Assembly: GCA_045641625.1 (NCBI GenBank)
Contig: JAZUHH010000027.1
Coordinates: 1,582 to 65,581, forward strand
Length of the DNA: 64,000 bases
Origin: Paludibacteraceae bacterium
Lineage (GTDB): Bacteria > Bacteroidota > Bacteroidia > Bacteroidales > Paludibacteraceae
Direction: 5' to 3'
Positions 1 through 64,000 of this stretch are shown piece by piece. The notes below the pieces were generated by a model. The model searched no databases. It worked only from the letters and a program-made list of their open reading frames with translations, and was not told the DNA's origin. Each line of letters starts with the position of its first letter. Position 1 is the first letter of the stretch. Both the position numbers and the translations under genes were made by a program.

Positions 1-1020
1 CTCTGTGTTGATAGACGGACCAAGGTTCACCGGTGCAGACCATCCCTCAGAAGTCTTCATTGATCTCCAGATGTCCTTGCCTCCGAAACCGCCGTCCATG
101 TCGCTTACGAAGTAAAGGTACTTTCCGTCAGCTGACAGAGCCGGATGTGCCACAGTTATCGTGCTGTCCTTCAGGAGCGCTATTCTCTGGCTTTTGCCCC
201 ATTTGCCGCCTTGTCTGGTTGCTGTCCATATCTCTGCTCCGTGAGTCTCTCCCTTGATGTACGGGCAGCGTGTGTAGATCATAGTCTTGCCGTCGGCAGA
301 GAAGCATGGGTTGCTCTCGTCGCTCTCTGTGTTCATGTCTCCCTCCACAAGCTCCAGGTTGTCCCATTTGCCGACTGCGTTTCTCTTGGCCATATAGATG
401 TCCCTGTTCGGAGTTCCCGTGATGTTGCTTGTCTTGTGCGAAGTCTGCTTGTTGTCCCTTGATGACGAGAAGTAGATCACTGTGCTGTCTCCCTCGGGGT
501 GAACTGGGCATCCGTCGCTCTTCTTGCTCGAGAAGAAGTCCTCCTTTTTGACGATGTATCTTGATCCGGCTTTTTCGCGCTCTGCAGACTCTATTGCCGC
601 AAGCTTTCCGTTCACGGCTACGAGCGAGTTTGTGTCAAGCTTCATGTAGATGTCATAGTTCTCTATGGCCTCCTTGTACTTCTTGCTTCTGCGCAGGATG
701 TCTGCGTACCTCAAGTACACGTCCTTGTCCGTATGCTTGTATCTGATTGCGTTTGCGAAGGCTCTCTCCGCCTTGTCGTACTCTCCGACCTTCTGGTAGC
801 ACATGCCCATTTTGTATGCCACATACGCCTTCTTCTGCTTCTCCTTTGTGATGTTCACTCTCGGGTATGCGCCCTTGTAGATGTTGGCCGCCTTGTAGTA
901 TTCTCCGATAGCGTATTTCTTGTCTGCCTTTTTAATCTGCTTGTTTACGGAACATGAGCAGAGTAATATGCTGAAAATAAATGTGATAGCTATAACTAGT
1001 TTATTTGTCATCTTATTCAT
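1..1020 (-). CDS. Lipoprotein with TPR repeats followed by WD40-like (PD40/TolB-type) beta-propeller repeats; partial, C-terminus lies beyond the left window edge
   Basis: Missing from the ORF track because it is open at the window edge. The reverse complement of 1..1020 reads stop-free from ATG at 1018-1020. It gives MNKMTNKLVIAITFIFSILLCSCS (lipoprotein signal plus Cys), TPR-like YYKAANIYKGAY..AYKMGMCYQKVGEYDKAERAF, then PD40-like repeats (DSTVIYFSS, NPCFSADGKTMIY, HPALSADGKYLYFVSD..GGKDIW, GWSAPVNLGPSINTE). Confidence 0.75.
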   Translation of the reverse strand, partial: MNKMTNKLVIAITFIFSILLCSCSVNKQIKKADKKYAIGEYYKAANIYKGAYPRVNITKEKQKKAYVAYKMGMCYQKVGEYDKAERAFANAIRYKHTDKDVYLRYADILRRSKKYKEAIENYDIYMKLDTNSLVAVNGKLAAIESAEREKAGSRYIVKKEDFFSSKKSDGCPVHPEGDSTVIYFSSSRDNKQTSHKTSNITGTPNRDIYMAKRNAVGKWDNLELVEGDMNTESDESNPCFSADGKTMIYTRCPYIKGETHGAEIWTATRQGGKWGKSQRIALLKDSTITVAHPALSADGKYLYFVSDMDGGFGGKDIWRSMKTSEGWSAPVNLGPSINTE

Positions 1021-1119
1021 GTTTGCTTGAGTGAAAAGATACTGCAAAGATACGAAATTCAAACGAAAAATCCAAATTTTTGGGCGGTTAAATTAGGGTG
1101 TTTTCAGGTGATTTTTCAT

Positions 1120-1164
1120 GTCTGAAAACAAGAGGGAGGACAAGCGTGTGCGTGTCCTCCCTCT
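1120..1164 (-). terminator. Rho-independent terminator downstream of the remnant purF-like 3' end (probably the original purF terminator)
   Basis: 12-bp perfect stem agagggaggaca (1131-1142) / tgtcctccctct (1153-1164) with a 10-nt loop. On the minus strand it is followed by ttgttttcag. Confidence 0.6.
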
Positions 1165-1191
1165 TGTATGGTTGCGTGTGAGTTCCCCCTT

Positions 1192-1272
1192 TTAGTCTCC
1201 GTAGCTGCTTCCGTCGAAACAGTGTGTGCAGACGCACTCCTTTGGCAGACCTATGGCCTCGATGATGTTCTC
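1192..1272. repeat. 81-bp direct repeat, copy 1: orphan copy of the stop codon plus last 26 codons of the purF-like gene
   Basis: Base-for-base identical to 1945..2025 (ttagtctccgtagctgcttccgtcgaaacagtgtgtgcagacgcactcctttggcagacctatggcctcgatgatgttctc). Confidence 0.95.
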
Positions 1273-1288
1273 ATGTAGTCAAAGTTCA

Positions 1289-1795
1289 TTAAAAGTTTTC
1301 TTCACTATATTTTTCCTCTAAATATAGTTGATATAGAGATTTTCCTATTTCGTCACGTTTAAAACAACGTTCGTGGCTCATCGGTCTCATGGATAGCCTT
1401 ACCTTATAAACGCCATTTTTAAACAGTTCAAGTACATCAGGAGTTATGGGAAATTGTGCAGTTGACTTTACTATTGGAGTCGAATTAACTGCGTTGCCTA
1501 TGACGTATCCATTTGAAGTTTCAGTAGTGTTCCCAATAACTTTACCATGTAAGGTTATTACATAATTGTCAAAGGTGCGGACTTTCATTGTGGGGTTGTC
1601 GAGAAAGTACATTCTGTCTGACATCACTGTTGCAATTATAAAATAACTGGTATCTTGTTTGACTACACTATATTCCATTTCGCAACCTTCTTCTGCAAAC
1701 GGCTTGTATGTATATTTTACAGACTTTGCAAAAGCGGATGACACATGAATCACCATTATTGTTGCTACAAATATGTATTTAATAAAGTTTTTCAT
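1289..1795 (-). CDS. Hypothetical secreted protein (168 aa), cargo of the purF-3' cassette
   Basis: ATG-started ORF with N-terminal signal peptide MKNFIKYIFVATIMVIHVSSAFA. The DNA is visibly AT-rich relative to its flanks. I recognise no motif. Confidence 0.6.
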   Translation of the reverse strand: MKNFIKYIFVATIMVIHVSSAFAKSVKYTYKPFAEEGCEMEYSVVKQDTSYFIIATVMSDRMYFLDNPTMKVRTFDNYVITLHGKVIGNTTETSNGYVIGNAVNSTPIVKSTAQFPITPDVLELFKNGVYKVRLSMRPMSHERCFKRDEIGKSLYQLYLEEKYSEENF

Positions 1796-1889
1796 AATGT
1801 ATAGAATCTTTAAAAATGTGATTGCGCAAGTTAGTGAAAAAAAATGTATTAGAGTGCAAAAATGAAATAATATTTGGGGTTGAGGCTAT

Positions 1890-1921
1890 GAAAAAAATGC
1901 CACCCCTTTCGAGATGGCATT
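1890..1921 (-). terminator. Rho-independent terminator directly after the functional purF-like stop codon
   Basis: On the minus strand, aatgcca / tggcatt form a stem (1896-1902 / 1915-1921) followed by a T7 run (the A-run at 1891-1897 on plus). Confidence 0.55.
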
Positions 1922-1944
1922 GTATTGTGAACTGCTGACGAAGG

Positions 1945-2025
1945 TTAGTCTCCGTAGCTGCTTCCGTCGAAACAGTGTGTGCAGACGCACTCCTTTGGCA
2001 GACCTATGGCCTCGATGATGTTCTC
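1945..2025. repeat. 81-bp direct repeat, copy 2: the in-gene 3' end of the purF-like CDS
   Basis: Identical to 1192..1272. It starts exactly at the stop codon (tta at 1945-1947). Confidence 0.95.
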
Positions 2026-3354
2026 GAGAGTGTTGAACTTCAATGAGTCCATTCCAAGACGCTTGCGGATTTCGTCAACCATCCTGTTGTATCTCTCTGT
2101 TCCCGGAGTGATGTACTCGTCGATGTGGGCGTTCATGTCTCCGCCCTCAAGCTCCTGGACGATGCGTCGAGTGATAAGCTCAAGCACCGACTTTGAAGCC
2201 GAGAAGTTGATGAACGGACAGCCGTAAAGCAACGGTGGACAGCTGATACGCATGTGCACCTGCTTTGCTCCGTATTCGTAAAGCACCTTCACGTTGTCTC
2301 TCAACTGGGTGCCTCGCACGATTGAGTCGTCGCAGAACATGGCAACCTTGTCCTTCAACAGAGCCTTGTTAGGGACAAGCTTCATGCTTGCCACAAGCTC
2401 TCTCATCTTCTGGTTTGTAGGAGTGAACGAACGCGGCCAAGTAGGAGTGTACTTCACGATGGCGCGTCTGTATGGGACGTTAAGTCCGTTCGAGTATCCA
2501 AGCGCATGGCCGATTCCTGAGTCTGGAATGGCGGCAACATAGTCAGGCTTGACATCGTCGTCCTTTGACATCAAAAGACCGCTCTTTACACGGAATTCGT
2601 CCACGTTGATGTCCTCGTATGTTGAAGGTGGGTAACCGTAGTATATCCACATGAACGAACAAATCTGCATCTTGGGCTCAGGCTTGCGAATCTGCTCGAA
2701 CTTGTCGGCGTTGATAAGCACGATTTCGCCCGGTCCGATGTTATACACAGCCTCGTAGCCGAGGTTAGGGAACGCCACAGTCTCGCCAGTCACTGCGTGG
2801 GCACCGTCCTTCTTGCCGATAACGAGCGGCAGACGTCCGTACTTGTCCCTGGCTGCGATGATTCCGTTCTCTGTGAGAAGGAGCATTGTGCATGAACCCT
2901 TGATTGTGTTATATACTTTCTCGATGCCGTCAACGAAGTCCTTGCCCTCGGTGATAAGCATTGCGATAAGCTCGCTTTGGTTTGTGTCTCCACCGCTGAA
3001 CTCAGCGAAGTGGTGCATACGGTCGAGCAAATCCTTCTCTATTTCCTTGAGGTTGTTGACCTTTGCCACAGTAACCAGCGCAAACCTTCCCAAATGGCTG
3101 TTTACGATGATTGGCTGCGAGTCAGTGTCGCTTATGACACCGATGCCGGAGTTACCGACAAACTTTTCCAGTTCCGACTCAAACTTTGTGCGGAAGTATG
3201 TGCTCTCCAAATTGTGGATTGAACGAACGAATCCCTTCTCGGAAAGAGTCGCAAGACCGCCTCTCTTTGTGCCAAGATGTGAATTATAGTCTGTTCCGTA
3301 GAACAAATCTTTAATACAACTTTCCTTGCCTATTGTACCAAAAACACCACCCAT
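1945..3354 (-). CDS. purF: Amidophosphoribosyltransferase-family protein (PurF-like paralog lacking the N-terminal Cys nucleophile)
   Basis: PRTase PRPP loop VAMFCDDSIVRGTQL. Class-II amidotransferase-like N-domain (GNSGIGVISDTDSQPI). Cys-rich region ISCPPLLYGCPF. Start chosen at MGGVFG (3352-3354), which aligns with the canonical MCG(I/V)xG start. The upstream in-frame extension to 3420 is unlikely. Confidence 0.75.
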   Translation of the reverse strand: MGGVFGTIGKESCIKDLFYGTDYNSHLGTKRGGLATLSEKGFVRSIHNLESTYFRTKFESELEKFVGNSGIGVISDTDSQPIIVNSHLGRFALVTVAKVNNLKEIEKDLLDRMHHFAEFSGGDTNQSELIAMLITEGKDFVDGIEKVYNTIKGSCTMLLLTENGIIAARDKYGRLPLVIGKKDGAHAVTGETVAFPNLGYEAVYNIGPGEIVLINADKFEQIRKPEPKMQICSFMWIYYGYPPSTYEDINVDEFRVKSGLLMSKDDDVKPDYVAAIPDSGIGHALGYSNGLNVPYRRAIVKYTPTWPRSFTPTNQKMRELVASMKLVPNKALLKDKVAMFCDDSIVRGTQLRDNVKVLYEYGAKQVHMRISCPPLLYGCPFINFSASKSVLELITRRIVQELEGGDMNAHIDEYITPGTERYNRMVDEIRKRLGMDSLKFNTLENIIEAIGLPKECVCTHCFDGSSYGD

Positions 3355-4314
3355 TGTTTTTCTGACAAAAATTTTATGATTTGTGTGCAAAGTTAGTGAT
3401 TTATGTTTTTTATGGTGCATAAATCATTAAAAATATAGCAAAAAGTTGCGTAATCTGCTGAATTGATAGCTGAATGTACAGATTTGTGCGATGGGTGGAA
3501 TGGAAGCTCGTCAGTGAAGTGTAACAGTCAGGGCTGTAGTTTCTGACTTGCAGGAATGAATGTGGAACTGACTTCCAGGGTGTGGAAAATGTGTGGAGGA
3601 AGGTCATGGAAAGAGGACCGGAAACACACTCCTTCCACGTCTCCTTCCACACTCCTTCCACGATGAAATTCCACCTTCCTTCCATGATTGCGTGGAAGGT
3701 GCTCCTTCCGCACTTTTAGATATATACGAAGTATATATATCTAAGTTGGAGGGTGGAAGCATCTTCCTTCCGCATCCTACACCATAAAAAATACCGGAAC
3801 GGAAAGCCGCTTTTCCGTGCAGTTCCATTGTCATGAAAATCGGGTCTGAAAAGCAGGTCTGTTCAGCTGTGCCGGTCATGCTTTCGTGAGGTTCACACTC
3901 TGCGCTTTCCGGACAGTCAGTTCCGGTCAGATAAGCACGAATTTCAATTCTCCGGTCAGTTTCGTTGGGAAGGTTCCGGCATGCTTCCGTTCCATTCCTA
4001 TGCCAGTGAAAGTGGAAAAACAAGGTTTCGTGACGGTGTGTTTTGTCTCTTTCATGCCGGTCAAGTTCTGCGCCTGCCGCTCCAGGTGTATGTGATTGGT
4101 AATGAAATTTTTTGAACAAAAATGCAAAATTATTTCCTAAATGTTTTGGTTGTTCGGAAATTATTGCTATCTTTGCATCGTGAAAGTGATAAAACCTGAA
4201 CAATAGTTTTTGTCGTCTGTGTTGTTTCCGGTTAGTCCAACAGTTTTTTTGAATGTCAAACCCAAGCCCTCAAGCTATGAAAAGTCCGTAAAATCCATAT
4301 CCCGAAGTCATATA

Positions 4315-4346
4315 ACAAAAAAATGGGATGATTTCTCACCCCATTC
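4315..4346 (-). terminator. Rho-independent terminator of the acyltransferase gene
   Basis: Minus strand reads aatggg-gtgagaaatcat-cccatt followed by ttttttt (the A-run at 4317-4323 on plus). It lies about 30 nt after the stop at 4376. Confidence 0.6.
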
Positions 4347-4375
4347 ACTTATTCGCCAAAGCGTTGTTTAATTGA

Positions 4376-4939
4376 CTATACTGCAAAGTTTTCAGGGTGT
4401 CTGCCCTGGATGTTGTTGTCAATGTACCATTGCTTGATTCTTTCGATGTCCTTGTCCATTTCACCGGTAGGCACGAACGAACCGTCAATGATTATGATCT
4501 TTCTCTTGAAGTCGAGACCTGCCAGCAGAAGCGGCACATTCGCATGCTGTGAGATAAGGTAGAACCCGCGCTTCCAGTTCTTGTTTCTCTTGCGTGTACC
4601 CTCCGGAGTCACGGCAAGCTGGAACGATTCGTGGTTGTTCATCTCGTCAACAACAGCGTCAACCAGGTTGTTCTTTTTCCCTCTGTCAACACCAATTCCA
4701 CCCAAAGGTTTGATGATGAGTCCGAAAGGGAAGTCGGTCCAGAACTTTTTGATCAGGAACTTGGGCTTTATACCCAGGTCAAGGGCAGAATAGCACAGTC
4801 TGCCCACGATGAAATCCCAGTTGCTGGTGTGCGGAGCGACGCAGAAGACGCACTTGTTCGGCATCTTCTCGAGTCTGTTGTCAATGCTCCACCCGCCCAT
4901 TTTCAGGATAGCACCGCATACTTTGCTTGAAAAGGACAT
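4376..4939 (-). CDS. 1-acyl-sn-glycerol-3-phosphate / lysophospholipid acyltransferase family protein
   Basis: Acyltransferase motif I HTSNWDF (HX4D) and motif III VTPEGTR. Confidence 0.75.
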   Translation of the reverse strand: MSFSSKVCGAILKMGGWSIDNRLEKMPNKCVFCVAPHTSNWDFIVGRLCYSALDLGIKPKFLIKKFWTDFPFGLIIKPLGGIGVDRGKKNNLVDAVVDEMNNHESFQLAVTPEGTRKRNKNWKRGFYLISQHANVPLLLAGLDFKRKIIIIDGSFVPTGEMDKDIERIKQWYIDNNIQGRHPENFAV

Positions 4940-4981
4940 AATCTATTAATCTCTATAAATCTATTGTTCTCTATTGTTCTT

Positions 4982-6064
4982 CTATTTGCTCTTGAAGTAG
5001 CGTTCGTAGCCCTCCTTGATGCTGTCGAACACGTCCTTCACGGACTCGATCTTCTCGGCTCTGTATGCGTTAGATCCGCAGAAAGCGTATCCGTTGTTCA
5101 GCTTGCCCTTGAAGGCGTTGAAAAGCGCCATGACGATGCAGTACGGTGAAGTCTCTCCGTTGCAGGTCTTGATGCAGTTCACCGCGCAAGTCTTGGGGTG
5201 CTTCTCTCCGTTGCGTACCTTGTCAAGGAACTCGTTGTTGATTGCACGTCCGGGCATTCCCACGGGGCTCTTGATGATTGTGATGTCCGACTCCTTGGCG
5301 TTGATGTACTGCTGCTTGAATGCAATGTCAGCGTCACACTCGTCAGTAGTTACAAAACGTGTGCCAAGCTGAACTGCGTCGGCACCAAGCTCCATGATTT
5401 TTGCCGCATCCTCGCCTGTATAGATGCCACCGCCTGCGATTACAGGGATGACCTTCTCGTCCTGGTACTCCTTGGCTACAGCCACAACCTCTGGAACGGT
5501 CTTCTCCAACGCGAAGTTCTCGTCGAAAATCTGTTCAGGCTTGTATCCCAGGTGTCCACCCGCCTTAGGTCCCTCGACAACGATAGCGTCAGGCAGATAG
5601 TTGTATAGCGACTTCCACTTCTGGCAGATAAGCTTTGCGGCTCTTGCCGAAGATACGATAGGAGCAAGCTTAGTCACCGAATCCTTGGAAAGGAACGAAG
5701 GCAGGTCCAATGGCAGACCAGCACCGGAAAAGATGATGTCAGCCTTCTCCTGGATAGCAGTCTTGCACAAGTCCGCATAGTTGCTCAAAGCCACCATCAC
5801 GTTGACACCGATGATTCCCTTTGACTTTTCTCTGGCTGCCTTTATCTCCTCTTTCAATCCATAGACGCTTGCCTTCAGATAGTCAGGGCTGAACTTTCTG
5901 TAAAGCAGTCCCATGCCTGCCGCAGAGATCACACCTATGCCTCCCTGGTTGGCTACTGCCGATGCCAGACCGGATAGCGAGATGCCTACACCCATTCCTC
6001 CTTGAATAATTGGCACTCTTAAATTCAAATCGCCAATCTTTATCTCTTTCATCATAATTTTCAA
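4982..6064 (-). CDS. Nitronate monooxygenase / FabK-like NAD(P)H-dependent flavin oxidoreductase
   Basis: Motifs VPIIQGGMGVGIS, EGPKAGGHLG and IPVIAGGGIYTGED are typical of the NMO/2-nitropropane dioxygenase (enoyl-ACP reductase II) TIM-barrel family. Confidence 0.7.
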   Translation of the reverse strand: MKIMMKEIKIGDLNLRVPIIQGGMGVGISLSGLASAVANQGGIGVISAAGMGLLYRKFSPDYLKASVYGLKEEIKAAREKSKGIIGVNVMVALSNYADLCKTAIQEKADIIFSGAGLPLDLPSFLSKDSVTKLAPIVSSARAAKLICQKWKSLYNYLPDAIVVEGPKAGGHLGYKPEQIFDENFALEKTVPEVVAVAKEYQDEKVIPVIAGGGIYTGEDAAKIMELGADAVQLGTRFVTTDECDADIAFKQQYINAKESDITIIKSPVGMPGRAINNEFLDKVRNGEKHPKTCAVNCIKTCNGETSPYCIVMALFNAFKGKLNNGYAFCGSNAYRAEKIESVKDVFDSIKEGYERYFKSK

Positions 6065-6229
6065 AATTTTTGCAAAAGTAATTATTTTAATTCAATTTTT
6101 GTCCTTTTTATGAAAAAGTTTGTTCGATAAACACTGTATTGTTACAAGTCGGGCAACTTGGCCCGTATAGGTCCGGATGTTGCCCGCAGTTTTGAAATTG
6201 AGCGAAAAAGCATTAACTTTGTACCCATT

Positions 6230-8182
6230 ATGGATAGACACCAAAGCATAGACGCACATTTCCAGAGACAGCAGCAGCTGTTGAAAATGGAGTATGACCA
6301 CGAGAAGCAGGCCTTTGAACAGCGCAGTAAACTGACTGAAATAGCATGGAAGGTCAAGCACGGCGTGTGCTGGTTCCCACTGACTGTGGGACGAAGCTAC
6401 TATAACGCCGTGAACCAGTTCTGTGTGGATGTATTCAGGAACGGAGGGGCATCGGCAAGCCCGGACCAGCCGAACGAAAACTCTGAGTTCGAGTATGGCA
6501 AGCCGGTGGCGTTCTTCACCCAGAGCGGACTGGGCGAGGCCAAGCCTACGGGAGTGACCGGTACGGTGAGCTATGTCGAGGACAACCGCATGGTGGTCGT
6601 GCTGAACCGTGAGGGAGACATAAACCTGCTCAAGACAAACGACATGCTTGGTGTCCAGCTCTATTTTGACGAGACAACCTATCAGCTGATGTTCTCGGCT
6701 CTGCGTTCGGTGCAGTTGGCCAAGGGCGACAGGACTGCATACCTCAGGGATCTGCTCCTAAGCCGCCAGCCTGCCGAGTTCCGTACCCTTGCGCCGATGT
6801 CATTCCCCTGGCTGAACGAAAGCCAGGAGGGAGCGGTGAACAAGGTGCTGAACGCACGCGAAGTGGCAATAGTCCACGGACCTCCGGGAACGGGCAAGAC
6901 CACAACCCTGGTCGAGGCTATTTGCGAAACACTGAACAGGGAGAACCAGATACTTGTCTGCGCACAGAGCAACATGGCTGTCGATTGGATAAGCGAACAG
7001 CTCAGCGACCGCGGTGTCAGCGTTCTGCGCATCGGAAATCCGACCAGAGTGACTGACAAGATGCTGGGATACACATACGAGCGACGTTTTGAAAGCCATC
7101 CGCTATACCACGACCTGTGGAGCGTGAGACAGGCTATACGCAATCTGCAGCAGTCCAAGAACAGCGGAAACAGACGCGAGGCGAGAGCCAAGATAGCAAA
7201 CCTGCGTGACCGTGGGACAAACCTGGAGCTCGCTATCAGACACGACCTGTTCGACCAGTGCAGAATCGTTGCCTGCACACTGACCGGAGCGGCACACAGA
7301 CTGCTCGACGGAATACGTTTCCAGAGCCTGTTCATCGACGAGGCGGCTCAGGCGCTCGAGGCTGCGTGCTGGATAGCGATACGCAAGGCTGACCGCGTGA
7401 TATTCGCCGGTGACCATTGCCAGCTGCCGCCCACGATAAAGTGCGTGGAAGCCGCAAACAAGGGGCTTGCCGAGACTCTGATGGAGCAGGTGTCGGTGAA
7501 CAAGCCGGAATGTGTCTCGTTCCTGAACCTGCAGTACAGAATGCACGAGACAATAGTGAAGTTCCCTTCGGAGTGGTTCTATGGCGGCGAACTGAAGACA
7601 AGCCCTACGGTGAAGCACCGCAACATACTCGAGTTTGACGCACCTCTGGTCTGGCTTGACACCCAGGGACTTGGGTTCGAGGAGGAGATGACCAACGACC
7701 AGAGCGGAAGGTACAACGAGGGCGAGGCACTGTTCATAGTGGAACAGCTCGAGAAGTACATCCAGAAGCTCGGAACTCAGCGAGTGAAGAACGAACGCAT
7801 AGACTTCGGTCTGATTTCCCCATACAAGAGCCAGGTGCAGAGACTGCGCAAGAAGGTCAGGTTCAGCCCGGCACTGAAGCCGGTGAGGTCTGCCATTACG
7901 GTGAACACCATTGACGGATTCCAGGGACAGGAACGTGACGTGATACTTATATCGCTGGTGCGTGCCAACGACGACGGAAACATCGGATTCCTGCGCGAGC
8001 TGAGAAGAATGAACGTGGCAATAACAAGAGCCAGAATGAAGCTGATAATAGTCGGTGACAGCGAGACTCTAACACGCCACGCATTCTACAGGAAGCTCTA
8101 CAACCACGTCCAAAGCGAGGGCAAGGTCATTGCCTTTCAACCTGAGGAGGGCAGTGGCGACAGTGAAAACAGGAGCATGTAG
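6230..8182 (+). CDS. Upf1/IGHMBP2-like SF1 helicase
   Basis: Walker A HGPPGTGKTTT, Walker B LFIDEAAQALE, then FAGDHCQLPPTI, QYRMHETI, TIDGFQGQERDVILISLVRAN and MNVAITRARMKLIIVG. Start taken at the first ATG (6230) in the frame of track ORF 6158. Confidence 0.8.
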   Translation: MDRHQSIDAHFQRQQQLLKMEYDHEKQAFEQRSKLTEIAWKVKHGVCWFPLTVGRSYYNAVNQFCVDVFRNGGASASPDQPNENSEFEYGKPVAFFTQSGLGEAKPTGVTGTVSYVEDNRMVVVLNREGDINLLKTNDMLGVQLYFDETTYQLMFSALRSVQLAKGDRTAYLRDLLLSRQPAEFRTLAPMSFPWLNESQEGAVNKVLNAREVAIVHGPPGTGKTTTLVEAICETLNRENQILVCAQSNMAVDWISEQLSDRGVSVLRIGNPTRVTDKMLGYTYERRFESHPLYHDLWSVRQAIRNLQQSKNSGNRREARAKIANLRDRGTNLELAIRHDLFDQCRIVACTLTGAAHRLLDGIRFQSLFIDEAAQALEAACWIAIRKADRVIFAGDHCQLPPTIKCVEAANKGLAETLMEQVSVNKPECVSFLNLQYRMHETIVKFPSEWFYGGELKTSPTVKHRNILEFDAPLVWLDTQGLGFEEEMTNDQSGRYNEGEALFIVEQLEKYIQKLGTQRVKNERIDFGLISPYKSQVQRLRKKVRFSPALKPVRSAITVNTIDGFQGQERDVILISLVRANDDGNIGFLRELRRMNVAITRARMKLIIVGDSETLTRHAFYRKLYNHVQSEGKVIAFQPEEGSGDSENRSM

Positions 8183-8251
8183 TGAATAAAGCAAAGGCGA
8201 GACACTTGCCTGTGCCTCGCCAATTCTATCTGTCTTTGGGGTGTCCGTTAC

Positions 8252-9346
8252 CTATTTCAGCCTGCTCTGGTACTTCTTGCTGTCTCCCAGGTACACGTTC
8301 AGCAGACCTACGCTGATGATGCTGACTCCGAACGCAAGAAGCGGGAATATACTGCAGAACGAGTCATACAGTCCGTGTCCAAGTGCAGGGATGCTTATGG
8401 CAAGGAAATACAGACCCTTGCGGTACCTTGGGTAAAGATGTGCAAAGCTGAGGAAGAAACCTGCCACAGCTGTCCAGATGGCATGTATGAACGGCAGGGT
8501 GGTCATTCGCGCTATGTTCAGATAGTATGCGTCCGCATAGCCCTGCTGTGTGTTCACGGTAAGCTGGTACTGGACTCCTTCGAATACTCCGAAGGCAAGT
8601 CCCGATATGAGTCCGTAGAACACCATAGTCTGGGGAATCATCGGCTCCTTTGCCCTCTTGAGAAGGAACAGGAGGACAAGCATCTTGCCCAGCTCCTCTG
8701 TGAAACCTACGCCAAAGACGAAACCTATGATGTTGCTCAACAGTCCGTTGCTCTGGGTGAGCATATAGAATATGTTCAAGTTGGGCAGTCCAAGCAGATC
8801 CCATATAACAATGATGACAAGCTGTGTCAGAAAGAATATCTTGAGTGTCGTGCTTGTCTTCACCTGCTTGGTCTTGTAGAACGAATAGAAGAACATCGCC
8901 CACATGCTCGAGAAGTATAGCGATATGGCATAGAACCTAAGGAAATCGCTTGGAATATATGTCACCCCTATGAGCGGGAACATACCGATTATTGTGAGCA
9001 GAAGCAGTCTTTTGTCCTTGCTCCAGGTCTCCTTCTCCAACAGCTCCTTGGGGAACAGCAGATCCTTGCCCAAACGTGATATTTGAGAGAAAATGCTGCC
9101 TTCTGACTCGACCTTGAATGGTATGTTGTTGTACTTAAGCACACTGCTTACAGTCTCGTATCTGGTGTTCTCGTCTATGTTGTCCGTGTTGGTAACCTTG
9201 TCGCAGGCCAGAGTCTTGCCTATGGTAGTCAGGCTTCTCAGGTCTTCGAGTGAGTATGGCCCGTAAGATTTGCCGTTTCTGACCACGAACAGACGGTTAG
9301 TGTTGCAGATGTCTATATTCTCGACATCGTTGCCTAATAATCCCAT
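8252..9346 (-). CDS. PrsW-family intramembrane protease with N-terminal GYF_2-like domain
   Basis: N-terminus FVVRNGKSYGPYSLEDLRSL is GYF_2/DUF4339-like. Multi-pass membrane core carries PrsW-type motifs GFTEELGK, AFGVFEG, HAIWTAVAG and HGLYD. The ATG at 9344-9346 leaves a 4-nt gap to the stop of the upstream gene (9351-9353). Confidence 0.7.
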   Translation of the reverse strand: MGLLGNDVENIDICNTNRLFVVRNGKSYGPYSLEDLRSLTTIGKTLACDKVTNTDNIDENTRYETVSSVLKYNNIPFKVESEGSIFSQISRLGKDLLFPKELLEKETWSKDKRLLLLTIIGMFPLIGVTYIPSDFLRFYAISLYFSSMWAMFFYSFYKTKQVKTSTTLKIFFLTQLVIIVIWDLLGLPNLNIFYMLTQSNGLLSNIIGFVFGVGFTEELGKMLVLLFLLKRAKEPMIPQTMVFYGLISGLAFGVFEGVQYQLTVNTQQGYADAYYLNIARMTTLPFIHAIWTAVAGFFLSFAHLYPRYRKGLYFLAISIPALGHGLYDSFCSIFPLLAFGVSIISVGLLNVYLGDSKKYQSRLK

Positions 9347-9350
9347 AAAT

Positions 9351-12300
9351 CTATTTCTTGTTAATGAAGTTAATAAGTTTAGCATAGATGTTGTTCTTCA
9401 TCAGAATCTCGCTGCATCCGGTTATGAACATCTGCTTTCTGGCACGAGTCAGCGCCACGTTCAGTTTCCTGTCGATAAAGGCACCGTCCTCCTGCATGAT
9501 GTTGCAGATCTGACGCATCTGTCTGTCCTCGTTGGCACAGACCGAGTAGATTATGATGTCACGCTGGCTGCCCTGATAGCGCTCAACGGTATCTATGGTT
9601 ATCTTGCTGGTGTCAATCCTGTACTGCTCCAGTTTGCTGCGGATAAGTGCTATCTGGCTTCGGTATGTGGTTATTACGCCAATGCTCTTTTCGGTGAAAG
9701 GCATCCTGTTTGCCTGCATCAGCGACATTGCCTTGATTACGATATTTACCACTATGTCCGCCTCGCTAGGGTTGGTCTTGATGTTGTCCAGGTCCTGTGA
9801 GGTTGTGGAAGGGATGAAGGCTATGCGTCTGGTAGCAATCATGGTCTCGACCGGATCGCTGGCATTGAAGTCGGTATAGTCAAGCCCACACTCCTGATGG
9901 TCCAGAGGCACGCACTTCAGCCTGCCTGCATAGAACATCTCGTTGGCAAACTGTGCCACATCCCTGTGCATGCGTCCCTGGTGTGTCAGCATGTCAAAGG
10001 CAGTATCGTTGCCTGCCTGTCTGTTAAGCGTGAATAGACGCTCGAAAAGCGAGTTTCTTCGGTCTCTCAATCCTATTTCGTACAGGTCGGAGTCCTCTTC
10101 AGGCACACGCGATTCGTTCTCGCTCTGGACCACCACTGCTGGCAGCTGCTTGTGGTCTCCGATCATGATGAACTTCTTGATAGCAAGCTCGCAGTTGCAG
10201 TTCAGGTAGGACAGTATGCCGCATATCTGCGGTTCAAGAATCTGGGAAGCCTCGTCTATGATAGCCACGTCGAAAGTCACTATGTCGAACAGAGGCGAAC
10301 GTCTGTTCATGGTTGTGGTAGTGGCTATGTATATGCGTGTGCCCTTGATGATAGCTTCGACCGAACGCCTGTCCTTGCAGTCCTTGATTCGGTTATAGAT
10401 GATGTTCTCGTGATATTCCGGAGCGCATGTCAGCGGACCTCCTATCCTTATGAAGTCAAGCCCTGCAGACTTTACAGAGGCGCATATCTCGTCAACAGCC
10501 CTGTTAGTGTAGGCAAGTAGCAGTATGTTGTTGCCTTCGGCATGGAACTCCCTCACCATGTCACGCAGTGTTACTGATGTCTTGCCAGTTCCCGGAGGAC
10601 CGACAAGCAGGAAGTAGTCGTCCGCACCCTTTGCCTTGGTAACTATTCGTTTCACGTTCTCGTCCTGAATCTCTGTCTTCAGTGTAGCTGGACGAGACGT
10701 TGGAAGAGTCTTGCCAAGTATGATGTCTCTGCGGTTTACGTCTGTATCCGAAAGAGCAAAGACACTGCGTAGCAATGCGTTTGCAGAGTCTGTGCTGTCC
10801 GGCTCTATGGCGTATCTGTTTCGTGAGTCAAGAGCGGACTGGTTCTTCTGTGCCTGTCTAAGCGCCACAGTAACCTCTTTGTCAGTCAGCTCTGCAATGC
10901 TGCACTTCAGCACCTCCTTGTTTGTCACAAGGTCTTCGTCGGAGTTGCGGATGTATAGTATTGCCATGTCTCCCTTTCGGAAGTTGGCAATGTAGTCTCT
11001 GTGCAGGGGCGAGAACTTGAACGTCACCCTGTCTGTTCCGTTTGGACCTTCCTCCCTGTTTGTGATCTCCAGGTCGAACAGTATAGCTCCGCTCTCCATC
11101 TTTTCGTCCAGAGTGGAGTTCCAGCATGACGCAAATCCGCCGATATTGTCGGCTATCATGCCACCTCCCACCTTTGAGTACAGCTGTTCTCGGCAGATGA
11201 AGTTGGCAAAAGAATATATGTACTTCTGGTCAAGCGGAGGAAGGGTAGCCATCCTCATCCTGAACTCCTCTATCTGAGGTATGATGTAGTCCTTGAACAG
11301 TATGCTTGACCTGTTCTTCTCGTAGTTGTTGATTATGTATTGGGGCTGTATGTAGTCGAATATCTTCTTTGTGGCCTGTGCGGTAGTTATTGAAGCAAGT
11401 TCGTACTCCATACTGACGATTCTGTTGCGCAGGTTGAGTATCGCCCTCAAGGCATCCATCGAAGGGTAAGTCTTCCTAAGAGTGTTCACATTGTACTTGG
11501 AATAGAATATGTATGTTCCAAGTTCATGGAACGGAATGCCAAGAATCTTCTGCACCATGATCTGGTACAGGAATGCCTGGCTGCGATGGTTTGTGCAGAC
11601 TCCGTCGTTGGACATGAACGGACCTTTGCCGCTCTTAAGCTCTATCACTATGTTGTTGCCATCCTTTCTCTGAAGGAAGTCAAGTCGTCCCTGCATGCCG
11701 ATGTCCTCGCAGATGAATGCGGGTTCAAGTGTGGCGCATCCCTTGTCAATGCCAAGCGTAGGGAATACGTTGTTCACCACATTGCCGATATTGTTGAACT
11801 GAGACATAGCCTCCTCAAAGAAGTTGTTGGTCTCTTTCGATGACAGAGGTTTCTCGAGGTCCTTGCACGCAGTAAGTTCAATGGGCATTGTGCAGAATGC
11901 GTCGTTTGTGGTCTGCTTGAACTCCACGTTCCTGCCGTTATATACGAAAGCGTCGTGGTAGTAGTTAGCCATGTCTCCCAACAGAATATGACGTGTGACG
12001 GTTGACTTCTTTACCTTGTTATATAGGTATGTGAACGGAGACATCATATTGTCGTTGCAGCTCTCTGCCAGACTACTGCAGTCAAGCAGATAGTCGGGAT
12101 AAAGGATGAAAAGCTGTGGTGTCAGGTCTCCGTTGCTCTCAACAGTGCAGTCTATGAGGTTGACTATGGCACCCTTGCGAAAGTTGTTCGGGGTTATTGC
12201 CATCAGGTCATTTATGCCCTTGACTCCGTGTCTGGCCTTGATGTATGTGTTCGAGCCGTTGCCGGCCTCATAGCCGCATAGGTGAGTCTCTGTAAGCTCG

Positions 12301-12734
12301 TTTACAACTATGCGCACCTTGCCTATTCTGTCTCTCTTCTGGTATGTCTTTGCTTCCGGCAGCAGTGTAGTGTTCACTACGTCTGCAAAATCAATGGCAG
12401 GGACATCTCCCGTAACGGCTATTATGAATCGTGCCAGAGCTACGGCATCGGTCTTTACCTCCTCGGCAGTCAGCTGCAATTTCTTGCCAAGCACTTTGGT
12501 AGCATGACTCTCGAACACATGTATCGCAGACTTGATTTCGGGAGTTATAGTGTCGTATTTGTCAAATAAGTGCCTTATTCTTGTGTATCTGTTGGCGAAA
12601 CCAATTTTTTCGTCTGCTGTGACGCTGTCAATGAATTCGCAGAACAACCCCTTGAAACGCTTGTATTTAGTCTTGATGTCCCTTATATTGAAGTAAAAGG
12701 AGGAAAGGTTTTCAAGGAATTGGTTTTTTAACAT
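9351..12734 (-). CDS. Dna2-like fusion: PD-(D/E)XK (Cas4/RecB-type) nuclease domain plus Upf1-like SF1 helicase (1127 aa)
   Basis: Nuclease motifs GRLDFL .. IVIELKSGK .. QAFLYQ. Helicase motifs GPPGTGKTS, IIDEASQILEP, MIGDHKQLPAVV, GRMHRDV, VERYQGSQRDIIIYS and LNVALTRARKQMFITG. Confidence 0.75.
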   Translation of the reverse strand: MLKNQFLENLSSFYFNIRDIKTKYKRFKGLFCEFIDSVTADEKIGFANRYTRIRHLFDKYDTITPEIKSAIHVFESHATKVLGKKLQLTAEEVKTDAVALARFIIAVTGDVPAIDFADVVNTTLLPEAKTYQKRDRIGKVRIVVNELTETHLCGYEAGNGSNTYIKARHGVKGINDLMAITPNNFRKGAIVNLIDCTVESNGDLTPQLFILYPDYLLDCSSLAESCNDNMMSPFTYLYNKVKKSTVTRHILLGDMANYYHDAFVYNGRNVEFKQTTNDAFCTMPIELTACKDLEKPLSSKETNNFFEEAMSQFNNIGNVVNNVFPTLGIDKGCATLEPAFICEDIGMQGRLDFLQRKDGNNIVIELKSGKGPFMSNDGVCTNHRSQAFLYQIMVQKILGIPFHELGTYIFYSKYNVNTLRKTYPSMDALRAILNLRNRIVSMEYELASITTAQATKKIFDYIQPQYIINNYEKNRSSILFKDYIIPQIEEFRMRMATLPPLDQKYIYSFANFICREQLYSKVGGGMIADNIGGFASCWNSTLDEKMESGAILFDLEITNREEGPNGTDRVTFKFSPLHRDYIANFRKGDMAILYIRNSDEDLVTNKEVLKCSIAELTDKEVTVALRQAQKNQSALDSRNRYAIEPDSTDSANALLRSVFALSDTDVNRRDIILGKTLPTSRPATLKTEIQDENVKRIVTKAKGADDYFLLVGPPGTGKTSVTLRDMVREFHAEGNNILLLAYTNRAVDEICASVKSAGLDFIRIGGPLTCAPEYHENIIYNRIKDCKDRRSVEAIIKGTRIYIATTTTMNRRSPLFDIVTFDVAIIDEASQILEPQICGILSYLNCNCELAIKKFIMIGDHKQLPAVVVQSENESRVPEEDSDLYEIGLRDRRNSLFERLFTLNRQAGNDTAFDMLTHQGRMHRDVAQFANEMFYAGRLKCVPLDHQECGLDYTDFNASDPVETMIATRRIAFIPSTTSQDLDNIKTNPSEADIVVNIVIKAMSLMQANRMPFTEKSIGVITTYRSQIALIRSKLEQYRIDTSKITIDTVERYQGSQRDIIIYSVCANEDRQMRQICNIMQEDGAFIDRKLNVALTRARKQMFITGCSEILMKNNIYAKLINFINKK

Positions 12735-12801
12735 TTTTTTACAAATGAGTTAAAGTTATATTAAAAAAATATTTTTGTGCAGATAATCAAAAACGATTAC
12801 C

Positions 12802-12809
12802 TATATTTG
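12802..12809 (+). promoter_or_regulatory. Bacteroidetes -7 promoter box (TAnnTTTG)
   Basis: tatatttg, 81 nt upstream of the ATG at 12890. Confidence 0.45.
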
Positions 12810-12889
12810 CATCCAGAACAAGGGAACAACAATTACAGTTGACCTCAGTTCTGCAAAAATAGTATAAATGAATTTAAATTGTTAGAGAT

Positions 12890-13714
12890 ATGAAAACTTT
12901 TGTAAGAAAAATAACAGCATTGCTTGCAACAGCAATCGTTAGCATAGGAATGGTAGCAGCACAGCAGAGAGGTAGAGGTGGAAACAATGGTGGTTCACGT
13001 CAAGCTGCAACACAACAGTCGGCTCCAAGAGCTTCGGTTTCACATCAGTCGTCTTCTTCACATCAGTCAGCACCTTCGCGTCAGGCATCAGCTGCTCCTC
13101 AGCGTCAGGCTTCTGCTTCAAGACCTGCTTCGTCAGCTCCTCAGCGCAGTGGTTCACGTCCGGTTCAAAATACTCAGCACAGCAACCATCACGGTAATGT
13201 AAAGTATAACGGATCTGCCCACAACGCTCATGTTCATCATGATCACCATGCACCGGCTCATCACGATCATCACGCACCGGTTCACCATGATCCACATCAT
13301 CACCATGCACCGGTTCACCATGATCCACATCATCATCATGCACCTGTTCACCACCATCATCATCACGCACCTGCTCACCTACACTACCACGAGCATCCGG
13401 TTTACCACCGCGCTTTGCCGGCAGCTTACTTGCCATTCTATGTAGGTGATGTTACATACTACTACGCAGGCGGCACATACTACGTTTACGATCCAGTTTA
13501 CGGATACGAGGTTGTAGGTTGCCCAACTAACGTGTTCTTGCCTTACTTGCCAGCAGGTTCAAGAATGGTGACATACAGAGGCACTCTATACTACGAGTAC
13601 GATGGTATGTGGATGTTGCCAGTTGAAGGCCAGTATATGATTGTAGAGCGCCCTGTTTCAAGAGTGAGCATCTCAATCCCAATGCCTTCATTCAGATTCT
13701 ACGCAAGTTTCTAA
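12890..13714 (+). CDS. Secreted histidine-repeat protein with Tyr/Gly-rich C-terminal domain
   Basis: Signal peptide MKTFVRKITALLATAIVSIGMVAAQ. S/A/Q-rich linker. His-rich repeats HHDHHAPAHHDHHAPVHHDPHHHHAPVHHDPHHHHAPVHHHHHHAPAH. C-terminus YYYAGGTYYVYDPVYGYEVV..YYEYDGMWMLPVEGQYMIVERP. Confidence 0.7.
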   Translation: MKTFVRKITALLATAIVSIGMVAAQQRGRGGNNGGSRQAATQQSAPRASVSHQSSSSHQSAPSRQASAAPQRQASASRPASSAPQRSGSRPVQNTQHSNHHGNVKYNGSAHNAHVHHDHHAPAHHDHHAPVHHDPHHHHAPVHHDPHHHHAPVHHHHHHAPAHLHYHEHPVYHRALPAAYLPFYVGDVTYYYAGGTYYVYDPVYGYEVVGCPTNVFLPYLPAGSRMVTYRGTLYYEYDGMWMLPVEGQYMIVERPVSRVSISIPMPSFRFYASF

Positions 13715-13738
13715 TAAAGTTATAGATTAAACAATAAA

Positions 13739-13775
13739 GGTAGTTGAATTTACGGATTCAACTACCCTTTTTATT
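13739..13775. terminator. Hairpin terminator between convergent genes
   Basis: ggtagttgaat / attcaactacc form an 11-bp stem (13739-13766) followed by ctttttattt. Confidence 0.6.
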
Positions 13776-13811
13776 TGTGTCTTGGTCATTCTTGTATTCG
13801 AGTCAGACAAA

Positions 13812-16103
13812 TCAGAAAGGATACCCTACAGCGAAGTGGAAGGCGAAGTCATCATGTGGCTTGAAGTGATGTGCAAACCTCCATGCCCTGCCTGACTCGA
13901 TCTGTTTTGGATCGTGTACCTTCATGCCCAGGTCAAACCTAATAAGGAAATAGTTGAAGTCAAGTCTTAGTCCTGCACCGGTTGCAAGTGCAATCTGTTT
14001 GTAGAACTCGTTAAAGTAGAAAGCTCCCTTGGGCTGCTCGTCATACTCCTTGATGGTCCATATATTTCCTGCATCAAGGAACAGTGCAAGTTCAAGCTTC
14101 CAGAACATCTTGAATCGGTATTCCCAGTTCATCAGCAGGTTCACGTCTCCCGTCTGTGCCAGATAGTTTGTTCCGGACATATATTCACCTGGACCAAGGC
14201 TTCGCACGTTCCATCCTCTGACTCCGCTTGCTCCTCCGGCGAAGAATCTCTTTTCAAAAGGCACTCCGTCAGAGTTTCCGTAAGGGACAGCCAGACCAAC
14301 CTTTGCGTGATATGCTATTCTACATTTCTCGTGTATGAACTGGTTGTATGCGTACTCAATTTCTGTCTTTGCGTATTGCGAGTATGGAACGTCGAACACA
14401 AGTCGGTGTCCCAGGCTGTCCGTCTTGTAGTTGAACACGTTTCTGAAAGAATGGATCAGGTTGCCTCCAAGCTCAAGTGAGGCACGGAAAGTCTTTCTGT
14501 TCAGCAGCCTCTGGTTCGACTGGTTGTCAAATGTGTATCCGAATCCTGCGCAAAGTATCTGGTGGTCCGTATAGTTGTAGAGCAGAATGGGGTTCGTATG
14601 CCTTGACAGGTACCTTTTTGTGAAGTCCTCTGCATTCTTCATCTTTACGAGGTTATAGTCGAAAAGAGAGAACGAGTAGTTGTAGAATCTTCGCTTTGTC
14701 CATGAGTATTTCCACGAGAAGTTGTACAGCTGCCTGTCATAGCTGAGTTTCTGCCTGTCATAGGAGAACAGTATGGATGTTGTGGCAACCATACGCTTCT
14801 TGAAGTCGTGTGTAAGGAACGGGAACAGTACGCGCGGGAAGTCCAGCGACACCTCGAGTCCGAAGTCCTGCACACGCTTCAGGCTTGTATCGACTCCGGT
14901 CATTGACTCCTGGGAGTAGCTGATTTTGAATCCAAGGTTTTCCGATCCGTGGAAAATGTTCCTGTGGCTCCATCCGAGGTTGGCTCCGAATCCGAAGTCT
15001 CCGGAAGTTGTTGTCAGCTCGACATCTGCTGAAACGGACTTCATCTTGCGCGGAGTCAGCGTGATGTTGCAGATCACCTGGTTGCTGTCGTTTCTAAGGT
15101 CGTTGTATGCCACATAGGCAGATCGTATAGCACCCAGAGAGTTTAGCCTTGTCTGTGTCAGGTCTATTCTGAACGAGTTGTAGAGCTCGTCCTTGTTGAA
15201 CATCAGGTTGTCCTCGAGTACCGAAGGGCGGAGCAGAGGTCTGTCCTTGAAGTGGATTATCGCGCCGGACTGGGACTGGATGCTGTCATAGGTCTGCACC
15301 TCTTCCCATGACACAGCCGGAGCGTGCAGGGTGGTGATGTTGATGTCCGAAATCTTGTACTGCTGATGAGGCATATCGACCTTGTTTCCTTCACTGTCAA
15401 TCTTAGAGAACGGTTTCAGCAGCATAACAAGGTCCACCTGGTTGTCTCCTATCGTTGTGTCTGCGAAGTAAGACAGATAGTCCTTGCTGAAGTAGAAGTA
15501 TCCTCTTCTGCGCAGTAATGCGGCGATGTTCTCCCTCTCCTCGTCAAGCACATAGTTGTCGAACAGCATGTTGCTGTCGAGCTTGGTTGTGAAGTATTTG
15601 TCCCTGCCGATTATGTTCTGGATTGTTGTGTCACCCCTATAGTCCCTTCTTATTTTTCTCACTCTATAGGGTTCGTTCTCCTCTATGTTGTACGTGATGT
15701 TAGCGCGCTTGTCCTTCAGCTGTACGTATGACTGCACATTGACCTTCTGGTAGCCTTTGGACTTGTAGAATTTCTGCAGTTCGTTCACTGACTGCGCTGT
15801 AAGTATCGGGTTATAGATTACAGGCTTCTCTCCTATCTTTCTCAGCAGTCTGTTTATGCGCTTTGTTGTGTCCTTGCCGGAAAGTGAGTATAGCCTAAGG
15901 TTGGTCTTGAACAGTCCGAAAATCTTTAGGTTCGGATGTTGGCGGATGTACTGCTGTGCTTCCGAGTTCGGTATGACGTTGCTTTTGCTCTTTATCTCAA
16001 CCTTGTCGAGCAGATACTCTCCGTCAGCGACGTACTTTACAGGCGAGCATGCGCTTGTGACAATCACCAAGAGGGCGAGCAGTATGTATAGTGTCTTGTT
16101 CAT
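13812..16103 (-). CDS. BamA/TamA (Omp85) family outer-membrane protein
   Basis: Signal/lipobox-like N-terminus, POTRA-like region, and a C-terminal barrel with RFFAGGASGVRGW that ends in aromatic ..AVGYPF. Confidence 0.75.
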   Translation of the reverse strand: MNKTLYILLALLVIVTSACSPVKYVADGEYLLDKVEIKSKSNVIPNSEAQQYIRQHPNLKIFGLFKTNLRLYSLSGKDTTKRINRLLRKIGEKPVIYNPILTAQSVNELQKFYKSKGYQKVNVQSYVQLKDKRANITYNIEENEPYRVRKIRRDYRGDTTIQNIIGRDKYFTTKLDSNMLFDNYVLDEERENIAALLRRRGYFYFSKDYLSYFADTTIGDNQVDLVMLLKPFSKIDSEGNKVDMPHQQYKISDINITTLHAPAVSWEEVQTYDSIQSQSGAIIHFKDRPLLRPSVLEDNLMFNKDELYNSFRIDLTQTRLNSLGAIRSAYVAYNDLRNDSNQVICNITLTPRKMKSVSADVELTTTSGDFGFGANLGWSHRNIFHGSENLGFKISYSQESMTGVDTSLKRVQDFGLEVSLDFPRVLFPFLTHDFKKRMVATTSILFSYDRQKLSYDRQLYNFSWKYSWTKRRFYNYSFSLFDYNLVKMKNAEDFTKRYLSRHTNPILLYNYTDHQILCAGFGYTFDNQSNQRLLNRKTFRASLELGGNLIHSFRNVFNYKTDSLGHRLVFDVPYSQYAKTEIEYAYNQFIHEKCRIAYHAKVGLAVPYGNSDGVPFEKRFFAGGASGVRGWNVRSLGPGEYMSGTNYLAQTGDVNLLMNWEYRFKMFWKLELALFLDAGNIWTIKEYDEQPKGAFYFNEFYKQIALATGAGLRLDFNYFLIRFDLGMKVHDPKQIESGRAWRFAHHFKPHDDFAFHFAVGYPF

Positions 16104-16121
16104 TTAAGTTCCTTGATTCTG

Positions 16122-16129
16122 CAAAAATA
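16122..16129 (-). promoter_or_regulatory. Bacteroidetes -7 promoter box (TAnnTTTG) for the Omp85 gene
   Basis: The reverse complement of caaaaata is tatttttg. It ends about 19 nt upstream of the start codon at 16101-16103. Confidence 0.45.
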
Positions 16130-16216
16130 TACTGATTTGCTGTGTTCAAACAGTAAAAACATGCCATTTTCCGACGAAATTTGTCGTAAAGCGCACATTT
16201 TATGCAAAGATAGTGA

Positions 16217-16224
16217 TATATTTG
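16217..16224 (+). promoter_or_regulatory. Bacteroidetes -7 promoter box (TAnnTTTG) for glmM
   Basis: tatatttg, 30 nt upstream of the ATG at 16254. Confidence 0.5.
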
Positions 16225-16253
16225 TATGAAATTAACAACTAATCGAGAAAAAG

Positions 16254-17639
16254 ATGACATTAATTAAATCTATTTCCGGTATTCGAGGCACTATCGGTGG
16301 CGTAGTGGGCGATAACCTGACTCCTATTGACATCGTAAAGTTCAGTGCCGCATTTGGTACATGGATTAAGGACAAGAACAACGGAAAGGCAAAAATCGTA
16401 GTCGGCCGTGATGCCCGTATCAGCGGAGCTATGGTCGAGAACATCGTATGCGGAACACTTGTTTCCATTGGTGTGGATGTTGTGAACATCGGACTTGCAT
16501 CGACTCCTACAACAGAGATTGCTGTGACTGAAGAGAAGGCTCAGGGCGGCCTTATCCTTACTGCTTCGCATAACCCTAAGCAGTGGAACGCCTTGAAACT
16601 CCTTAACGAGAAGGGTGAGTTCCTTACTGACAAGGACGGCAAGGAGGTCTTGAAGATTGCGGACAATGACGAATACTCGTTCGTTGACGTTGACTCTCTT
16701 GGAAAGGTAACCAACAACAATACATACAATGACATCCATATCAAGAAGGTGCTTGCCTTGAAGCTTGTGGATGTCGAGGCTATCAGAAAGGCCAACTTCT
16801 CTGTTGCCATTGACTGCGTGAACTCAGTCGGAGGTATGGTGCTTCCAGAGCTGTTGAAGCAGCTTGGTGTCAACGAGGTCAAGCAGCTTAACTGCGAGCC
16901 TACAGGTAACTTCGCACACAATCCGGAGCCAATTCCTGCCAACCTTACAGAGATCAGCGGTCTTTGCAAGAAGGAGAAGGTTGATGTCGGTTTCGTAGTT
17001 GATCCGGATGTTGACCGTCTTGCCATCATCTGCGAGGACGGAGAGATGTTCGGTGAGGAGTACACGCTTGTAAGTGTTGCCGACTATGTGTTGAGCCATA
17101 CAAAGGGAAACACAGTCTCGAACTTGAGCTCTACTCGTGCGCTTCGTGACGTGACTCGCAAGCGAGGTGGCGAGTACAATGCCGCCGCTGTTGGCGAGGT
17201 CAATGTTGTCACAAAGATGAAGGACACAAACGCAGTAATCGGTGGGGAAGGTAACGGAGGAGTCATCTATCCGGAGATTCACTACGGACGTGACGCTTTG
17301 GTCGGCATTGCATTGTTCCTGACTCACCTTGCACAGACCAAGATGAAGCCTACTGAACTGAAGGCTACATATCCTCAGTATTTCATCTCTAAGAACCGTA
17401 TCGACTTGACTCCAGAGGTTGACGTGGATGCAATCCTTGCCGCTGTAAAGGAGAAGTACAAGAACGAGGAGGTAAATGACATTGACGGAGTAAAGATTGA
17501 CTTTGCAGACAAGTGGGTACACCTACGCAAGAGCAATACAGAGCCAATCATTCGTGTCTATTCCGAGGCAGAGAACGAGGAAAAGGCTAACGAGATTGCC
17601 CAGAGTGTGATTTCAGTTGTCATGAGCTTGGTAAAGTAA
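16254..17639 (+). CDS. glmM: Phosphoglucosamine mutase
   Basis: Phosphoserine loop TASHNPKQWNALK, metal loop FVVDPDVDRL, sugar loop GGEGNGGVIY; 461 aa. Confidence 0.85.
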   Translation: MTLIKSISGIRGTIGGVVGDNLTPIDIVKFSAAFGTWIKDKNNGKAKIVVGRDARISGAMVENIVCGTLVSIGVDVVNIGLASTPTTEIAVTEEKAQGGLILTASHNPKQWNALKLLNEKGEFLTDKDGKEVLKIADNDEYSFVDVDSLGKVTNNNTYNDIHIKKVLALKLVDVEAIRKANFSVAIDCVNSVGGMVLPELLKQLGVNEVKQLNCEPTGNFAHNPEPIPANLTEISGLCKKEKVDVGFVVDPDVDRLAIICEDGEMFGEEYTLVSVADYVLSHTKGNTVSNLSSTRALRDVTRKRGGEYNAAAVGEVNVVTKMKDTNAVIGGEGNGGVIYPEIHYGRDALVGIALFLTHLAQTKMKPTELKATYPQYFISKNRIDLTPEVDVDAILAAVKEKYKNEEVNDIDGVKIDFADKWVHLRKSNTEPIIRVYSEAENEEKANEIAQSVISVVMSLVK

Positions 17640-17663
17640 AAGTATTTCTATACTAATCATAGG

Positions 17664-17695
17664 AAGGGAGGCGAAAGTCTCCCTTTTGTTTTTTT
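17664..17695 (+). terminator. Rho-independent terminator of glmM
   Basis: aagggag-gcgaaagt-ctccctt hairpin followed by ttgttttttt. Confidence 0.7.
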
Positions 17696-17965
17696 GAGAG
17701 AGAGCAACTTGCAGTCACAAAAACAAATCATATTTTTTATATGGTATTGTCTTTCGACAGGGAAAGTAGAATTGTATTCACGGGTTGTCTTGGCGTTGAG
17801 CCAGACACAGCGTACATTTTCAAACTCTATGTTTATATTGGTAAAATATAATCTTCAAATTGTATGCTTATAAGCAATTAGGTCGAATTATAATTTATTG
17901 GCGGGCAACTGATGTGTCTGTGGTTGAAATTGTTGGAAAATATGTGCCAAAAAATTTGGAAATGA

Positions 17966-17980
17966 TTTTTTTTTTTTTTT
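17966..17980. repeat. T15 homopolymer in the AT-rich leader of the vWA-PP2C-kinase island
   Basis: Counted directly: 15 consecutive T at 17966-17980, about 285 nt upstream of the vWA ATG. Confidence 0.95.
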
Positions 17981-18264
17981 GATTTTTGCAAGGTGTTTGC
18001 AGGACATTTTAGAAGCTTTTTTAGTTTAAACGCTTCTGAACATTTTTGTTTTATTTATTAATATTAGAAATTAAACGAATATTGGCAGACTCAAGTAGTA
18101 GTACGGGGCAGATTAGTTGCATAAAGTTCGGTAGCGATTTCAATGTGGTGTACTAATTTTTCTTGAAGTGATTTGCATACATATTGAATTACCAGTATTC
18201 TTGCGTTGTGAGTCAAATACCTATTGAATTCCAAAAGAGTTTAAAAAAATCAAATAATATAAAT

Positions 18265-18555
18265 ATGGCAGATTATTCTTTAATGTGGGGCAGAAAAACT
18301 CCTGGTCATTTAGTATATTTAATTGACCAATCAGGCTCTATGGGTGGCAGTAACTCCATAAAAGCAGCGGAAGCTGTTCATTCTGCAATAATGGACACAT
18401 TTATCGGATGTGTAAGAGGTAATGAAGTTCTTAACAGAGTTTATATTACAGTCATTGGATATGGCAATAGTGACGGTGTTTCTATAATTAGAGAAGGATG
18501 GATGACCGATTATGTGGCAGATCTTAAATTGTGCAAAAAAATGGCACAACAATAA
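18265..18555 (+). CDS. TerY-like von Willebrand factor A (vWA) protein, N-terminal fragment (reading frame breaks at an A7 tract)
   Basis: ATG at 18265 (MADYSLMWGRKTPGHLVYLIDQSGSMGG carries the DxSxS part of the MIDAS). The frame ends at ..DLKLCKKMAQQ*, just after the A7 run at 18535-18541. Confidence 0.8.
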   Translation: MADYSLMWGRKTPGHLVYLIDQSGSMGGSNSIKAAEAVHSAIMDTFIGCVRGNEVLNRVYITVIGYGNSDGVSIIREGWMTDYVADLKLCKKMAQQ

Positions 18556-19040
18556 TTGATCCGATAGCCCATGGCGGAACTCCAATGGCAGAAGCATTCA
18601 CATTGGCAAAAGAATGTTTAGCAAACTGGATTCAAGCTCGCCAAGAGATTGCTGACGAAGACACACAAGCAGGCATACCTGCTCCCATTGTAATAAACAT
18701 TACTGATGGTGAACCTGACAATCAATATGAAGCAGTGTGCGAAGCTCAGGAGCTCACAAGTCTGAATACTTCAGACGGGAATGTCCTGCTGTTTAACATC
18801 CACATGGATGAAGCACCTTCAGCAAATGAAGTTATGTTTCCATCGGATCCAGACTCATTAAACGAGTCTGGCAGATTCTTGTTTGACATTTCAAGTGAAA
18901 TGACCGATGAATTTATAAAAGTAGCAAAACAACAACATCTGGAAGGTATTATTCCGGGATCTAAGGGATTCGTTGTTAATGCGAAGGGAGATACACTAGT
19001 AAGATTTGTTAGATTTGGTTCTTCTTGTTCACAGGGATGA
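18540..19040 (+). CDS. TerY-like vWA protein, C-terminal fragment (-1 frame relative to the N-terminal fragment)
   Basis: Continues the vWA fold: NGTTIIDPIAHGGTPMAEAF (MIDAS Thr) and PAPIVINITDGEPDN (MIDAS Asp). With one extra A in the tract the two parts join as ..LCKKNGTTIIDP... Confidence 0.8.
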   Translation, partial: NGTTIIDPIAHGGTPMAEAFTLAKECLANWIQARQEIADEDTQAGIPAPIVINITDGEPDNQYEAVCEAQELTSLNTSDGNVLLFNIHMDEAPSANEVMFPSDPDSLNESGRFLFDISSEMTDEFIKVAKQQHLEGIIPGSKGFVVNAKGDTLVRFVRFGSSCSQG

Positions 19041-20188
19041 TAGTTAAATATTCAGCATTTATTGTGCCACATGGTGGCGAGGGATATAATAATTGCCAAG
19101 ACCGTTTTCTTATCAATAAGGATACATGCAGTTTTGGTGTGGCAGATGGTGTGTCTCAATCTTTTTCCCCTTCAACTTGGGCCGAGATTGTGTGCGAAAA
19201 TTTTGTCAATAATCCTGAGGATTTTGTTTCCGAAGATGAAACAAAATGGAAGAATCAAAATATAGCTTGTTCTCATTTTGCCTCAAAAACACAGCAAGAA
19301 CAAAGTGAACTGTCGGAGAATGAGAAATTCTTCTTTGAACTTCAAAAGGAAAAATATGAATTTGCTGCTTGCACATTTGTTGGGCTTCACATAAGTCATA
19401 AAGACTGCAAAGTTATTTGTATTGGTGATAGTTATTTGGTCGCTTGCAATAATGGGAAGATTATAGATACTGTTCCTACAGTGAAGAACAGTGGGTTTGA
19501 TAATTTCCCTGACTATCTCTCTAGCAATGGGAAAAACAATGGAAAAATAAGAGTAAAAGATATTGATTTTGACATTGTGACTTCATTGTTTATTATGACA
19601 GACGCATTAGCAGAATGGTTATTGACAGGATCAGAGGAGGGGAAAATAGGTCAATTAATGAATATAAATACCCATGAAGATTTTGTAGCATTTGTTGAGG
19701 AAGAAAGAATCTCTCATCGACTAAAAGATGATGATACAACATTGGTAAGAATTTGTATTGAAAAAGATTTTTCCGAGCAGATAGTTTTTGTCCCTGAAGC
19801 TATTGATGATATAAATAAACTCAAAAAAGATGATATTTCTCTTGTAACCGTTGAAACTCCAGAAAAAGAAGAACCGAAAAAAGTAGTACGCGAACCTGAA
19901 GTAAAATCCAACAGCGGTGATACTATTTTGCAGGAAGCTCAAAATCTTTGCGCTAAATATAAGAAGGATGGTAAAAAGTTTTTTTCTGAAAGTGATGTAG
20001 ATTCTGCGATGGACATCCTTGGAAAATTAGTTATGAGGTTAAAGTATAGTAGTAGTTCTTGTAATAATAATCATATATCTGAAAAACAGTTTAATACTCT
20101 TTCTCAGAAATATAATGAGCTTTTACAAAAAAATAAAAATCTACTTTCTGATATTGAAAAACTTACGAAAAAAAGATTTTTCTGGTAA
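19037..20188 (+). CDS. PP2C-family Ser/Thr phosphatase with coiled-coil C-terminal extension
   Basis: Motifs FGVADGVSQS, VICIGDSYLV, LFIMTDALAEW and KDDDTTLVRI. The ATG at 19037 overlaps the vWA stop (ATGA). Confidence 0.8.
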   Translation: MIVKYSAFIVPHGGEGYNNCQDRFLINKDTCSFGVADGVSQSFSPSTWAEIVCENFVNNPEDFVSEDETKWKNQNIACSHFASKTQQEQSELSENEKFFFELQKEKYEFAACTFVGLHISHKDCKVICIGDSYLVACNNGKIIDTVPTVKNSGFDNFPDYLSSNGKNNGKIRVKDIDFDIVTSLFIMTDALAEWLLTGSEEGKIGQLMNINTHEDFVAFVEEERISHRLKDDDTTLVRICIEKDFSEQIVFVPEAIDDINKLKKDDISLVTVETPEKEEPKKVVREPEVKSNSGDTILQEAQNLCAKYKKDGKKFFSESDVDSAMDILGKLVMRLKYSSSSCNNNHISEKQFNTLSQKYNELLQKNKNLLSDIEKLTKKRFFW

Positions 20189-20209
20189 AAATAATTAACT
20201 GGCTCTGTT

Positions 20210-21295
20210 ATGTCATTACCTACAAAAGATCAATTAAGCACAGCAATAGAAAACCCAAAAAATATCTTGGATCCAGATCTTGATGGTTATTCTGCCATAG
20301 ACGGATTGGTCGGTCCAGAATCCTATAGTGGAGGTTTTTGCATTGTCTATCCAGTTACTAATGGTTCAAAGAAGTATGCGTTTAGACTATGGCATACAGA
20401 GATCGAAGGCATAAAAGATAGACTGAAAAAGATATCAACGTATCTAAGTTCTGCAAATATTTCATATTTTGTAGAATTTGAATATGTAGATGATGCATTA
20501 AGAGTCCCAGGATATAATGGTGTAGCTCAGGTTGTGGACGCTGTTCGAATGGAATGGATAAATGGACTCAATTTAGTAGAATACATTAACTCCATTGTTA
20601 CCAATCTTAATCTTACAAATCAAGAAAAGAAGCAGAACCTTAATAAATTAGCTGATAATTTTTTGAAAATGGTGTCATATCTCCATGAAAAAAAAGTATC
20701 TCATGGTGATTTGCAGCATGGTAACATAATAATACTTGATTCCGGTGAAATAAAACTCGTTGACTACGATTCGGTTTATGTCCCATTGTTTACCGATGAG
20801 CTACAAGTCACTTCCGGTTTGGCGACTTATCAGCATCCGAACAGAAAAGGAACAAAAAGATTGGCATCAGCAGAAGATGATTATTTCTCAGAGTTGATAA
20901 TTTATCTTTCAATTTTATGTATAGCAGAAGATTTTGCATTATGGACCCCGATGGATGCTCGTAATGAACATGTATTATTGTTTTCAGACAGTGATTACAA
21001 AGATATAGAAAGTAGCTCTATTTATAAAACTGCGAATTCTTTCAATAACAGCAAAATTAAACTTTTACTCAGTAGATTGGTAGACTATTTGGTGGTATGT
21101 GATTTTGATGTATTTGAACCTTTAGAATGTATCCTAAAGAATGCTTACACAATTCAACCAGAATCCCTTACTTTGGACGATGAAGACAAAGAACTAACAA
21201 ACATAGAGCGTTCAAATATAAAGACACAAAAAGTTACGGTTCAAATTCAACATGTTGACAAAGATCTTGCTAAACAACGTTATAAGAAGAATTAG
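20210..21295 (+). CDS. Atypical protein kinase (HGDLxxxN type), paralog 1
   Basis: Catalytic loop VSHGDLQHGNIIIL and metal-binding loop IKLVDYDSVY. Gly-loop-like SGGFCIVYP followed by KKYAFRLW. Confidence 0.7.
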   Translation: MSLPTKDQLSTAIENPKNILDPDLDGYSAIDGLVGPESYSGGFCIVYPVTNGSKKYAFRLWHTEIEGIKDRLKKISTYLSSANISYFVEFEYVDDALRVPGYNGVAQVVDAVRMEWINGLNLVEYINSIVTNLNLTNQEKKQNLNKLADNFLKMVSYLHEKKVSHGDLQHGNIIILDSGEIKLVDYDSVYVPLFTDELQVTSGLATYQHPNRKGTKRLASAEDDYFSELIIYLSILCIAEDFALWTPMDARNEHVLLFSDSDYKDIESSSIYKTANSFNNSKIKLLLSRLVDYLVVCDFDVFEPLECILKNAYTIQPESLTLDDEDKELTNIERSNIKTQKVTVQIQHVDKDLAKQRYKKN

Positions 21296-21297
21296 CT

Positions 21298-23196
21298 ATG
21301 TTGCCAACAAAGGATGAAATATCAAGAGCAATAGAAGATGTCAATAACATTTCTATTCCTCAGTTGCATGGCTATCAACCGTGTGAAGGCATAATCGGTC
21401 CAGAAAGTTATGCGGGAGGCTTTTGTATCGTTTTCCCTTTTACAAACGGGTATGACAAAAAAGCAGTTAGAGTTTGGCACCAAGAAATAGATAGAGGACA
21501 GGATAGGTATAGTTGTATTGCAAACGATTTTTCAAAAACTTCATCTAGGTTCTTATGTGATTTACGTTATTATCCATCTTCGCTCAGCGTGTTCAATAAT
21601 AAGGTTGACGTTGTCGTTATGGATTGGGTAAAAGGTAAACCATTAAAAGAATATATACAGTCAATTATTGATAATGGAAATGACACAAGTGTTCTTTTGT
21701 CAGACTTGGCGGAAGAGGCCAAAAACATGTTTAGGGAATTGCATTCCTTAAATTTCTCTCATGGAGATTTACAACATGATAACTTGATAATAACAGAATA
21801 TGGAAGAATAAAGTTGGTTGATTACGATTCTTTTTACACGCCATCATTAGCTTCAGGATTCAGACAAACAACCACTGGCTATAATGGGTATCAACATCCT
21901 TCCCGTTTTTTAGGTAATATAGATAGTAACGAAAGAATCGACTATTTTTCAGAACTTATTATTTATTTGTCTCTTAGAGCTTTAGCAAATGATATAAGTT
22001 TATGGAACTTTGCAAAGGATTCTGATTATTCATTCCTTTTTGATTCAGGAGATTTTCAAAATATAGAAAAATCTCCTTTATATAATTCTATATATTCAAT
22101 GGGAGAAGAAATGCAGATTCTTCTTCGAATATTAAAAGAATACTTAGAAGAAACAGACATTAACAATTTAGAATGTTTTGAAGAACTTTACAATAGATAC
22201 GTAACACCTCCAACCATTAAATTATTCAACCATTCACGTGATAGTTCAATTTATATTGATGATGAAATTGAATTAAAGTGGGATGTAGAAGCATATTCAA
22301 AATTGACTGTAAATGGAAAAGATGTTACTAACAAGAAATCATACAAACTAAAAGCGAGTACAATAACCCAATTTGAGTTAGTTGCTTCAAATGGAATAAA
22401 AGAAGCAAGAAGTAATTTGTTCATAGATATATTTAAGAATCCGACAGTAAAGTTTAAGGCTAGTAAAACCAAATTAAGGCAAGGAGGGAATGAGGGTGTT
22501 AGATTTACATGGATTATTCAAGATGCTGTTTCCGCAAAACTTTTTGCAAATGAAGAGCAGTGTGAAGAAATTGGGTTGACAGGAGAAAAAACATTTACTC
22601 CTAATGTTGACACGGTTTATAAACTTGTAGTTGTTGGTAATGATGGTAATAGAACATTTGAGAAATCTTTGCCGATAAAGGTGATACCAGAAGCAGAGGT
22701 TGAATTATATGTTTCTAAGAAATTTACAATTCCTGGGGTTCCTGTAATAGCCACATGGAGTGTTAAGAATGCGGTAAATGTGACTTTAAAAGTTGAAGCA
22801 GAAACGAATTATTCAAAAAATGTTCCATTTGAAGGCCAATATGAGATATTGGTGGAGAATCCTACTGTCGTATCTTTGGATGTTGAGGATGCTTTTGGTA
22901 CCAAAACCGTAAGACAGGTAATTAACATGTTGCCTCTTCCTGTGATGAAGTTGCATGCTAGTCCACCAGTTATAAATAGCAGTATTTCTCTTTCTCAGAA
23001 AGTAACACCTTTGGATATTGCATTCTGTAAAACGCCTGAATTGCCAAATGTTCAGGTTAAGGCTCCATTTATCAAAACGGTGAAATTAAATTTTGAATTA
23101 CCACATTTCATAGATTTGAAACTCCCTAAGATAACATTATGGGGAAGGATTAAAAATGCTTTTAATCGTGCATTTACAAAGTTAATAACAACATAA
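21298..23196 (+). CDS. Atypical protein kinase (HGDLxxxN type), paralog 2, fused to about 3 Ig-like beta-sandwich repeats
   Basis: FSHGDLQHDNLIIT and IKLVDYDSFY. The N-terminus is collinear with paralog 1 (LPTKD.IS.AIE...GPESY.GGFCIV.P.TNG). The C-terminal half holds about three ~85-aa repeats (e.g. IELKWDVEAYSKLTVNG.., VRFTWIIQDAVSAKLF.., VIATWSVKNAVNVTLKV..). No TM segment is evident. Confidence 0.7.
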   Translation: MLPTKDEISRAIEDVNNISIPQLHGYQPCEGIIGPESYAGGFCIVFPFTNGYDKKAVRVWHQEIDRGQDRYSCIANDFSKTSSRFLCDLRYYPSSLSVFNNKVDVVVMDWVKGKPLKEYIQSIIDNGNDTSVLLSDLAEEAKNMFRELHSLNFSHGDLQHDNLIITEYGRIKLVDYDSFYTPSLASGFRQTTTGYNGYQHPSRFLGNIDSNERIDYFSELIIYLSLRALANDISLWNFAKDSDYSFLFDSGDFQNIEKSPLYNSIYSMGEEMQILLRILKEYLEETDINNLECFEELYNRYVTPPTIKLFNHSRDSSIYIDDEIELKWDVEAYSKLTVNGKDVTNKKSYKLKASTITQFELVASNGIKEARSNLFIDIFKNPTVKFKASKTKLRQGGNEGVRFTWIIQDAVSAKLFANEEQCEEIGLTGEKTFTPNVDTVYKLVVVGNDGNRTFEKSLPIKVIPEAEVELYVSKKFTIPGVPVIATWSVKNAVNVTLKVEAETNYSKNVPFEGQYEILVENPTVVSLDVEDAFGTKTVRQVINMLPLPVMKLHASPPVINSSISLSQKVTPLDIAFCKTPELPNVQVKAPFIKTVKLNFELPHFIDLKLPKITLWGRIKNAFNRAFTKLITT

Positions 23197-23215
23197 AGAA
23201 CATATAAATATTACA

Positions 23216-24559
23216 ATGAGTGAATTAAATAAAAAAGAGAACGAAAAAGAAGTCGGCTTCATGTGGAACAACCTAATAAGTGAAATCCTATGGATTTGCG
23301 CTGGTGTCAATAGACCTGTATTAAGGCAATGTCCTACAGAATGGGCTAAATATGCGGGAATAGGTGGAACTATTCTATTTACTGCGCTTATGGCTATGCT
23401 TTCTGGAGGCTATGCACTATATACTGTTTTTCATAATGAAACTTCAGCAATATTCTTTGGTGTTTTTTGGGGATTACTTATTTTTAATCTTGATCGTTTC
23501 ATAGTAAATACTATGTATTCAGATGGTAAGGCAACTATCAGTTGGATGGAACTTGCGTCTGGAATGCCAAGAATCATTATGGCGATATTTCTTGGTTTAG
23601 TGATTTCTACTCCTCTAGAATTAAAAATATTTGAGGATAAAATCAATTGGCAAATTGAGCAGGATCAAGTTGCCGCAATGGAGGAAATCAATAATGGCAT
23701 GATGTCATATCAAGAGAAAAAAAATCAATTAGTTGCAAGAAAAGATTCTATAAATAGGTTGATTGCTGGAGAAGGTCCTGCTCTTAAAACTATTTATGAT
23801 GATGAAATTAAGAGACAAGAGATAAGAGTTGATGAGGCTCGTAATGCGTTTGAAAAAGAAACATACGGGAGAGGAAATACGCATACGGCTGGTTATGGTC
23901 CAGTTGCAAAACAGAGAGAAAAAGCTCTTAATGATGAGTTATCCAGATTGGACGAACTAATTGTTAAGCAGCACGAAGCACGAGATCAAGCCATCAAAAT
24001 CGGCCAATCTTCTAGAGGAAAATGGCAAATCGAAGTTCTAAATTATGAATCTCAGATAGCAAGAATTGATTCTATTGTAAGTACGACTGCTGATAAGCAG
24101 ACTATTGCAGCTAAATCTTTGGATGGATTTACTGCTAGATATCATGCGTTAAGTGAGATTACACAATCAGATAGTGCGCTATCCTTGGCAAGAATTATTA
24201 TTTCATTACTCTTTATTATCATTGAGACTGCTCCTACATTCTTTAAAATGATGTTGGAAGATGGTCCGTATGACGATATGCTTCGAGCTGAAGAGTATAG
24301 GATAAAAATATTGGCAGATAAGAGAATTTCTGATATAAATGATGAAGTGAATACTGCTGTTTCTATTTCTTCCGAGAGAAATAAAAATCAAATTCAACAA
24401 CAGTTACTAGCCAATCAGGCTTTGCTTGAACAATTATCTAAGGCTCAGTCTGAAGTTTTGGCGGAGGCAATTGATTTGTGGAAACAAAAGGAACTTGAAA
24501 AAGTGAGGGAAAATCCAGAATCATATATTTCTATGGAGCGTGGTTCGGAAGATTTATAA
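23216..24559 (+). CDS. DUF4407-like multi-pass membrane protein with long central coiled coil
   Basis: N-terminus ICAGVNRPVLRQCPTEWAKYAGIGGTILFTALMAMLSGGYAL and FGVFWGLLIFNLDRFIV match my memory of DUF4407. There are three N-terminal TM helices, about 180 aa of coiled coil, then a fourth TM helix (IIISLLFIIIETAPTFF). Confidence 0.65.
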   Translation: MSELNKKENEKEVGFMWNNLISEILWICAGVNRPVLRQCPTEWAKYAGIGGTILFTALMAMLSGGYALYTVFHNETSAIFFGVFWGLLIFNLDRFIVNTMYSDGKATISWMELASGMPRIIMAIFLGLVISTPLELKIFEDKINWQIEQDQVAAMEEINNGMMSYQEKKNQLVARKDSINRLIAGEGPALKTIYDDEIKRQEIRVDEARNAFEKETYGRGNTHTAGYGPVAKQREKALNDELSRLDELIVKQHEARDQAIKIGQSSRGKWQIEVLNYESQIARIDSIVSTTADKQTIAAKSLDGFTARYHALSEITQSDSALSLARIIISLLFIIIETAPTFFKMMLEDGPYDDMLRAEEYRIKILADKRISDINDEVNTAVSISSERNKNQIQQQLLANQALLEQLSKAQSEVLAEAIDLWKQKELEKVRENPESYISMERGSEDL

Positions 24560-24640
24560 TGGCCAAATGAGATAGTAACTTTTGCTCTATCTTCTATAGA
24601 GTAGATTTTGGGTATAGCTGTCCGGTATAAGTTTTATTTG

Positions 24641-24668
24641 AAAAAAAAAATTTGACCTATAGGTCAAA
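24641..24668. promoter_or_regulatory. A10 run followed by a perfect 18-bp palindrome (TTTGACCTATAGGTCAAA)
   Basis: A10 at 24641-24650 and the palindrome at 24651-24668, about 90 nt after the DUF4407 stop at the right edge of the AT-rich island. Confidence 0.6.
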
Positions 24669-24766
24669 AATGTTTGTGTGATTGGTATCAGACATTTTGC
24701 TGCCACTGGTTGTTATATCTCCCATAAATTCTTTATCTTCGCATCCGAAAAATAATTGAATGTAAT

Positions 24767-25051
24767 ATGCAAGAGATACTAATGACTCCGGATGTGTGTA
24801 TGCGATTCCTTGTGTGGTCGTACTACTACCACGATGTGCGTCCGGAAAAGAGAGTGAGCTACAAGGCTTGCGGAAAGTTTTCCGATGCTGATGCAGAGCA
24901 TTTGGACGAGTTGAAGGATATGCTCTTCAAATGCTTCGAAGAGGCTTCCGTGAACAGGGCATGCGACAAGTTCCATAAGGCCAGGCTGCTTAACGAACCG
25001 TGTCCGTTCCCTCAGTCAGAACTGGACAAGATGTTTGCAAGCGAGAAATAG
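24767..25051 (+). CDS. Hypothetical small Cys-containing protein (94 aa)
   Basis: ATG ORF with native-looking composition and a terminator hairpin downstream. I recognise no motif. Confidence 0.5.
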   Translation: MQEILMTPDVCMRFLVWSYYYHDVRPEKRVSYKACGKFSDADAEHLDELKDMLFKCFEEASVNRACDKFHKARLLNEPCPFPQSELDKMFASEK

Positions 25052-25068
25052 TCATGATGACACAAAAT

Positions 25069-25095
25069 AAGGGAGGTTCTGCCTCCCTTTTTTTG
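25069..25095. terminator. Hairpin terminator between convergent genes
   Basis: gggagg-ttct-gcctccc followed by ttttttt. Confidence 0.65.
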
Positions 25096-25116
25096 TCTGT
25101 TGTTAGATGTTGGTGG

Positions 25117-26253
25117 CTAGAACTCCTCCAGTTCCTCCATGTCCCTCATGATCTTTACCTCCCTGAATCTTTCCATTTCATCCATGCTGTAAATCAGTTC
25201 GAACTTGAAGCCGATGTTTTCATTGTACAGCAAATTAAGTTCGTCATCTATAGTGATTAGGCTAAGTACAAAACCTATATCTTTTCTGGAAAGCCTCCTA
25301 TGGTTGTACCTCTTGATTATCTTAAATTTTGTATAGTAATCATATTCTTCGAAATTGCGCAAGCCTCCGAAATCTTCGTTTCCCAGCTGTCCATTGAGGC
25401 GAAATTCAGCTCCTATTTTTTCTTTGTTGCCCATATTGTCCATTAAATAATAGCCAAGAAGACTTTGTCCCATAGCCTTTTCCAGATAGCCGTCAGTAAG
25501 CTTTGATCCTTTAAAGATTTGGTATTTATATTTGCAGTGTGGGAACTTTATGGTGCTGTATTTTTCCCTTGTTTTGAATATCCTTCCGACATTAAATTTC
25601 GTCAGTTGATTCTTGATGCCGTTTGCATCTTTGGGTACAACATATTTCAATGTATTTTCTATTAGTTCATCAATTTTATCTATGTCTTTATAATCTGGCT
25701 CAAGCCAAACCTCTCCGCTTACTACATAGTTTCCCCCGTTGTCCGACACTTTTGCGTTCAGATTCTTGATTGTGGGCTTGTACACTGTCTTGAGCATTTC
25801 CCCGATCTGAATGGCAAGGTTGTCCTGAACTTTTATTGCATTTTGAGCAAAAATTTTGTTCAGTTTTACCTGTTGGACGATTAGATTGCCATCCAATTCG
25901 CATGAAATCTCGTGCTGGGTAGCCCAAACCTTGAGCGGTTCCAACGACACAGTCGATTCGACAGTCTGTGAATAGAGTCCGTTCTCGTCCTTGACCGGAG
26001 AGCCTATCTCGGTGTATTTCTTTATGCTTCCCGACTTTATCGAGACAAGCTCATCCCTGACAATGCTGTCGTTACTGATGATTGTGCTTTCCGACACAAA
26101 GCAACCGAAGGCTTGTTCTATTGCCGTTTTCAGTGCGTTGGTTGTCGCTTCCTGCGGAGTCCTGCCTGTTCCGACCGTAACAAGCGTAACATTCTTTGAA
26201 TATGTGTTGAAACATATCAGAATGTAAAGGCATAGAAAAATTATTTTCCTCAT
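25117..26253 (-). CDS. Hypothetical secreted/lipoprotein (378 aa), N-terminal LPP20-like segment
   Basis: Signal peptide MRKIIFLCLYILICFNTYS. VTVGTGRTPQEATTNALKTAIEQAFGCFVSE resembles LPP20-type lipoprotein domains (weak recollection). Confidence 0.6.
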   Translation of the reverse strand: MRKIIFLCLYILICFNTYSKNVTLVTVGTGRTPQEATTNALKTAIEQAFGCFVSESTIISNDSIVRDELVSIKSGSIKKYTEIGSPVKDENGLYSQTVESTVSLEPLKVWATQHEISCELDGNLIVQQVKLNKIFAQNAIKVQDNLAIQIGEMLKTVYKPTIKNLNAKVSDNGGNYVVSGEVWLEPDYKDIDKIDELIENTLKYVVPKDANGIKNQLTKFNVGRIFKTREKYSTIKFPHCKYKYQIFKGSKLTDGYLEKAMGQSLLGYYLMDNMGNKEKIGAEFRLNGQLGNEDFGGLRNFEEYDYYTKFKIIKRYNHRRLSRKDIGFVLSLITIDDELNLLYNENIGFKFELIYSMDEMERFREVKIMRDMEELEEF

Positions 26254-26355
26254 GACATTATATATATTAAGTTATCTTTTTGGCAAGAGCAATAAAGAAA
26301 CGATATATGTGTTCTTTATTTTGCTATTTTGCAAAGTGAAAAGTCCATTTATCCC

Positions 26356-26455
26356 AATGTCATATGACATTTGGGCTGAGAAGTTCTCCTCAATAGAAAT
26401 GTCATATGACATTTGGGCTGAGGAGTTCTCCTTAATGAAAATGTCATATGACATT
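26356..26455. repeat. 42-bp tandem repeat (2.4 copies), each unit starting with the 16-bp palindrome AATGTCATATGACATT
   Basis: Palindromes at 26356-26371, 26398-26413 and 26440-26455, exactly 42 bp apart. Units 1 and 2 differ at 4 of 42 positions. Confidence 0.95.
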
Positions 26456-26462
26456 CAGTAAA

Positions 26463-26957
26463 TCATTCGTTCCCCATCTGTTTATTGTCTTCATCTAACG
26501 TCTTGAAATAGACAAACACCCTTTTTGCGTTGTCGTCAGTGAAGCATGAAAGCAGTTCAAGGCTTTTTACATAGCCGACCGAGTATTCATAGTTCTTCTC
26601 TGTGATTTCTGCTTCAGTATTTCCGTCAGCGCGATCAGTTGTGCGGATTACAGTCTCCGAATTTATGGTCGAGCCGTTAAAGAATCTGCCTGCCATGGAC
26701 ATCGCCCTTACTGACGCTATCTTGTTCATCGTGATTTCTCCGCCATTGTTGATGTATTTCTCGGGGTCCAGAACAACAACGGACAACAGGTATCTGCTGT
26801 CATAGTCATCGACAACCTTGACGCCTGAAAATGCGCCGTTGCGATATAGCCTCTCGACAAAGTTCGCGAGGTTTGTCTTGTCCTTGTTAATGATCTGCCC
26901 CGATGCTGACAAAGCGAGCATGGAAGCCGCAAGTGTAAATAGAAATCTTCCTACCAT
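26463..26957 (-). CDS. Hypothetical secreted protein (164 aa)
   Basis: Signal peptide MVGRFLFTLAASMLALSASGQ. Its ATG (26955-26957) overlaps the upstream gene's stop (26951-26953) by 7 nt. Confidence 0.6.
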   Translation of the reverse strand: MVGRFLFTLAASMLALSASGQIINKDKTNLANFVERLYRNGAFSGVKVVDDYDSRYLLSVVVLDPEKYINNGGEITMNKIASVRAMSMAGRFFNGSTINSETVIRTTDRADGNTEAEITEKNYEYSVGYVKSLELLSCFTDDNAKRVFVYFKTLDEDNKQMGNE

Positions 26958-27979
26958 TCCTCTATATAGTTAGTGTTGCAAATTATTTGCGGCTGGTTTT
27001 CGCCGTATGCGCATCCCACATTTTCCGCCGCTTCGATCATTCTGTCCATCAGCATAGCCTCGTTGTCCTCCTCCTTTCTGTACAGGCTCATCATTTCCTT
27101 GTACTGCATCACCATGAAGTCCCAGTTGCGTTGTTCGATTCGCTCCTGTCTTTCGGCTTCCTTTTTCTCGTCCTCTCTCAGTTTCTTGCTCATGCTCTCC
27201 ATCAGAGAGTCGGCGATGATTGAGCATCCGGCCAAAGGATTGACCTTTGAAAGTATGTCTAGAGCCTTCTCTGCGCCGTCATAGTCCTGTCGCACCATCC
27301 ATATCGCGTTCGCCTCCTTGATTAGTTTCCTTCCCTGAATCTCCATGTACTCGTTGTTGATTGCAGCGGCCTTTTCTCTGGATGTACGGTAGCATTCCTC
27401 GCAGATGTCGGGGATTGCGACGAGCTCTGCGATGGCAGCCTCGTATTTTCCTTGTTTCGCAAGGCGGTCTGCATCCATCATGATCGAGTTGCAGTGTGAG
27501 GTGTAGTATTCGGCTATCTTCCTCTTTCCGTTCTCGATGCATCTGCTGAGCGTCTTGTTTGTTACGGAGATTTGGTTGATAGCCTTGATGTATGCCTTGT
27601 TTTCGTTGATTCCGATTCCGATAGCGTCGATGTGTGCGGACTCGAAGACCTTGTTGTCAACAATGTCTCCGATGTAGAATGAGATGCCCAGCTTGACGGA
27701 CACTTTTGCGGGAGAGGTTGCGACAATATCCTTTTCGACGACATTGACCTTTGATGTGAATACGAACCTGTTTGTCAGTCCGTTGTCGGAAAGGCCGTTG
27801 CCGTTTTCAGATACAATTCTGTCAAGCTTGTCCTTGAGTTGCGATGCCGCCTCCTTTGGGATGTCCATCTTTTCGGGAAGTATTGCGCGGATTGACACTT
27901 TTCCTGCGCTGTTGGTTGTGTCTGCGCTGCTGCATACCGCAATGAGCGACATGAGCAAAAGAATGATGTGTTTTTTCAT
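26951..27979 (-). CDS. Hypothetical lipoprotein (342 aa) with helical/TPR-like C-terminal half
   Basis: Lipobox MKKHIILLLMSLIAVCSS and a charged coiled C-terminal region (REDEKKEAERQERIEQ). Confidence 0.6.
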   Translation of the reverse strand: MKKHIILLLMSLIAVCSSADTTNSAGKVSIRAILPEKMDIPKEAASQLKDKLDRIVSENGNGLSDNGLTNRFVFTSKVNVVEKDIVATSPAKVSVKLGISFYIGDIVDNKVFESAHIDAIGIGINENKAYIKAINQISVTNKTLSRCIENGKRKIAEYYTSHCNSIMMDADRLAKQGKYEAAIAELVAIPDICEECYRTSREKAAAINNEYMEIQGRKLIKEANAIWMVRQDYDGAEKALDILSKVNPLAGCSIIADSLMESMSKKLREDEKKEAERQERIEQRNWDFMVMQYKEMMSLYRKEEDNEAMLMDRMIEAAENVGCAYGENQPQIICNTNYIEEW

Positions 27980-27985
27980 ATCCTG

Positions 27986-28948
27986 TTATTTTTCTCCTAG
28001 TACAACAATGGCTTCACCCAATCCTCTGACCAACACTTTGCTTGTGATCTCGAATGGCTGTTTCTGCAGATACTTTCTGAGTTTGGTTGCAAAGGCTCTT
28101 GCGTCCATAGCGTTCCCGTTCTCGTCATACAGAGGAATCCTGACCTGTTCGAACTGCGCGAAGTTTTCAGTTCCGTCGGACAGGTTGAAGCTTGACTTTA
28201 CAGTGTTTTCCCTAAGCCATTTCTGGATGCAGTCGGTCAGTTCCTCTCCGTCGTACTCTGTCTCAAGGTCATTCTCCCAAGAGTCCCACTTCTTGACAGT
28301 CAGTACAATTTCTCTGCCCTTCTTTTCCTGCTCCCTAAAGAAAGCTTCAAGCTGAAAGTTGAAGTCGGAAGTGTATTTGTCTATTGCGTCTTCAAGAAGG
28401 ACAGGGAATCCGTCATTTTGGATTTCTTTGTTTGTAGAGGTTCCGTATGCTGTTGCAATTCTCTTGCTTGTGTAGCTGTCAAATGCCTCAAGAGTGAATG
28501 TTACGCTCTTGTTTCCGTTGGACAGCTTGTTCACTTCCCAGTCTATTTGGAGAATGATGTCTGTCTTTGCTTTCCTCTTAAGTATGTCAAGAGGGCTTTC
28601 TTCCAATGATGAACCGCCCTTGCTCATTGTGGCATTGTCTTCTGCGGTTCTGACGTTGATGTTCTTCAGCTCCTGTTCGCAGTCCTTGACACTATATCCC
28701 AGAGAAGTCATTATTTGACCGAGCTTTGCAATGACACCTCTGATTTCGTAGTCCTGTTGGAAAGCTGTCTGATAGTCTGGCACAACAACCTTTGTCCCCT
28801 GGTTGTTGAAAGTGGTGGTATAGATTCTTTGGCTGCACCAGTGGTCGCTTGGCAGAATCATCAAGGTTGGTTTCTTGCCTTTCTGTGCAAAGCCGCAAAG
28901 GAATGTGCATACCAATGTAAAGATAAGTAATGCTATTTTTCTCATCAT
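27986..28948 (-). CDS. Hypothetical secreted protein (320 aa)
   Basis: Signal peptide MMRKIALLIFTLVCTFLCGFAQ. It is the first gene of a co-directional four-gene cluster, with a 6-nt gap to the next gene. Confidence 0.6.
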   Translation of the reverse strand: MMRKIALLIFTLVCTFLCGFAQKGKKPTLMILPSDHWCSQRIYTTTFNNQGTKVVVPDYQTAFQQDYEIRGVIAKLGQIMTSLGYSVKDCEQELKNINVRTAEDNATMSKGGSSLEESPLDILKRKAKTDIILQIDWEVNKLSNGNKSVTFTLEAFDSYTSKRIATAYGTSTNKEIQNDGFPVLLEDAIDKYTSDFNFQLEAFFREQEKKGREIVLTVKKWDSWENDLETEYDGEELTDCIQKWLRENTVKSSFNLSDGTENFAQFEQVRIPLYDENGNAMDARAFATKLRKYLQKQPFEITSKVLVRGLGEAIVVLGEK

Positions 28949-29021
28949 AGTCTAATATTAAATTTTGTAATTCAGGTGTTCTCCTTTTTCGCCGGTTGAA
29001 AATTGCCGATGCGCATCGAGG

Positions 29022-29029
29022 CAAAAGTA
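29022..29029 (-). promoter_or_regulatory. Bacteroidetes -7 promoter box (TAnnTTTG) for the four-gene secreted-protein cluster
   Basis: The reverse complement of caaaagta is tacttttg, about 74 nt upstream of the start at 28948. Confidence 0.4.
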
Positions 29030-29149
29030 GTTACTATGCAGAGATCTATAATAGTCCTTTTTGGTCCTTATCTTCTGAATGCACGGAGGAAAGTTTAGGT
29101 GTTGCTTTCATATTAGGCAACTTTTCTTGAATATTATATAAAAAGTGTA

Positions 29150-29157
29150 TAAGTTTG
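29150..29157 (+). promoter_or_regulatory. Bacteroidetes -7 promoter box (TAnnTTTG) for sodB
   Basis: taagtttg, 59 nt upstream of the ATG at 29216. Confidence 0.45.
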
Positions 29158-29215
29158 CACCCGTTAGCAAACCATATATCTACATCTTCGATTTTTTTAA
29201 TTAACCTTTTATGAT

Positions 29216-29800
29216 ATGAGTACAAATTTTGTTATGCAGAAGCTTCGTTACAAAGAAGATGCTCTGGCTCCTGTCATCAGCCCAGAAACGATCAGTTTCC
29301 ACTATGGAAAACATTTACAGACCTATGTGAACAACTTGAACAACCTGGTCGCAGGTACAGAGTTCGAGAATGCCTCGCTTGAAGAGATTGCCGCCAAGGC
29401 TCAAGGCGGAATCGGCAACAACGCGGGACAGGTGTTGAACCACACTCTCTATTTCGAGCAGCTCACTCCGAATCCGGAGCGTACTGAACCCCAAGGCAAG
29501 CTATTGGATGCCATTAACCAAAGCTTCGGATCTTTCGCCGAGATGCAGAAGAAGATGAATGCTTCTGCCGCAACTCTGTTCGGTAGCGGCTGGGCATGGC
29601 TCTGTGCTGACGCGAACGGCAAGCTCAGTGTCGAGCAGATGGCCAATGCAGACAATCCTTTGCGACATGGATTGAGCCCCATTCTGACTTTTGATGTCTG
29701 GGAGCATGCCTATTATCTGGACTACCAGAACCGCAGGGCAGACTATCTGACTGCATTGTGGGGCATTATTGACTGGAATGTCATAGAAAGCAGGTACTAA
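29216..29800 (+). CDS. sodB: Fe/Mn superoxide dismutase
   Basis: Motifs FHYGKHLQTYVNNLN, GSGWAWL and DVWEHAYYLDYQNRR. Confidence 0.9.
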   Translation: MSTNFVMQKLRYKEDALAPVISPETISFHYGKHLQTYVNNLNNLVAGTEFENASLEEIAAKAQGGIGNNAGQVLNHTLYFEQLTPNPERTEPQGKLLDAINQSFGSFAEMQKKMNASAATLFGSGWAWLCADANGKLSVEQMANADNPLRHGLSPILTFDVWEHAYYLDYQNRRADYLTALWGIIDWNVIESRY

Positions 29801-29811
29801 AAAGAATAACA

Positions 29812-29848
29812 AACAAAAAAAGGGAGGTTTTCGCCTCCCTTTTTTCGT
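29812..29848. terminator. Bidirectional hairpin terminator between sodB and the CotH gene
   Basis: aaaaaaa-agggagg-ttttc-gcctccct-tttttt. Confidence 0.7.
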
Positions 29849-29860
29849 TTCTGCAATGTC

Positions 29861-32800
29861 TTATTGCTTTACAATCTTAGTCACCTTGTCGTTGACCTTT
29901 AGCAGATATACACCTGCAGGATAATCTCCTCCGAAAGTCATTCCCTCGTATGCCGTTCCGGACTCTATAACCTGTCCAAGCATATCGGAAACGATGTATT
30001 CCCCGTCAGTCCCTATTGTCCATTGCGATGCTGTAGGGTTCGGCCATACCATGTCGGAATCCAAGATGCTGTCGAGTGACGTAATCAAATCCTGAGTGCA
30101 GACAGCTGTTCCGTTTGCCGCTCTAGGGGTTGCAATCTGACTGCCGAGAGTGGCAGTCCGGCAGGCGTTGAAAATCTTTGAGTCGGATGCTCCGTCGGAA
30201 CTTCTTCCGTAAGAGGCATTGCGGTCATGAAGCTGGTATGTCATCTCGTCAATCTTCATCTCTGAATTCAAGTAGGGAACGGCAAGGACAAGCTTTTGCT
30301 GAGTAGCCGCGCTTAGCTTGAAAGCCAAGTGCAACGCTCCGGTCTCCTGCGCCTTGTCAGCCCAGACAATCACTCTGCCATGAGCAGGTATGATTGTTTC
30401 CGAAGAGTTGTATGGGAACTCGGAAACCCTGCCGGTTGTCTCGTTCCTGATTATCATTCCTGCCAAGTCAACATCAAAGTTCTCTGCATTGTAAATCTCG
30501 ATCCAGTCTGGCTTTGATCCATATTCGTCCTCGGTGCTGCCGTTCGATGCGCAGACCTCGTTGATGAACAGTTTAGGAGCCTTGAACTCTGAGTTTGAAG
30601 CAAGGATAACCTCTATGTCAGCACCTTCCCTGGCAACTGTTCCAATGTAGGAGTCGCTGTTGTTGTCTATGGTATTGCCGTTTACAATCCATGACTTAAT
30701 TGTATATCCGTTTGGAATTCTTAGCTCTACCTTTATTCTTTCGCCAATGAACAGGTCACGGTCATAGTCGCTGTTGCTCTGCTCGTTCTTGTTCACCCAG
30801 ATCTTGTAGCCTGGAGCGTTGCCTCCGAAGTTCAGGTGGACTCTGACATTGGCTTTCTCAGCCTCAACATTATAGTAGCTTACAAGCTGTCTCTCGATGA
30901 TTGCAGGGCGCTGTGTGGCAAAAGTTATCATGCTCTCGATACCGCTGTTGTACTGCTGTTCAGAGCCGCCGCCAAGGTTTCTCTGCTGCATCATTGCACA
31001 GGCCTCCTCCTTTGTCAATTGCTTGATCGAGTCGATAACTGTGTTGATTCTAGCCTCGTTGAACTGGTTTTTAAGCAGGTAGGTGTATCGGTCAAGGAAC
31101 TTGTATTTGAAGTCCTCGTTCTGCATGCACGACTTGAACAGGGTGCAATACTTCTGGTCAACCTGGCTCGTTCCGCCTCCCCAGCCGCCGAAGCCACCGC
31201 CTCCCCAGCCACCAAATCCGCCAGGGCCGGCAGGACCTCCGATTCCAGGATTCTGGTTGTTGCTGTTGTCAGTAGCATTTCCTGTAGTAGTGAAAAGAAG
31301 CATGTTGTTGTTCACGCTCGTGTGCTGAGACATTCCGAAATCCACATCAAAGAGAATCCAGCGGAACTTACCTCCATCCTTCTTTCTCCAGAGTTTTGTG
31401 TTGTTGTTTACCCAGTCTGTGTTGGCGATGAACTGCTGGATGATCTGATAGTCGATGTACTCGTCAATGTCCATCATCTGGGACAGCTTGTCATAGAAGT
31501 CTGCGTCAGAGTTGTGCTGCTCTGCGTACCTCTCCATGTCATAGTAAGCCTGGTCCGTTCCTATTTCAGCCACATATTTGCCTTCGTCCTTCATCACACG
31601 AAGGTACTCGATCTCGTCCTCGTCATAGCCGTAGTTTGAGTAGATGTAGTCCTCGTCTGTCCTCTCTCGAAGTCCCATCAAACCCTTGTACTCTCCGTTC
31701 AGGAAGTATGCCACCGGCTGATAGGCCTGATAGTCTATGTTCATTCCCTTGGTAAGCGACTGCATGAATCCGTCTCTCCAGCGAGGGTAAAGGTACCATC
31801 CGTTACCTCCGTTTCTCAGTGCCAGGCTCTTGTACTTTGTGTAGCTTCTGTCGGCAAAGAACTTTGTGTATTGGAACTTGTTGTTGCCGGTTCTCTTGTT
31901 TGCCTTGATCTTGAAGCTCTTTACATCGTGAGAGCGGGAGCATCCTCCAAAGACTCCGACCTCAACCTCCTGGCTGTCAACAACTCTGCCGTCAACAATG
32001 TATTCGAAATTGGCAGGTCTCATCCATTCCTGGTTGTAGTTGGCATTTCCGTTCATGTCGCTTGAACAAGACGAAGGGGCTCCGTTGTTTCCCTTTACGC
32101 ACAGACCAAGCTTGTCCCCATAGAAATGGTCTCTGTCCGAGTTTATGGAAACGATAGGCAGGTTTGATCGTCCGCACGAAGCATAGATAGTCTCAGTGAA
32201 CAGGTATGAGCCTGTAACCACATCGCTATATATGGCATCGTCCTTGAAGGCTCTTGCCCTGACTATAGTTGACTTGTTGATCGCTATAGGTGATTCATAC
32301 AGGGTTCCGTTCTCTGGTGTTGGAATGGCTCCGTCAAGCGTATAGTAAATCTTTGCGCCTGCAGTTGGACATTGGATTTGAACTGTAGCATTGCCTCCGT
32401 TCACGACTCCTGGTTCCGTACCGCTGAATTTGGGAGCAGAAACTCTCTCCTCTATTTTACGGACAGGATTGTTCTCCTTTCCAGGCGAAGGAATCATGTA
32501 GCCTCCATCTGCATACGAGACATGAGGGTACTGCTTGAGGTAGTCAACAGAGATTGTCTGCGAACCATTTGTAAGGGTAAGTTTGCCGGCATCTGATGTC
32601 AGCTTTTCGGGAACGCTTCCGATGTAGATAGGGTTCACGTTTTGCGCAATGTTGCTGTTAGTCTCCTCCTTGCCGAAGAACAGCAGGTTGTATCCCTTCT
32701 TGATAATATGGGATTGTGTAAGGCGCAATGACCATGAGACTTTACCTTCCTTCTCGTTGGTTACAGTCCATCCGTTCAGGTCGATATTCTCGCCATCATT

Positions 32801-32977
32801 ATATATTTCGACGTAACCGTTATAGTCGTATTTGTCGCTGACGATTGTCGATATGTTGCTTGGCATGATCTCTGTGATCCTGACCTCTGCAAGGGAACTT
32901 GCAGCAGTTAGTGCGCATGTGGACACTAAAAGTGATTTGGCCGCCTTGTTCAGTAAACTAATGTTTTTGTATCTCAT
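29861..32977 (-). CDS. CotH-family protein with lamin-tail (LTD) domains and T9SS C-terminal sorting domain (1038 aa)
   Basis: LTD-like VRITEIMPSN..VEIYNDGENIDLNGW, seen again near the C-terminus as LFINEVCASN..IEIYNAENFDVDLAGM. CotH core ALRNGGNGWYLYPRW and NNTKLWRKKDGGKFRWILFDVDFG. C-terminus VWPNPTAS..AGVYLLKVNDKVTKIVKQ. Confidence 0.75.
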   Translation of the reverse strand: MRYKNISLLNKAAKSLLVSTCALTAASSLAEVRITEIMPSNISTIVSDKYDYNGYVEIYNDGENIDLNGWTVTNEKEGKVSWSLRLTQSHIIKKGYNLLFFGKEETNSNIAQNVNPIYIGSVPEKLTSDAGKLTLTNGSQTISVDYLKQYPHVSYADGGYMIPSPGKENNPVRKIEERVSAPKFSGTEPGVVNGGNATVQIQCPTAGAKIYYTLDGAIPTPENGTLYESPIAINKSTIVRARAFKDDAIYSDVVTGSYLFTETIYASCGRSNLPIVSINSDRDHFYGDKLGLCVKGNNGAPSSCSSDMNGNANYNQEWMRPANFEYIVDGRVVDSQEVEVGVFGGCSRSHDVKSFKIKANKRTGNNKFQYTKFFADRSYTKYKSLALRNGGNGWYLYPRWRDGFMQSLTKGMNIDYQAYQPVAYFLNGEYKGLMGLRERTDEDYIYSNYGYDEDEIEYLRVMKDEGKYVAEIGTDQAYYDMERYAEQHNSDADFYDKLSQMMDIDEYIDYQIIQQFIANTDWVNNNTKLWRKKDGGKFRWILFDVDFGMSQHTSVNNNMLLFTTTGNATDNSNNQNPGIGGPAGPGGFGGWGGGGFGGWGGGTSQVDQKYCTLFKSCMQNEDFKYKFLDRYTYLLKNQFNEARINTVIDSIKQLTKEEACAMMQQRNLGGGSEQQYNSGIESMITFATQRPAIIERQLVSYYNVEAEKANVRVHLNFGGNAPGYKIWVNKNEQSNSDYDRDLFIGERIKVELRIPNGYTIKSWIVNGNTIDNNSDSYIGTVAREGADIEVILASNSEFKAPKLFINEVCASNGSTEDEYGSKPDWIEIYNAENFDVDLAGMIIRNETTGRVSEFPYNSSETIIPAHGRVIVWADKAQETGALHLAFKLSAATQQKLVLAVPYLNSEMKIDEMTYQLHDRNASYGRSSDGASDSKIFNACRTATLGSQIATPRAANGTAVCTQDLITSLDSILDSDMVWPNPTASQWTIGTDGEYIVSDMLGQVIESGTAYEGMTFGGDYPAGVYLLKVNDKVTKIVKQ

Positions 32978-33041
32978 AAAACTATGGTGTTAGATTCCGT
33001 TAGGTTCATTTTCAAATAAATTCCTTCGAATTGAAGTAAGG

Positions 33042-33049
33042 CAAATATA
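33042..33049 (-). promoter_or_regulatory. Bacteroidetes -7 promoter box (TAnnTTTG) for the CotH gene
   Basis: The reverse complement of caaatata is tatatttg, about 65 nt upstream of the start at 32977. Confidence 0.4.
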
Positions 33050-33147
33050 GCACTAAATAATTATTGTCAGAATGTCAAAAATGAAAAAAATGATGCGATT
33101 CTGACAAATAGATATTGTAGAACATGTTTTGTGTCCTGTTTATGCAA

Positions 33148-33185
33148 GAAAAAAGGACGAAGCACTTTTCAAATGCTCCGTCCTG
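33148..33185 (-). terminator. Rho-independent terminator of the SIMPL-like gene
   Basis: Minus strand reads aggacggagca-tttgaaaag-tgcttcgtcct followed by tttttt. Confidence 0.6.
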
Positions 33186-33225
33186 ATAGTTTTAGGGATT
33201 GCTCCTACTTTTTTGGAGATTGCGC

Positions 33226-33957
33226 CTAATCCTTGATGATATATACGGCGTGAACAGTCACACTGACTTTCTTCTCGATGTCGTGCTCGTTCCAATCGTT
33301 TCCGTTTGTGTCAGTGATTCGGAACTGACCTACGTCAATGCGCTTGATGGCTCTGAATCCGTCGGAGAATCCGTGGATAAGCTTTGTCGCACGAACCTTG
33401 GCATTCTCTGTCGCAACATCTATAAGCTCAAGCTTCAAAGGCTCTATTATCGAGTCTGTGATTGTGTAGATCGGATTTGATACAGAGACGTCAATTCCCT
33501 TTGCGATAAGGTTTGTGATGTCAGCAGACACGTCGTGCATCTTATATACGCGGTCGCTTGTGACAGTAATTTTTTGGGAAACTTTAGTTCCGATTCTGCG
33601 CTGGCCTACGTAGTCGCCCGACTGCGAGTATATGCTCTCGAAAATTCCGTCGGAGTTCAATTCTCCCCACTTGTAGTCGTTGAATCCGTTGTCCTTCAAG
33701 TAGTTCTCGACAGCCTTTTTCTTCTCAGGAAGCTTCTCGAATCCTTCCTCTCTGGTTCCGGCATTGACGCTGACATTGACAGAGAATACTCCGTGGTCAG
33801 CCACCATGTTCTTGATTCCGTAGCCTGTTACTGTCGCTGTGTGTTCGCCTGCTCCGGAGCTTCTTACCGCAGCGGCAAGGTTAAGTGCATGAGCCATAAT
33901 GGCAACACCGATTATGAAGCATACGCCCAAAATGATCAATCCTGCATTTGATTTCAT
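33226..33957 (-). CDS. SIMPL (DUF541)-like periplasmic protein
   Basis: N-terminal TM/signal anchor, then TVTGYGIKNMVADHGVFSVNVSV. The length and pattern are consistent with SIMPL-family proteins, but this is a moderate recollection only. Confidence 0.5.
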   Translation of the reverse strand: MKSNAGLIILGVCFIIGVAIMAHALNLAAAVRSSGAGEHTATVTGYGIKNMVADHGVFSVNVSVNAGTREEGFEKLPEKKKAVENYLKDNGFNDYKWGELNSDGIFESIYSQSGDYVGQRRIGTKVSQKITVTSDRVYKMHDVSADITNLIAKGIDVSVSNPIYTITDSIIEPLKLELIDVATENAKVRATKLIHGFSDGFRAIKRIDVGQFRITDTNGNDWNEHDIEKKVSVTVHAVYIIKD

Positions 33958-34168
33958 AGTCCTATATTTTTTAATGAATTAGAATGTAGTGCGAAATTAT
34001 AAAAAATTTTGATTTGGTGTTTCGTTTGTTGTTAAAATTCGAGTAATTGTTTAAAAAGCAACATGGTGTAGCTGTCCTTGGACTCACTTTTGTGCCGTCG
34101 ATTTTGACAATTCAAAAAAAATATGTAACTTGCCCCGCATTAACATAAAATTAAGCAATACAATAAAT

Positions 34169-34618
34169 ATGAAAGACCTTAAAGATCTTAAGATAGGTTT
34201 CGCTAACGACCACGCTGGCACTGAACTTAAGCAGTATTTGATGGAAGTCCTAAATGGTAAGGTTAAGGAGATCAAGAACTTCGGAACTGACACAACAGAC
34301 TCTTGCGACTATCCTGATTATGCCCATCCTTTGGCTGAGGCAGTAGAGAACGGAACTCTTGACCTTGGAATTGCAATTTGTGGTTCGGGAAACGGAATCT
34401 CTATGACTTGCAACAAGCATCAGGGTGTCCGCGCAGCTCTTTCTTGGGAGGTGGAGATTGCCAAGCTTGCACGCCAGCACAACAACGCAAATATCGTTGG
34501 TGTACCTGCTCGCTTTATCCCCAGAGAAAAGGCTTTGGATATTGTTATGGCTTTCCTTACAACTGATTTCGAAGGCGGTCGTCACGAGAAGCGCGTGGCA
34601 AAGATTGCTGTGAAATAA
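34169..34618 (+). CDS. rpiB: Ribose-5-phosphate isomerase B (RpiB/LacAB family)
   Basis: Motifs KIGFANDHAG, GIAICGSGNGISMTCNKHQGVRAAL and FEGGRHEKRV. Start at the ATG in MKDLKDLKIG. Confidence 0.85.
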   Translation: MKDLKDLKIGFANDHAGTELKQYLMEVLNGKVKEIKNFGTDTTDSCDYPDYAHPLAEAVENGTLDLGIAICGSGNGISMTCNKHQGVRAALSWEVEIAKLARQHNNANIVGVPARFIPREKALDIVMAFLTTDFEGGRHEKRVAKIAVK

Positions 34619-34716
34619 GAGAAACGTAGATTGACTAAGATTCCCAATTGTGTCAAATGATTAGCCAGTCAAAAACTAAAGACCAATACTAATACTAACT
34701 TTATAATAGGGTTTTT

Positions 34717-37629
34717 ATGAAACAGTTATACAGATCCATAATTGTAGCGATAGCTTCGGCTTCCCTGGCTACTGCATGGGCCGCTCCGTCTCCTGTATTC
34801 AAGGACGGTGACTTTGAAAAGGCACTATGGATGACAGGTCGTTTCTATGGAGCGCAGAGAAGCGGAGACTCGCACAACTGGCTTATTGCCAAGCATAAGG
34901 TCGGTTCTTACGACGGTACATCTTTCGTCAAGGATGCTGACGGAAGCTATGACCTTACAGGCGGTTGGTTTGATTGCGGAGACCATGTGAAGTTCGGACA
35001 GACTGAGTTCTATTCAGCCTATATGCTTGCCCTTGGTTATTCAGAATTCCCAAGCGGTTATAACGACTATTATTCTCAAGATTATAACGGCTATATTTCA
35101 GCAGACGACTATACTTGGGAGGGACGCAAGGGAAAGCCAAACGGAATTCCTGACATCCTTGACGAACTGAAGCATGCAACTGACTATTTCCAGAAGGTAA
35201 TCAGAGACAACAAGACTTTCTATTACCAAGTCGGTGACGGCGAGGCTGACCACCACCAATGGGTGACATCTGTAAAGATGAGTACTCTTGGTAATGGTGA
35301 TGGAGGAGAGTCAACTGGTTCGAGAAAGGTTTATTCGGGAAGCGGAAGCATGACTGACATGGCTTCTCTTTGTGGTGCTACACTTGCTGTAATGTCTCGT
35401 GTCTATAAGCCTTTCGATGCTGCATACGCTGCCAAATGTCTTGAAAAGGCGAAGCTCTGCCACGAACTCGTTTATGGAAATGCGTTGGGAAATACGGGTT
35501 CAGGTCCTTTCTATGGCGAAAAGGGAACTTTTTACCCAGATATGGTAGTTCTTAACATGGAGCTTTATCGTGCTACTAATGACAGCAAGTACTTGACTCA
35601 GGCAGAGGAGACTGCTTCCAAGTTCATGGACGGTTCAGATACATGGAACCATAACTGGACAATCTGCTACACTAAGGCGCATGACCTTGCATACTATCTG
35701 TTGGGTTCATATTCTGACGGCAAGTACAAGGCTATGGCTAAGAAATACCTTGATTCTTACGTAGAGATGTATAAGGGAAACAGGTCGGACTATCATTTAT
35801 TTGCAAAGAAAGATAATTGGGGTGTTCTTCGTTATCCTGCTGCCCAGGCATTCCTTTTTGGCCTATACGATAAAATGAATGGAACAGACGAACTTAACGA
35901 GTGGTCTTTGCGTACTATCGAGTACATCATGGGTTCAAACTCTCGCAAGTTCTCTTATATTGTCGGTTTCGGAGACAATTCCCCTAAGATGCCTCACCAC
36001 AGAAACTACTATGGTGACGACAACAACAACATGAAGGGATTGAGTGCTGATAAGTACGGAAGCAATTCATACAAATATCGTCAGTTTGGTTTCCTTGCCG
36101 GAGGTAGTATAGATGATGGCTACTACGATGAGGATCTTGACTCTTATGTCTATTCCGAGGGAGGTATTGACTACAATGCGGGACTTGTTTCTGCTTTGGG
36201 TTACATCGTGTCAAAGTTGAAGCCCGTTAATCCAAACCAGTTCGGTCATCCGTCTCCTGATCTAGGCAAGAGCAAGAGCATTTGTGGCCTTGACAAGTTG
36301 GAGCTTGACTCAAAGCTTGCTTCTGACGGCAAGAAGACATTTACTTGGACTCTTGACGGAGCAGAGGTTGCAAAGGGTACTGACAAGAACAAGTTTATTG
36401 CTACTAAGCCGGGTGTTTATGTCTGCAAGGTGGATTCTGCAGGTGAGTGGAGTTCAGAGGGTAGCGTAGAGATTACAGGTGTTATTCCGGCACAAGAGGA
36501 AACAATGTCTTACGAGCTATGTGCTGAGACATCGGCATCTCTTGCTCTTGGAATAGAGAGCGATGTATTCTCGTACAAATGGAGCAAGGATGGAGCTGTG
36601 ATTGACGGAGCAAAATCTTCGTCTTATGTTGCAACAAAGGGTGGCTCGTATGTCTGTACAGTTTCTGCAAAGAGTTGTACAGATGTGAACTATAAGTTCA
36701 ATGTAGAGAGCAAGTTGCCAGAGGTTAACGACACCAAGAACGGTGCAGGCGGAAAGGTTACCCTTGAGGTTCTTTCAGACGGCAGTGACTACGAGTGGTT
36801 CGACAAGGCTGATGGTGGAACTCTTCTTGGTACAGGAAAGACTCTTGACCTTACTATCAAGGAGAACACAACAGTCTATGTTCAGAGTGCAGGAAACGCT
36901 TCGTTTGTTGCTGGTCCTAAGTCATTCTCTGGAACATCTTTGGACAGAGGTGCTGTCTCGGCCAACTTCACAGCTCATAAGCCGTTCGTGATCGAAGGCT
37001 TTACTGTCGAGGTCAACAAGGTTTATTACCCTAGCATGCAGACAATAACAGCAGAGTTAAGCGGTGCCGCAAAGGGCGTTGCCACATTCCAAGCTGAGAT
37101 TACTAAAACTGGTGACATAGAGGTTAAGTTCGCAGAGCCTCTTGAAATCCCTGCTGCAGGAGACTATCAGTTGAAGGTTTCCCTTTCAAACGCGGCTCCT
37201 TCATATTATGATCTCGGCGAGGATTATTCAAAGTATCAGGGTGACAATTCAGTCCTTACATTCACAGGTGCTACTGAACAGAATATCGCAGGAGCATTCC
37301 CTGGAGTCAAGAACTGGCTGATTACTGCCGGCTCGGGTTGTGGAAGAGCAGAGGCTCATGCAATCTATGATGCTTTGGCAGCTTCATTTGAAGAGGTTTC
37401 TTCTGCTGTCTGTTCAATCTGGCCAAATCCTGCAACTGACATAATCAATGTTTCGGTTGCTGACGAGGAGATCGAGAGGGTAGAGATCGAGAACATGGAG
37501 GGAATTGTAGTTAAGGTTGTAACAGATGAGCCTGCAACAGTCAATGTGAGCGATCTTTATATGGGAGTTTACATTGTCAAGGCTACAACTGCAAACGGTG
37601 TTTATGTCGGCAAGTTCGTGAAGGAATAA
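34717..37629 (+). CDS. Glycoside hydrolase family 9 endoglucanase with Ig-like modules and T9SS C-terminal sorting domain (970 aa)
   Basis: GH9 signatures GGWFDCGDHVKFG and PHHRNYYG. Signal peptide present. C-terminus IWPNPATDIINVS..MGVYIVKATTANGVYVGKFVKE. Confidence 0.8.
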   Translation: MKQLYRSIIVAIASASLATAWAAPSPVFKDGDFEKALWMTGRFYGAQRSGDSHNWLIAKHKVGSYDGTSFVKDADGSYDLTGGWFDCGDHVKFGQTEFYSAYMLALGYSEFPSGYNDYYSQDYNGYISADDYTWEGRKGKPNGIPDILDELKHATDYFQKVIRDNKTFYYQVGDGEADHHQWVTSVKMSTLGNGDGGESTGSRKVYSGSGSMTDMASLCGATLAVMSRVYKPFDAAYAAKCLEKAKLCHELVYGNALGNTGSGPFYGEKGTFYPDMVVLNMELYRATNDSKYLTQAEETASKFMDGSDTWNHNWTICYTKAHDLAYYLLGSYSDGKYKAMAKKYLDSYVEMYKGNRSDYHLFAKKDNWGVLRYPAAQAFLFGLYDKMNGTDELNEWSLRTIEYIMGSNSRKFSYIVGFGDNSPKMPHHRNYYGDDNNNMKGLSADKYGSNSYKYRQFGFLAGGSIDDGYYDEDLDSYVYSEGGIDYNAGLVSALGYIVSKLKPVNPNQFGHPSPDLGKSKSICGLDKLELDSKLASDGKKTFTWTLDGAEVAKGTDKNKFIATKPGVYVCKVDSAGEWSSEGSVEITGVIPAQEETMSYELCAETSASLALGIESDVFSYKWSKDGAVIDGAKSSSYVATKGGSYVCTVSAKSCTDVNYKFNVESKLPEVNDTKNGAGGKVTLEVLSDGSDYEWFDKADGGTLLGTGKTLDLTIKENTTVYVQSAGNASFVAGPKSFSGTSLDRGAVSANFTAHKPFVIEGFTVEVNKVYYPSMQTITAELSGAAKGVATFQAEITKTGDIEVKFAEPLEIPAAGDYQLKVSLSNAAPSYYDLGEDYSKYQGDNSVLTFTGATEQNIAGAFPGVKNWLITAGSGCGRAEAHAIYDALAASFEEVSSAVCSIWPNPATDIINVSVADEEIERVEIENMEGIVVKVVTDEPATVNVSDLYMGVYIVKATTANGVYVGKFVKE

Positions 37630-37653
37630 GGCAGGACATTACATATTCTAACA

Positions 37654-37688
37654 AGAGGGACGCTTTCGGGCGTCTCTCTTTGTTTTTT
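37654..37688 (+). terminator. Rho-independent terminator of the GH9 gene
   Basis: agagggacgc-tttcgg-gcgtctctct forms a 10-bp stem with one G-U pair, followed by ttgtttttt. Confidence 0.65.
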
Positions 37689-37877
37689 GTAAACGCTTGC
37701 CCTTCGTTGAGACTCTACGATTTGCGGATTCAGCCTGGTTTGTGTTCGTAGTTGTTTTGCAGTTTTGTAAATACGTCTCTTTTTTCAAGCTGTCTCTTTT
37801 TATGCTTGTGCAGAGGGTAATGGGGAAAACCGAGTACAAACAAGCAAAAAATAATTGAAATATCTAAATATTATTCA

Positions 37878-37885
37878 TAACTTTG
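37878..37885 (+). promoter_or_regulatory. Bacteroidetes -7 promoter box (TAnnTTTG), extended TAACTTTGCCCCGA
   Basis: taactttg, 88 nt upstream of the gldE start. The same extended motif occurs at 48278. Confidence 0.45.
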
Positions 37886-37972
37886 CCCCGAATAATTTTC
37901 ATCGGCAACGAAATCATTGCCAAAAAGTATTTGCGTAGCAGATACATTATGTTGAACTAAATAAAAAAGAAT

Positions 37973-39295
37973 TTGGACTTATCATTGTTTTCAGATAGTG
38001 CAGAGGGACCTTACCCGAGTCAGGCGAGTGTGATACTTGCCCTATATATTATATGGATATTGCTTGGACTCTGCCTTGTATTTGTGTTCTCTTTTTGCGA
38101 ATACTCGCTTTTTTCTCTGACTTCGGGAGAAAAGGAGAAGCTTAAACAAACAAAATCTACAGAGTATCAGTCGGTAAAGCACTTGCTAAAGGACGAATTG
38201 TGGTCGTTGTCCGCAATTGTTACGGGTTACTATCTTAGCTGTCTGGGCGTTGTTATAGGTTTGATTCTATTGGTCCAGCATCTGTTGTCGGATGTTCTTT
38301 CCCAGACATCAGTTTTTGTGGTGGGCATTGTTGCTTCCTTTGCGCTGTTGGTGCTTGTCGGCGAGACTCTTGCCTCTAGGATCAGGCAGTCAAACAGCAG
38401 GAAGATGCTGATGCTATACCATTGTTCCCCCATTGTGAGGTTCTGCTCTTGGATTCTTTATCCGGTTGTCTGGCTTGCGGGTAAGACCACCTTCATGGAG
38501 AAGAGGCTGGAGTACAAGTGCCGCAGAGGTATTTCTATTGACGAGCTTTCTCACACTCTGCAGACTTCTTCGTTGAAGGACGGAGAGGAGAAGAACATTC
38601 TGGAAAGTATAGTCACTTTCGGTCAGATCTCCGTCGATGAAATCATGAAGCCGAGAGTAGAGGTTGTCGCAGTCGAGTCGCACGTCTCGTATGGCGATGT
38701 GCTGGAGATAATCAGGGAGAGCGAATACTCGCGTCTGCCTGTATATGACGGAACAATAGACAATGTAATCGGAATTCTGTACGTCAAGGATCTGCTTCCC
38801 CATATCAACGAGAACGCAGACTATGAGTGGCAGAAGTTTATCCGCGAACCGTTCTATGTTCCGGAGAGCAAGAAGATTGACGACCTGCTTCGCGAGTTCC
38901 AGCAGAAGCGCATGCACATAGCCATTGTGGTGGATGAGTTCGGAGGTACGTCGGGAATCGTGACTATGGAGGATATTCTTGAGGTCATATTCGGAGACAT
39001 AAACGATGAGCATGACACCGAGCAGAAGCTGTACTCGGAGCTTGACAAGCGCAACTATCTGTTTGACGGAAAACTGCAGCTGTCGGATTTCTTCAAGATT
39101 CCAAAGATAGACCTTGAAAAGTTCGAGGACATAGAGACAGACGCAGATACAGTCGCAGGTCTGATCCTTCAGTTGAGCGGCTCCATTCCCAAGGTAGGGG
39201 AGGAGATAGAGCATAACGGTTACGTGTTCAAGATCGTCTCTGTTGACAACAGACGAATAAAAAAGATTAAGTTGAGGCTCCCCGACAAGGAGTGA
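37973..39295 (+). CDS. gldE: GldE-type CNNM/DUF21-CBS-CorC membrane protein
   Basis: TM N-domain, CBS-pair region (VDEIMKPRVEVVAV..IAIVVDEFGGTSGIVTMEDILE) and CorC/HlyC C-terminus (GYVFKIVSVDNRRIKKIKL). gldD lies directly downstream. The start (TTG at 37973) is uncertain. Confidence 0.7.
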   Translation: MDLSLFSDSAEGPYPSQASVILALYIIWILLGLCLVFVFSFCEYSLFSLTSGEKEKLKQTKSTEYQSVKHLLKDELWSLSAIVTGYYLSCLGVVIGLILLVQHLLSDVLSQTSVFVVGIVASFALLVLVGETLASRIRQSNSRKMLMLYHCSPIVRFCSWILYPVVWLAGKTTFMEKRLEYKCRRGISIDELSHTLQTSSLKDGEEKNILESIVTFGQISVDEIMKPRVEVVAVESHVSYGDVLEIIRESEYSRLPVYDGTIDNVIGILYVKDLLPHINENADYEWQKFIREPFYVPESKKIDDLLREFQQKRMHIAIVVDEFGGTSGIVTMEDILEVIFGDINDEHDTEQKLYSELDKRNYLFDGKLQLSDFFKIPKIDLEKFEDIETDADTVAGLILQLSGSIPKVGEEIEHNGYVFKIVSVDNRRIKKIKLRLPDKE

Positions 39296-39314
39296 GACCA
39301 AGAGTTATAAAGCT

Positions 39315-39884
39315 ATGAATAGATTTGTTACATATTTGTTTGTCCTTTGCGTTGCCATGCTGACAAGCTGCGGAGAGTATATGCCCAAGCCAAGAGGCTA
39401 TTTCCGTATCACTCTGCCTGACAAGGAGTACGTGAAGTATGCCGAGAACGGCTTCCCATACGGCTTCGAGATTGCAAATGTGTCTAAGGTCGAGAAGCAC
39501 GCGACAACAGACGATCCATATTGGGTGGACGTAGTCTATCCTACGCTCAACGCAAAGATTTATTGCAGCTACAAGCCGGTGAAGAACAACCTTCACGAGA
39601 TAACTGAGGATGCGCGAAACTTCGTGTATAAGCACACTTCAAAGGCTGACGACATTACTGAGCAGCCCTACGCAAACGACAGCCTTCATGTGTATGCAAT
39701 GCTGTACGAACTGAAGGGGAACACAGCGTCGAACATTCAGTTTGTCGCTACTGACAGCGTCAGGCATTTCTTTCGCGGAGCCTTGTATTTCAACAATACT
39801 CCGAACAAGGATTCCATAGCTCCTGTTCAGCAGTTTGTGCGTGAGGACATTATCCACATAATCGAGACATTGGAATGGAAGTAA
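39315..39884 (+). CDS. gldD: Gliding-motility lipoprotein GldD
   Basis: Lipobox LCVAMLTSCG followed by the characteristic MPKPRGYFRITLPDKEY; 189 aa. Confidence 0.7.
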   Translation: MNRFVTYLFVLCVAMLTSCGEYMPKPRGYFRITLPDKEYVKYAENGFPYGFEIANVSKVEKHATTDDPYWVDVVYPTLNAKIYCSYKPVKNNLHEITEDARNFVYKHTSKADDITEQPYANDSLHVYAMLYELKGNTASNIQFVATDSVRHFFRGALYFNNTPNKDSIAPVQQFVREDIIHIIETLEWK

Positions 39885-41566
39885 AGAATATAAAGAGGAT
39901 AGTCGAACCGATAGTTGTGGTATTGGCACTTCTGTTTGTGTATTTCGTCTCTTCGTCGCATTTCTTCAGACTTGACTTGACTGAAGAGAAGCGCTACAGC
40001 ATAAGCGACAACACAAAGGAACTGCTTTCCAACCTGGACGACAAGGTTGAAGTGACAGTTTATCTGGATGGAGACTTGAATTCAGGATTCCTTCAGCTGA
40101 AGAAGGCTACGAAGGAGATGCTTGACGAGTTCAAGGTCTATGCAGATGACAAGCTTGTGTATAAGTTCGAGAACCCTGCCGATGCAAAATCCGCAAAGGC
40201 AAGAGAGAAGAAGTTCGCCGAACTGGAGAGCAGAGGCTTGAGAAGAATTCCCGTCTATGACAAGGATGCAGAGGGAAATCCAATCATGAGAGTTGTGTTC
40301 CCGTGGGCGGAAATCAAGGTCAAGAACTCCCGTCGTGCTGTAAACCTTTTGAAGAATATACCTGGCCGCAGTGCAGAGGAGAACCTGAACATGTCGGCGC
40401 AGAACCTTGAGTACGAGCTTACAAACGCATTGCGAGTTCTTACTGTCAAGGAAGTAACAAAGGTAGCTTTCCTTGAAGGCCACGGCGAATTGAACGAAGC
40501 CTATACATATTCGATAGCCGAGACTTTGAGGGAATACTACCAGATTGACTACGGAAGTATCATAGAGAGTCCTGATGAACTTGACGGATATGCCGCAATG
40601 ATTGTGGCTGGACCAACTCAGAAGTTCTCTGAGAAGGACAAGTATGTGCTTGACCAGTATCTGATGAAGGGAGGAAAGATATTGTGGCTGGTTGACGGAG
40701 CCAGAGTCGCTCTGGACAGTCTGACTACGGCAAGCGAGACCGCGAGCATTCCGCTTGATGTGAACTTGTCTGACCAGCTGTTCCGTTATGGAGTACGAAT
40801 TAACCCTGTGCTTCTTCAGGATGTCCAGTGTACGAAGATTCCTGTGAATATGTCGAGAGAGGGTGACCAGCCTGACTTCAAGCCTGTCCCTTGGTATTAC
40901 TCGCCGCTGCTTCTTGCCAATCCGTACCACTCGGTCTCAAAGAGCATTACACCGGTAAAGACTCAGTTTGCCAGCTCATTAGATTTTGTCGGTGACAGCA
41001 CAAAGCTAAGAAAGACTGAACTTCTTGTGACAAGCGCAAGCACCCACATTCAGAATGTGCCTTCGATAGTGAGCATGAAAATCATAGAGGTGGAGAAGAC
41101 AGGCTATTACTTCAACCGCAGAAACCAGATCGTGGCCGCAGCAATCGAGGGAGAGTTCACTTCTGTATTCAAGAACAGAATGATTCCTCAGGGAGTCAAG
41201 ACAAACGTAAAGACTATCGAGCAGAGCAAGCCGACAAAGATAATTGTAGTGGCGGATGCCGATGTAATAAAGAACGATGTCCAGGGCTACGGGGAAAACT
41301 TCATGCCTGTCAAGCTGGGCTATGACAACTACATGAACCAGCAGTTCGGCAACAGTGACTTCGTGCTTAACGCTGTGAACTATCTGACTGACGACAGCGG
41401 ATGGATGGAGCTTCGCGGCAGAGAGATAAAGTTGAGGCTTCTGAACAAGGCTTACACAATCGGCCAGAGAACATTCTGGCAGGTGTTCAATGTAGCTCTG
41501 CCTCTTGTCCTGCTAGCTATTTTCGGAGTAATATATCTGATCTGGAGAAAGAGAAGATACGCATAA
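39875..41566 (+). CDS. gldG: GldG-family ABC-transport auxiliary protein
   Basis: N- and C-terminal TM anchors. FFRLDLTEEKRYSISDNTKELL..VEVTVYLDG is typical of GldG. It overlaps gldD by 10 nt. Confidence 0.7.
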   Translation: MEVKNIKRIVEPIVVVLALLFVYFVSSSHFFRLDLTEEKRYSISDNTKELLSNLDDKVEVTVYLDGDLNSGFLQLKKATKEMLDEFKVYADDKLVYKFENPADAKSAKAREKKFAELESRGLRRIPVYDKDAEGNPIMRVVFPWAEIKVKNSRRAVNLLKNIPGRSAEENLNMSAQNLEYELTNALRVLTVKEVTKVAFLEGHGELNEAYTYSIAETLREYYQIDYGSIIESPDELDGYAAMIVAGPTQKFSEKDKYVLDQYLMKGGKILWLVDGARVALDSLTTASETASIPLDVNLSDQLFRYGVRINPVLLQDVQCTKIPVNMSREGDQPDFKPVPWYYSPLLLANPYHSVSKSITPVKTQFASSLDFVGDSTKLRKTELLVTSASTHIQNVPSIVSMKIIEVEKTGYYFNRRNQIVAAAIEGEFTSVFKNRMIPQGVKTNVKTIEQSKPTKIIVVADADVIKNDVQGYGENFMPVKLGYDNYMNQQFGNSDFVLNAVNYLTDDSGWMELRGREIKLRLLNKAYTIGQRTFWQVFNVALPLVLLAIFGVIYLIWRKRRYA

Positions 41567-41601
41567 TCAAGAGAGAATTATCATATAAAACCAATAAAGA
41601 A

Positions 41602-41883
41602 ATGTTTAAGACAAACGAGTATTTCGACGGCAAGGTGATGAGCATCGGCCTAGAAAGTGCAGAGGGACGCGCAACTATCGGCGTAATGGAAAAGGGTGAG
41701 TATGAGTTCGGTACTTCGACTATCGAAATCATGACTGTAACTTCTGGAAAGCTTCAGGTTATGATGCCAGGAGAGACAGAGTGGAAGACTTACAAGAAGT
41801 TCGAGACTTTCGTAGTCGAGAAAGGTGTAAAGTTCCGCTGCAAGGCTGAGGAGGACACTCCATATCTTTGCCTTTACAAGTAG
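41602..41883 (+). CDS. ppnP: Pyrimidine/purine nucleoside phosphorylase PpnP (DUF1255)
   Basis: 94 aa, MFKTNEYFDGKVMSIG..GEYEFGTS..E.MTVTSG. The ATG at 41602 is in the frame of track ORF 41401. Confidence 0.75.
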   Translation: MFKTNEYFDGKVMSIGLESAEGRATIGVMEKGEYEFGTSTIEIMTVTSGKLQVMMPGETEWKTYKKFETFVVEKGVKFRCKAEEDTPYLCLYK

Positions 41884-41906
41884 AATTTATTTTCATTTTA
41901 CAAAAA

Positions 41907-41936
41907 AATGGAGGACATTATCGTTCTCCATTTTTC
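41907..41936 (+). terminator. Rho-independent terminator of ppnP
   Basis: aatggag-(12-nt loop)-ctccatt followed by ttt. Confidence 0.55.
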
Positions 41937-41970
41937 GTTTTTTGTCTGCGTCTGATTAAACTTTTTTTTA

Positions 41971-41978
41971 TAATTTTG
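41971..41978 (+). promoter_or_regulatory. Bacteroidetes -7 promoter box (TAnnTTTG) for hisS
   Basis: taattttg, 25 nt upstream of the ATG at 42003. Confidence 0.5.
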
Positions 41979-42002
41979 CACCAAATTTGAAATAACAAGA
42001 TT

Positions 42003-43370
42003 ATGGCAGTAAATAAACCTTCTATTCCAAAAGGTACAAGAGACTTCTCGCCGCTTGAAATGGCAAGAAGAAACTATATTTTTGACACTATACGCAGCGT
42101 CTTTCGTCTATACGGATTCCAGCAGATTGAGACTCCGGCTATGGAGAACCTTTCCACTTTGATGGGAAAGTATGGAGACGAGGGAGACAAGTTGCTTTTC
42201 AAGATCCTTAATTCGGGTGAGTTCCTTTCTTCTGTCGAGCAGGCTGACCTTGAAAACAGAGCCCAGAGCAAGGTCTTGAAGCAGATTTCAGAGAAGGGAC
42301 TTCGCTATGACCTTACTGTTCCTTTCGCTCGTTTCGTAGTGATGAACAGGGACAAGATTTCTTTCCCTTTCAAGCGTTACCAGATTCAGCCGGTATGGAG
42401 AGCTGACAAGCCGCAGAAGGGAAGATATCGTGAGTTCTATCAGTGCGACGTAGATATCGTCGGCTCGACTTCCCTTATCAACGAGGTGGAGCTTCTTCAG
42501 ATTACAGACGAGGTTTACCGCAGACTTAACATCAATGTTGTCGTAAAGATCAACAACCGCAAGATTCTTGCCGGTATTGCGGAAAGCATCGGCGAGGCAG
42601 ACAAGATCGTTGACATCACTGTAGCCATTGACAAACTTGACAAGATAGGTCTTGACAACGTGAACGCAGAGCTTTCTTCAAAGGGTATTTCTGACGATGC
42701 AATAGCAAAGCTTCAGCCTATCATTACGCTAAGCGGAACTAACGAGGAGAAACTTGAGACTATATCAAAGGTGCTTTCAGGTTCAGAGATAGGCCAGAAG
42801 GGAATAGAGGAGATGAAGACAATCTTCTCTTACACTAATGCCCTTAATTTGGCTACTCCTATCGAGCTTGACTTAACACTTGCCCGTGGTTTGAACTATT
42901 ATACAGGTGCAATTTTCGAGGTTAAGGCTTTGGATGTGCAGATTGGCTCAATCACCGGCGGAGGAAGGTACGACAACCTGACAAGCGTGTTCGGAATGCC
43001 TGACGTGTCAGGTGTCGGTATTTCGTTCGGAGCAGACAGAATCTATGACGTAATGACTCAGCTTGACCTGTATCCTTCGGATGCTTTGCGCTCGACAAAA
43101 CTTCTTTTCGTGACATTCGGAGACAAGGAGTTGTCTTTTGCAATCAGCAAGATTCGCGAGGTTAGAGCAGCCGGCATCTCTGCAGAGGTTTACCCGGAGC
43201 CTGCTAAGATGAAGAAGCAGATGGGCTATGCTGACTCTCGTGCAATTCCTTTCGTTGCTATCGTTGGAGAGACTGAGATGGCAGAAAACAAGGTAATGCT
43301 AAAGAATATGGCTACAGGCGAGCAGAAGCTTGTAAGTATAGACGAGGCAATTTCAATTGTAAAGGCTTAA
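42003..43370 (+). CDS. hisS: Histidine--tRNA ligase
   Basis: Class II motifs [19 protein letters not shown] and GGGRYDNL, plus a C-terminal anticodon-binding domain. Confidence 0.9.
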
Positions 43371-43374
43371 TCCC

Positions 43375-44298
43375 ATGAGGTTTCATTTCGCACCGCTACA
43401 GGGATTCACTGACTCTACTTTCCGTCAGCTTCACCATGATCTATATGGTGGGGTAGATGTCTATTACACTCCTTTTTTGAGAGTGGAGAGAGGCGAGTTC
43501 CGCAGAAGAGACATTCGTGAACTGCCAACCGAAGAATCATATACAGTTCCCCAGATCATAGGTACTGACAAGGTTGACGAGATAAAGATGATGACTGACA
43601 TGCTCGTCGAAAAGGGTTTCAAGGAGATAAATGTAAACCTTGGCTGTCCGTTTCCATTGATTGTCCGTAAGGGAATGGGAAGCGGTATGCTCCCTTATCC
43701 TGACAGGGTAAAGGCAATGTTCGATGCGATGCGTGAGTACACTGACGTGAAGTGGAGTTTGAAGATTCGTCTTGGTCTTGAGGATGCTGGTGAGATTGAT
43801 TCGCTTCTGCCTATGATAAATGATTTCCCGTTCTCCGAAGTTACTCTCCATCCAAGAGTCGGCAAGGCGGGATATTCGGGAGAGATTGACTATGACGCTT
43901 TCGGCAGGTTTGTCGAGACTTGCTCGCATCCCGTAGTATATAACGGAGAGGTCAAGACAGCAGAAGATATTGAGATGATTCAGAAAAGATTCCCTAATAT
44001 CTCCGGAATAATGATAGGAAGAGGTCTTTTGGAGCGTCCGGAGTTTGTTGCCGAGTATGTGAACAAGACAGAGCTAACAGTCAGCGAGAGAAAGACGAAA
44101 CTCAAGCAGCTTATGAACAAGATGATAGAAATTTCCGTGGAGAGAATGAACGGTGACGATCAGGCTCTCGCCCACATCCGTGAGTATTGGAACTACATCT
44201 ATCCGGATGCTGAGAAGCGTTTGCGCAAGAAGGTTATCAAGGCAAATACTGTGGCAAAGATGAAGATGGCTATGGCTGAGTTCATAGCTGAACTATAA
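43375..44298 (+). CDS. tRNA-dihydrouridine synthase family protein
   Basis: FAPLQGFTD and EINVNLGCP (compare the Dus patterns APMxGxTD and IDxNxGCP), with TIM-barrel length. Confidence 0.65.
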   Translation: MRFHFAPLQGFTDSTFRQLHHDLYGGVDVYYTPFLRVERGEFRRRDIRELPTEESYTVPQIIGTDKVDEIKMMTDMLVEKGFKEINVNLGCPFPLIVRKGMGSGMLPYPDRVKAMFDAMREYTDVKWSLKIRLGLEDAGEIDSLLPMINDFPFSEVTLHPRVGKAGYSGEIDYDAFGRFVETCSHPVVYNGEVKTAEDIEMIQKRFPNISGIMIGRGLLERPEFVAEYVNKTELTVSERKTKLKQLMNKMIEISVERMNGDDQALAHIREYWNYIYPDAEKRLRKKVIKANTVAKMKMAMAEFIAEL

Positions 44299-44318
44299 TA
44301 GCCGCAAACATAGAATTT

Positions 44319-44356
44319 AATAGGCAGTGCGTAATTTAGCGCACTGCCTATTTTGC
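44319..44356. terminator. Bidirectional hairpin terminator between convergent genes
   Basis: aataggcagtgcg / cgcactgcctatt form a 13-bp perfect stem, followed by ttgctttt. Confidence 0.7.
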
Positions 44357-44358
44357 TT

Positions 44359-45282
44359 TTAAAGTATAAGTGTCATGACACCGGCTACGCTTATAACTGC
44401 TCCTATGATTTCCATCAGAGTTATTCTCTGTTTGAAGATGAAGTATGCGGGAGCCAATATCAGAACAGGGGATATAGACATTATTGTCTGCGCAATTCCC
44501 GTATTGGCCAGACTTACTGCAAGCAATGAAAGGCTGACACCTATCACTGGACCAAAGATACTGCACAACAGGGCGAAAGTCATTCCTTTCCTGTCATGCA
44601 GACCTTGCTTGAAGGAAGCTGTTCCACCCGATGCGACAAGAAGTGCGGCGAACCCCAAGAACCCTATGATTCCGCGAGTGAGAGTGCCGGCAAATGGCAT
44701 CATGTTCAAGACTGCTTCGCTTTCTCCATGAGCGGCTAATTTATAGGCTTCCATTCCCATTTTGCTAAGCACCAGACCTACACCTTGTCCCATTGCGGCG
44801 CCAAGTCCAAGCAAAATGCCCGTTGCAGACAGTTTCAATTCTACCTTCTTGCCATTTGTGCCTTTGTTGAGTACAGAAATTCCGATTCCAATGATAGTGA
44901 TTGTCATACCAAATCCAGCTTTCAAGGGAATGGTCTCGGAAAGCAGCAGGTAACCGGCAACAGCCGCAAATAGTGACGATAAGGTCATTATAAGCTGTCC
45001 GAACCTAGAACCTATGTAAGTGTAGCATTTGTAAAGGCAGTAGTCGCCGATGACGTATCCCACAATTCCTGACAGGCCAAACCACATAACAGTCTGGGTG
45101 TTCATGCTCTGAGGAATCGGTGAACCAGTAAAGATGAAAAGTATTAGGGATAGAAGGATTACCGACAATCCCATGCGCACGACATTTACAACCAAGGTGC
45201 CAAGTCTCTTTGTTGCAATCTCTGCAAATACGGCTGTTGCTGTCCACGATACAGCTACTAAAAGTGCTATCAGTTCTCCCAT
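44359..45282 (-). CDS. DMT-superfamily (EamA-like) transporter
   Basis: About 10 predicted TM helices in two similar halves; 307 aa. Confidence 0.65.
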   Translation of the reverse strand: MGELIALLVAVSWTATAVFAEIATKRLGTLVVNVVRMGLSVILLSLILFIFTGSPIPQSMNTQTVMWFGLSGIVGYVIGDYCLYKCYTYIGSRFGQLIMTLSSLFAAVAGYLLLSETIPLKAGFGMTITIIGIGISVLNKGTNGKKVELKLSATGILLGLGAAMGQGVGLVLSKMGMEAYKLAAHGESEAVLNMMPFAGTLTRGIIGFLGFAALLVASGGTASFKQGLHDRKGMTFALLCSIFGPVIGVSLSLLAVSLANTGIAQTIMSISPVLILAPAYFIFKQRITLMEIIGAVISVAGVMTLIL

Positions 45283-45307
45283 ATATGTTATTCTTCGATA
45301 TGAAGTG

Positions 45308-45315
45308 CAAAATTA
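45308..45315 (-). promoter_or_regulatory. Bacteroidetes -7 promoter box (TAnnTTTG) for the EamA-like gene
   Basis: The reverse complement of caaaatta is taattttg, 26 nt upstream of the start at 45282. Confidence 0.5.
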
Positions 45316-45388
45316 TAGTTTTTTGTTAAAAGTTGTTAAATGTTAAGCAAATACTAGAAAATAATAAATGTAGTTATGTCTTTTTGCT

Positions 45389-45396
45389 TAATTTTG
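45389..45396 (+). promoter_or_regulatory. Bacteroidetes -7 promoter box (TAnnTTTG) for the RCC1-repeat gene
   Basis: taattttg, 22 nt upstream of the ATG at 45418. This supports 45418 over the 45376 start in the track. Confidence 0.5.
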
Positions 45397-45417
45397 CTGA
45401 AAAATAAATACAATATT

Positions 45418-47844
45418 ATGGTAAAGTTAAAACAATTATTCTTGTCGGCTCTGTTGTTGCCGACTTTGGCACAGGCCAAGCTTCCTTATATTTCGGGTAG
45501 CAATAATGCAGGTGTTGCTCTTTGCAAGGACGGAAATGTTTATTCTTGGGGTAGTGATACAACAGCGTTGGGAAACACAGGCATCTTGAATTTGGATAAG
45601 ACTGCTCCGGATTTTGTAGAACAAAGTTTCTATAGCAAGCCTCAACTTGTTGCTACTGGCGACGTTAAGTTCAAGAAGGTGGTTGCTGGTTCAGGAGCCA
45701 TGTTCTATGGTGTGACAGAGAGTGGGGAGCTGTACCGTTGGGGTGTTCTGAATGAGGAGACAATACCATTCTCGCAGGTAATGAAGGATGGGAAGCCACT
45801 TGTTGATGTCAAGGCTGTGGCTTCCGACACTAATGGCTTCACAGCCCTTATGAATGACGGGCATGCAGTCTATTCCTATTGGACAACAAACGAACATAAA
45901 GAAAAGATAGAGGTAATCAAGGATGTAGTCTTGGAAAGCGGCGAACTGCTTGAAAACATTGTTGAAGTCTCGGCTTCTGACTTTGGCTTCTATTATGTGA
46001 CAGCTGACGGCTCTGCATACGGTAACGGTACATGGAACGGAAACAATTCGACCAGCTATATGGAATTGACCGATTATGTATTGCCGGTATTGGATGCTGA
46101 CAAAAATCCATTAAAGAATGTCAAGTTTGTAGAGGGAGGAAACGTTATGGCATTCGCCTTGATGCAGGACGGAAGCCTTTATTCTTGGGGTAACGGAGGC
46201 TGGTGCCAATGCACAGGCCAGGGTGTCAGCAAGACTACCAAGAATGCCGAAAGGGTTGTTGCAGGCGAGTACAGTACAATCAGCGGAAATGTATATCTGA
46301 CAAATGTTATGCAGGTTTCAGCAGGTCGTGCCTTCACATTGTGCGTTACTACTGATGGCCATGCCCTTTACTGGGGATGTAATGAGGGTAATGGTGGTTC
46401 TGCTCCTTTCGAGGGTGAAAGAGCCGGCTATACGCCAGTGCTTTTGAAATATGCTGACGGAACAGTTGTCGAGGATGCAGTTGCAGTCTCTACAGGCGAC
46501 AACTTCGGCTTCCTTATCAACAAGAAGGGCGAGGTTTATTCATTCGGCCTTAACAATTCCGGACAGTGCGGTGTAGGTTCTGACAAGGAGGAGGTGAAAA
46601 GCCTTGTCAAGATGGATTTGCCATGCGACCTTCCTGAATATGTGAATGTGTCGTTTAATTCCGATACTCTAAGATTGTGTGATGGTGATGCAATTAAACT
46701 TGATCTTTTGTCATCAGGTTCTGCATACAGGTTAGAGTGGAAGTATAATGGATCTGTAGTCTCTGATGATGTAAAGGGTGATGTTTGTCCATACTATGGC
46801 GATGGTATCTATGAGGTTAATGCATGGACAGAGTTTGGATATAAGACTTCTGACGTTGTTTATGTTGAGGCTGTCAAGCCTGCTGTTGAGGTTTCTGCTG
46901 TGAAAAATATCGTGATTAAGGATAGAGAGAGCGGATGTAAATTATGCTTTGAGGTTTCTGTTCCTGATAAGTCTGATGTTTACTTCTATTCTGATGCAGA
47001 GTGCAAGACATTAGTAGATTCTATGCTTGGTGTAGAAGGTAAGGTAGGACTTTGTGTTCCTTATGACAAGGTTGATGTTTCTGACGGAGAAGCTACAATA
47101 TGGGCAGTTAAGAAAAATAACTACGCAATAAGTTTTGATGATTTAAAGGATGAAAGAGGAGTATATTTAGACGAGGCATTAGTTATTAGAGTAGATGAGG
47201 AAATGACTCTTACCTCTTTTGATTTAAGCTTAAAATCTATATATGGAGAGATTGGTGTAACTGTTACTCCGCAGATTTATTCGTCCAAACTTGATAATAC
47301 TGGTAGAGACCCTTACCGAGTTAAAGATAGATTGTTGTGGGTAGGAAATGAGCAGAAGCTCGTAGTTTCAGACGCGAAAAGCAATCGTACTGTAGATTGT
47401 GGCGTTAACTTACTTCCTGGTTATTATGTGTTGTCTATGAACTTTGGTAAGGAAGTTTTTGAAATTTTTAAATATCCTGTAACAACAAAGCAATACAGTG
47501 CAGATTTAGAAAGTCCTATAGGAAGTGCTGACTTTGGTGCCTGGATTACAGGTTCTCTAAGTTTGGATTCTTATCCTTCGGATAAAAACTGTTTCTATAA
47601 TGTAGCATTCACTAAGGAACAAAATGCTAGATGCGGTGCAGTTCCTGTAACTTCAGAAATTGAGTATGAAGTTCCACAGAATCTTGAGGTTGTGACTGCA
47701 GAGGACAATGATGGCATCGTGGATGTCTATTCGGTTTCAGGCGTTCTGTTGCGTAAGTCCGTAGAGTTTGAAAATGCCCTTGATGGTTTGCCTGCAGGAG
47801 TCTATATGATTGGAAATAAAAAAGTTGTAAAGACTAAAAACTAA
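45418..47844 (+). CDS. RCC1-repeat beta-propeller protein with C-terminal T9SS sorting domain
   Basis: Signal peptide MVKLKQLFLSALLLPTLAQA. Repeated GxVYSWG / LYxWG / VYSFGLNNSGQCG motifs. C-terminus VDVYSVSGVLLRK..LPAGVYMIGNKKVVKTKN. Confidence 0.7.
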   Translation: MVKLKQLFLSALLLPTLAQAKLPYISGSNNAGVALCKDGNVYSWGSDTTALGNTGILNLDKTAPDFVEQSFYSKPQLVATGDVKFKKVVAGSGAMFYGVTESGELYRWGVLNEETIPFSQVMKDGKPLVDVKAVASDTNGFTALMNDGHAVYSYWTTNEHKEKIEVIKDVVLESGELLENIVEVSASDFGFYYVTADGSAYGNGTWNGNNSTSYMELTDYVLPVLDADKNPLKNVKFVEGGNVMAFALMQDGSLYSWGNGGWCQCTGQGVSKTTKNAERVVAGEYSTISGNVYLTNVMQVSAGRAFTLCVTTDGHALYWGCNEGNGGSAPFEGERAGYTPVLLKYADGTVVEDAVAVSTGDNFGFLINKKGEVYSFGLNNSGQCGVGSDKEEVKSLVKMDLPCDLPEYVNVSFNSDTLRLCDGDAIKLDLLSSGSAYRLEWKYNGSVVSDDVKGDVCPYYGDGIYEVNAWTEFGYKTSDVVYVEAVKPAVEVSAVKNIVIKDRESGCKLCFEVSVPDKSDVYFYSDAECKTLVDSMLGVEGKVGLCVPYDKVDVSDGEATIWAVKKNNYAISFDDLKDERGVYLDEALVIRVDEEMTLTSFDLSLKSIYGEIGVTVTPQIYSSKLDNTGRDPYRVKDRLLWVGNEQKLVVSDAKSNRTVDCGVNLLPGYYVLSMNFGKEVFEIFKYPVTTKQYSADLESPIGSADFGAWITGSLSLDSYPSDKNCFYNVAFTKEQNARCGAVPVTSEIEYEVPQNLEVVTAEDNDGIVDVYSVSGVLLRKSVEFENALDGLPAGVYMIGNKKVVKTKN

Positions 47845-47906
47845 CACTCAATCGGAAACTTTTGAAATATAGGTTTCCATAATAATAGATTATAAAGCTA
47901 ATAAAA

Positions 47907-47944
47907 GGAAGCGCGGTTAGAGATAATCGCGCTTCTTTTGTTTG
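47907..47944 (+). terminator. Rho-independent terminator of the RCC1-repeat gene
   Basis: gaagcgcg-(12-nt loop)-cgcgcttc followed by ttttgtttg. Confidence 0.65.
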
Positions 47945-48277
47945 AATGTGTAAAAAGGGTGGCTTTTGAAAGGTTGCATTCAATGCTACATGGTCTTTGT
48001 TGTGGCATGGGAATGCGTCAGTTGCAAGTAGTTTGTCCTTGACCAAGGAATCTTTATTTGTCTGTTGTTCGCCTATTCAGATTATGAAGGGAAAGAGAAG
48101 ATGCTTTTTCTGTTCCTTTAGTTCCTTTATGCTTCTTAAGTTTTGCTAACCTTTCGGAATTTATCTTTGATTAAAATTGTCTCGATTTATGCAACGTCTG
48201 TAGAAGCCATAGAACAGCCAATTCTCTTTTTTCTAAAAAGAAATCCCGACAATGAATGATTTTAGACAATAAATTAC

Positions 48278-48285
48278 TAACTTTG
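48278..48285 (+). promoter_or_regulatory. Bacteroidetes -7 promoter box (TAnnTTTG), extended TAACTTTGCCCCGA
   Basis: taactttg upstream of the polyprenyl synthase gene. Confidence 0.45.
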
Positions 48286-48401
48286 CCCCGATTACGCATC
48301 TGCGATTTTTCAATTGCCCGGAATGCAGTTCCCAGGCGATGTTAACATTAGAAATCGACGTGCTTTGCGAGTCAGAAGATACATATAATAAAATTGGTTG
48401 T

Positions 48402-49373
48402 ATGGAAGTCAAGGAAATAATGTCATTTGTAGAGGAGAATCTGCAGGCACTATATAAGAACCGTGAGCCCAAGGGCCTTTACGAGCCTATAGGCTATGTG
48501 CTGAGTGTAGGAGGAAAGAGAATCCGCCCTATGTTTGTGTTGCTTTCAAACCAGATGTTCGGAGGTGACAGGAATGCGGCGCTTCGCCCTGCTATGGGAA
48601 TCGAAGTGTTCCACAATTTCACACTTGTGCATGATGACATTATGGACAAGGCCGACAAGCGCCGCGGACGTGACACTGTTCACGTGAAGTGGAACGAGAA
48701 TACAGCCATCCTGTCGGGAGATGCAATGTTGAGCGAGGCCTATGAACTGATGTGCAGTGCTAAGCCGGAGCTGTTGCCTTCTCTTCTTGCATTGTTCAAC
48801 AAGACAGTCAGAGAGGTCTATGAGGGACAGCAGTATGATATGGACTTCGAGAACCGCACGGATGTGACTACTGCAGAATACATGTCCATGATCAGACTAA
48901 AGACTGCCGTGCTTTTGGCAGGAGCGTTGAAGGTCGGAGCAATTCTTGCCGGTGCTTCGGACAAGGATGCGGACTTGATATACGAATATGGAATAGGCAT
49001 AGGTCTTGCTTTCCAGATCAAGGATGACCTTCTTGATGTTTACGGAGACACTGCAAAATTCGGAAAGAACATCGGAGGTGACATTCTTTGCAACAAAAAG
49101 ACCTATCTTCTCACTACTGCGCTTTCTACCGCAGATGCGGAGACCAAGGCGGAACTCCTTAAATGGATAAATGCCGAGAATCCAAATCCGGCAGAGAAGA
49201 TCAAGGCTGTGACAGACATCTTCACAAAGCTTGGCATTGACAAGGTTGCAGAGAGCGAGATGAAGAGACAGTACGACTATGCGCTAAAGGCTCTGTCGGA
49301 CATTTCGGTTAACGCTCCAGAGAAGCAGACATTCGCGGATATAGCCAGAGACTTGCTTTACAGGGAGGACTAG
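48402..49373 (+). CDS. Polyprenyl (trans-isoprenyl) diphosphate synthase
   Basis: FARM LVHDDIMDKADKRRG and SARM FQIKDDLLD. The start is uncertain (ATG at 48402 or 48420). Confidence 0.8.
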   Translation: MEVKEIMSFVEENLQALYKNREPKGLYEPIGYVLSVGGKRIRPMFVLLSNQMFGGDRNAALRPAMGIEVFHNFTLVHDDIMDKADKRRGRDTVHVKWNENTAILSGDAMLSEAYELMCSAKPELLPSLLALFNKTVREVYEGQQYDMDFENRTDVTTAEYMSMIRLKTAVLLAGALKVGAILAGASDKDADLIYEYGIGIGLAFQIKDDLLDVYGDTAKFGKNIGGDILCNKKTYLLTTALSTADAETKAELLKWINAENPNPAEKIKAVTDIFTKLGIDKVAESEMKRQYDYALKALSDISVNAPEKQTFADIARDLLYRED

Positions 49374-49375
49374 AG

Positions 49376-50125
49376 ATGCCATACAGAAGACTACCGAACA
49401 CAAACCAGGCGAGACTGCGAACAATGCGTGTCATCGTGGACAAGGCTTCCACTGTGGCTGACATCAACAGCCTGCCCTATTCGCTCCGCTCGCTCGAAGA
49501 GGCAAGGGCAATGCTTGTCAAGTACGACAAGGTGGTGAACGAATACCAGGCATGCTCGAACATTCAGGCCAAGGCAAACAAGAAATATCAGCAGGAGCTG
49601 AAGATGGCCAGACTCTATGTCTCGCACTTCATACAGGTTGTGAACATGTGTGTGCTGAGAGGCGAAATAAAGAAGGAGTACAAGGAGCTTTATAAGCTCG
49701 CCCCAGACAGCACGATGGTGCCTGACCTTTCGTCAGAGGACAAGCTGGAGGAATGGGGAATTAACGTCATCGAAGGCGAGCAGAAAAGGCAGCTGAAAGG
49801 TGGCACACCAATATACAACCCCTCGATAGCAAAGGTAAAGGTGTTCTTCGAAATATTCGTGGAGTCGCACCGTAGCCAGAAGATTCTGCAGGCAAACACC
49901 AACAGAAAGATGGAGGAGGTGATAGCTCTTAACGAGGCTGTTGACAAGATTATACTGGATGCCTGGGACGAGATAGAGAAGACCTTCGAGGACCTGCAGG
50001 GGGAGGAGAAGGTAGCAAAGTGCCAGGAATACGGAATAATATACTATTACAGACGCGCCGAAAAGCGAAAAATGGCGCAGAGGGAAGCAATGGAGGCAGA
50101 AAATGACCAGATGGAGAACTTTTGA
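49376..50125 (+). CDS. Hypothetical protein (249 aa)
   Basis: ATG ORF 2 nt after the polyprenyl synthase stop, with native composition. I recognise no motif. Confidence 0.55.
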   Translation: MPYRRLPNTNQARLRTMRVIVDKASTVADINSLPYSLRSLEEARAMLVKYDKVVNEYQACSNIQAKANKKYQQELKMARLYVSHFIQVVNMCVLRGEIKKEYKELYKLAPDSTMVPDLSSEDKLEEWGINVIEGEQKRQLKGGTPIYNPSIAKVKVFFEIFVESHRSQKILQANTNRKMEEVIALNEAVDKIILDAWDEIEKTFEDLQGEEKVAKCQEYGIIYYYRRAEKRKMAQREAMEAENDQMENF

Positions 50126-50176
50126 TGAAAAGCCTTCTTCCCGACAACAAAAATTGACTGAATATCAGAAAAGAAT

Positions 50177-52003
50177 ATGACAACAATTGAAAAATCGACT
50201 TTTGAAATGATAGCCAAGACTTTTCAAGGTCTTGAAGGAGTATTGGCTAAGGAGTTGGTGGCACTTGGAGCTGAAGATGTTACCGAAATACGCAGAGGAG
50301 TAAGTTTCAGGGGCGACAAAGAGATGCTTTATCGCGCAAACTTTTTCCTTCGCACAGCTCTTCGTGTGCTTGTCCCTATTGACACTTTCGAGGCAGAGAG
50401 TGCTGATGAAGTGTACGAGATTATCAAGAATTTCGAGTGGGAGAAATACATCGATGTCAACAAGACTTTCGCTATCGACGCCACAGTCTTTTCTGATTTG
50501 TTCAAGCACTCGCAGTTCCTTCAGTACCGTGTCAAGGACGGTATAGCCGACCACTTCATGGAGAAGTACGGACAGCGTCCAAGCGTAAGGCTTACAAATC
50601 CTGACCTTAACATCAACATCCATGTGGCTGACAAGACTTGCACAGTTTCTCTTGACGCTTCGGGCGAGTCGCTTCACAAGCGCGGCTATCGTGAGGCGCA
50701 GACAGAAGCCCCTATAAACGAGGTGCTTGCTGCTGGAATGCTGCTTATGGCCGGATGGGACGGACAGAAGGATTTCATCGACCCTATGTGCGGTTCGGGA
50801 ACTTTCCTTTGCGAGGCGGCAATGATCGCCCTTGGAATTGCGCCAGGTCTTTACAGAAAGAGCTTTGCATTCCAGAAGTGGAATGACTATGACGAGGAGC
50901 TTTTCTTTGCAATATATGATGATGACAGCAAGGAGAGGGAGTTCGAGCACAAGATCTATGGTTCGGACATTCTTCGCAAGAGCATTGAGATAAGCGAGGC
51001 TAATGTCAAGAGCGCAGGTGTTGCAAGCTGCGTAGTCTTGAGCTGCTGCCCGTTCCAGGACTTGAAGATTCCTCAGTCCGATGCAATGATAATGTTCAAC
51101 CCTCCATACGGTGCAAGAATCGGTGGTGATGAACTTCCTAAGCTTTATGAGGAGATCGGTATGAAGTTGAAGCAGGAGTGTCAGGGCAAGGACGTTTGGA
51201 TTATCACAGTTCCTAACGAGGTTACCAGCAATATCAGATTGAAACCTTCGTTCAAGTTGCCGCTAAAGAATGGCGATATCGACTGCGAACTTAGAAGATA
51301 CGAGTTGTTCTCTGGCCGCATGCTCGAGCACAAGATGAGCAAGGTAGAGAATTCTGAGGACGACTCTGCCGAGTCCTTCTCGAATGAAGCAGGAGAGTCT
51401 CATCGTTTCAAGAGAGACAGAGATTTCCGTGAGGGAGGAATGGCTAGCCGTCAGCGTCCAAGAAGAGAGGCTGGAGAGAGAGGAAGATACTCAAAGGATG
51501 GAGAAAAGCCACGTCGCTCTTTCCGCTCGGAAAATGGAGAAGAGGAGAACGGAGAAAGAAGAATAGATTCTAAGTACACTCGCATCGACCGTCGAAGCAA
51601 GAGTCGTCGTGAATCGTCCGACAGAGATTACAGAAGCGAGAGGCGTGATGACTACAGAAGCGAGAGACGTGATGATCGCAGAGACAGAGGATATAATCGA
51701 GAGGAGAGAGGAGAGAAGAAAGAGGCATACGGAACTCTTGGTGAAAGACCTCGTTTCCCTCGCAGATATGTGACTGAGGATGGTACTGACTTGAAGGAGA
51801 TCGACAGATACGAATATTTGAAGCGCAGATTCGCTGAGAAGCCTGTCAGAGAGCCTCGTGAAAGAAAGCCTCGCAGAGATCATGAGGAGCGTCCTCTAGG
51901 TGAGAGAATGAGAACTCGCCATCACTCCAAAGAAGACAGATTCAAAGGCACAAAGGGTAACTTCCGCCACGGAAACCATGACTTTGAGGATGACGGAGAG
52001 TAA
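50177..52003 (+). CDS. THUMP-domain class I SAM-dependent RNA methyltransferase (RlmL/K-like) with about 220-aa Arg/Glu/Asp-rich C-terminal tail
   Basis: Motif I DPMCGSGTF and motif IV FNPPYGARIG. The tail contains DYRSERRDDYRSERRDDRRDRGYNREERGEKKE. Confidence 0.75.
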   Translation: MTTIEKSTFEMIAKTFQGLEGVLAKELVALGAEDVTEIRRGVSFRGDKEMLYRANFFLRTALRVLVPIDTFEAESADEVYEIIKNFEWEKYIDVNKTFAIDATVFSDLFKHSQFLQYRVKDGIADHFMEKYGQRPSVRLTNPDLNINIHVADKTCTVSLDASGESLHKRGYREAQTEAPINEVLAAGMLLMAGWDGQKDFIDPMCGSGTFLCEAAMIALGIAPGLYRKSFAFQKWNDYDEELFFAIYDDDSKEREFEHKIYGSDILRKSIEISEANVKSAGVASCVVLSCCPFQDLKIPQSDAMIMFNPPYGARIGGDELPKLYEEIGMKLKQECQGKDVWIITVPNEVTSNIRLKPSFKLPLKNGDIDCELRRYELFSGRMLEHKMSKVENSEDDSAESFSNEAGESHRFKRDRDFREGGMASRQRPRREAGERGRYSKDGEKPRRSFRSENGEEENGERRIDSKYTRIDRRSKSRRESSDRDYRSERRDDYRSERRDDRRDRGYNREERGEKKEAYGTLGERPRFPRRYVTEDGTDLKEIDRYEYLKRRFAEKPVREPRERKPRRDHEERPLGERMRTRHHSKEDRFKGTKGNFRHGNHDFEDDGE

Positions 52004-52032
52004 CGAATAAAATCTTAATACCTTATCAAAGA

Positions 52033-53925
52033 ATGAGAAAAAGAATATCTATAACACTATTACTGGCAGCGATGATGTCGTTGCTATGTACTGCTTTTTC
52101 TCAAAACTTTGACAAGGAGAAGTTCTTTGACAGGGAAAGCTGGCAGAGCAAGGGCGACATTCCTGCCCGATATAATGACGGCATCTATTTCGATGATTTG
52201 GATTTCGAGAACGATACCTTCGAGATATTTTCCAACTTTGATTTGAAGGAGGATGGTTTCTATAACATTACACTTTTCGGCCACAAGGACGACTTGATGA
52301 GTACCGGAGTGGTGTATGCCAAGGGAACTGACTATTCGGAATGCTCGGCTGCTGTGCCTCATCTGCCATATTCCAACAGAAACTATAACATCTACCTTCG
52401 TGGTGTAGGAACTAAGGATGGAAAGATCACTATAGGTTTCAAGGGAATAGGCGGCAAGGGTATCTTCGTTAACGACATAAAGGTCGAGAGGGCTAAAGGT
52501 CCTTACGAACTGTTGCAGGGTGGAGACATAACAATGCTTCACTATGTGCTTGACAATGGTGGAGACTATAAGGACGAGTTCGGCAATCTTCTTTACAGAC
52601 CTTCGGACACTCGACACGCAAAGTCAATGGCTGTGCTGAAGTATCTTGCTTCACGAGGATTCAATGTTGTCAGAATAAGGGAGAGTGTGAACCCCGGAAG
52701 AAAAAGCACGAGCGCAGACGGAAAGTATTACCTTCCCGACGGATATCAGGACAGGGCTGACTGTCACGAACTTGCGCAAGAGGCCAAGGAAGCCGGACTG
52801 AAGATACAATATACCCTTAACCTTTCCGACTATTGGAGTAACGGAGAGTCGCAGATTGTACCTAAGGCTTGGCAGGAAAACTTGAAGTCATACTATAGCT
52901 TTGACGAAAAGGTTGACGCGTTGAGGCTGATTGTCAGGGACTATGTGACATCTACTCTTTCGGAACTAAAGGGCAAGGGTGTGGTTCCTGAATATGTGTC
53001 TGTTGGTAACGAGACAAACGGAGGATTCCTTTATCCGTATGCCTATTCCTACGACATAGAGTCTTCGTTCGCTAGTGCGGAAAGACCAGTTGGCAAGGCG
53101 CATCCCGAGAATATCGCATTGTTCGTGAACGCTGCATACGACGCTATCAAGAGGGTGAATCCAGACACAAAGGTAATGGTTCATATCGCAGACAATACAA
53201 GTGATGTTACAAAGTGGGGCAGTCCAACTACCTGCAAATGGTACTTTGACCTGCTTTTGAAATACGGAACAAAGTTTGATGTCATAGGCTTGTCATACTA
53301 TCCGTCTTGGAGCGAGGCTACTTGCAGAGAGTTCGGTGAGTTTGCAAAGCAGGTGATTGACCTTTATGGCAAGGATATCTTCATCATGGAGAGCGGCTAC
53401 AACTTTACACCCAAGAGAGTTGACGGCTATGATGGCCAGTTGAGCAACAATGCTCCTTTGTATGCACAATACTATACTTTCGAGTCCTATGGACAGAAGG
53501 CTTTCGTTACTGAGCTTCTGAACACTTGTAAGGGTGTCGGCTTGAGTACGGATAGAGGAGAGGTTGTTGGTTCCTTGTACTGGGACCCTTTGATGATCCA
53601 TGTCGAGGACAATAACGGAAGTAATGTTACAGGTTGGGCTCACTTCACATCAACCGGCAAGGCAGATGTAAACGTGGTCGAGAACACGTCCTTGTTCGAC
53701 TTTGACGGAGCTGCTCTTGAGGCTCTTGAGGCGTATGAAGCCAACCGTTATTCAGTATATTCTCCTGCCCCTAAGGAGGAGACCAATACAGCCAAGTTGG
53801 TATGCGTGAAGGCTGCGAACATAGATTGGGACAAGGCTGAAGTGTACAGTTTGTGCGGAAAGTTAGTAAAAGAGTTTGTTAAAGGCGAAATCTATATCAT
53901 AGACGGAATAAAGTATAGATACTAA
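52033..53925 (+). CDS. GH53 arabinogalactan endo-beta-1,4-galactanase with N-terminal accessory domain
   Basis: Motifs GGDITML, GFNVVRIR, LSDYWSNGESQIVPKAW, VSVGNETNGG and FIMESGYN match the GH53 catalytic pattern. A signal peptide is present. Confidence 0.75.
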   Translation: MRKRISITLLLAAMMSLLCTAFSQNFDKEKFFDRESWQSKGDIPARYNDGIYFDDLDFENDTFEIFSNFDLKEDGFYNITLFGHKDDLMSTGVVYAKGTDYSECSAAVPHLPYSNRNYNIYLRGVGTKDGKITIGFKGIGGKGIFVNDIKVERAKGPYELLQGGDITMLHYVLDNGGDYKDEFGNLLYRPSDTRHAKSMAVLKYLASRGFNVVRIRESVNPGRKSTSADGKYYLPDGYQDRADCHELAQEAKEAGLKIQYTLNLSDYWSNGESQIVPKAWQENLKSYYSFDEKVDALRLIVRDYVTSTLSELKGKGVVPEYVSVGNETNGGFLYPYAYSYDIESSFASAERPVGKAHPENIALFVNAAYDAIKRVNPDTKVMVHIADNTSDVTKWGSPTTCKWYFDLLLKYGTKFDVIGLSYYPSWSEATCREFGEFAKQVIDLYGKDIFIMESGYNFTPKRVDGYDGQLSNNAPLYAQYYTFESYGQKAFVTELLNTCKGVGLSTDRGEVVGSLYWDPLMIHVEDNNGSNVTGWAHFTSTGKADVNVVENTSLFDFDGAALEALEAYEANRYSVYSPAPKEETNTAKLVCVKAANIDWDKAEVYSLCGKLVKEFVKGEIYIIDGIKYRY

Positions 53926-53928
53926 ATT

Positions 53929-55065
53929 ATGAGCGATTCTATAACTGTCATACAACCTGCAGGTTCTTCTGAGCCTTCTCCGGTTTCTGTTGCTGCTCCC
54001 GCTTCTCAGCAGGAGGAACAGCTGTCAGCACCTATTGAGAAGCAGGAGGTCGAGTCAGAGACAGTCACTCCTGCTTCGGTTGTTGAGGAAAGTAATGCGC
54101 CAGTGCAAACTTCTGTTTCGAGCGAACAGCCGGTTGTCAAGAAAGTGGATTCTATACGTACTCAGCCAGTGACTGAGAATAAACCCGTACCTGTAGTTGT
54201 CAAGACGACTAAACCAGAAGTTGTTGAGGCTGTTCGTCCCGTTAGCCAGGCTAAGCCTATAGAGGTGCCAAGAATAGAGGTCATTGCGGCTGATACAGCA
54301 ACTAAGGATTCAGTTACGGCAGTTGACTCGCTTGCAAAGGACAGTGTAGCACCGGTAGTTGCCGTGCAGACATTCCAACAAAGAGATATTCCAAGTAAAG
54401 ACGGAAGTCCGAGAGTTCCTACGGTTTCGATGAGCTTGTGGTACACTCCTTTCCTTCTTGTTCTTTTCATAGTGTATATGTATGTTCTTGGCGCAAGAAT
54501 GAAGGCGTTCAAGACAGAGGTTCTGACATTCTTTAACCCGGCAGCCGGAGGAAGTATCTTCGGTTCCGAATGGCTTCAGAGTTCCCCATACAAGTTTGCC
54601 TTGACATGCGCCAGCCTGTGCAGTCTTGGCCTGTTCGGATTCTTTGCTACGCATGGCAGCAACTGCACGCTTCATCCTTTGCTGATAATCGTTGCGGTCA
54701 TAGCAACTGTCATCGTATGCCTGCTCAAGAAGTGGTTGATGGACCTGCTTCAGTTTGTCTATTACCCTGGCCGCACCACATTGTTTTCCAATTCCTTCAT
54801 GACGATAATTCGTCTAGCCGGATTGTGTATGGTTCCTGCGGTTTTGATGCTCAGCTATTCTCCGGACAGCTGTTTCAACGGAGCGCTATATTTCGGCTTC
54901 GGAGTATTATTTTTAGCCAAAATACTAATGATTGGCAAGTCTATCGTTAATTTTTTCGATGGCTTTATCTCTATTTTCTATTTATTTTTGTACCTTTGCA
55001 CGTTCGAAGTGCTACCCCTAGTGGGATTAAGTGCTTTTTTAGTGAATATTAAGTATATTTTTTAA
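53929..55065 (+). CDS. DUF4271-like membrane protein with Pro/Val/Ser-rich N-terminal region
   Basis: About 170 aa of low-complexity N-terminus, then about 6 TM helices. Its position directly upstream of hemD is typical for Bacteroidales (recollection). Confidence 0.55.
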   Translation: MSDSITVIQPAGSSEPSPVSVAAPASQQEEQLSAPIEKQEVESETVTPASVVEESNAPVQTSVSSEQPVVKKVDSIRTQPVTENKPVPVVVKTTKPEVVEAVRPVSQAKPIEVPRIEVIAADTATKDSVTAVDSLAKDSVAPVVAVQTFQQRDIPSKDGSPRVPTVSMSLWYTPFLLVLFIVYMYVLGARMKAFKTEVLTFFNPAAGGSIFGSEWLQSSPYKFALTCASLCSLGLFGFFATHGSNCTLHPLLIIVAVIATVIVCLLKKWLMDLLQFVYYPGRTTLFSNSFMTIIRLAGLCMVPAVLMLSYSPDSCFNGALYFGFGVLFLAKILMIGKSIVNFFDGFISIFYLFLYLCTFEVLPLVGLSAFLVNIKYIF

Positions 55066-55083
55066 CTGTCCAGGTTGAGAGAA

Positions 55084-55860
55084 ATGTCCCAGATTAAACG
55101 AATTTTGGTGTCGCAGCCAAAACCCGCTACAGAGAAGTCTCCTTACTTTGATATTGAGGCAAAGTACGATGTCAAGATCGACTTTAAGCAGCTCATAAAG
55201 ATAGAGGGTGTAACTACAAAAGAATTCAGAACACAGAAAATAAATATCCTCGACCATACCGCTATTATTTTTCCTAACAAGCTTGCTGTTGACCATTTCT
55301 TCCGCATTTGTGAGGAGATGAAGATCAAGATGCATGACGAGATGCGCTACATCTTCCCTAAGGAGGAGCACTCTCATTACATCTCGAAGTATGTTCAGTA
55401 CAGAAAGAGAAGAATCTATTTCCCTGCAGACGGTTCGGGAACAGATATGATCGACGTTATCAAGAAGCGTCCTAAAGAGAAGTATTTGGCAGTAGTGTCT
55501 GACGTTTACGAGGTAAACAAGAATATCTCGGTTGATCCAAAGGATGACTATTTGGCAGTTTTGTCTGCAAACAATATCCAGTGCGAGAAGGCAGTTATGT
55601 ACCGTACAGTAAGTGTGGATTATACTCAGGATCCGGACTTCAAGTATGACATGATGGCGTTCTTTACTCCTTCAGGAATTCACTCTTTGTTTGACAATTT
55701 CCCAGACTTCAAGCAGGGGGACATCAAGATAGCGTGCTTCGGACCTACCGTAGTCAAGGCTGCAGAGGAGGCCGGCTTGAGAGTTGACATCCAGTGTCCT
55801 ACTGACGAGTGCAAGTCTATGCCTGCTGCTATCGAGAACTATCTTAAGAACAATCAGTAA
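55084..55860 (+). CDS. hemD: Uroporphyrinogen-III synthase (HemD family)
   Basis: ILVSQPKPATEKSPYFDIEAKY.. is the typical Bacteroidetes HemD-like start; about 258 aa. Confidence 0.65.
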   Translation: MSQIKRILVSQPKPATEKSPYFDIEAKYDVKIDFKQLIKIEGVTTKEFRTQKINILDHTAIIFPNKLAVDHFFRICEEMKIKMHDEMRYIFPKEEHSHYISKYVQYRKRRIYFPADGSGTDMIDVIKKRPKEKYLAVVSDVYEVNKNISVDPKDDYLAVLSANNIQCEKAVMYRTVSVDYTQDPDFKYDMMAFFTPSGIHSLFDNFPDFKQGDIKIACFGPTVVKAAEEAGLRVDIQCPTDECKSMPAAIENYLKNNQ

Positions 55861-55930
55861 AAACAGGATTTCGAAATAAGGAAAGACGCACTCGTTTGTG
55901 CGTCTTTTTAATTATATACACTGCAACAAT

Positions 55931-56311
55931 ATGAGATTCACATTCCCCAAAGCTGAACATCTTTGTCTGAAGAATGACGTGGCGACTCTTTTCGAGTCCG
56001 GCACAGCTTTCGTGTCTTTCCCATATCGTGTGGTGGTTCGTAAGGTGGAGAAGGACCCTGTTCCTGCAAAGATTCTTATCATCTCTCAGAAGAAGAAGCT
56101 GAAGAGGGCTGTGTGGCGCGTTCATCTTCGCCGCCAGATCCGAGAAGCATATCGTCTTAACAAGGCTCCTCTGTTCGAGTTTCTGGCAGAGCAGAACTAT
56201 TCGGTTCATGTCGCGTTCATGTCTGTTGACTCGAAGCTGTCCGACCAGAAGTTCATGCACGAGAAGATGGCCTTGACAATAAAGAAGATCATAAACAAAC
56301 TTAAGGAGTGA
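55931..56311 (+). CDS. rnpA: Ribonuclease P protein component
   Basis: MRFTFPKAEHLCLKNDVATLFESG.., basic, about 126 aa, in the usual position after hemD. Confidence 0.7.
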   Translation: MRFTFPKAEHLCLKNDVATLFESGTAFVSFPYRVVVRKVEKDPVPAKILIISQKKKLKRAVWRVHLRRQIREAYRLNKAPLFEFLAEQNYSVHVAFMSVDSKLSDQKFMHEKMALTIKKIINKLKE

Positions 56312-56577
56312 TGAATCTTGAATTTGCATTCCTTCTGCTGTTCCTCTGGAATGTGGTTGTGTTTGCTGTCTATGCTATAGACAAGTATAAGGCGAAGCGC
56401 AACAAGTGGAGGATTCCGGAAAAGACACTTATCCTCCTCGCCTTCCTGGGTGGAGCATACGGAGCATTGGCAGGCATGTATATGATCAGGCACAAGACAA
56501 AGCACCTGAAGTTCCAGATATTTGTTCCGTTGGTGGCCGTGTTGAATTGCGCAGCCATTTTCTATCTGATGAAATAG
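56311..56577 (+). CDS. DUF1294 small membrane protein
   Basis: AIDKYKAKRNKWRIPEKTLILLAFLGGAYGALAGMYMIRHKTKH. The ATG overlaps the rnpA stop (TGATG). Confidence 0.7.
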   Translation: MNLEFAFLLLFLWNVVVFAVYAIDKYKAKRNKWRIPEKTLILLAFLGGAYGALAGMYMIRHKTKHLKFQIFVPLVAVLNCAAIFYLMK

Positions 56578-56648
56578 CATTTTGTTTTCTGTTGTTTTTT
56601 CTTTTCGGAAAACCTCGTTCCAAATTTGGAGAATAGAAATTCCTTTTT

Positions 56649-56656
56649 TATCTTTG
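56649..56656 (+). promoter_or_regulatory. Bacteroidetes -7 promoter box (TAnnTTTG) upstream of the carB leader
   Basis: tatctttg, 25 nt upstream of the leader ATG at 56681. Confidence 0.5.
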
Positions 56657-56680
56657 CATAATTTTAAGTTATAAGGAGGA

Positions 56681-56758
56681 ATGAAGATAAAACTAACACA
56701 TACAGTATTAGTGTTTGCGGAAACAGCTTCTGCAATGTCTCATTCTTTTTTATTTTAG
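56681..56758 (+). promoter_or_regulatory. Candidate 25-codon leader ORF (MKIKLTHTVLVFAETASAMSHSFLF*) preceded by AGGAGG
   Basis: ATG at 56681 with aaggagga 1 nt upstream. The stop at 56756-56758 abuts the terminator hairpin. Confidence 0.35.
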
Positions 56759-56759
56759 T

Positions 56760-56796
56760 TGCGTTGGACGTCCTTCAGTTCTAACGCATTTTTTTT
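56760..56796 (+). terminator. Intrinsic terminator/attenuator in the carB leader
   Basis: tgcgttgg / ctaacgca form an 8-bp stem with one G-U pair (56760-56767 / 56781-56788), followed by T8 (56789-56796). It lies 37 nt before the carB ATG. Confidence 0.5.
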
Positions 56797-56832
56797 GACA
56801 TTTTAGAAATAGAAACAAATTATTATACGAAT

Positions 56833-59800
56833 ATGATTGAAGGAATCAAAAAAGTCATTCTGCTTGGATCCGGAGCATTGAAGATCGGTCAGGCAGGAGA
56901 GTTTGACTATTCAGGTTCGCAGGCCCTTAAGGCTATGCGAGAGGAGGGTATCAGCACTGTGCTTATCAATCCTAATATCGCTACTATCCAGACTTCTGCC
57001 GGTGTTGCTGACAAGGTGTATTTCTTGCCAATCACTCCCTATTTCGTTGAGGAGGTAATCAAGAAGGAGAAGCCAGACGGCATTCTGCTTGCCTTTGGTG
57101 GACAGACTGCACTTAACTGCGGTACTGAGCTTTACAATAACGGCATTTTCGAGAAGTACGGTGTCAAGGTGCTTGGTACATCCGTAGATGCAATCATGAT
57201 TACAGAGGACCGTGACCTTTTTGTCAAGAAGCTTGATGAGATCAAGGCTCTTACTCCTAAGTCTGAGGCTGTGGAGTCTATGGAGGATGCGCTTCGTGTT
57301 GCCAACGAGATCGGTTTCCCTATCATGGTTCGCTCGGCTTACGCCCTTGGTGGACTTGGCTCTGGTGTCTGCCAGAACGAGAAGGAGTTCCGCGACCTAT
57401 GCGAAAGCGCTTTGGCTCACTCAAAGCAGATCCTTGTAGAGGAGTCGTTGAAGGGTTGGAAGGAGATCGAGTTCGAGGTTATCCGCGACAAGAACGACCA
57501 CTGCTTTACAGTAGTTCCAATGGAGAACTTCGATCCGCTTGGAATACATACAGGTGAGTCCATCGTTGTTGCTCCTATTATTTCTTTGACTCAGGAGCAG
57601 ATTACTTTCCTTCAGGAGATTGCAAAGAAGGTTGTACGCCACATCGGTATTGTCGGAGAGTGTAATATACAGTACGCATTCAACGCCCAGACTAACGACT
57701 ATCGTATCATCGAGATCAACGCTCGTTTGAGCCGTTCTTCTGCTTTGGCTTCAAAGGCTTCCGGTTATCCTTTGGCTTTCGTTGCCGCTAAGTTGGCTTT
57801 GGGTTACTCTCTTGACCAGATCGGTGAGATGGGTACTCCTAACTCGGCTTACGTTGCCCCTTCAGTGGATTATATGATCGTCAAGATACCACGTTGGGAC
57901 TTGACAAAGTTTGTAGGCGTTGACCGTGAGATCGGTACTTCAATGAAGTCGGTCGGCGAGATCATGTCTATCGGTAAGTCTTTCGAGGAGATTATCCAGA
58001 AGGGACTTCGTATGATAGGACAGGGTATGCACGGATTCGTCGGCAACAAGGACTTGGAGTTCGACGACCTTGACAAGGAACTTTCTCACCCTACAGACCT
58101 TCGTATCTTCGCCATAGCAGCTGCTCTTGAGAAGGGCTACACAGTGGAGAGAATCGAGGAGTTGACTAAGATTGACATCTGGTTCCTTAACAAGTTGAAG
58201 AATATCGTTGACTACACTAAGGTGATCTCTAAATACAAGACTATCGAGGAGATCCCTGCAGATGTGTTGCGCGAGGCTAAGCGTCTTGGATTCTCTGACT
58301 TCCAGATTGCACGCTACTGCGAGAATCCTTCGGGCAACATGGAGAAGGAGATTCTTCGTGTCCGTGCTTCTCGAAAGAAGAACAACATTCTTCCAGCGGT
58401 CAGAAGAATCAATACAGTCGCTTCCGAACATCCGGAATTGACTAACTATCTATACATGACTTACGGCGTAAACGAGCATTCGATAAGCTATGACTACAAG
58501 AACGAAAAATCAATCGTAGTCCTTGGATCGGGCGCATACCGTATCGGTTCATCCGTAGAGTTCGACTGGTGTTCTGTCAATGCTGTCCAGACTGCAAGAA
58601 AGTTGGGCTACAAGTCCATCATGATCAACTACAATCCTGAGACTGTGTCAACTGACTACGACATGTGCGACAGACTTTACTTTGACGAGTTGAGCTACGA
58701 GCGCGTGTTGGATGTCTTGGACCTAGAGACTCCTAAGGGTGTCATCGTATCAGTAGGAGGACAGATTCCAAATAACTTGGCAATGAAGCTTCACCGCCAG
58801 AATGTTCCTATCCTTGGTACTTCTCCGGTTTCTATCGACCGCGCAGAGAACCGTCACAAGTTCTCTGCAATGCTTGACCAGCTTGGCATCGACCAGCCAA
58901 GATGGAAGGAGCTTACAAGCTTCGAGGAGATCGACGCGTTCATCGACCAGGTAGGCTTCCCTGTATTGATTCGTCCATCATACGTGCTTTCAGGTGCTGC
59001 GATGAACGTATGCTACAACAAGGAGCAGATGCATACATTCCTTAAGGCTGCCGCACAGGTTTCTAAGGAGTATCCGGTAGTTGTTTCTTCGTTCATGCAG
59101 GAGACAAAGGAGATCGAGTTCGACGCTGTGGCTAAGTGCGGAGAGATTATCGAATACGCGATATCTGAGCATGTAGAGTACGCTGGTGTCCACTCTGGTG
59201 ACGCAACTATCGTATTCCCTGCACAGAAGATCTATATGGAGACTGCACGCAGAATCAAGAAGATCAGCAAGAAGATTGCTCAGGAGCTTAACATCAGCGG
59301 ACCTTTCAACATCCAGTTCCTTGCAAAGAACAACGAGGTTAAGGTTATCGAGTGTAACCTTCGTGCATCACGAAGCTTCCCATTCGTGTCTAAGGTATTG
59401 AAGAGAAACTTTATCGAGACTGCTACAAAGATTATGCTTGACGTTCCAGTCGAGACTCCGGACTCATCTACATTTGATATTGACTACGTAGGTGTTAAGG
59501 CTTCCCAGTTCTCGTTTGCCCGTCTTCACAAGGCTGACCCTGTTCTTGGAGTTGATATGTCTTCGACAGGAGAGGTTGGATGTATCGGAGCAGACTTTGA
59601 CGAGGCATTGTTGACTTCTATGATCTCTGTAGGTTATCCTATTCCAACAAAGGGTATCTTGGTGTCATCAGGAGATGTTCGTGGCAAGGTTGAACTTCTT
59701 GACGCATGCAAGATGTTGTCTGGAAAGGGTTACAAGATCTACGCTACAGAGGGCACTCAGAAGTTCTTGGGCGAGCATAGTGTCGAGGCTACTGCAGTTT

Positions 59801-60054
59801 GCTGGCCTGACGAGCAGTGTTGTGGCAAGGCAGACATCGCCAAGCTTATGGCTGACCACCAGATCGACTTGGTAATCAATGTGCCAAAGGATCAGACAAA
59901 GCGCGAGCTTACAAACGGATACAGAATCCGTCGTTCGGCAATAGATCACAACATTCCATTGATGACAAACGCACGTCTTGCAAGCGCATACATCCGTGCT
60001 TTGGTTAACAAGGGTGTGGAAGACATCAAGATCAAGACTTGGCAGGAATACTAA
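56833..60054 (+). CDS. carB: Carbamoyl-phosphate synthase large subunit
   Basis: 1073 aa with two ATP-grasp halves (GSGALKIGQAGEFDYSGSQA and GSGAYRIGSSVEFDWC) and an MGS-like C-terminal domain. Confidence 0.95.
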   Translation: MIEGIKKVILLGSGALKIGQAGEFDYSGSQALKAMREEGISTVLINPNIATIQTSAGVADKVYFLPITPYFVEEVIKKEKPDGILLAFGGQTALNCGTELYNNGIFEKYGVKVLGTSVDAIMITEDRDLFVKKLDEIKALTPKSEAVESMEDALRVANEIGFPIMVRSAYALGGLGSGVCQNEKEFRDLCESALAHSKQILVEESLKGWKEIEFEVIRDKNDHCFTVVPMENFDPLGIHTGESIVVAPIISLTQEQITFLQEIAKKVVRHIGIVGECNIQYAFNAQTNDYRIIEINARLSRSSALASKASGYPLAFVAAKLALGYSLDQIGEMGTPNSAYVAPSVDYMIVKIPRWDLTKFVGVDREIGTSMKSVGEIMSIGKSFEEIIQKGLRMIGQGMHGFVGNKDLEFDDLDKELSHPTDLRIFAIAAALEKGYTVERIEELTKIDIWFLNKLKNIVDYTKVISKYKTIEEIPADVLREAKRLGFSDFQIARYCENPSGNMEKEILRVRASRKKNNILPAVRRINTVASEHPELTNYLYMTYGVNEHSISYDYKNEKSIVVLGSGAYRIGSSVEFDWCSVNAVQTARKLGYKSIMINYNPETVSTDYDMCDRLYFDELSYERVLDVLDLETPKGVIVSVGGQIPNNLAMKLHRQNVPILGTSPVSIDRAENRHKFSAMLDQLGIDQPRWKELTSFEEIDAFIDQVGFPVLIRPSYVLSGAAMNVCYNKEQMHTFLKAAAQVSKEYPVVVSSFMQETKEIEFDAVAKCGEIIEYAISEHVEYAGVHSGDATIVFPAQKIYMETARRIKKISKKIAQELNISGPFNIQFLAKNNEVKVIECNLRASRSFPFVSKVLKRNFIETATKIMLDVPVETPDSSTFDIDYVGVKASQFSFARLHKADPVLGVDMSSTGEVGCIGADFDEALLTSMISVGYPIPTKGILVSSGDVRGKVELLDACKMLSGKGYKIYATEGTQKFLGEHSVEATAVCWPDEQCCGKADIAKLMADHQIDLVINVPKDQTKRELTNGYRIRRSAIDHNIPLMTNARLASAYIRALVNKGVEDIKIKTWQEY

Positions 60055-60133
60055 TCTTGAGAACAATAAAGACAAGGAAGTCCGTCTCGTCGAGGCGGAC
60101 TTTTTTGTTGCATTTTATGTTGAAAGGCATGGT
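59987..60133. repeat. Direct repeat copy A: functional carB 3' end (last 22 codons plus stop), terminator and about 25 bp beyond
   Basis: Aligns with 61265..61415 by eye. End coordinates are approximate. Confidence 0.85.
60078..60108 (+). terminator. Rho-independent terminator of carB
   Basis: aagtccgtct-cgtcg-aggcggactt followed by tttt. Confidence 0.75.
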
Positions 60134-60275
60134 TTGTTCTGTTAACTTTTTTATAAAACTATTTTGTAGATTTAGAAAATCTATCTATACTTGCAATAGG
60201 AACAACAAAGGAAGTTGGACTAAACGAGGATGCCGAAAACCATAGAGAGTAGGCAAGGATTTAATAATAGTGATT

Positions 60276-60683
60276 ATGGGTTATATTGTATTTATTTCTT
60301 GTTGCAGTAAAAAAGCAAAAGATCCATGTCAAGCACAATACTTATATAAAAGTCCACTTTTTAAGAAAAGTTTGGCTTATGCTCGTATGTTGACAAGTGA
60401 TGATAAAATATTTATTTTATCTGCAAAACATTATTTGATTCCTCTGAATAAAATAATATCATCTTATAATAAAACTCTTAATACTATGAGGATAGAAGAG
60501 AGAAAGGAATGGGCAGGAATAGTAAATGGTCAGATAGATGGAATTCTAAAAAAATATCAAACAGATGATATTATAGTACTGGCTGGGGGAAAATATAGGG
60601 AGTTTTTGGACTTTAAGGGCAGAACTGTCAATGTTCCATTAAAAGGAATGAGAATTGGTCAGATGTTGAAATGTTTGAAATAA
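60276..60683 (+). CDS. DUF6884-like hypothetical protein (135 aa)
   Basis: IVFISCCSKKA..YLYKSPLFKKSLAYA..IFILSAKHYLIPLN..SYNKTL matches my recollection of the DUF6884 pattern (ISCxxxK, LYxSxLF, ILSAKxGL, YD/N). Visibly AT-rich. Confidence 0.55.
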   Translation: MGYIVFISCCSKKAKDPCQAQYLYKSPLFKKSLAYARMLTSDDKIFILSAKHYLIPLNKIISSYNKTLNTMRIEERKEWAGIVNGQIDGILKKYQTDDIIVLAGGKYREFLDFKGRTVNVPLKGMRIGQMLKCLK

Positions 60684-60692
60684 ATATAGAAT

Positions 60693-61250
60693 ATGATAAA
60701 ATCAGTTAAAGACATTAGGGAGAGTGGATTCATTGGAATTGAAAAGAAACACGGTATATATAAATGGTGGTTTCGTGAAGAGTCGGTTACAACACTATTG
60801 AGTTCATTAGGATCTTATGTAGATTTTTCTAAGTTGAAATCTATAAAAGACCAACATATGATTATAAATAATCAACATTATACTTTATTGTATGTAGGTA
60901 TCGCTGCTGGTGGAAACGGAATAAGGGGCCGTTTTAAGTGGCACATTGCACAAAAACATTCTCCATCGACTATATCCAAAGGATATCTTTCTACTTTGCG
61001 TAGAACATTGATGGGATTGTTAATGGATAGAAGTACTGATACTTTCTATACATTTGGAGAAAAAAGGCTAAACGATTTTATGGATGATAATTGTTATTTG
61101 GAGTGGGAATATAAAGATATGGATAAACATTCTCTTGAATGTGAGGAATCCAAGATAATTAATGCTGGTTATTATCCTCTAAATATTCAGGGTAACAATC
61201 AGACTTCGGACCAATTGAAGGAAGAGTTAAAAAAATCAAGAAAAATATAG
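60693..61250 (+). CDS. GIY-YIG-type nuclease-domain protein (185 aa)
   Basis: GIYKWWF (GIY), LLYVGIA (YVG), IRGRFKWH (Arg), YLEWEY (Glu), YPLNIQGN (Asn). It starts 9 nt after the preceding gene. Confidence 0.6.
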   Translation: MIKSVKDIRESGFIGIEKKHGIYKWWFREESVTTLLSSLGSYVDFSKLKSIKDQHMIINNQHYTLLYVGIAAGGNGIRGRFKWHIAQKHSPSTISKGYLSTLRRTLMGLLMDRSTDTFYTFGEKRLNDFMDDNCYLEWEYKDMDKHSLECEESKIINAGYYPLNIQGNNQTSDQLKEELKKSRKI

Positions 61251-61264
61251 AATGCTTATGTAAC

Positions 61265-61415
61265 CATACATTCGTGCTTTGGTTAATAAGGGTGTGGAGG
61301 ACATCAAGACTTGGCAGGAGTACTAATCTTGAGAATCAATAAAAGACAAGGAAGTCCGTCTCGTTGAGGCGGACTTTTTTGTCTTTTTGGTGTGGTATTT
61401 TATGCTGAAAATATC
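61265..61415. repeat. Direct repeat copy B: orphan, diverged copy of the carB 3' end plus terminator
   Basis: Reads ..IRALVNKGVEDIKTWQEY* in frame. Relative to copy A the coding part has 4 substitutions, all synonymous third-position, and a 6-bp in-frame deletion. The terminator hairpin is retained with one C-to-T change. Confidence 0.85.
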
Positions 61416-61533
61416 ACCCTGTGCATTTCAGCTTTGCCTTTTTGAAAACAAGGATTGTAGTAGTGTAAAGTCAACAACATTGAAATTGTTCCATTTTTAA
61501 CATTTTGACCGTCATTTTCTTTGCGGTATGCGT

Positions 61534-61541
61534 TATTTTTG
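61534..61541 (+). promoter_or_regulatory. Bacteroidetes -7 promoter box (TAnnTTTG)
   Basis: tatttttg, 78 nt upstream of the ATG at 61619. Confidence 0.35.
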
Positions 61542-61618
61542 CCGACCTGGCCTTTAATGTTTGTAACATCAAACAAAAACAAGGCATTTTTAATATTAAA
61601 TTTAAGGAGGGTTAAGCT

Positions 61619-63208
61619 ATGGGAATTTCTAAATCAAAATTTTTAGCATTTTGCCAGTGTCCAAAGAGATTATGGCTAGAAGTAAACAAACCGGGAGAGG
61701 CAATTGTTGATTCGTTGGCTATGGCTCGTTTTAATACGGGCAATGTTGTCGGAGATTTGGCTATGGGCTATTTCGGAGACTATATTGATGTTACAACGAC
61801 TAAAATTGATTCTAGTGGCAATGAAGTTTTGGATTTGAATAAGATGTTATCTGCCACATCACATCTAATAAAGACAGGTAGCGGAGTAGATAACATCTGT
61901 GAAGCTTCGTTCTCGTATGATGGAACTTATTGTGCTGTTGATATTCTGCATCGCAGAAGCAAAGGCGGTGACAAGTTCGATATTTTCGAGGTAAAGAGCT
62001 CTACATGGAAAGATGGCGACAAGTCAAATAAAGGAGGGAAAAAGAATGTCTATATAGACGACTTGGCTTGTCAGGCGTATGTGCTTATGAAATGCGGTGT
62101 GAAAGTGGAAAAGTACTACACACTTGTATTGAATTCCGAGTATGTCTATGACGGCAAGACAGATAGTAATGGAAATCCAAAGTACAACTTGAAAAAACTG
62201 TTTCATAAGACAGACTTGACCAAAGAGGTTAAGGAGAGAATGAAGACTGTTGAACGAGAAATAGAGTTGGCAAATTATGTGCTTAATTCAAAGAATGAAA
62301 TGGATTCGCATCTAGGGACTCGCTGCAAACATCCGTATGACTGTGCTTTCGCAGAGTATTGCAAGAAATACAAGGGTGTTCCGAATTCCTCGGTGTTCTC
62401 TATCGGTGGAGTGAGGTCTTTTGACTTGTATGAAAAAGGTGTCGTTACATACGAAGAGTACTTGAAGCACATTACTGATTTGGGTAATGACAAATGTCTT
62501 TCCCAGATACGTCAGCTTGATGCCGAGATGTCAGGGAAAAAAGATGTTTTCCATGACGACAGCAAAATAAAAGAGTTCCTGGATTCATTGACTTTTCCTC
62601 TCTATTTCTTGGATTTTGAGACTATTCAGCCTGCGTTGCCAATTTACAAGAATTCCAGTCCTAACAATCAGATTCCTTTCCAGTATTCCCTTCACTATAT
62701 TGATGAGTTGGGAGGTAAGCTTTACCATAAGGAGTTCCTGGCTGTTTCTGACGGCTCAGATCCACGTCGTGCCTTGGCAGAGCAACTTGTGAAAGATATT
62801 CCCGCAAATGCTCGTGTTGTCGCATACAACAAGGAGTTTGAATGTGGAAGGATTGCCGAGCTGGCAGTTTTGTATCCTGATTTGCATGATCATTTGACTA
62901 GCATACATGGAAATATCCAAGATTTGATGCTCCCTTTTAAGGATGGTGATTGCTATCATATTGATATGCGTGGGTCTTATTCTATCAAAGCCGTGCTTCC
63001 TGCATTGTTCCCGAATGACCCAGAACTAGACTATTCAAAATTGCCGAGTGTTCATAATGGAGGAGAGGCTATGACATTGTTTCCAAAAACCAAGGATATG
63101 TCTAGTGCAGAGCAGAAAGAGGCGCGTGATTCATTGCTTGCCTATTGCAAACTTGACACATTGGCAATGGTTCGTGTTTGGGAGAAACTGACAGAATTAT
63201 CAAAATGA
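61619..63208 (+). CDS. DUF2779-like protein: N-terminal PD-(D/E)XK (Cas4-like) domain plus C-terminal DEDD-like exonuclease fold
   Basis: SKFLAFCQCPKRLWLE is the characteristic DUF2779 start. Also AVDILHR..FDIFEVKSS (D..ExK) and LYFLDFETIQPALP / AYNKEFECGRI. Confidence 0.65.
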   Translation: MGISKSKFLAFCQCPKRLWLEVNKPGEAIVDSLAMARFNTGNVVGDLAMGYFGDYIDVTTTKIDSSGNEVLDLNKMLSATSHLIKTGSGVDNICEASFSYDGTYCAVDILHRRSKGGDKFDIFEVKSSTWKDGDKSNKGGKKNVYIDDLACQAYVLMKCGVKVEKYYTLVLNSEYVYDGKTDSNGNPKYNLKKLFHKTDLTKEVKERMKTVEREIELANYVLNSKNEMDSHLGTRCKHPYDCAFAEYCKKYKGVPNSSVFSIGGVRSFDLYEKGVVTYEEYLKHITDLGNDKCLSQIRQLDAEMSGKKDVFHDDSKIKEFLDSLTFPLYFLDFETIQPALPIYKNSSPNNQIPFQYSLHYIDELGGKLYHKEFLAVSDGSDPRRALAEQLVKDIPANARVVAYNKEFECGRIAELAVLYPDLHDHLTSIHGNIQDLMLPFKDGDCYHIDMRGSYSIKAVLPALFPNDPELDYSKLPSVHNGGEAMTLFPKTKDMSSAEQKEARDSLLAYCKLDTLAMVRVWEKLTELSK

Positions 63209-63300
63209 CTTATGTATAAACACATTTAGATTTGTTTCAACTCACTCCTCTGCTTTTTGTAGAGAGTGAGATAAGTCTAAAATCTTAAAAAATAAGAATT

Positions 63301-64000
63301 ATGAAAGTAATTAATTTAAATTCTAAGTTCGATCTTACTAAGGTTCAGATCGATTTCGCTGAGACTATAATGTCTTGGTATTCTAGAGATGAACACAATT
63401 CTTATGAGTTTGACTTCAATTTCCTAATGGATAAGATACCAGTGTTCCTAATAAATGAGGACACATTGAAAGTTTGGGAGCGAGAAAACCGCAAGGAATA
63501 TCAGGATGAGAATAGAGAAGAACGACGCCTTGCAACAGAATGGCTCGGCTTGTATATGTCGAAGTGTAACATATTGTCTGTTAAGCATCCTGTTATAGCA
63601 CTTTGCCCTGAGCGTATCGTTGATAGTGTCAGAAATGAAAAGGAACTTTGCTGGCTTGTGGCGAAAGTTCTTATTCATGAATTCTCTCATGCCGCGATGG
63701 ACAAGTCCGACTACGGAATTTTTGATAAGTTCCATGATTGGATGGAGGAACCAATGGCAAATCTTTTGACACTTAGCGTGGTGGAATGGTATGAAGGAGA
63801 ATGGCGCCATTCCAATTATCATTGCTATTCTCAGTTTGGAACATCGTCTGCTTTGACTATTGATGGAGATGTGTATGACGCTAGAGATTTTTATGATTTC
63901 GTATTGAACTTTGTTCGCAGTCAGCCGGACAACTATAGGATTGCGGCAGATCTGCATACGGAGGGTTTGTTTCATGCTAAGAAATGCGATGACTGGGCTC
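63301..64000 (+). CDS. Hypothetical HExxH (zinc-metallopeptidase-like motif) protein; partial, runs off the right window edge
   Basis: Missing from the ORF track because it is open-ended. The ATG at 63301 reads stop-free to 64000 (MKVINLNSKFDL...). It contains VLIHEFSHAAMD. Confidence 0.55.
   Translation, partial: MKVINLNSKFDLTKVQIDFAETIMSWYSRDEHNSYEFDFNFLMDKIPVFLINEDTLKVWERENRKEYQDENREERRLATEWLGLYMSKCNILSVKHPVIALCPERIVDSVRNEKELCWLVAKVLIHEFSHAAMDKSDYGIFDKFHDWMEEPMANLLTLSVVEWYEGEWRHSNYHCYSQFGTSSALTIDGDVYDARDFYDFVLNFVRSQPDNYRIAADLHTEGLFHAKKCDDWA

Follow-up and report, generated by a model that had tools for sequence, protein, structure and literature searches.

Anantharaman, Iyer and Aravind reportedly defined in 2012, by comparative genomics, a 'TerY-phosphorylation triad' composed of a vWA protein (TerY), a PP2C phosphatase and a Ser/Thr kinase. 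Such triads were first proposed to be metal-sensing, phosphorylation-dependent switches, and the C-terminus of the classical kinase, where an OB fold or zinc ribbon lies, was read as a ligand-binding element. According to a secondary source, TerY-P is an anti-phage system, active against T7-like phages (Gao et al. 2020), as a first, sequence-only reading of the DNA discussed here had noted; defence by the classical triad requires neither a separate effector nor a membrane protein.

The locus described here lies in the window, by which we mean the whole 64,000-nucleotide stretch of a Paludibacteraceae contig that was analysed. It shares with the TerY-P of Gao et al. 2020 the same three families, in the same order, in a tight operon, and it strongly matches the three corresponding PADLOC profiles (TerY, PP2C and STK_OB). 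It is also, as classical triads are, a small cassette lacking mobility genes. The window cassette differs in that its kinase is duplicated (K1 and K2), neither kinase has the C-terminal OB-fold half of STK_OB, in K2 three Ig-like domains and a tail stand in its place, and a DUF4407 membrane protein is invariably attached. This five-gene form is known from sequence alone.

Genes of the cassette

The five genes—vWA, PP2C, K1, K2 and DUF4407—are co-directional and closely packed (Table 1). The vWA stop and PP2C start codons overlap (ATGA), and gaps of 21, 2 and 19 nt precede K1, K2 and the DUF4407 gene, respectively.

Table 1. Features of the island and its borders (window coordinates)
Feature	Position	Strand	Basis
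glmM intrinsic terminator	17662-17695	+	Terminator scan: 11-bp stem, then T run; native, within syntenic block
Island leader, presumed promoter region	17931-18264	+	No ORF of at least 60 aa; T15 run 17966-17980
TerY-like vWA gene, frameshifted	18265-19040	+	PADLOC TerY; ORFs 18265-18555 and 18531-19040
PP2C-family Ser/Thr phosphatase	19037-20188	+	Pfam PP2C_2, PADLOC PP2C
Kinase K1	20210-21295	+	PADLOC STK_OB, Pfam Pkinase; short tail, no extra domain
K2, whole gene	21298-23196	+	Kinase domain, three Ig-like domains and tail
K2 kinase domain, residues 1-302	21298-22203	+	PADLOC STK_OB 4e-38; AF2 pLDDT 84.7
K2 Ig-like beta-sandwich domains, residues 306-544	22213-22929	+	AF2 model; no Pfam or PADLOC family
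K2 tail	22930-23196	+	AF2 model; motif conservation in alignment A1
DUF4407 membrane protein	23216-24559	+	Pfam PF14362 1.4e-72; AF2 model pLDDT 77
A10 run and perfect 18-nt palindrome TTTGACCTATAGGTCAAA	24641-24668		Terminator scan; sequence read directly
Native 94-aa gene, outside island	24767-25051	+	Gene order in L084-L087; synteny back at 24720

Aligned with 13 homologues, the vWA protein has an intact MIDAS (DQSGS…GGTPM…NITDGEP). Once repaired, it matches PADLOC TerY at 1.2e-30, against 1.2e-5 and 5.9e-25 for its two halves; the Pfam VWA_2 match (1.4e-3) lies under that family's cut-off. The repair is needed because a 1-nt deficit at an A7 run (18535–18541) breaks the reading frame and splits the ORFs at 18531–18555. 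The orthologue in the closest cassette, L170, is intact (258 aa) and collinear across the junction, and DNA comparison shows the loss of one base, seen relative to another locus, L006, as well. Programmed slippage is unlikely, since the A-run is not conserved among homologues, and vWA genes are split in two further loci (L032 and L066), too. Unless the missing base is an assembly error, the copy in the window is probably disabled or decaying. That it is a remnant without present function we rate a serious possibility, a little short of even, and one compatible with every other reading considered below. Against it, none of the remaining four genes is shortened and their catalytic motifs are preserved, A-runs are able to revert, and a homopolymer such as the affected one is where sequencing and assembly errors most often fall, the source being apparently a single draft contig.

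The phosphatase consists of a PP2C domain (~residues 1–245) and a 140-residue C-terminal extension. It matches Pfam PP2C_2 at 6.6e-8 (32.8 bits, where the family's cut-off is 24) and PADLOC PP2C at 6.7e-31, over profile positions 17–241 of 242. K1 has a eukaryote-like kinase domain of the TerY-P type (STK_OB 4.6e-48) that covers only positions 1–268 of the 562 in the profile, and a Pfam Pkinase match (1.2e-9) above cut-off. The K2 kinase domain takes the protein-kinase fold when its AF2 model is searched with Foldseek (e.g. IRAK4 and mycobacterial PknA/B, E ~3e-9). The OB fold is absent from both, their match to STK_OB being limited to its kinase part. Both kinases look active, judging from their motifs: HGDLQHGN and DYDS in K1 are kept in at least 90% of the 37 orthologues, and HGDLQ..N and DYD in K2 are conserved across the orthologue alignment, the shared HGDLQHxN and DYD likewise standing in at least 90%.

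Beyond its kinase domain, K2 folds in the AF2 model into three Ig-like domains (residues 306–375, 383–463 and 467–544; pLDDT mostly 85–94), followed by a Pro-rich 'MLPLPxxK' linker predicted to be disordered (551–609) and a C-terminal helix (614–631). Profile searches match this C-terminal module to no Pfam family and no PADLOC profile; the Ig module is nevertheless conserved, with >1000 homologues and 513 cluster representatives.

The DUF4407 protein has four highly conserved hydrophobic helices (~residues 40–72, 75–99, 110–138 and 320–346 in alignment A3), a variable coiled-coil hairpin (140–318) and a conserved long C-terminal helix (351–432). Polar residues are conserved inside the nearly invariant helices: N91, D93, R94, E135, E337 and K344. 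Neither sequence nor fold searches found a solved relative, profile searches matched it to no PADLOC or PHROG model, and comparison with pore-formers gave no significant structural match (best Foldseek E 0.025, TM-scores ≤0.3).

The gene assignments made from the letters alone—a TerY-like vWA protein with a complete MIDAS, a PP2C phosphatase, two paralogous kinases, one of them fused to Ig repeats, and a DUF4407 protein with four membrane helices and a coiled coil, all tightly packed—agree with these searches.

Borders and insertion site

Four contigs from related Paludibacteraceae (L084–L087) have the 94-aa gene directly after glmM: an empty site. They align with the window at ~86% identity up to 17930 and again from 24720, and these blastn synteny breaks, with the junction alignment, set the island at 17931–24719 (6.79 kb), the insertion having replaced ~28 nt of the ancestral spacer between glmM and the 94-aa gene. 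G+C is 0.342 in the island, 0.479 in the left flank and 0.444 in the right. The sequence-only reading had drawn the island at 17696–24700. Its low-G+C block stands, with a right limit of 24719, but its left border does not: the related contigs stay syntenic to 17930, which puts the border 235 nt further right and makes 17696–17930 native intergenic DNA. G+C alone would misplace the right border, since native DNA from 24720 to 26500 is also low (~0.38–0.40).

The ORF list, tRNA scan and repeat search found no integrase ORF, tRNA, or terminal or flanking repeats at the island, and a motif scan found no strict Bacteroidota TAnnTTTG promoter in the leader. The A10 run and palindrome near the 3' end may form a terminator, one whose structure suits the minus strand better. 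The horizontal acquisition, the upstream glmM terminator and the lack of integrase and direct repeats that the sequence-only reading reported all hold, and the empty site that it proposed looking for exists in related genomes. With empty sites in relatives and contrasting base composition, the island is a self-contained, horizontally gained 6.8-kb cassette that went into the spacer after glmM in a Paludibacteraceae-like genome.

Distribution and variants

Thirty-seven loci, the window included, have the order vWA–PP2C–K1–K2–DUF4407 or, where the contig is truncated, its kinase–kinase–DUF4407 core. Clustering by K2 at 90% identity sorts them into 32 groups, and the core recurs in 31 other distinct loci besides the window, most of them carrying all five genes. 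The complete set occurs in 16 species-representative Bacteroidota genomes and MAGs and in 19 metagenomic loci; kinase–kinase–DUF4407 alone is found in four truncated metagenomic loci, and the 37 clustered loci, counting the window, come from among these. DUF4407 and a second kinase thus do co-occur with vWA–PP2C–kinase triads, a tabulation the sequence-only reading had proposed. It had also suggested an undescribed extended variant. The conserved five-gene loci bear out an extended variant, and the searchable literature holds no published description of the extended form, an earlier mention, in Anantharaman et al. 2012 for example, being possible. Every kinase–kinase–DUF4407 locus with a named source is from Bacteroidota; non-Bacteroidota loci have the classical triad only, with a single long kinase. 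As a derivative of TerY-P with five genes, the cassette is so far known, among loci of named source, only from Bacteroidota.

No flanking genes are common to different cassette loci, and the cassette's own partners vary. In L023, the place that DUF4407 would have goes to a TIR protein, two genes downstream of K2; in L028, a different membrane protein with weak SieB similarity immediately follows K2, in the place of DUF4407. Other variants carry an additional PLD/DrmC-like nuclease (PLDc_2 6e-27; DrmC 2.5e-11), and others combine with SIR2 and ADP-ribosylglycohydrolase genes. Judging from the TIR, membrane-protein and nuclease variants, and from the conserved polar residues within the DUF4407 helices, the position after K2 has the look of one for effectors.

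Coupling of K2 to DUF4407

The K2 C-terminal module proves to be a stand-alone gene as well, and by its position one tightly coupled to DUF4407. Its profile matches 27 non-kinase proteins (E down to 1e-96), and in 27 of 27 the gene lies directly upstream of a DUF4407 gene, ending between −52 and +34 nt from its start. The two genes overlap or abut, as in L002–L005, L098, L107 and L112, whose module proteins of ~340 aa match the profile at E 1e-73 to 1e-96; the DUF4407 proteins of L002–L005 are 47% identical to that of the window. Since the module, where it is a separate gene, is always found just upstream of DUF4407, K2 is the predicted physical link that ties the phospho-signalling triad to the membrane protein.

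Sequence divergence points the same way. Between the window and L170, K2 residues 1–350 are 84–96% identical, residues 401–632 only 22–36%, and DUF4407 44%; by this pattern, the two cassettes differ by a block swap of distal K2 and DUF4407. Across 29 loci, DUF4407 divergence follows that of the K2 C-terminal module (partial correlation 0.36; the observed value was never reached in 2000 Mantel permutations) and does not track the K2 kinase domain (0.08).

Proposed function and alternatives

On balance, and by a modest degree, we favour a TerY-P-derived phospho-switch in which DUF4407, coupled to K2, would be the membrane effector of abortive infection. At rest, PP2C would oppose K1 and K2 so that a target, perhaps the vWA protein, the two kinases or DUF4407, stays unphosphorylated. 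The MIDAS-bearing vWA protein would act as sensor of, or scaffold for, the infection cue. Once triggered, net phosphorylation would be relayed through the K2 module docked on DUF4407, which may then oligomerise through its coiled coils and compromise the inner membrane, so that the infected cell halts growth or dies before the phage cycle is complete. The sequence-only reading had suggested DUF4407 as membrane effector; what the data show is its tight coupling to the K2 module, and the pair may serve as output or as input. Against this scheme, the classical triad needs no separate effector, DUF4407 has no significant pore-former match, distant DUF4407 genes occur without TerY-P, and the vWA gene is frameshifted. 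The neighbourhoods of those distant DUF4407 genes are syntenic and have no TerY-P genes close by, and Lak megaphages have a stand-alone copy, which argues that the family is not exclusively one of host suicide effectors.

The direction of signalling may be reversed, instead. The K2-module/DUF4407 pair could be output or input, the coupling data fitting both, and as an input it would be a membrane-embedded sensor of envelope perturbation or phage DNA entry, activating K2 and K1 to phosphorylate phage or host proteins, as other kinase-based defences do, until PP2C resets the system. Classical TerY-P works without a membrane protein; kinase activity can therefore suffice as output, and DUF4407 may be input or anchor. 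The Ig module and DUF4407 hold the position of the classical OB fold or zinc ribbon, which has been read as a ligand-binding element, and the fastest-evolving parts, the central DUF4407 coiled coil and distal K2 module (mean pairwise identity is 27% in the K2 C-terminal module and 46% in the kinase domains), would suit a surface that meets a phage factor undergoing rapid change. Some variants, moreover, add a PLD nuclease or TIR while DUF4407 is kept or replaced. We nonetheless consider reversal unlikely: the TIR of L023 and the SieB-like protein of L028 fit an output slot better, and the best-conserved parts of DUF4407, its membrane helices with buried polar residues, resemble a channel or effector core more than they do a variable receptor.

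It is improbable that the cassette is a mobile envelope- or metal-stress module with DUF4407 in phospho-controlled membrane remodelling or repair—despite the metal-sensing role originally proposed for the triads, the TerY-P-free DUF4407 neighbourhoods, and the dynamin-like GTPases, membrane-remodelling proteins, that adjoin Ig-module/DUF4407 pairs downstream in L001 and upstream in L002–L005—because its distribution is patchy and its contexts unrelated, close relatives lack it, it is mosaic through block swap, all three triad proteins match PADLOC TerY-P profiles, and TIR, PLD/DrmC-like, SIR2 and ADP-ribosylglycohydrolase partners mark conflict systems rather than housekeeping stress responses.

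Comparison with known systems

The transmembrane effectors of CBASS, Pycsar and Thoeris-type systems, and SieB-like proteins, are membrane-disrupting effectors of abortive infection. DUF4407, too, is a small membrane protein with several passes, encoded last in a signalling operon, but the likeness is one of possible mode of action rather than membership: sequence, fold and profile searches detected no relationship, although in sister loci TIR, PLD and SieB-like proteins replace or accompany DUF4407. DUF4407 would be activated by phosphorylation or docking, whereas CBASS, Pycsar and Thoeris-type effectors respond to a nucleotide second messenger and are without its long coiled coils.

The stand-alone Ig-module/DUF4407 pairs of other conflict islands are likewise undescribed. 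They comprise the same two-component unit as the window cassette, but without kinase fusion, vWA or PP2C. Their neighbours include dynamin-like GTPases, a ThiF/E1-like enzyme, an acyl-carrier protein, a ClpB-like AAA+ protein, a kinase-AAA fusion, tyrosine/dual-specificity phosphatases and SIR2.

Similar in plan is a published system in which a vWA–PP2C–kinase triad is likewise an accessory signalling module, with a C-terminal adaptor on the kinase, attached to a separate effector complex. In that system a zinc ribbon serves as adaptor, and the partners are coiled-coil nuclease and helicase proteins predicted to target RNA. ORF analysis found no McrBC, HEPN or helicase genes in our island, which has an Ig-repeat module for its adaptor and a membrane protein for its partner.

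The five-gene cassette is conserved in Bacteroidota

ORF calling recovers five same-strand genes in the island downstream of glmM, at the coordinates proposed in the sequence-only reading (Table) and with the ATGA overlap of the vWA and PP2C genes and the gaps of 21, 2 and 19 nt described there; its vWA, PP2C, kinase and DUF4407 assignments are all backed by PADLOC and Pfam profile searches. The PADLOC TerY profile matches the two halves of the vWA protein at 1.2e-5 and 5.9e-25, and the repaired protein at 1.2e-30. The MIDAS residues (DxSxS, T and D) line up with those of 13 homologues. Since the Pfam VWA_2 match is weak (1.4e-3), it is the PADLOC profile and these aligned residues that carry the TerY assignment. 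The PP2C protein covers nearly the whole PADLOC PP2C profile (6.7e-31) and scores 32.8 bits with Pfam PP2C_2, where the cut-off is 24. Both kinases, K1 and K2, match STK_OB, the PADLOC profile of the TerY-P kinase with its OB fold (4.6e-48 and 4e-38, respectively), and Pfam Pkinase (1.2e-9 for K1; 2e-6, slightly under the cut-off, for K2). The fifth protein matches Pfam DUF4407 (PF14362) at 1.4e-72 (244.9 bits; cut-off 31.3), over profile positions 2–296 of 297. PHROGs has no family for DUF4407, vWA or PP2C, and present PADLOC profiles would tag just three or four of the five genes.

Genomes were scanned with an alignment of K2 homologues, one genome per species, and their ORFs were labelled by iterated HMMs derived from the proteins of the window. 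The complete order vWA–PP2C–K1–K2–DUF4407 was found at 15 scanned loci, to which locus L001 adds a sixteenth; K1 is about 330–375 aa long in complete loci, and K2 about 470–650 aa. Wherever a complete locus has a named source, that source belongs to the Bacteroidota: Bacteroides, Parabacteroides, Paraprevotella, Xylanibacter brevis ATCC 19188, Paludibacteraceae, Porphyromonadaceae, Chitinophaga terrae, Lewinellaceae, Arenibacter, Bizionia, Flavobacterium ichthyis and Seonamhaeicola. A metagenome scan seeded on DUF4407 contributed another 19 complete loci and four truncated by contig ends. Thirty-seven loci with the kinase–kinase–DUF4407 core, the window included, were clustered and fall into 32 groups at 90% K2 identity. 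Of the 31 distinct loci besides the window, the majority have all five genes, and in a few the contig ends leave only the core. The co-occurrence of a second kinase and DUF4407 with the vWA–PP2C–kinase genes, which the sequence-only reading had proposed to tabulate, is therefore conserved. The classical three-gene form, with one long kinase, was seen in non-Bacteroidota loci only. Because the genes that flank the cassette differ from locus to locus, the five travel as one unit. Bacteroidales of gut and rumen, a group in which phage defence has received little study, commonly carry the system.

The cassette also varies. In L001 an ADP-ribosylglycohydrolase gene separates vWA from PP2C, and two dynamin-like GTPase genes follow DUF4407. 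Five Flavobacteriia/Chitinophagia loci (L013, L015, L017, L025 and L029) carry a PLD-family gene between the kinase genes; its product, of about 189 aa, matches PLDc_2 at 6e-27 and PADLOC DrmC at 2.5e-11. L010, L013 and L025 encode, just before DUF4407, a multi-pass membrane protein (about 200 aa), and a duplicated vWA gene is present in L089, L090 and L095. Two loci are without DUF4407: in L023 the genes after K2 encode a TPR and a TIR protein (TIR_2, 1.3e-9), in that order, and in L028 K2 is followed by another membrane protein with weak similarity to SieB. Four five-gene loci that are otherwise unrelated have a gene for a small membrane protein, DUF6804 (4.9e-35), downstream of DUF4407; the window lacks it.

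Coordinates of the cassette, of other features of the window and of features in comparison loci
Feature	Sequence	Coordinates	Strand	Remark
Island	window	17931–24719		6.79 kb
vWA	window	18265–19040	+	two ORFs, overlap 18531–18555
A7 run	window	18535–18541		near the end of vWA ORF 1 and the start of ORF 2
PP2C	window	19037–20188	+	ORF call
K1	window	20210–21295	+	ORF call
K2	window	21298–23196	+	ORF call
DUF4407	window	23216–24559	+	ORF call
PrsW-family gene between two helicase genes	window	6158–12734		L084 20–6519
G+C dip	window	12500–12999		to 0.35
Break in synteny with relatives	window	26255–26482		
Tandem repeat	window	26356–26455		42-nt unit, 2.4 copies, 93% matching
Superoxide dismutase-like ORF	window	29216–29800	+	194 aa
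ADP-ribosylglycohydrolase	L001	5297–6124		
Two dynamin-like GTPases	L001	11441–15121		
PLD-family gene	L013	3328–3897		
TPR and TIR proteins	L023	13054–15603		
Membrane protein after K2	L028	3231–4310		
DUF6804 protein	L010	14990–15277		
DUF6804 protein	L014	15371–15673		
DUF6804 protein	L015	14262–14561		
DUF6804 protein	L017	15721–16020		
Metagenomic island with Ig-module/DUF4407 pair	L002–L005	1–21362		
DUF4407, Prevotella phage Lak-B5	L168	7977–9236		MK250024.1
DUF4407, Lak-A1	L169	7959–9254		MK250016.1

Two kinases, one with an Ig-like module

The catalytic motifs HGDLQHxN and DYD are kept in at least 90% of orthologues of both kinase paralogues. K1 and K2 cover only positions 1–268 of the 562 in STK_OB, so both lack the OB fold present in the TerY-P kinase that has been tested experimentally. 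K1 ends some 80 residues past its kinase domain. In its AlphaFold2 model (mean pLDDT 84.7), K2 consists of a kinase domain (residues 1–302), which has a eukaryote-like kinase fold by Foldseek, three beta-sandwich, Ig-like domains (306–375, 383–463 and 467–544), a disordered Pro-rich stretch (551–609) and a terminal helix (614–631). The Ig-like module corresponds to no Pfam family, and neither it nor DUF4407 has a profile match in PADLOC. Among 1.84 billion cluster representatives it has 513 relatives at E ≤1e-3, and 147 at ≤1e-10. Lengths of about 620–650 aa among these fit the kinase-fused form, and lengths of about 335–370 aa a stand-alone form; the giant multi-repeat proteins that also appear have only the repeat unit in common with it.

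The Ig module and DUF4407 are an obligate pair

Where DUF4407 has no adjoining TerY-P module, a gene for a protein of about 340 aa lies directly upstream. A profile restricted to the C-terminal columns of the K2 alignment has 27 non-kinase matches, with E-values down to 1e-96, and every one of these 27 stand-alone module genes ends between –52 and +34 nt from a DUF4407 start codon. The C-terminal module of K2 and DUF4407 are thus an obligate pair, and this is our main new result. That the module is fused to the second kinase in the TerY-P version and adjacent to DUF4407 elsewhere is a classic contrast of fusion and adjacency, and argues for a physical partnership.

Comparison with L170, the closest cassette, points the same way. 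Its DNA is about 85% identical to that of the window over 18252–22518, and then similarity collapses: the K2 proteins are 84–96% identical over residues 1–350, but only 22–36% over residues 401–632, and the DUF4407 proteins only 44%. The distal part of the Ig module, together with the tail and DUF4407, has therefore been swapped as a single block. Across 29 loci, the kinase domains of K1 and K2 co-diverge (r = 0.96). Divergence of DUF4407 correlates modestly with that of the K2 module (r = 0.45, partial r = 0.36, a value reached in 0 of 2000 permutations), and is supporting evidence only, since shared ancestry inflates such statistics; it does not track the K2 kinase domain after correction for the module (partial r = 0.08).

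Among these pairs is that of a large, conserved metagenomic island (L002–L005), which also encodes dynamin-like GTPases (three), an enzyme of ThiF/E1 type, an acyl-carrier protein, an AAA+ ATPase resembling ClpB, a kinase–AAA fusion, PTP/DSP phosphatases and SIR2; the island looks like an undescribed multi-gene conflict system. DUF4407, to which no function has been assigned, and the Ig-repeat module are both placed in a conflict-system context by these findings. Tentatively, we would go further and regard the two as halves of a membrane module that has so far escaped recognition in the conflict systems of prokaryotes—portable, fast-evolving and exchanged as a block—into which TerY-P kinases might plug by fusion and dynamin/E1-like/SIR2 islands by adjacency, and of which Lak megaphages might have captured the DUF4407 half.

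What DUF4407 might do

The AlphaFold2 model of DUF4407 is all-helical (pLDDT 77). In an alignment of the family, four hydrophobic helices with conserved polar residues are almost invariant, the long C-terminal helix is conserved, and the central coiled-coil hairpin (about residues 140–318) is highly variable. No solved structure resembles the protein by sequence, and none by fold (best E 0.025); matches to AhlC, TcdA and SMC folds are weak, generic long-helix similarities on which we do not rely. A homologue search returned at least 5000 relatives. A plasmid search gave only two distant actinobacterial matches.

Homologues of DUF4407 were found in 15 of 15 records of Lak megaphages (A1, A2, B1–B9 and C1), their ORFs being read with TAG as a sense codon. 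They are 38–41% identical to the window's DUF4407 over 81–83% of its length and stand by themselves, neither an Ig module nor a vWA, PP2C or kinase gene lying within 8 kb. Exclusion, lysis and anti-defence are possible roles. As Lak megaphages infect Prevotella, their DUF4407 hints at host–phage interplay around this protein.

Secondary literature describes the classical TerY-P triad as an anti-phage system (Gao 2020), and a phospho-switch has been proposed for it; the sources consulted describe neither its trigger nor its substrate nor its killing step. We lean towards DUF4407 being the output of such a switch. The vWA/MIDAS protein, the PP2C and two active kinases would form the switch, and the Ig module and tail would dock K2 onto DUF4407; upon infection, net phosphorylation would activate DUF4407, which would damage the membrane so that the infection is aborted. 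The position of the gene at the 3' end of the operon argues for this, as do the TIR or other membrane proteins that follow K2 in sister loci, the PLD nuclease added in some, and the strong conservation of the membrane core. Arguing against it, the classical triad needs no extra effector, some DUF4407 genes lie clearly outside defence contexts, and the Lak homologue stands alone. The fastest-evolving parts are the distal module of K2 and the coiled coil at the centre of DUF4407; they could equally mark the surface of a sensor, and DUF4407 might then serve as input, a role that we consider unlikely. Least probable is that the cassette serves a non-immune stress response. Were DUF4407 a phosphorylation-gated, membrane-disrupting effector, it would be the first explicit TerY-P output and would give the kinase/phosphatase pair a substrate amenable to study.

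Origin and state of the cassette in the window

Relatives of the genome were located through the window's GlmM, which shares a 90%-identity cluster with a protein from a Paludibacteraceae MAG. In four related contigs (L084–L087), glmM is followed directly by a 94-aa gene, a 378-aa gene and then the other genes that lie downstream in the window, and here, then, is the empty site that the sequence-only reading had suggested looking for. Blastn against them gives about 86% identity up to position 17930, resuming at 24720, with about 28 nt of ancestral spacer replaced. These positions set the limits of the island, whose left border had previously been placed at 17696, 235 nt too far to the left. 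The lower G+C noticed earlier is real: 0.342 in the island, compared with 0.479 and 0.444 in the left and right flanks, and across the region values fall from about 0.48–0.50 to 0.29–0.42. Native DNA at 24720–26500, about 86% identical to the relatives, is itself rather AT-rich (0.38–0.40), so low G+C alone is no evidence of foreign origin in this genome, and composition alone would mislead on the border. With the same site empty in L084–L087 and deviant composition besides, the cassette sits on a genomic island, and was acquired horizontally. ORF, repeat and tRNA scans found no integrase, transposase, tRNA or terminal direct or inverted repeats for the island, in agreement with the earlier reading as regards integrase and direct repeats, and in the junction alignment the replaced 28 nt have only weak, imperfect similarity to the island ends. 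An RNA-family scan gave nothing close to any gathering score; sigma-70 promoter matches were no more numerous than chance (28 found, 30.7 expected), and the island leader contains no match to the strict Bacteroidota –33/–7 pattern.

The vWA gene is broken at the A7 run. In L170 the gene is intact; its 258-aa product shares about 92% identity with the repaired window protein, and the two are collinear over the junction (LKACKNNGTT in L170, LKLCKKNGTT in the window). The DNA there reads TGCAAGAACAATGGC in L170 and TGCAAAAAAATGGC in the window, which is short by one base. We considered programmed frameshifting and phase variation and rejected both; the run is missing from L006 and L170, which makes a conserved slippage site unlikely. 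The defect is either a genuine inactivating mutation or a homopolymer error in the draft assembly. That this copy of the cassette is dead is a real possibility, to our minds just short of probable.

Other differences from the relatives were noticed. The superoxide dismutase-like ORF (Fe/Mn type, its motif DVWEHAYYLDYQNRR recognised by eye) occupies a spacer of about 910 nt, compared with about 250 nt in L084 and L085, and looks like a second strain-specific insertion. Synteny is also interrupted in the vicinity of a tandem repeat that contains the palindrome ATGTCATATGACAT and sits between minus-strand genes of 378 and 164 aa. Upstream of glmM, and conserved in the relatives, a PrsW-family membrane protease gene lies between genes for two AAA_11/AAA_12 superfamily-1 helicases (about 650–674 aa and 1127 aa); this block may be another conflict-type module.

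Relation to known TerY-P systems

Judged by its PADLOC profiles, the cassette is a TerY-P relative, and we classify it as a new form of that system. The searchable literature, within which the founding comparative-genomics paper (Anantharaman et al. 2012) did not fall, yielded nothing relevant on a two-kinase/DUF4407 form of TerY, or on DUF4407 in such a role. By tying the triad, via the fused adaptor, to one particular membrane protein, the Bacteroidota variant offers a concrete, testable hypothesis for the output, or the input, of TerY-P. With TerY-P as known from Gao 2020 and PADLOC, the window shares a TerY-like vWA protein with a MIDAS (the gene being frameshifted here), a PP2C gene that overlaps its vWA neighbour by ATGA, and a Ser/Thr kinase of the TerY-P type with its catalytic motifs. 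It differs in that K1 and K2 both lack the C-terminal OB fold of the TerY-P kinase (a zinc ribbon in the CoCoNuT-linked form), and in that TerY-P is a stand-alone operon of three genes, whereas that of the window has five.

Follow-up and report, generated by a model that had tools for sequence, protein, structure and literature searches.

Restriction-modification (RM) units are known to enter genomes by 'insertion with long target duplication' (Nobusato et al., 2000; Furuta, Abe and Kobayashi, 2010). The sections of the later report that deal with such inserts (PMC2853133) describe repeats of 46–423 bp, low GC content, overlap with the 3' ends of genes, and RM types I–IV. A further point of reference is DpdC, a DUF328/YaaA family protein of the Dpd 7-deazaguanine DNA-modification/restriction system, which acts on the base within DNA. 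DUF6884 is a separate, shorter family whose CxxxK and LSAxxG motifs were defined by the Pfam authors, who also put forward a base-flipping model for it (PMC11701544).

Here, we analyzed a 64,000-nt stretch of DNA from a Paludibacteraceae bacterium (the window), in which genes for a DUF6884 protein and a GIY_YIG_2 nuclease lie behind carB, between two copies of the carB 3' end (Table 1). Measured against the inserts described in PMC2853133, the closest precedent of this cassette is the insertion with long target duplication of RM units. As in those units, a small nuclease-encoding unit without transposase or integrase, with a GC content below that of its host, is flanked by long direct target repeats (46–423 bp there, ~140 bp here) that may overlap the 3' end of a gene, and a single-copy empty site is present in a related genome.

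The carB 3' end and its orphan copy

The insert (60126–61264) is an AT-rich two-gene operon of 1.14 kb, with a GC content of 28–34% for the cassette compared with 45–50% for carB, so that base composition and ORF calls both agree with the AT-rich DNA and two close-packed genes first reported between the copies. The identity of carB follows from CPSase/ATP-grasp Pfam families on two orthologues, one of which, from the metagenome-assembled genome (MAG) Horse_feces84 (L001), encodes a protein with 97.8% amino acid identity to that of the window.

Table 1. Features of the carB-cassette region, in window coordinates.
Feature	Position	Strand	Description
carB	56833..60054	+	carbamoyl-phosphate synthase large subunit, 1073 aa; target gene, 3' end forms the left repeat
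Left copy (T_L)	59987..60125	+	last 65 coding nt of carB, stop, 3' UTR, terminator, ~16 nt more
carB intrinsic terminator hairpin	60071..60109	+	terminator scan
Promoter-like site, Bacteroidetes-type	60163..60193	+	TTTG at 60163-60166, 19 nt, TATACTTG at 60186-60193; read by eye
DUF805b-like RNA motif	60223..60255	+	5' leader of cassette; Rfam RF02914
DUF6884 gene	60276..60683	+	135 aa from ATG 60276; ORF opens at GTG 60270; YaaA/DpdC-like
GIY_YIG_2 nuclease gene	60693..61250	+	185 aa; starts 9 nt past the DUF6884 stop
Cassette-orphan junction	61251..61264	+	AATGCTTATGTAAC, in-frame TAA 61261-61263; common to all lineages
Right copy (T_R)	61265..61410	+	orphan carB 3' end, stop, UTR, terminator, ~25 nt
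Orphan-copy terminator hairpin	61343..61385	+	terminator scan; doubles as cassette terminator
DUF2779 gene	61619..63208	+	529 aa, weak Cas4-like N-terminus; neighbour, outside cassette; Pfam PF11074 6e-42, PADLOC Cas4 1.2e-3

The duplication of the carB 3' end and terminator, which the initial annotation had proposed, is borne out by three approaches. A repeat search paired 59987–60031 with 61265–61309 (93%), 60031–60063 with 61303–61335 (97%), and 60068–60108 with 61342–61382 (98%); blastn of the left against the right flank aligned 124 nt at 89.5% identity (E=7e-43); and pattern counts over the whole window gave exactly two instances of the terminator core and two of the carB end, compared with 0 expected in shuffles. 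The repeats are ~140 nt long and 9–16% diverged. Their proposed ends at 60133 and 61415 need correction, as the last homologous positions are 60125 and 61410, after ...ATTTTATGYTGAAA, and native downstream DNA resumes at 61411. On the other side, weak homology continues for a few nucleotides 5' of 61265, where AAGCGCATACATCC is kept in one related genome (L002).

The orphan copy still reads in frame as P-YIRALVNKGVEDIKTWQEY*, with its frame shut upstream by the TAA of the junction. Exactly as had been claimed, its coding part differs from that of the left copy by four synonymous third-position changes (ATC/ATT, AAC/AAT, and GAA/GAG twice) and by the in-frame loss of one 6-bp ATCAAG unit. The chance that four of four substitutions are synonymous is 0.0013 if all substitutions are equally likely, and 0.012 if only transitions are allowed. 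Because the differences are synonymous only, the two copies appear to derive from different functional carB alleles, as the initial annotation held, and variants of these kinds are also seen at the functional carB ends of related genomes. The terminator is preserved as well, with both copies called by the scan and a single loop base differing between the hairpins, and the last stop of the cassette (61248–61250) does lie 14 nt ahead of the orphan.

An assembly artefact is rejected, since the carB-cassette-orphan layout recurs in independent assemblies, namely the MAG at NCBI, Logan contigs from other runs, and contigs of a second species (L004–L010 and L018, from ENA, JGI, and NCBI), and since depth is even (46–55x) across the layout in one Logan contig (X1).

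The 5' leader of the cassette is conserved across loci. The RF02914 match scores 20.3 bits (E=0.01) in the window leader, under the gathering threshold of 35.6, and 37.7 bits in the orthologous leader of the second species (L004), over that threshold. The Bacteroidetes promoter consensus is TTTG/TAnnTTTG; TATACTTG is the tatacttg singled out previously. At the other end, the junction AAAAATATAGAATGCTTATGTAA is identical in every lineage aligned (the window, L001, L002, L003, and L004). ORF and Pfam searches found no recombinase, transposase, or integrase domain in the unit, and no integrase in the next 2.6 kb.

Distribution among related genomes

A related genome (contig X4) provides an empty site, in which a single copy of the repeat joins the position corresponding to 60030 to that corresponding to 61303, departs from the window sequence after 60125, and is followed directly by the DUF2779 gene. 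Comparing carB 3' ends across relatives, as had been suggested, places this empty allele closer to T_R (96% identity) than to T_L (93%). Empty sites are also present in a second lineage (L016, L019, and L021); exact-protein look-ups of the DUF1294 neighbour yielded no further ones.

Among occupied loci, the cassette of Horse_feces84 is 99–100% identical to that of the window, while its carB and upstream genes are 78–96% identical, with carB itself at ~89% and the step at the carB terminator. Similarly, X1 shares 98.9% identity with the window in the cassette and 89.8% in carB, and in a third background (L002) a cassette of 98% identity follows a different carB terminator. In a second species (the L004 lineage), with other flanking genes, carB is again followed by a relative at 74–78% protein identity and an orphan of its own; across seven contigs, this orphan is invariant while the functional carB end varies. 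The empty site, the identity step, the third background, and the common junction together support the earlier proposal that a piece of carB accompanied the cassette as it moved between strains, and indicate that cassette and orphan move as a unit between gut Bacteroidales species. The spare carB copy is probably the homology arm of the cassette. A fresh target-site duplication at each transfer was considered and rejected, as cassettes less than 1% apart are flanked by repeats 9–10% apart.

Not all of this distribution needs to reflect transfer of the cassette by itself. Between the window and the L004 lineage, the cassette (87% nucleotide identity) and carB (86%) are about equally diverged, and therefore this deep split could be vertical. 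Further, the DUF2779 segment downstream is also 98–99% identical between genomes, so the recent exchange may have involved a larger recombination tract rather than the cassette alone. The region behind carB is variable in general, with an LRR protein, a 224-aa ORF, a PDC-S01 ATPase, SLFN/AlbA_2, or DUF2779 as cargo depending on the strain, and the genome background, too, is mosaic, made up of patches at 85–98% identity. In one contig (X6), the DUF2779 segment occurs in another context, with a boundary at ~61409.

The two proteins and their coupling

The DUF6884 protein, for which the same 135-aa form is called in Horse_feces84, matches Pfam PF21818 (E=1.3e-38) and the PADLOC model PDC-M57A (3e-42). 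Its invariant residues are C11, K15, S51, A52, Y66, and Y109, and the motifs of the family are present as C11-x3-K15 and an invariant L50-S51-A52, although the window protein has Y for the last G of LSAxxG (LSAKHY). The AF2 model (pLDDT 89.8) has the YaaA 'cantaloupe' fold, with E. coli YaaA (5caj_A) as the best PDB match (prob 1.00, E=1.1e-3, query TM 0.63). No DpdC match was reported for the window protein among PADLOC models, but the DUF6884 domain of a fusion protein (P0042) does match the DpdC models. The description of the partner as a family of no known function is therefore outdated, given this fold match, the DpdC matches, and the base-flipping model of the Pfam authors, and the protein is a putative DNA-binding, base-flipping, YaaA/DpdC-like protein.

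For the second protein, the GIY-YIG assignment made from the sequence is accepted by HMMs: PF20815 (GIY_YIG_2) scores 96.7 bits (cut-off 22.4, E=1.7e-27), and the canonical PF01541 cross-matches 5 of 26 relatives (best 9.4e-5). The catalytic-type residues Y23, Y67, G69, R80, H84, E152, and N164 are invariant in 26 sequences, and we take their roles to be those of their counterparts in I-TevI and UvrC. The AF2 model (pLDDT 92.9) shows strand-strand-helix-strand-helix in the expected order with two insertions. A Foldseek search of the PDB with this model matched no solved GIY-YIG structure (best E=1.7), the GIY profile gave nothing useful when run against PDB sequences, and a BFVD fold search returned weak matches only (prob 0.94, E ~0.1), with phage endonucleases and GIY-YIG proteins at the top. 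Neither this protein nor its relatives matched PADLOC models at E≤1, and an NCBIfam search was uninformative. The GIY_YIG_2 family comprises 681 cluster representatives in 1.84 billion proteins.

The two families are adjacent in most of the other loci examined, and their domains are fused in either order in 8 of 10 long family members as well as in P0042. The gene pair co-occurs widely elsewhere, a point on which the initial annotation depended, and its fusion in many genomes suggests that it acts as a single enzyme. Its position always behind carB, also raised initially, applies to one clade only, as Fibrobacter, Muribaculaceae, and other Bacteroidales keep the pair in unrelated variable regions. 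Across other loci, its neighbours include PDC-S01 AAA_14/DUF4143, SLFN/AlbA_2, HSDR_N_2, PDDEXK_4, HipA, and ParE, which together with the PDC-M57A match give it a defence-like setting. Flanking repeats were absent from seven other locus types, and hence the duplication is not an obligatory product of the DUF6884/GIY_YIG_2 family. A second, independent case was nonetheless found around a relative of 40% protein identity at another locus (L025–L028), with direct repeats of ~190 nt at 76–89% identity, known from occupied loci. Plasmid and phage collections yielded no relatives, and IMG/VR only solitary relatives at 27–29% identity, without DUF6884.

Mode of spread, function, and comparison with known systems

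Taken together, we consider it fairly probable that the cassette is a two-gene accessory operon with a carB tail, spread by homologous recombination and with a reader-plus-nuclease function, a view of mobility drawn from assembled contigs. The operon lies in the variable region that begins just past the carB terminator. A single ancient event would have linked the end of the cassette to the start of a carB-tail segment, leaving its right end permanently fused to a fossil of the last ~150 nt of carB. The block of cassette and carB tail may later have been inserted into, or swapped among, related Bacteroidales by homologous recombination with the conserved 3' end and terminator of carB as substrate, either through Campbell-type integration of a looped-out circle or through a double crossover, which would give the same products. 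The outcome would be a diverged direct repeat, a carB that stays functional, intact, and terminated, and a cassette that acquires its own terminator. This would be one of several mechanisms giving the same anatomy, and nothing in the sequence or the comparative data contradicts it. As to function, the DUF6884 part might bind DNA and inspect a flipped base, modified or damaged, in a Cys/Lys pocket, after which the GIY-YIG part would cut the DNA, making the pair a type-IV-restriction-like or other nuclease against phages or mobile genetic elements. A reader-plus-nuclease defence module is our best guess, and a role in DNA repair is equally compatible with the domains.

GIY-YIG is a classical homing-nuclease family, and the cassette might instead be a free-standing homing unit, in which DUF6884 would direct the GIY-YIG nuclease to empty carB 3' ends for cleavage, and repair from the occupied allele copies the cassette with the carB tail as template. 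The family membership itself fits, as does the recurrence of the cassette at one conserved target in two species and no fewer than three carB backgrounds; two otherwise identical strains (L004 and L006) differ in a short divergent patch that coincides exactly with the carB 3' end, local hypervariability is seen in the C-terminus of carB (VNKGV, TIKSM, SIKSMA, MSKSI), and the top viral fold matches, though weak, are phage or chlorovirus endonucleases. However, each short stretch of the empty allele survives in T_L or T_R, and, one X4-specific base aside, at least one of the two copies agrees with the empty allele at every position; insertion would therefore leave a recognition site undestroyed, which disfavours classical homing. 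There is also no co-conversion tract on the left, where identity is 87% within 150 nt of the cassette, no additional DNA-binding domain of the I-TevI kind, and no relative in the phage and plasmid collections, and repeats are missing from the unrelated variable loci that house most of the family; we regard homing as distinctly improbable. Direct repeats overlapping the 3' end of a gene are seen for many islands, and the carB tails might likewise be attL and attR of a small site-specific element moved by an integrase in trans (CIME-like, cis-mobilisable). The repeats do overlap the 3' end of carB, and a downstream segment boundary also falls at the repeat end, but no integrase is encoded in the unit or the following 2.6 kb, the repeat has no third copy in the window, homology spans ~140 nt with scattered differences, and the mosaic boundaries of T_L and T_R, like the apparent crossover point, are not the same in the window as in Horse_feces84, instead of sharing one core. 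Such an element is highly improbable. Of the two routes that the initial annotation left side by side, homology-driven insertion is thus favoured, because the apparent crossover point differs between genomes and a recombinase is lacking.

It is also conceivable, although we think it unlikely, that an accessory pair for defence or repair is the passive cargo of a recombination hotspot and plays no part in how it moves, the carB-tail duplication being a one-off accident of illegitimate insertion that ordinary homologous recombination then carried along. The varied cargo behind carB, the relocated DUF2779 segment in X6, the mosaic background, and the lack of repeats at most family loci are all in line with this, as is the common junction, which points to a single duplication event. 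Against it, the orphan is still recognizable and in frame across 13% nucleotide divergence of the cassette, a second, independent long duplication flanks the distant relative at L025, and flanking repeats are reported to be in excess around nuclease-encoding RM units (PMC2853133), the last two observations hinting at a contribution of the nuclease. The pair was first put forward as a candidate defence or addiction module, and a candidate it stays. The addiction version, a toxin-antitoxin pair with GIY-YIG as toxin and DUF6884 as antitoxin or vice versa, draws on two small genes that are tightly packed or overlapping and on HipA and ParE genes that adjoin in some loci, but the frequent fusion of the domains in both orders is atypical of such pairs and argues against it, as do the conserved enzyme-like motifs of DUF6884, so that we give it hardly any credence.

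A bolder reading than spread by homologous recombination, and one that we hold to be quite unlikely, is that the locus represents a new kind of self-propagating nuclease cassette, which uses a conserved gene end as a portable homology arm and its own nuclease to break DNA or kill losers, and at the same time a new YaaA/DpdC-like base-flipping reader-nuclease type of restriction. If true, it could enter any genome with a similar carB, regardless of the downstream DNA, and would amount to a relative of homing that needs neither recombinase nor intron and offers a mechanistic account of 'insertion with long target duplication'. In any case, the compact, strongly coupled, uncharacterized pair is a candidate new defence or DNA-surveillance system and could inform the function of the wider YaaA/DUF328/DUF6884 fold.

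Among known systems, type IV (modification-dependent) restriction shares with the cassette a reader-plus-nuclease logic, parts that are either separate or fused, and an accessory, island-borne nature, a likeness inferred from the domains, while the reader of the cassette would be YaaA/DUF328-like rather than SRA, EVE, or YTH. The likeness to DpdC lies in the match of the P0042 domain to its models (best 2e-6) and in the match of the modelled window protein to YaaA; unlike in the Dpd system, neither dpdA nor dpdB lies near the cassette, and DUF6884 has its own CxxxK/LSA motifs (PMC11701544). With free-standing GIY-YIG homing genes, such as phage T4 seg and the I-TevI family, the cassette shares the catalytic superfamily, a conserved neighbour gene, and a patchy occurrence among close relatives, but it differs in having an obligatory DUF6884 partner and in having no target disruption, phage or plasmid relatives, or appended DNA-binding modules. 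The PADLOC candidate PDC-M57, which consists of components A and B, is matched in component A only, by DUF6884, and the GIY_YIG_2 partner differs from whatever defines PDC-M57B.

The long-target-duplication RM units come closest. Furuta et al. (2010) define them by a direct duplication of more than 30 bp relative to a single-copy empty site, which is ~140 nt here relative to X4, by an insert of less than 20 kb without other mobility genes, which is ~1.28 kb with two ORFs here, and by homologues of both R and M in the insert, in place of which the cassette has a nuclease and DUF6884. The cassette thus acts like this class, yet, having no methyltransferase, is no RM unit by that definition; in place of a methyltransferase or any other recognized RM component, the nuclease is partnered by a YaaA/DpdC-like DUF6884 protein. 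It further differs from the units described there in that its repeats are 9–16% diverged and its right copy, joined at the common junction, travels with it across species. Bacteroidales are not among the taxa named for such units in those sections of PMC2853133, and the locus would therefore extend the poorly understood 'long target duplication' route past restriction-modification genes and into gut Bacteroidales, as a clean multi-genome example, empty sites included, of a recombinase-free cassette that spreads between species with a piece of a housekeeping gene as its landing pad.

The carB-tail repeat and the cassette layout

The two-gene cassette behind carB is flanked on both sides by the tail of this gene. 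The left copy (T_L) comprises the last 65 coding nt of carB, the stop, a short 3' UTR, the terminator hairpin and about 16 further nt, and the right, orphan copy (T_R) lies at 61265-61410. Aligning the two flanks by blastn gave 124 nt at 89.5% identity (E=7e-43). The window contains exactly two copies of either half of the repeat, and its shuffles contain none. The flanking duplication described in the initial annotation is confirmed by these comparisons, but its ends were drawn slightly too far out, since homology stops a few nt earlier, at 60125 and 61410. In their coding part, as had also been read, the only differences between the copies are an in-frame 6-bp deletion, i.e., one lost unit of a ATCAAGATCAAG tandem, and four substitutions, all synonymous and at third positions; the probability that four of four random substitutions are synonymous is 0.0013 (0.012 with transitions only). 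The deletion is private to the orphan of the window, both ATCAAG units being kept in the orphans of L001, L004 (contigs compared) and X1 (a Logan run contig), and the L001 orphan carries one non-synonymous change. These changes fit the slow decay of a non-coding fossil. At the carB C-terminus, conserved blocks enclose a short hypervariable patch (VNKGV, TIKSM, SIKSMA, SIKSMS or MSKSI), located at 60000-60020 of the window (codons for ..ALVNKGVED..) and at L004:5140-5160 and equivalents.

Between the repeat copies, GC content is 28-34%, compared with 45-50% in carB. The same layout of carB, cassette and orphan is present in an NCBI MAG ('Paludibacteraceae bacterium Horse_feces84'; L001/L009), in Logan contigs from other runs at even depth and, for a second species, in contigs from ENA, JGI and NCBI. 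Such recurrence in independent assemblies leads us to reject an assembly artefact, the possibility that the initial annotation had left for checking.

Features of the carB-cassette region in the window
Feature	Position	Strand	Basis or remark
carB	56833-60054	+	ORF
Strong terminator hairpin of carB	60071-60109	+	terminator scan
Bacteroidetes-type promoter-like site (TTTG, 19 nt, TATACTTG)	60163-60193	+	sequence reading
Gene 1, DUF6884	60270/60276-60683	+	
Gene 2, GIY_YIG_2	60693-61250	+	9 nt past gene 1
In-frame TAA	61261-61263	+	shuts orphan frame on upstream side
Downstream segment	61411-64000		DUF2779 gene 61619-63208 (+)

The 5' leader of the cassette contains a DUF805b RNA motif (Rfam RF02914), which scores above the gathering score of 35.6 bits in L004:5526-5558 (37.7 bits) and below it in the window (60223-60255, 20.3 bits), L025:6179-6210 (29.4 bits) and L002:199-231 (24.5 bits). 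In L025, the motif lies ahead of a native gene past the right repeat, and in L017 and L020 the same leader as in the cassette, even including the first codons, precedes a different cargo gene behind carB.

Transfer of the cassette with a piece of carB

An empty site is preserved in a 2051-nt contig from run X4, which joins 60030 to 61303 and reads carB, a single repeat copy and then the DUF2779 region. Between the window and L001, whose gene order is alike, identity is 78-96% (mostly 85-92%) across carB and the genes upstream of it and 99-100% in the cassette (60123-61172); the corresponding values for X1 are 89.8% in carB and 98.9% in the cassette. In L002 the cassette, at 98%, stands behind a carB end with another terminator. 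A second species ('Bacteroidales bacterium SIG116'; L004-L010 and L018), in which the neighbours are different (an epimerase-like gene upstream and a GH16 gene downstream), has a relative (74-78% at the protein level) directly behind carB, followed by an orphan carB tail and terminator that share 84% and 97% identity with their functional counterparts; strains of this lineage without the cassette are represented by L016, L019 and L021. The second-species orphan is identical across seven contigs, whereas the functional carB end is not. Over 9 kb, identity between L004 and L006 is 100% except in two patches, one at the functional carB end and UTR (89-93%) and the other within DUF6884 (83%).

The joint between cassette end and orphan start (AAAAATATAGAATGCTTATGTAA) is alike in every lineage. 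Its only interruption, in L004 (6576-6756), is a MITE-like insert of 181 nt that separates the GIY-YIG stop from the orphan; this insert has terminal inverted repeats of 19 nt and an internal perfect 16-nt hairpin and was seen in the second lineage only. Because the joint is common to all lineages, it probably arose a single time and was then passed on as a block, by inheritance or by transfer. Together, the empty site, the identity steps, L002 and the shared joint bear out the earlier proposal that the cassette moved with a piece of carB.

How the block inserts may be read from the repeat variants. The empty X4 allele, reconstructed from listed differences, resembles the orphan copies (96%) more than the functional ones (93%) and agrees with T_R in the UTR and in the stretch past the terminator; the UTR/post-terminator variant of T_L in the window is linked to the left end of the cassette, in L001 and L003 as well as in the window. 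This pattern would be expected if a block of cassette plus foreign repeat recombined with the resident repeat, which would leave a left copy that is resident then foreign and a right copy that is foreign then resident. The switch point differs between genomes, as the UTR variant GAGAAC--AAT is confined to T_L in the window and present in both copies in L001, and X3 is an occupied allele with the empty-type post-terminator in T_L. Since the switch points vary, about 140 nt of scattered homology are available and no recombinase was found in the cassette, the sequences point to homologous recombination rather than site-specific insertion, the two routes between which the initial annotation had not chosen. 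It could proceed by Campbell-type integration of a circle or by a double crossover.

A fresh fill-in duplication at every transfer is excluded, because near-identical cassettes are flanked by repeats that are 9-10% different. Classical homing is disfavoured, as the duplication keeps any short segment of the empty allele intact within the occupied one and a left co-conversion tract is absent. The extent of the most recent exchange may, in turn, exceed the cassette. The downstream DUF2779 segment matches L001, X1 and X4 at 98-99%, although identity to these genomes is about 85-90% elsewhere (around 88%), and patches of 85-98% identity make up a mosaic genome background; therefore, the exchange may have been a larger recombination tract ending in the conserved carB tail. 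The DUF2779 segment, which in X6 lies behind unrelated DNA with a boundary at ~61409, may be separate mobile or defence-like cargo.

A variable hotspot begins right past the carB terminator, where other strains carry a 224-aa ORF, a PDC-S01 AAA_14/DUF4143 ATPase, an SLFN/AlbA_2 protein or an LRR protein. The 224-aa ORF (L020:3111-3785; also L017) occupies the position of the cassette downstream of the cassette-type leader and matched nothing in Pfam or PADLOC. Palindromic repeats that occur in pairs and measure 25-32 nt (TTTTGTTCAGTATACTGAACAAAAT / TTGTTCATCATACTGAATAAAAT) lie on both sides of the ATPase gene (L020:4036-4128 and 5390-5450; L019:4120-4216 and 5474-5538) and also after the orphan terminator in L004 (6926-6983). 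The N-terminus of the DUF2779 protein is weakly Cas4-like (PADLOC 1.2e-3), and the protein also matches the UU173 family; in Horse_feces84, its gene (L001:7356-7499 / 7373-8941) aligns with the protein of the window in two different frames close to the start, which suggests a frameshift or an alternative start.

The two proteins and their coupling

Gene 1 was assigned to PF21818 (DUF6884) in a Pfam profile search (E=1.3e-38) and also matches the PADLOC candidate PDC-M57A (3e-42) and phrog_5935; its product keeps the family-invariant C11-x3-K15 and L-S-A motif that the Pfam authors describe. These authors relate DUF6884 to YaaA and modelled a flipped base in its pocket (PMC11701544). The only confident PDB match of the AlphaFold model (pLDDT 89.8) is E. 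coli YaaA (5caj; prob 1.0, TM 0.63). In a natural fusion protein, the DUF6884 part matches PADLOC models of DpdC (2e-6), a DUF328/YaaA-family enzyme for the conversion of dPreQ0 to dADG within DNA.

The GIY-YIG assignment of gene 2 holds at the sequence level: it matches PF20815 (GIY_YIG_2, E=1.7e-27), Y23 (GIY), Y67-x-G69 (YIG), R80, H84, E152 and N164 are invariant among 26 relatives, and five relatives also match the canonical PF01541. Its model (pLDDT 92.9) shows the expected strand/helix order with two insertions; Foldseek returned no solved structure for it, and the weak viral matches were topped by phage endonucleases and GIY-YIG proteins.

With 681 cluster representatives among 1.84 billion proteins (E<=1e-3), the family of this nuclease is small. 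A DUF6884 gene stands immediately upstream of the nuclease gene, often overlapping it, in the carB-linked loci, four Fibrobacter MAGs, one Muribaculaceae MAG and three further Bacteroidales locus types, so the pair does recur elsewhere; at one nuclease locus (L029), DUF6884 was not among the called genes. Further, eight of ten long family members scanned, as well as P0042, join GIY_YIG_2 to a DUF6884 or YaaA-like domain, in either order. These fusions point to one enzyme with a putative DNA-reading part and a cutting part; they also argue against a toxin-antitoxin pair. P0195 (594 aa) fuses DUF1643, GIY_YIG_2 and DUF6884, and its extra DUF1643 domain may be a substrate hint. No relatives were found in the phage and plasmid collections, and IMG/VR yielded only solitary ones at 27-29% identity. 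Adjoining the Fibrobacter cassette are four consecutive ORFs of ~240 aa (L011:1867-4860, minus strand), one with a DNA_pol3_finger match, which look like dnaE fragments from a broken gene or a frameshifted MAG.

The most economical reading is that DUF6884 reads a flipped base, modified or damaged, and that the GIY-YIG domain cuts. The pair would then be a putative type-IV-like restriction or other defence enzyme, in line with the island contexts and with the listing of DUF6884 as a PADLOC candidate. Alternatively, it might act in DNA repair (PMC11701544).

A second flanked locus and comparison with restriction-modification units

Another lineage of Paludibacteraceae (L025-L028) has a relative (40% at the protein level) with a CLC-channel gene on one side and an HTH gene on the other. 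Direct repeats of ~190 nt with 76-89% identity (4352-4540 and 5931-6127) flank this relative, and the left repeat contains a truncated remnant of the HTH gene 5' end; this duplication is independent of the carB case. No flanking repeats were found around the pair in seven other locus types.

The anatomy of the cassette matches insertion with long target duplication, as PMC2853133 describes it for restriction-modification (RM) units: repeats of 46-423 bp that sometimes overlap a gene 3' end, low-GC inserts without mobility genes, and single-copy empty sites. The examples in that account span all RM types, type IV included, and its authors suspected double-strand breakage as the common factor. 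However, the cassette lacks a methyltransferase and is hence not an RM system by the class criteria in that account. It differs also in that its carB repeats are diverged and the right copy travels with the unit. We regard the cassette as a new variety of a known kind of mobility, with an uncharacterised, testable enzyme pair.
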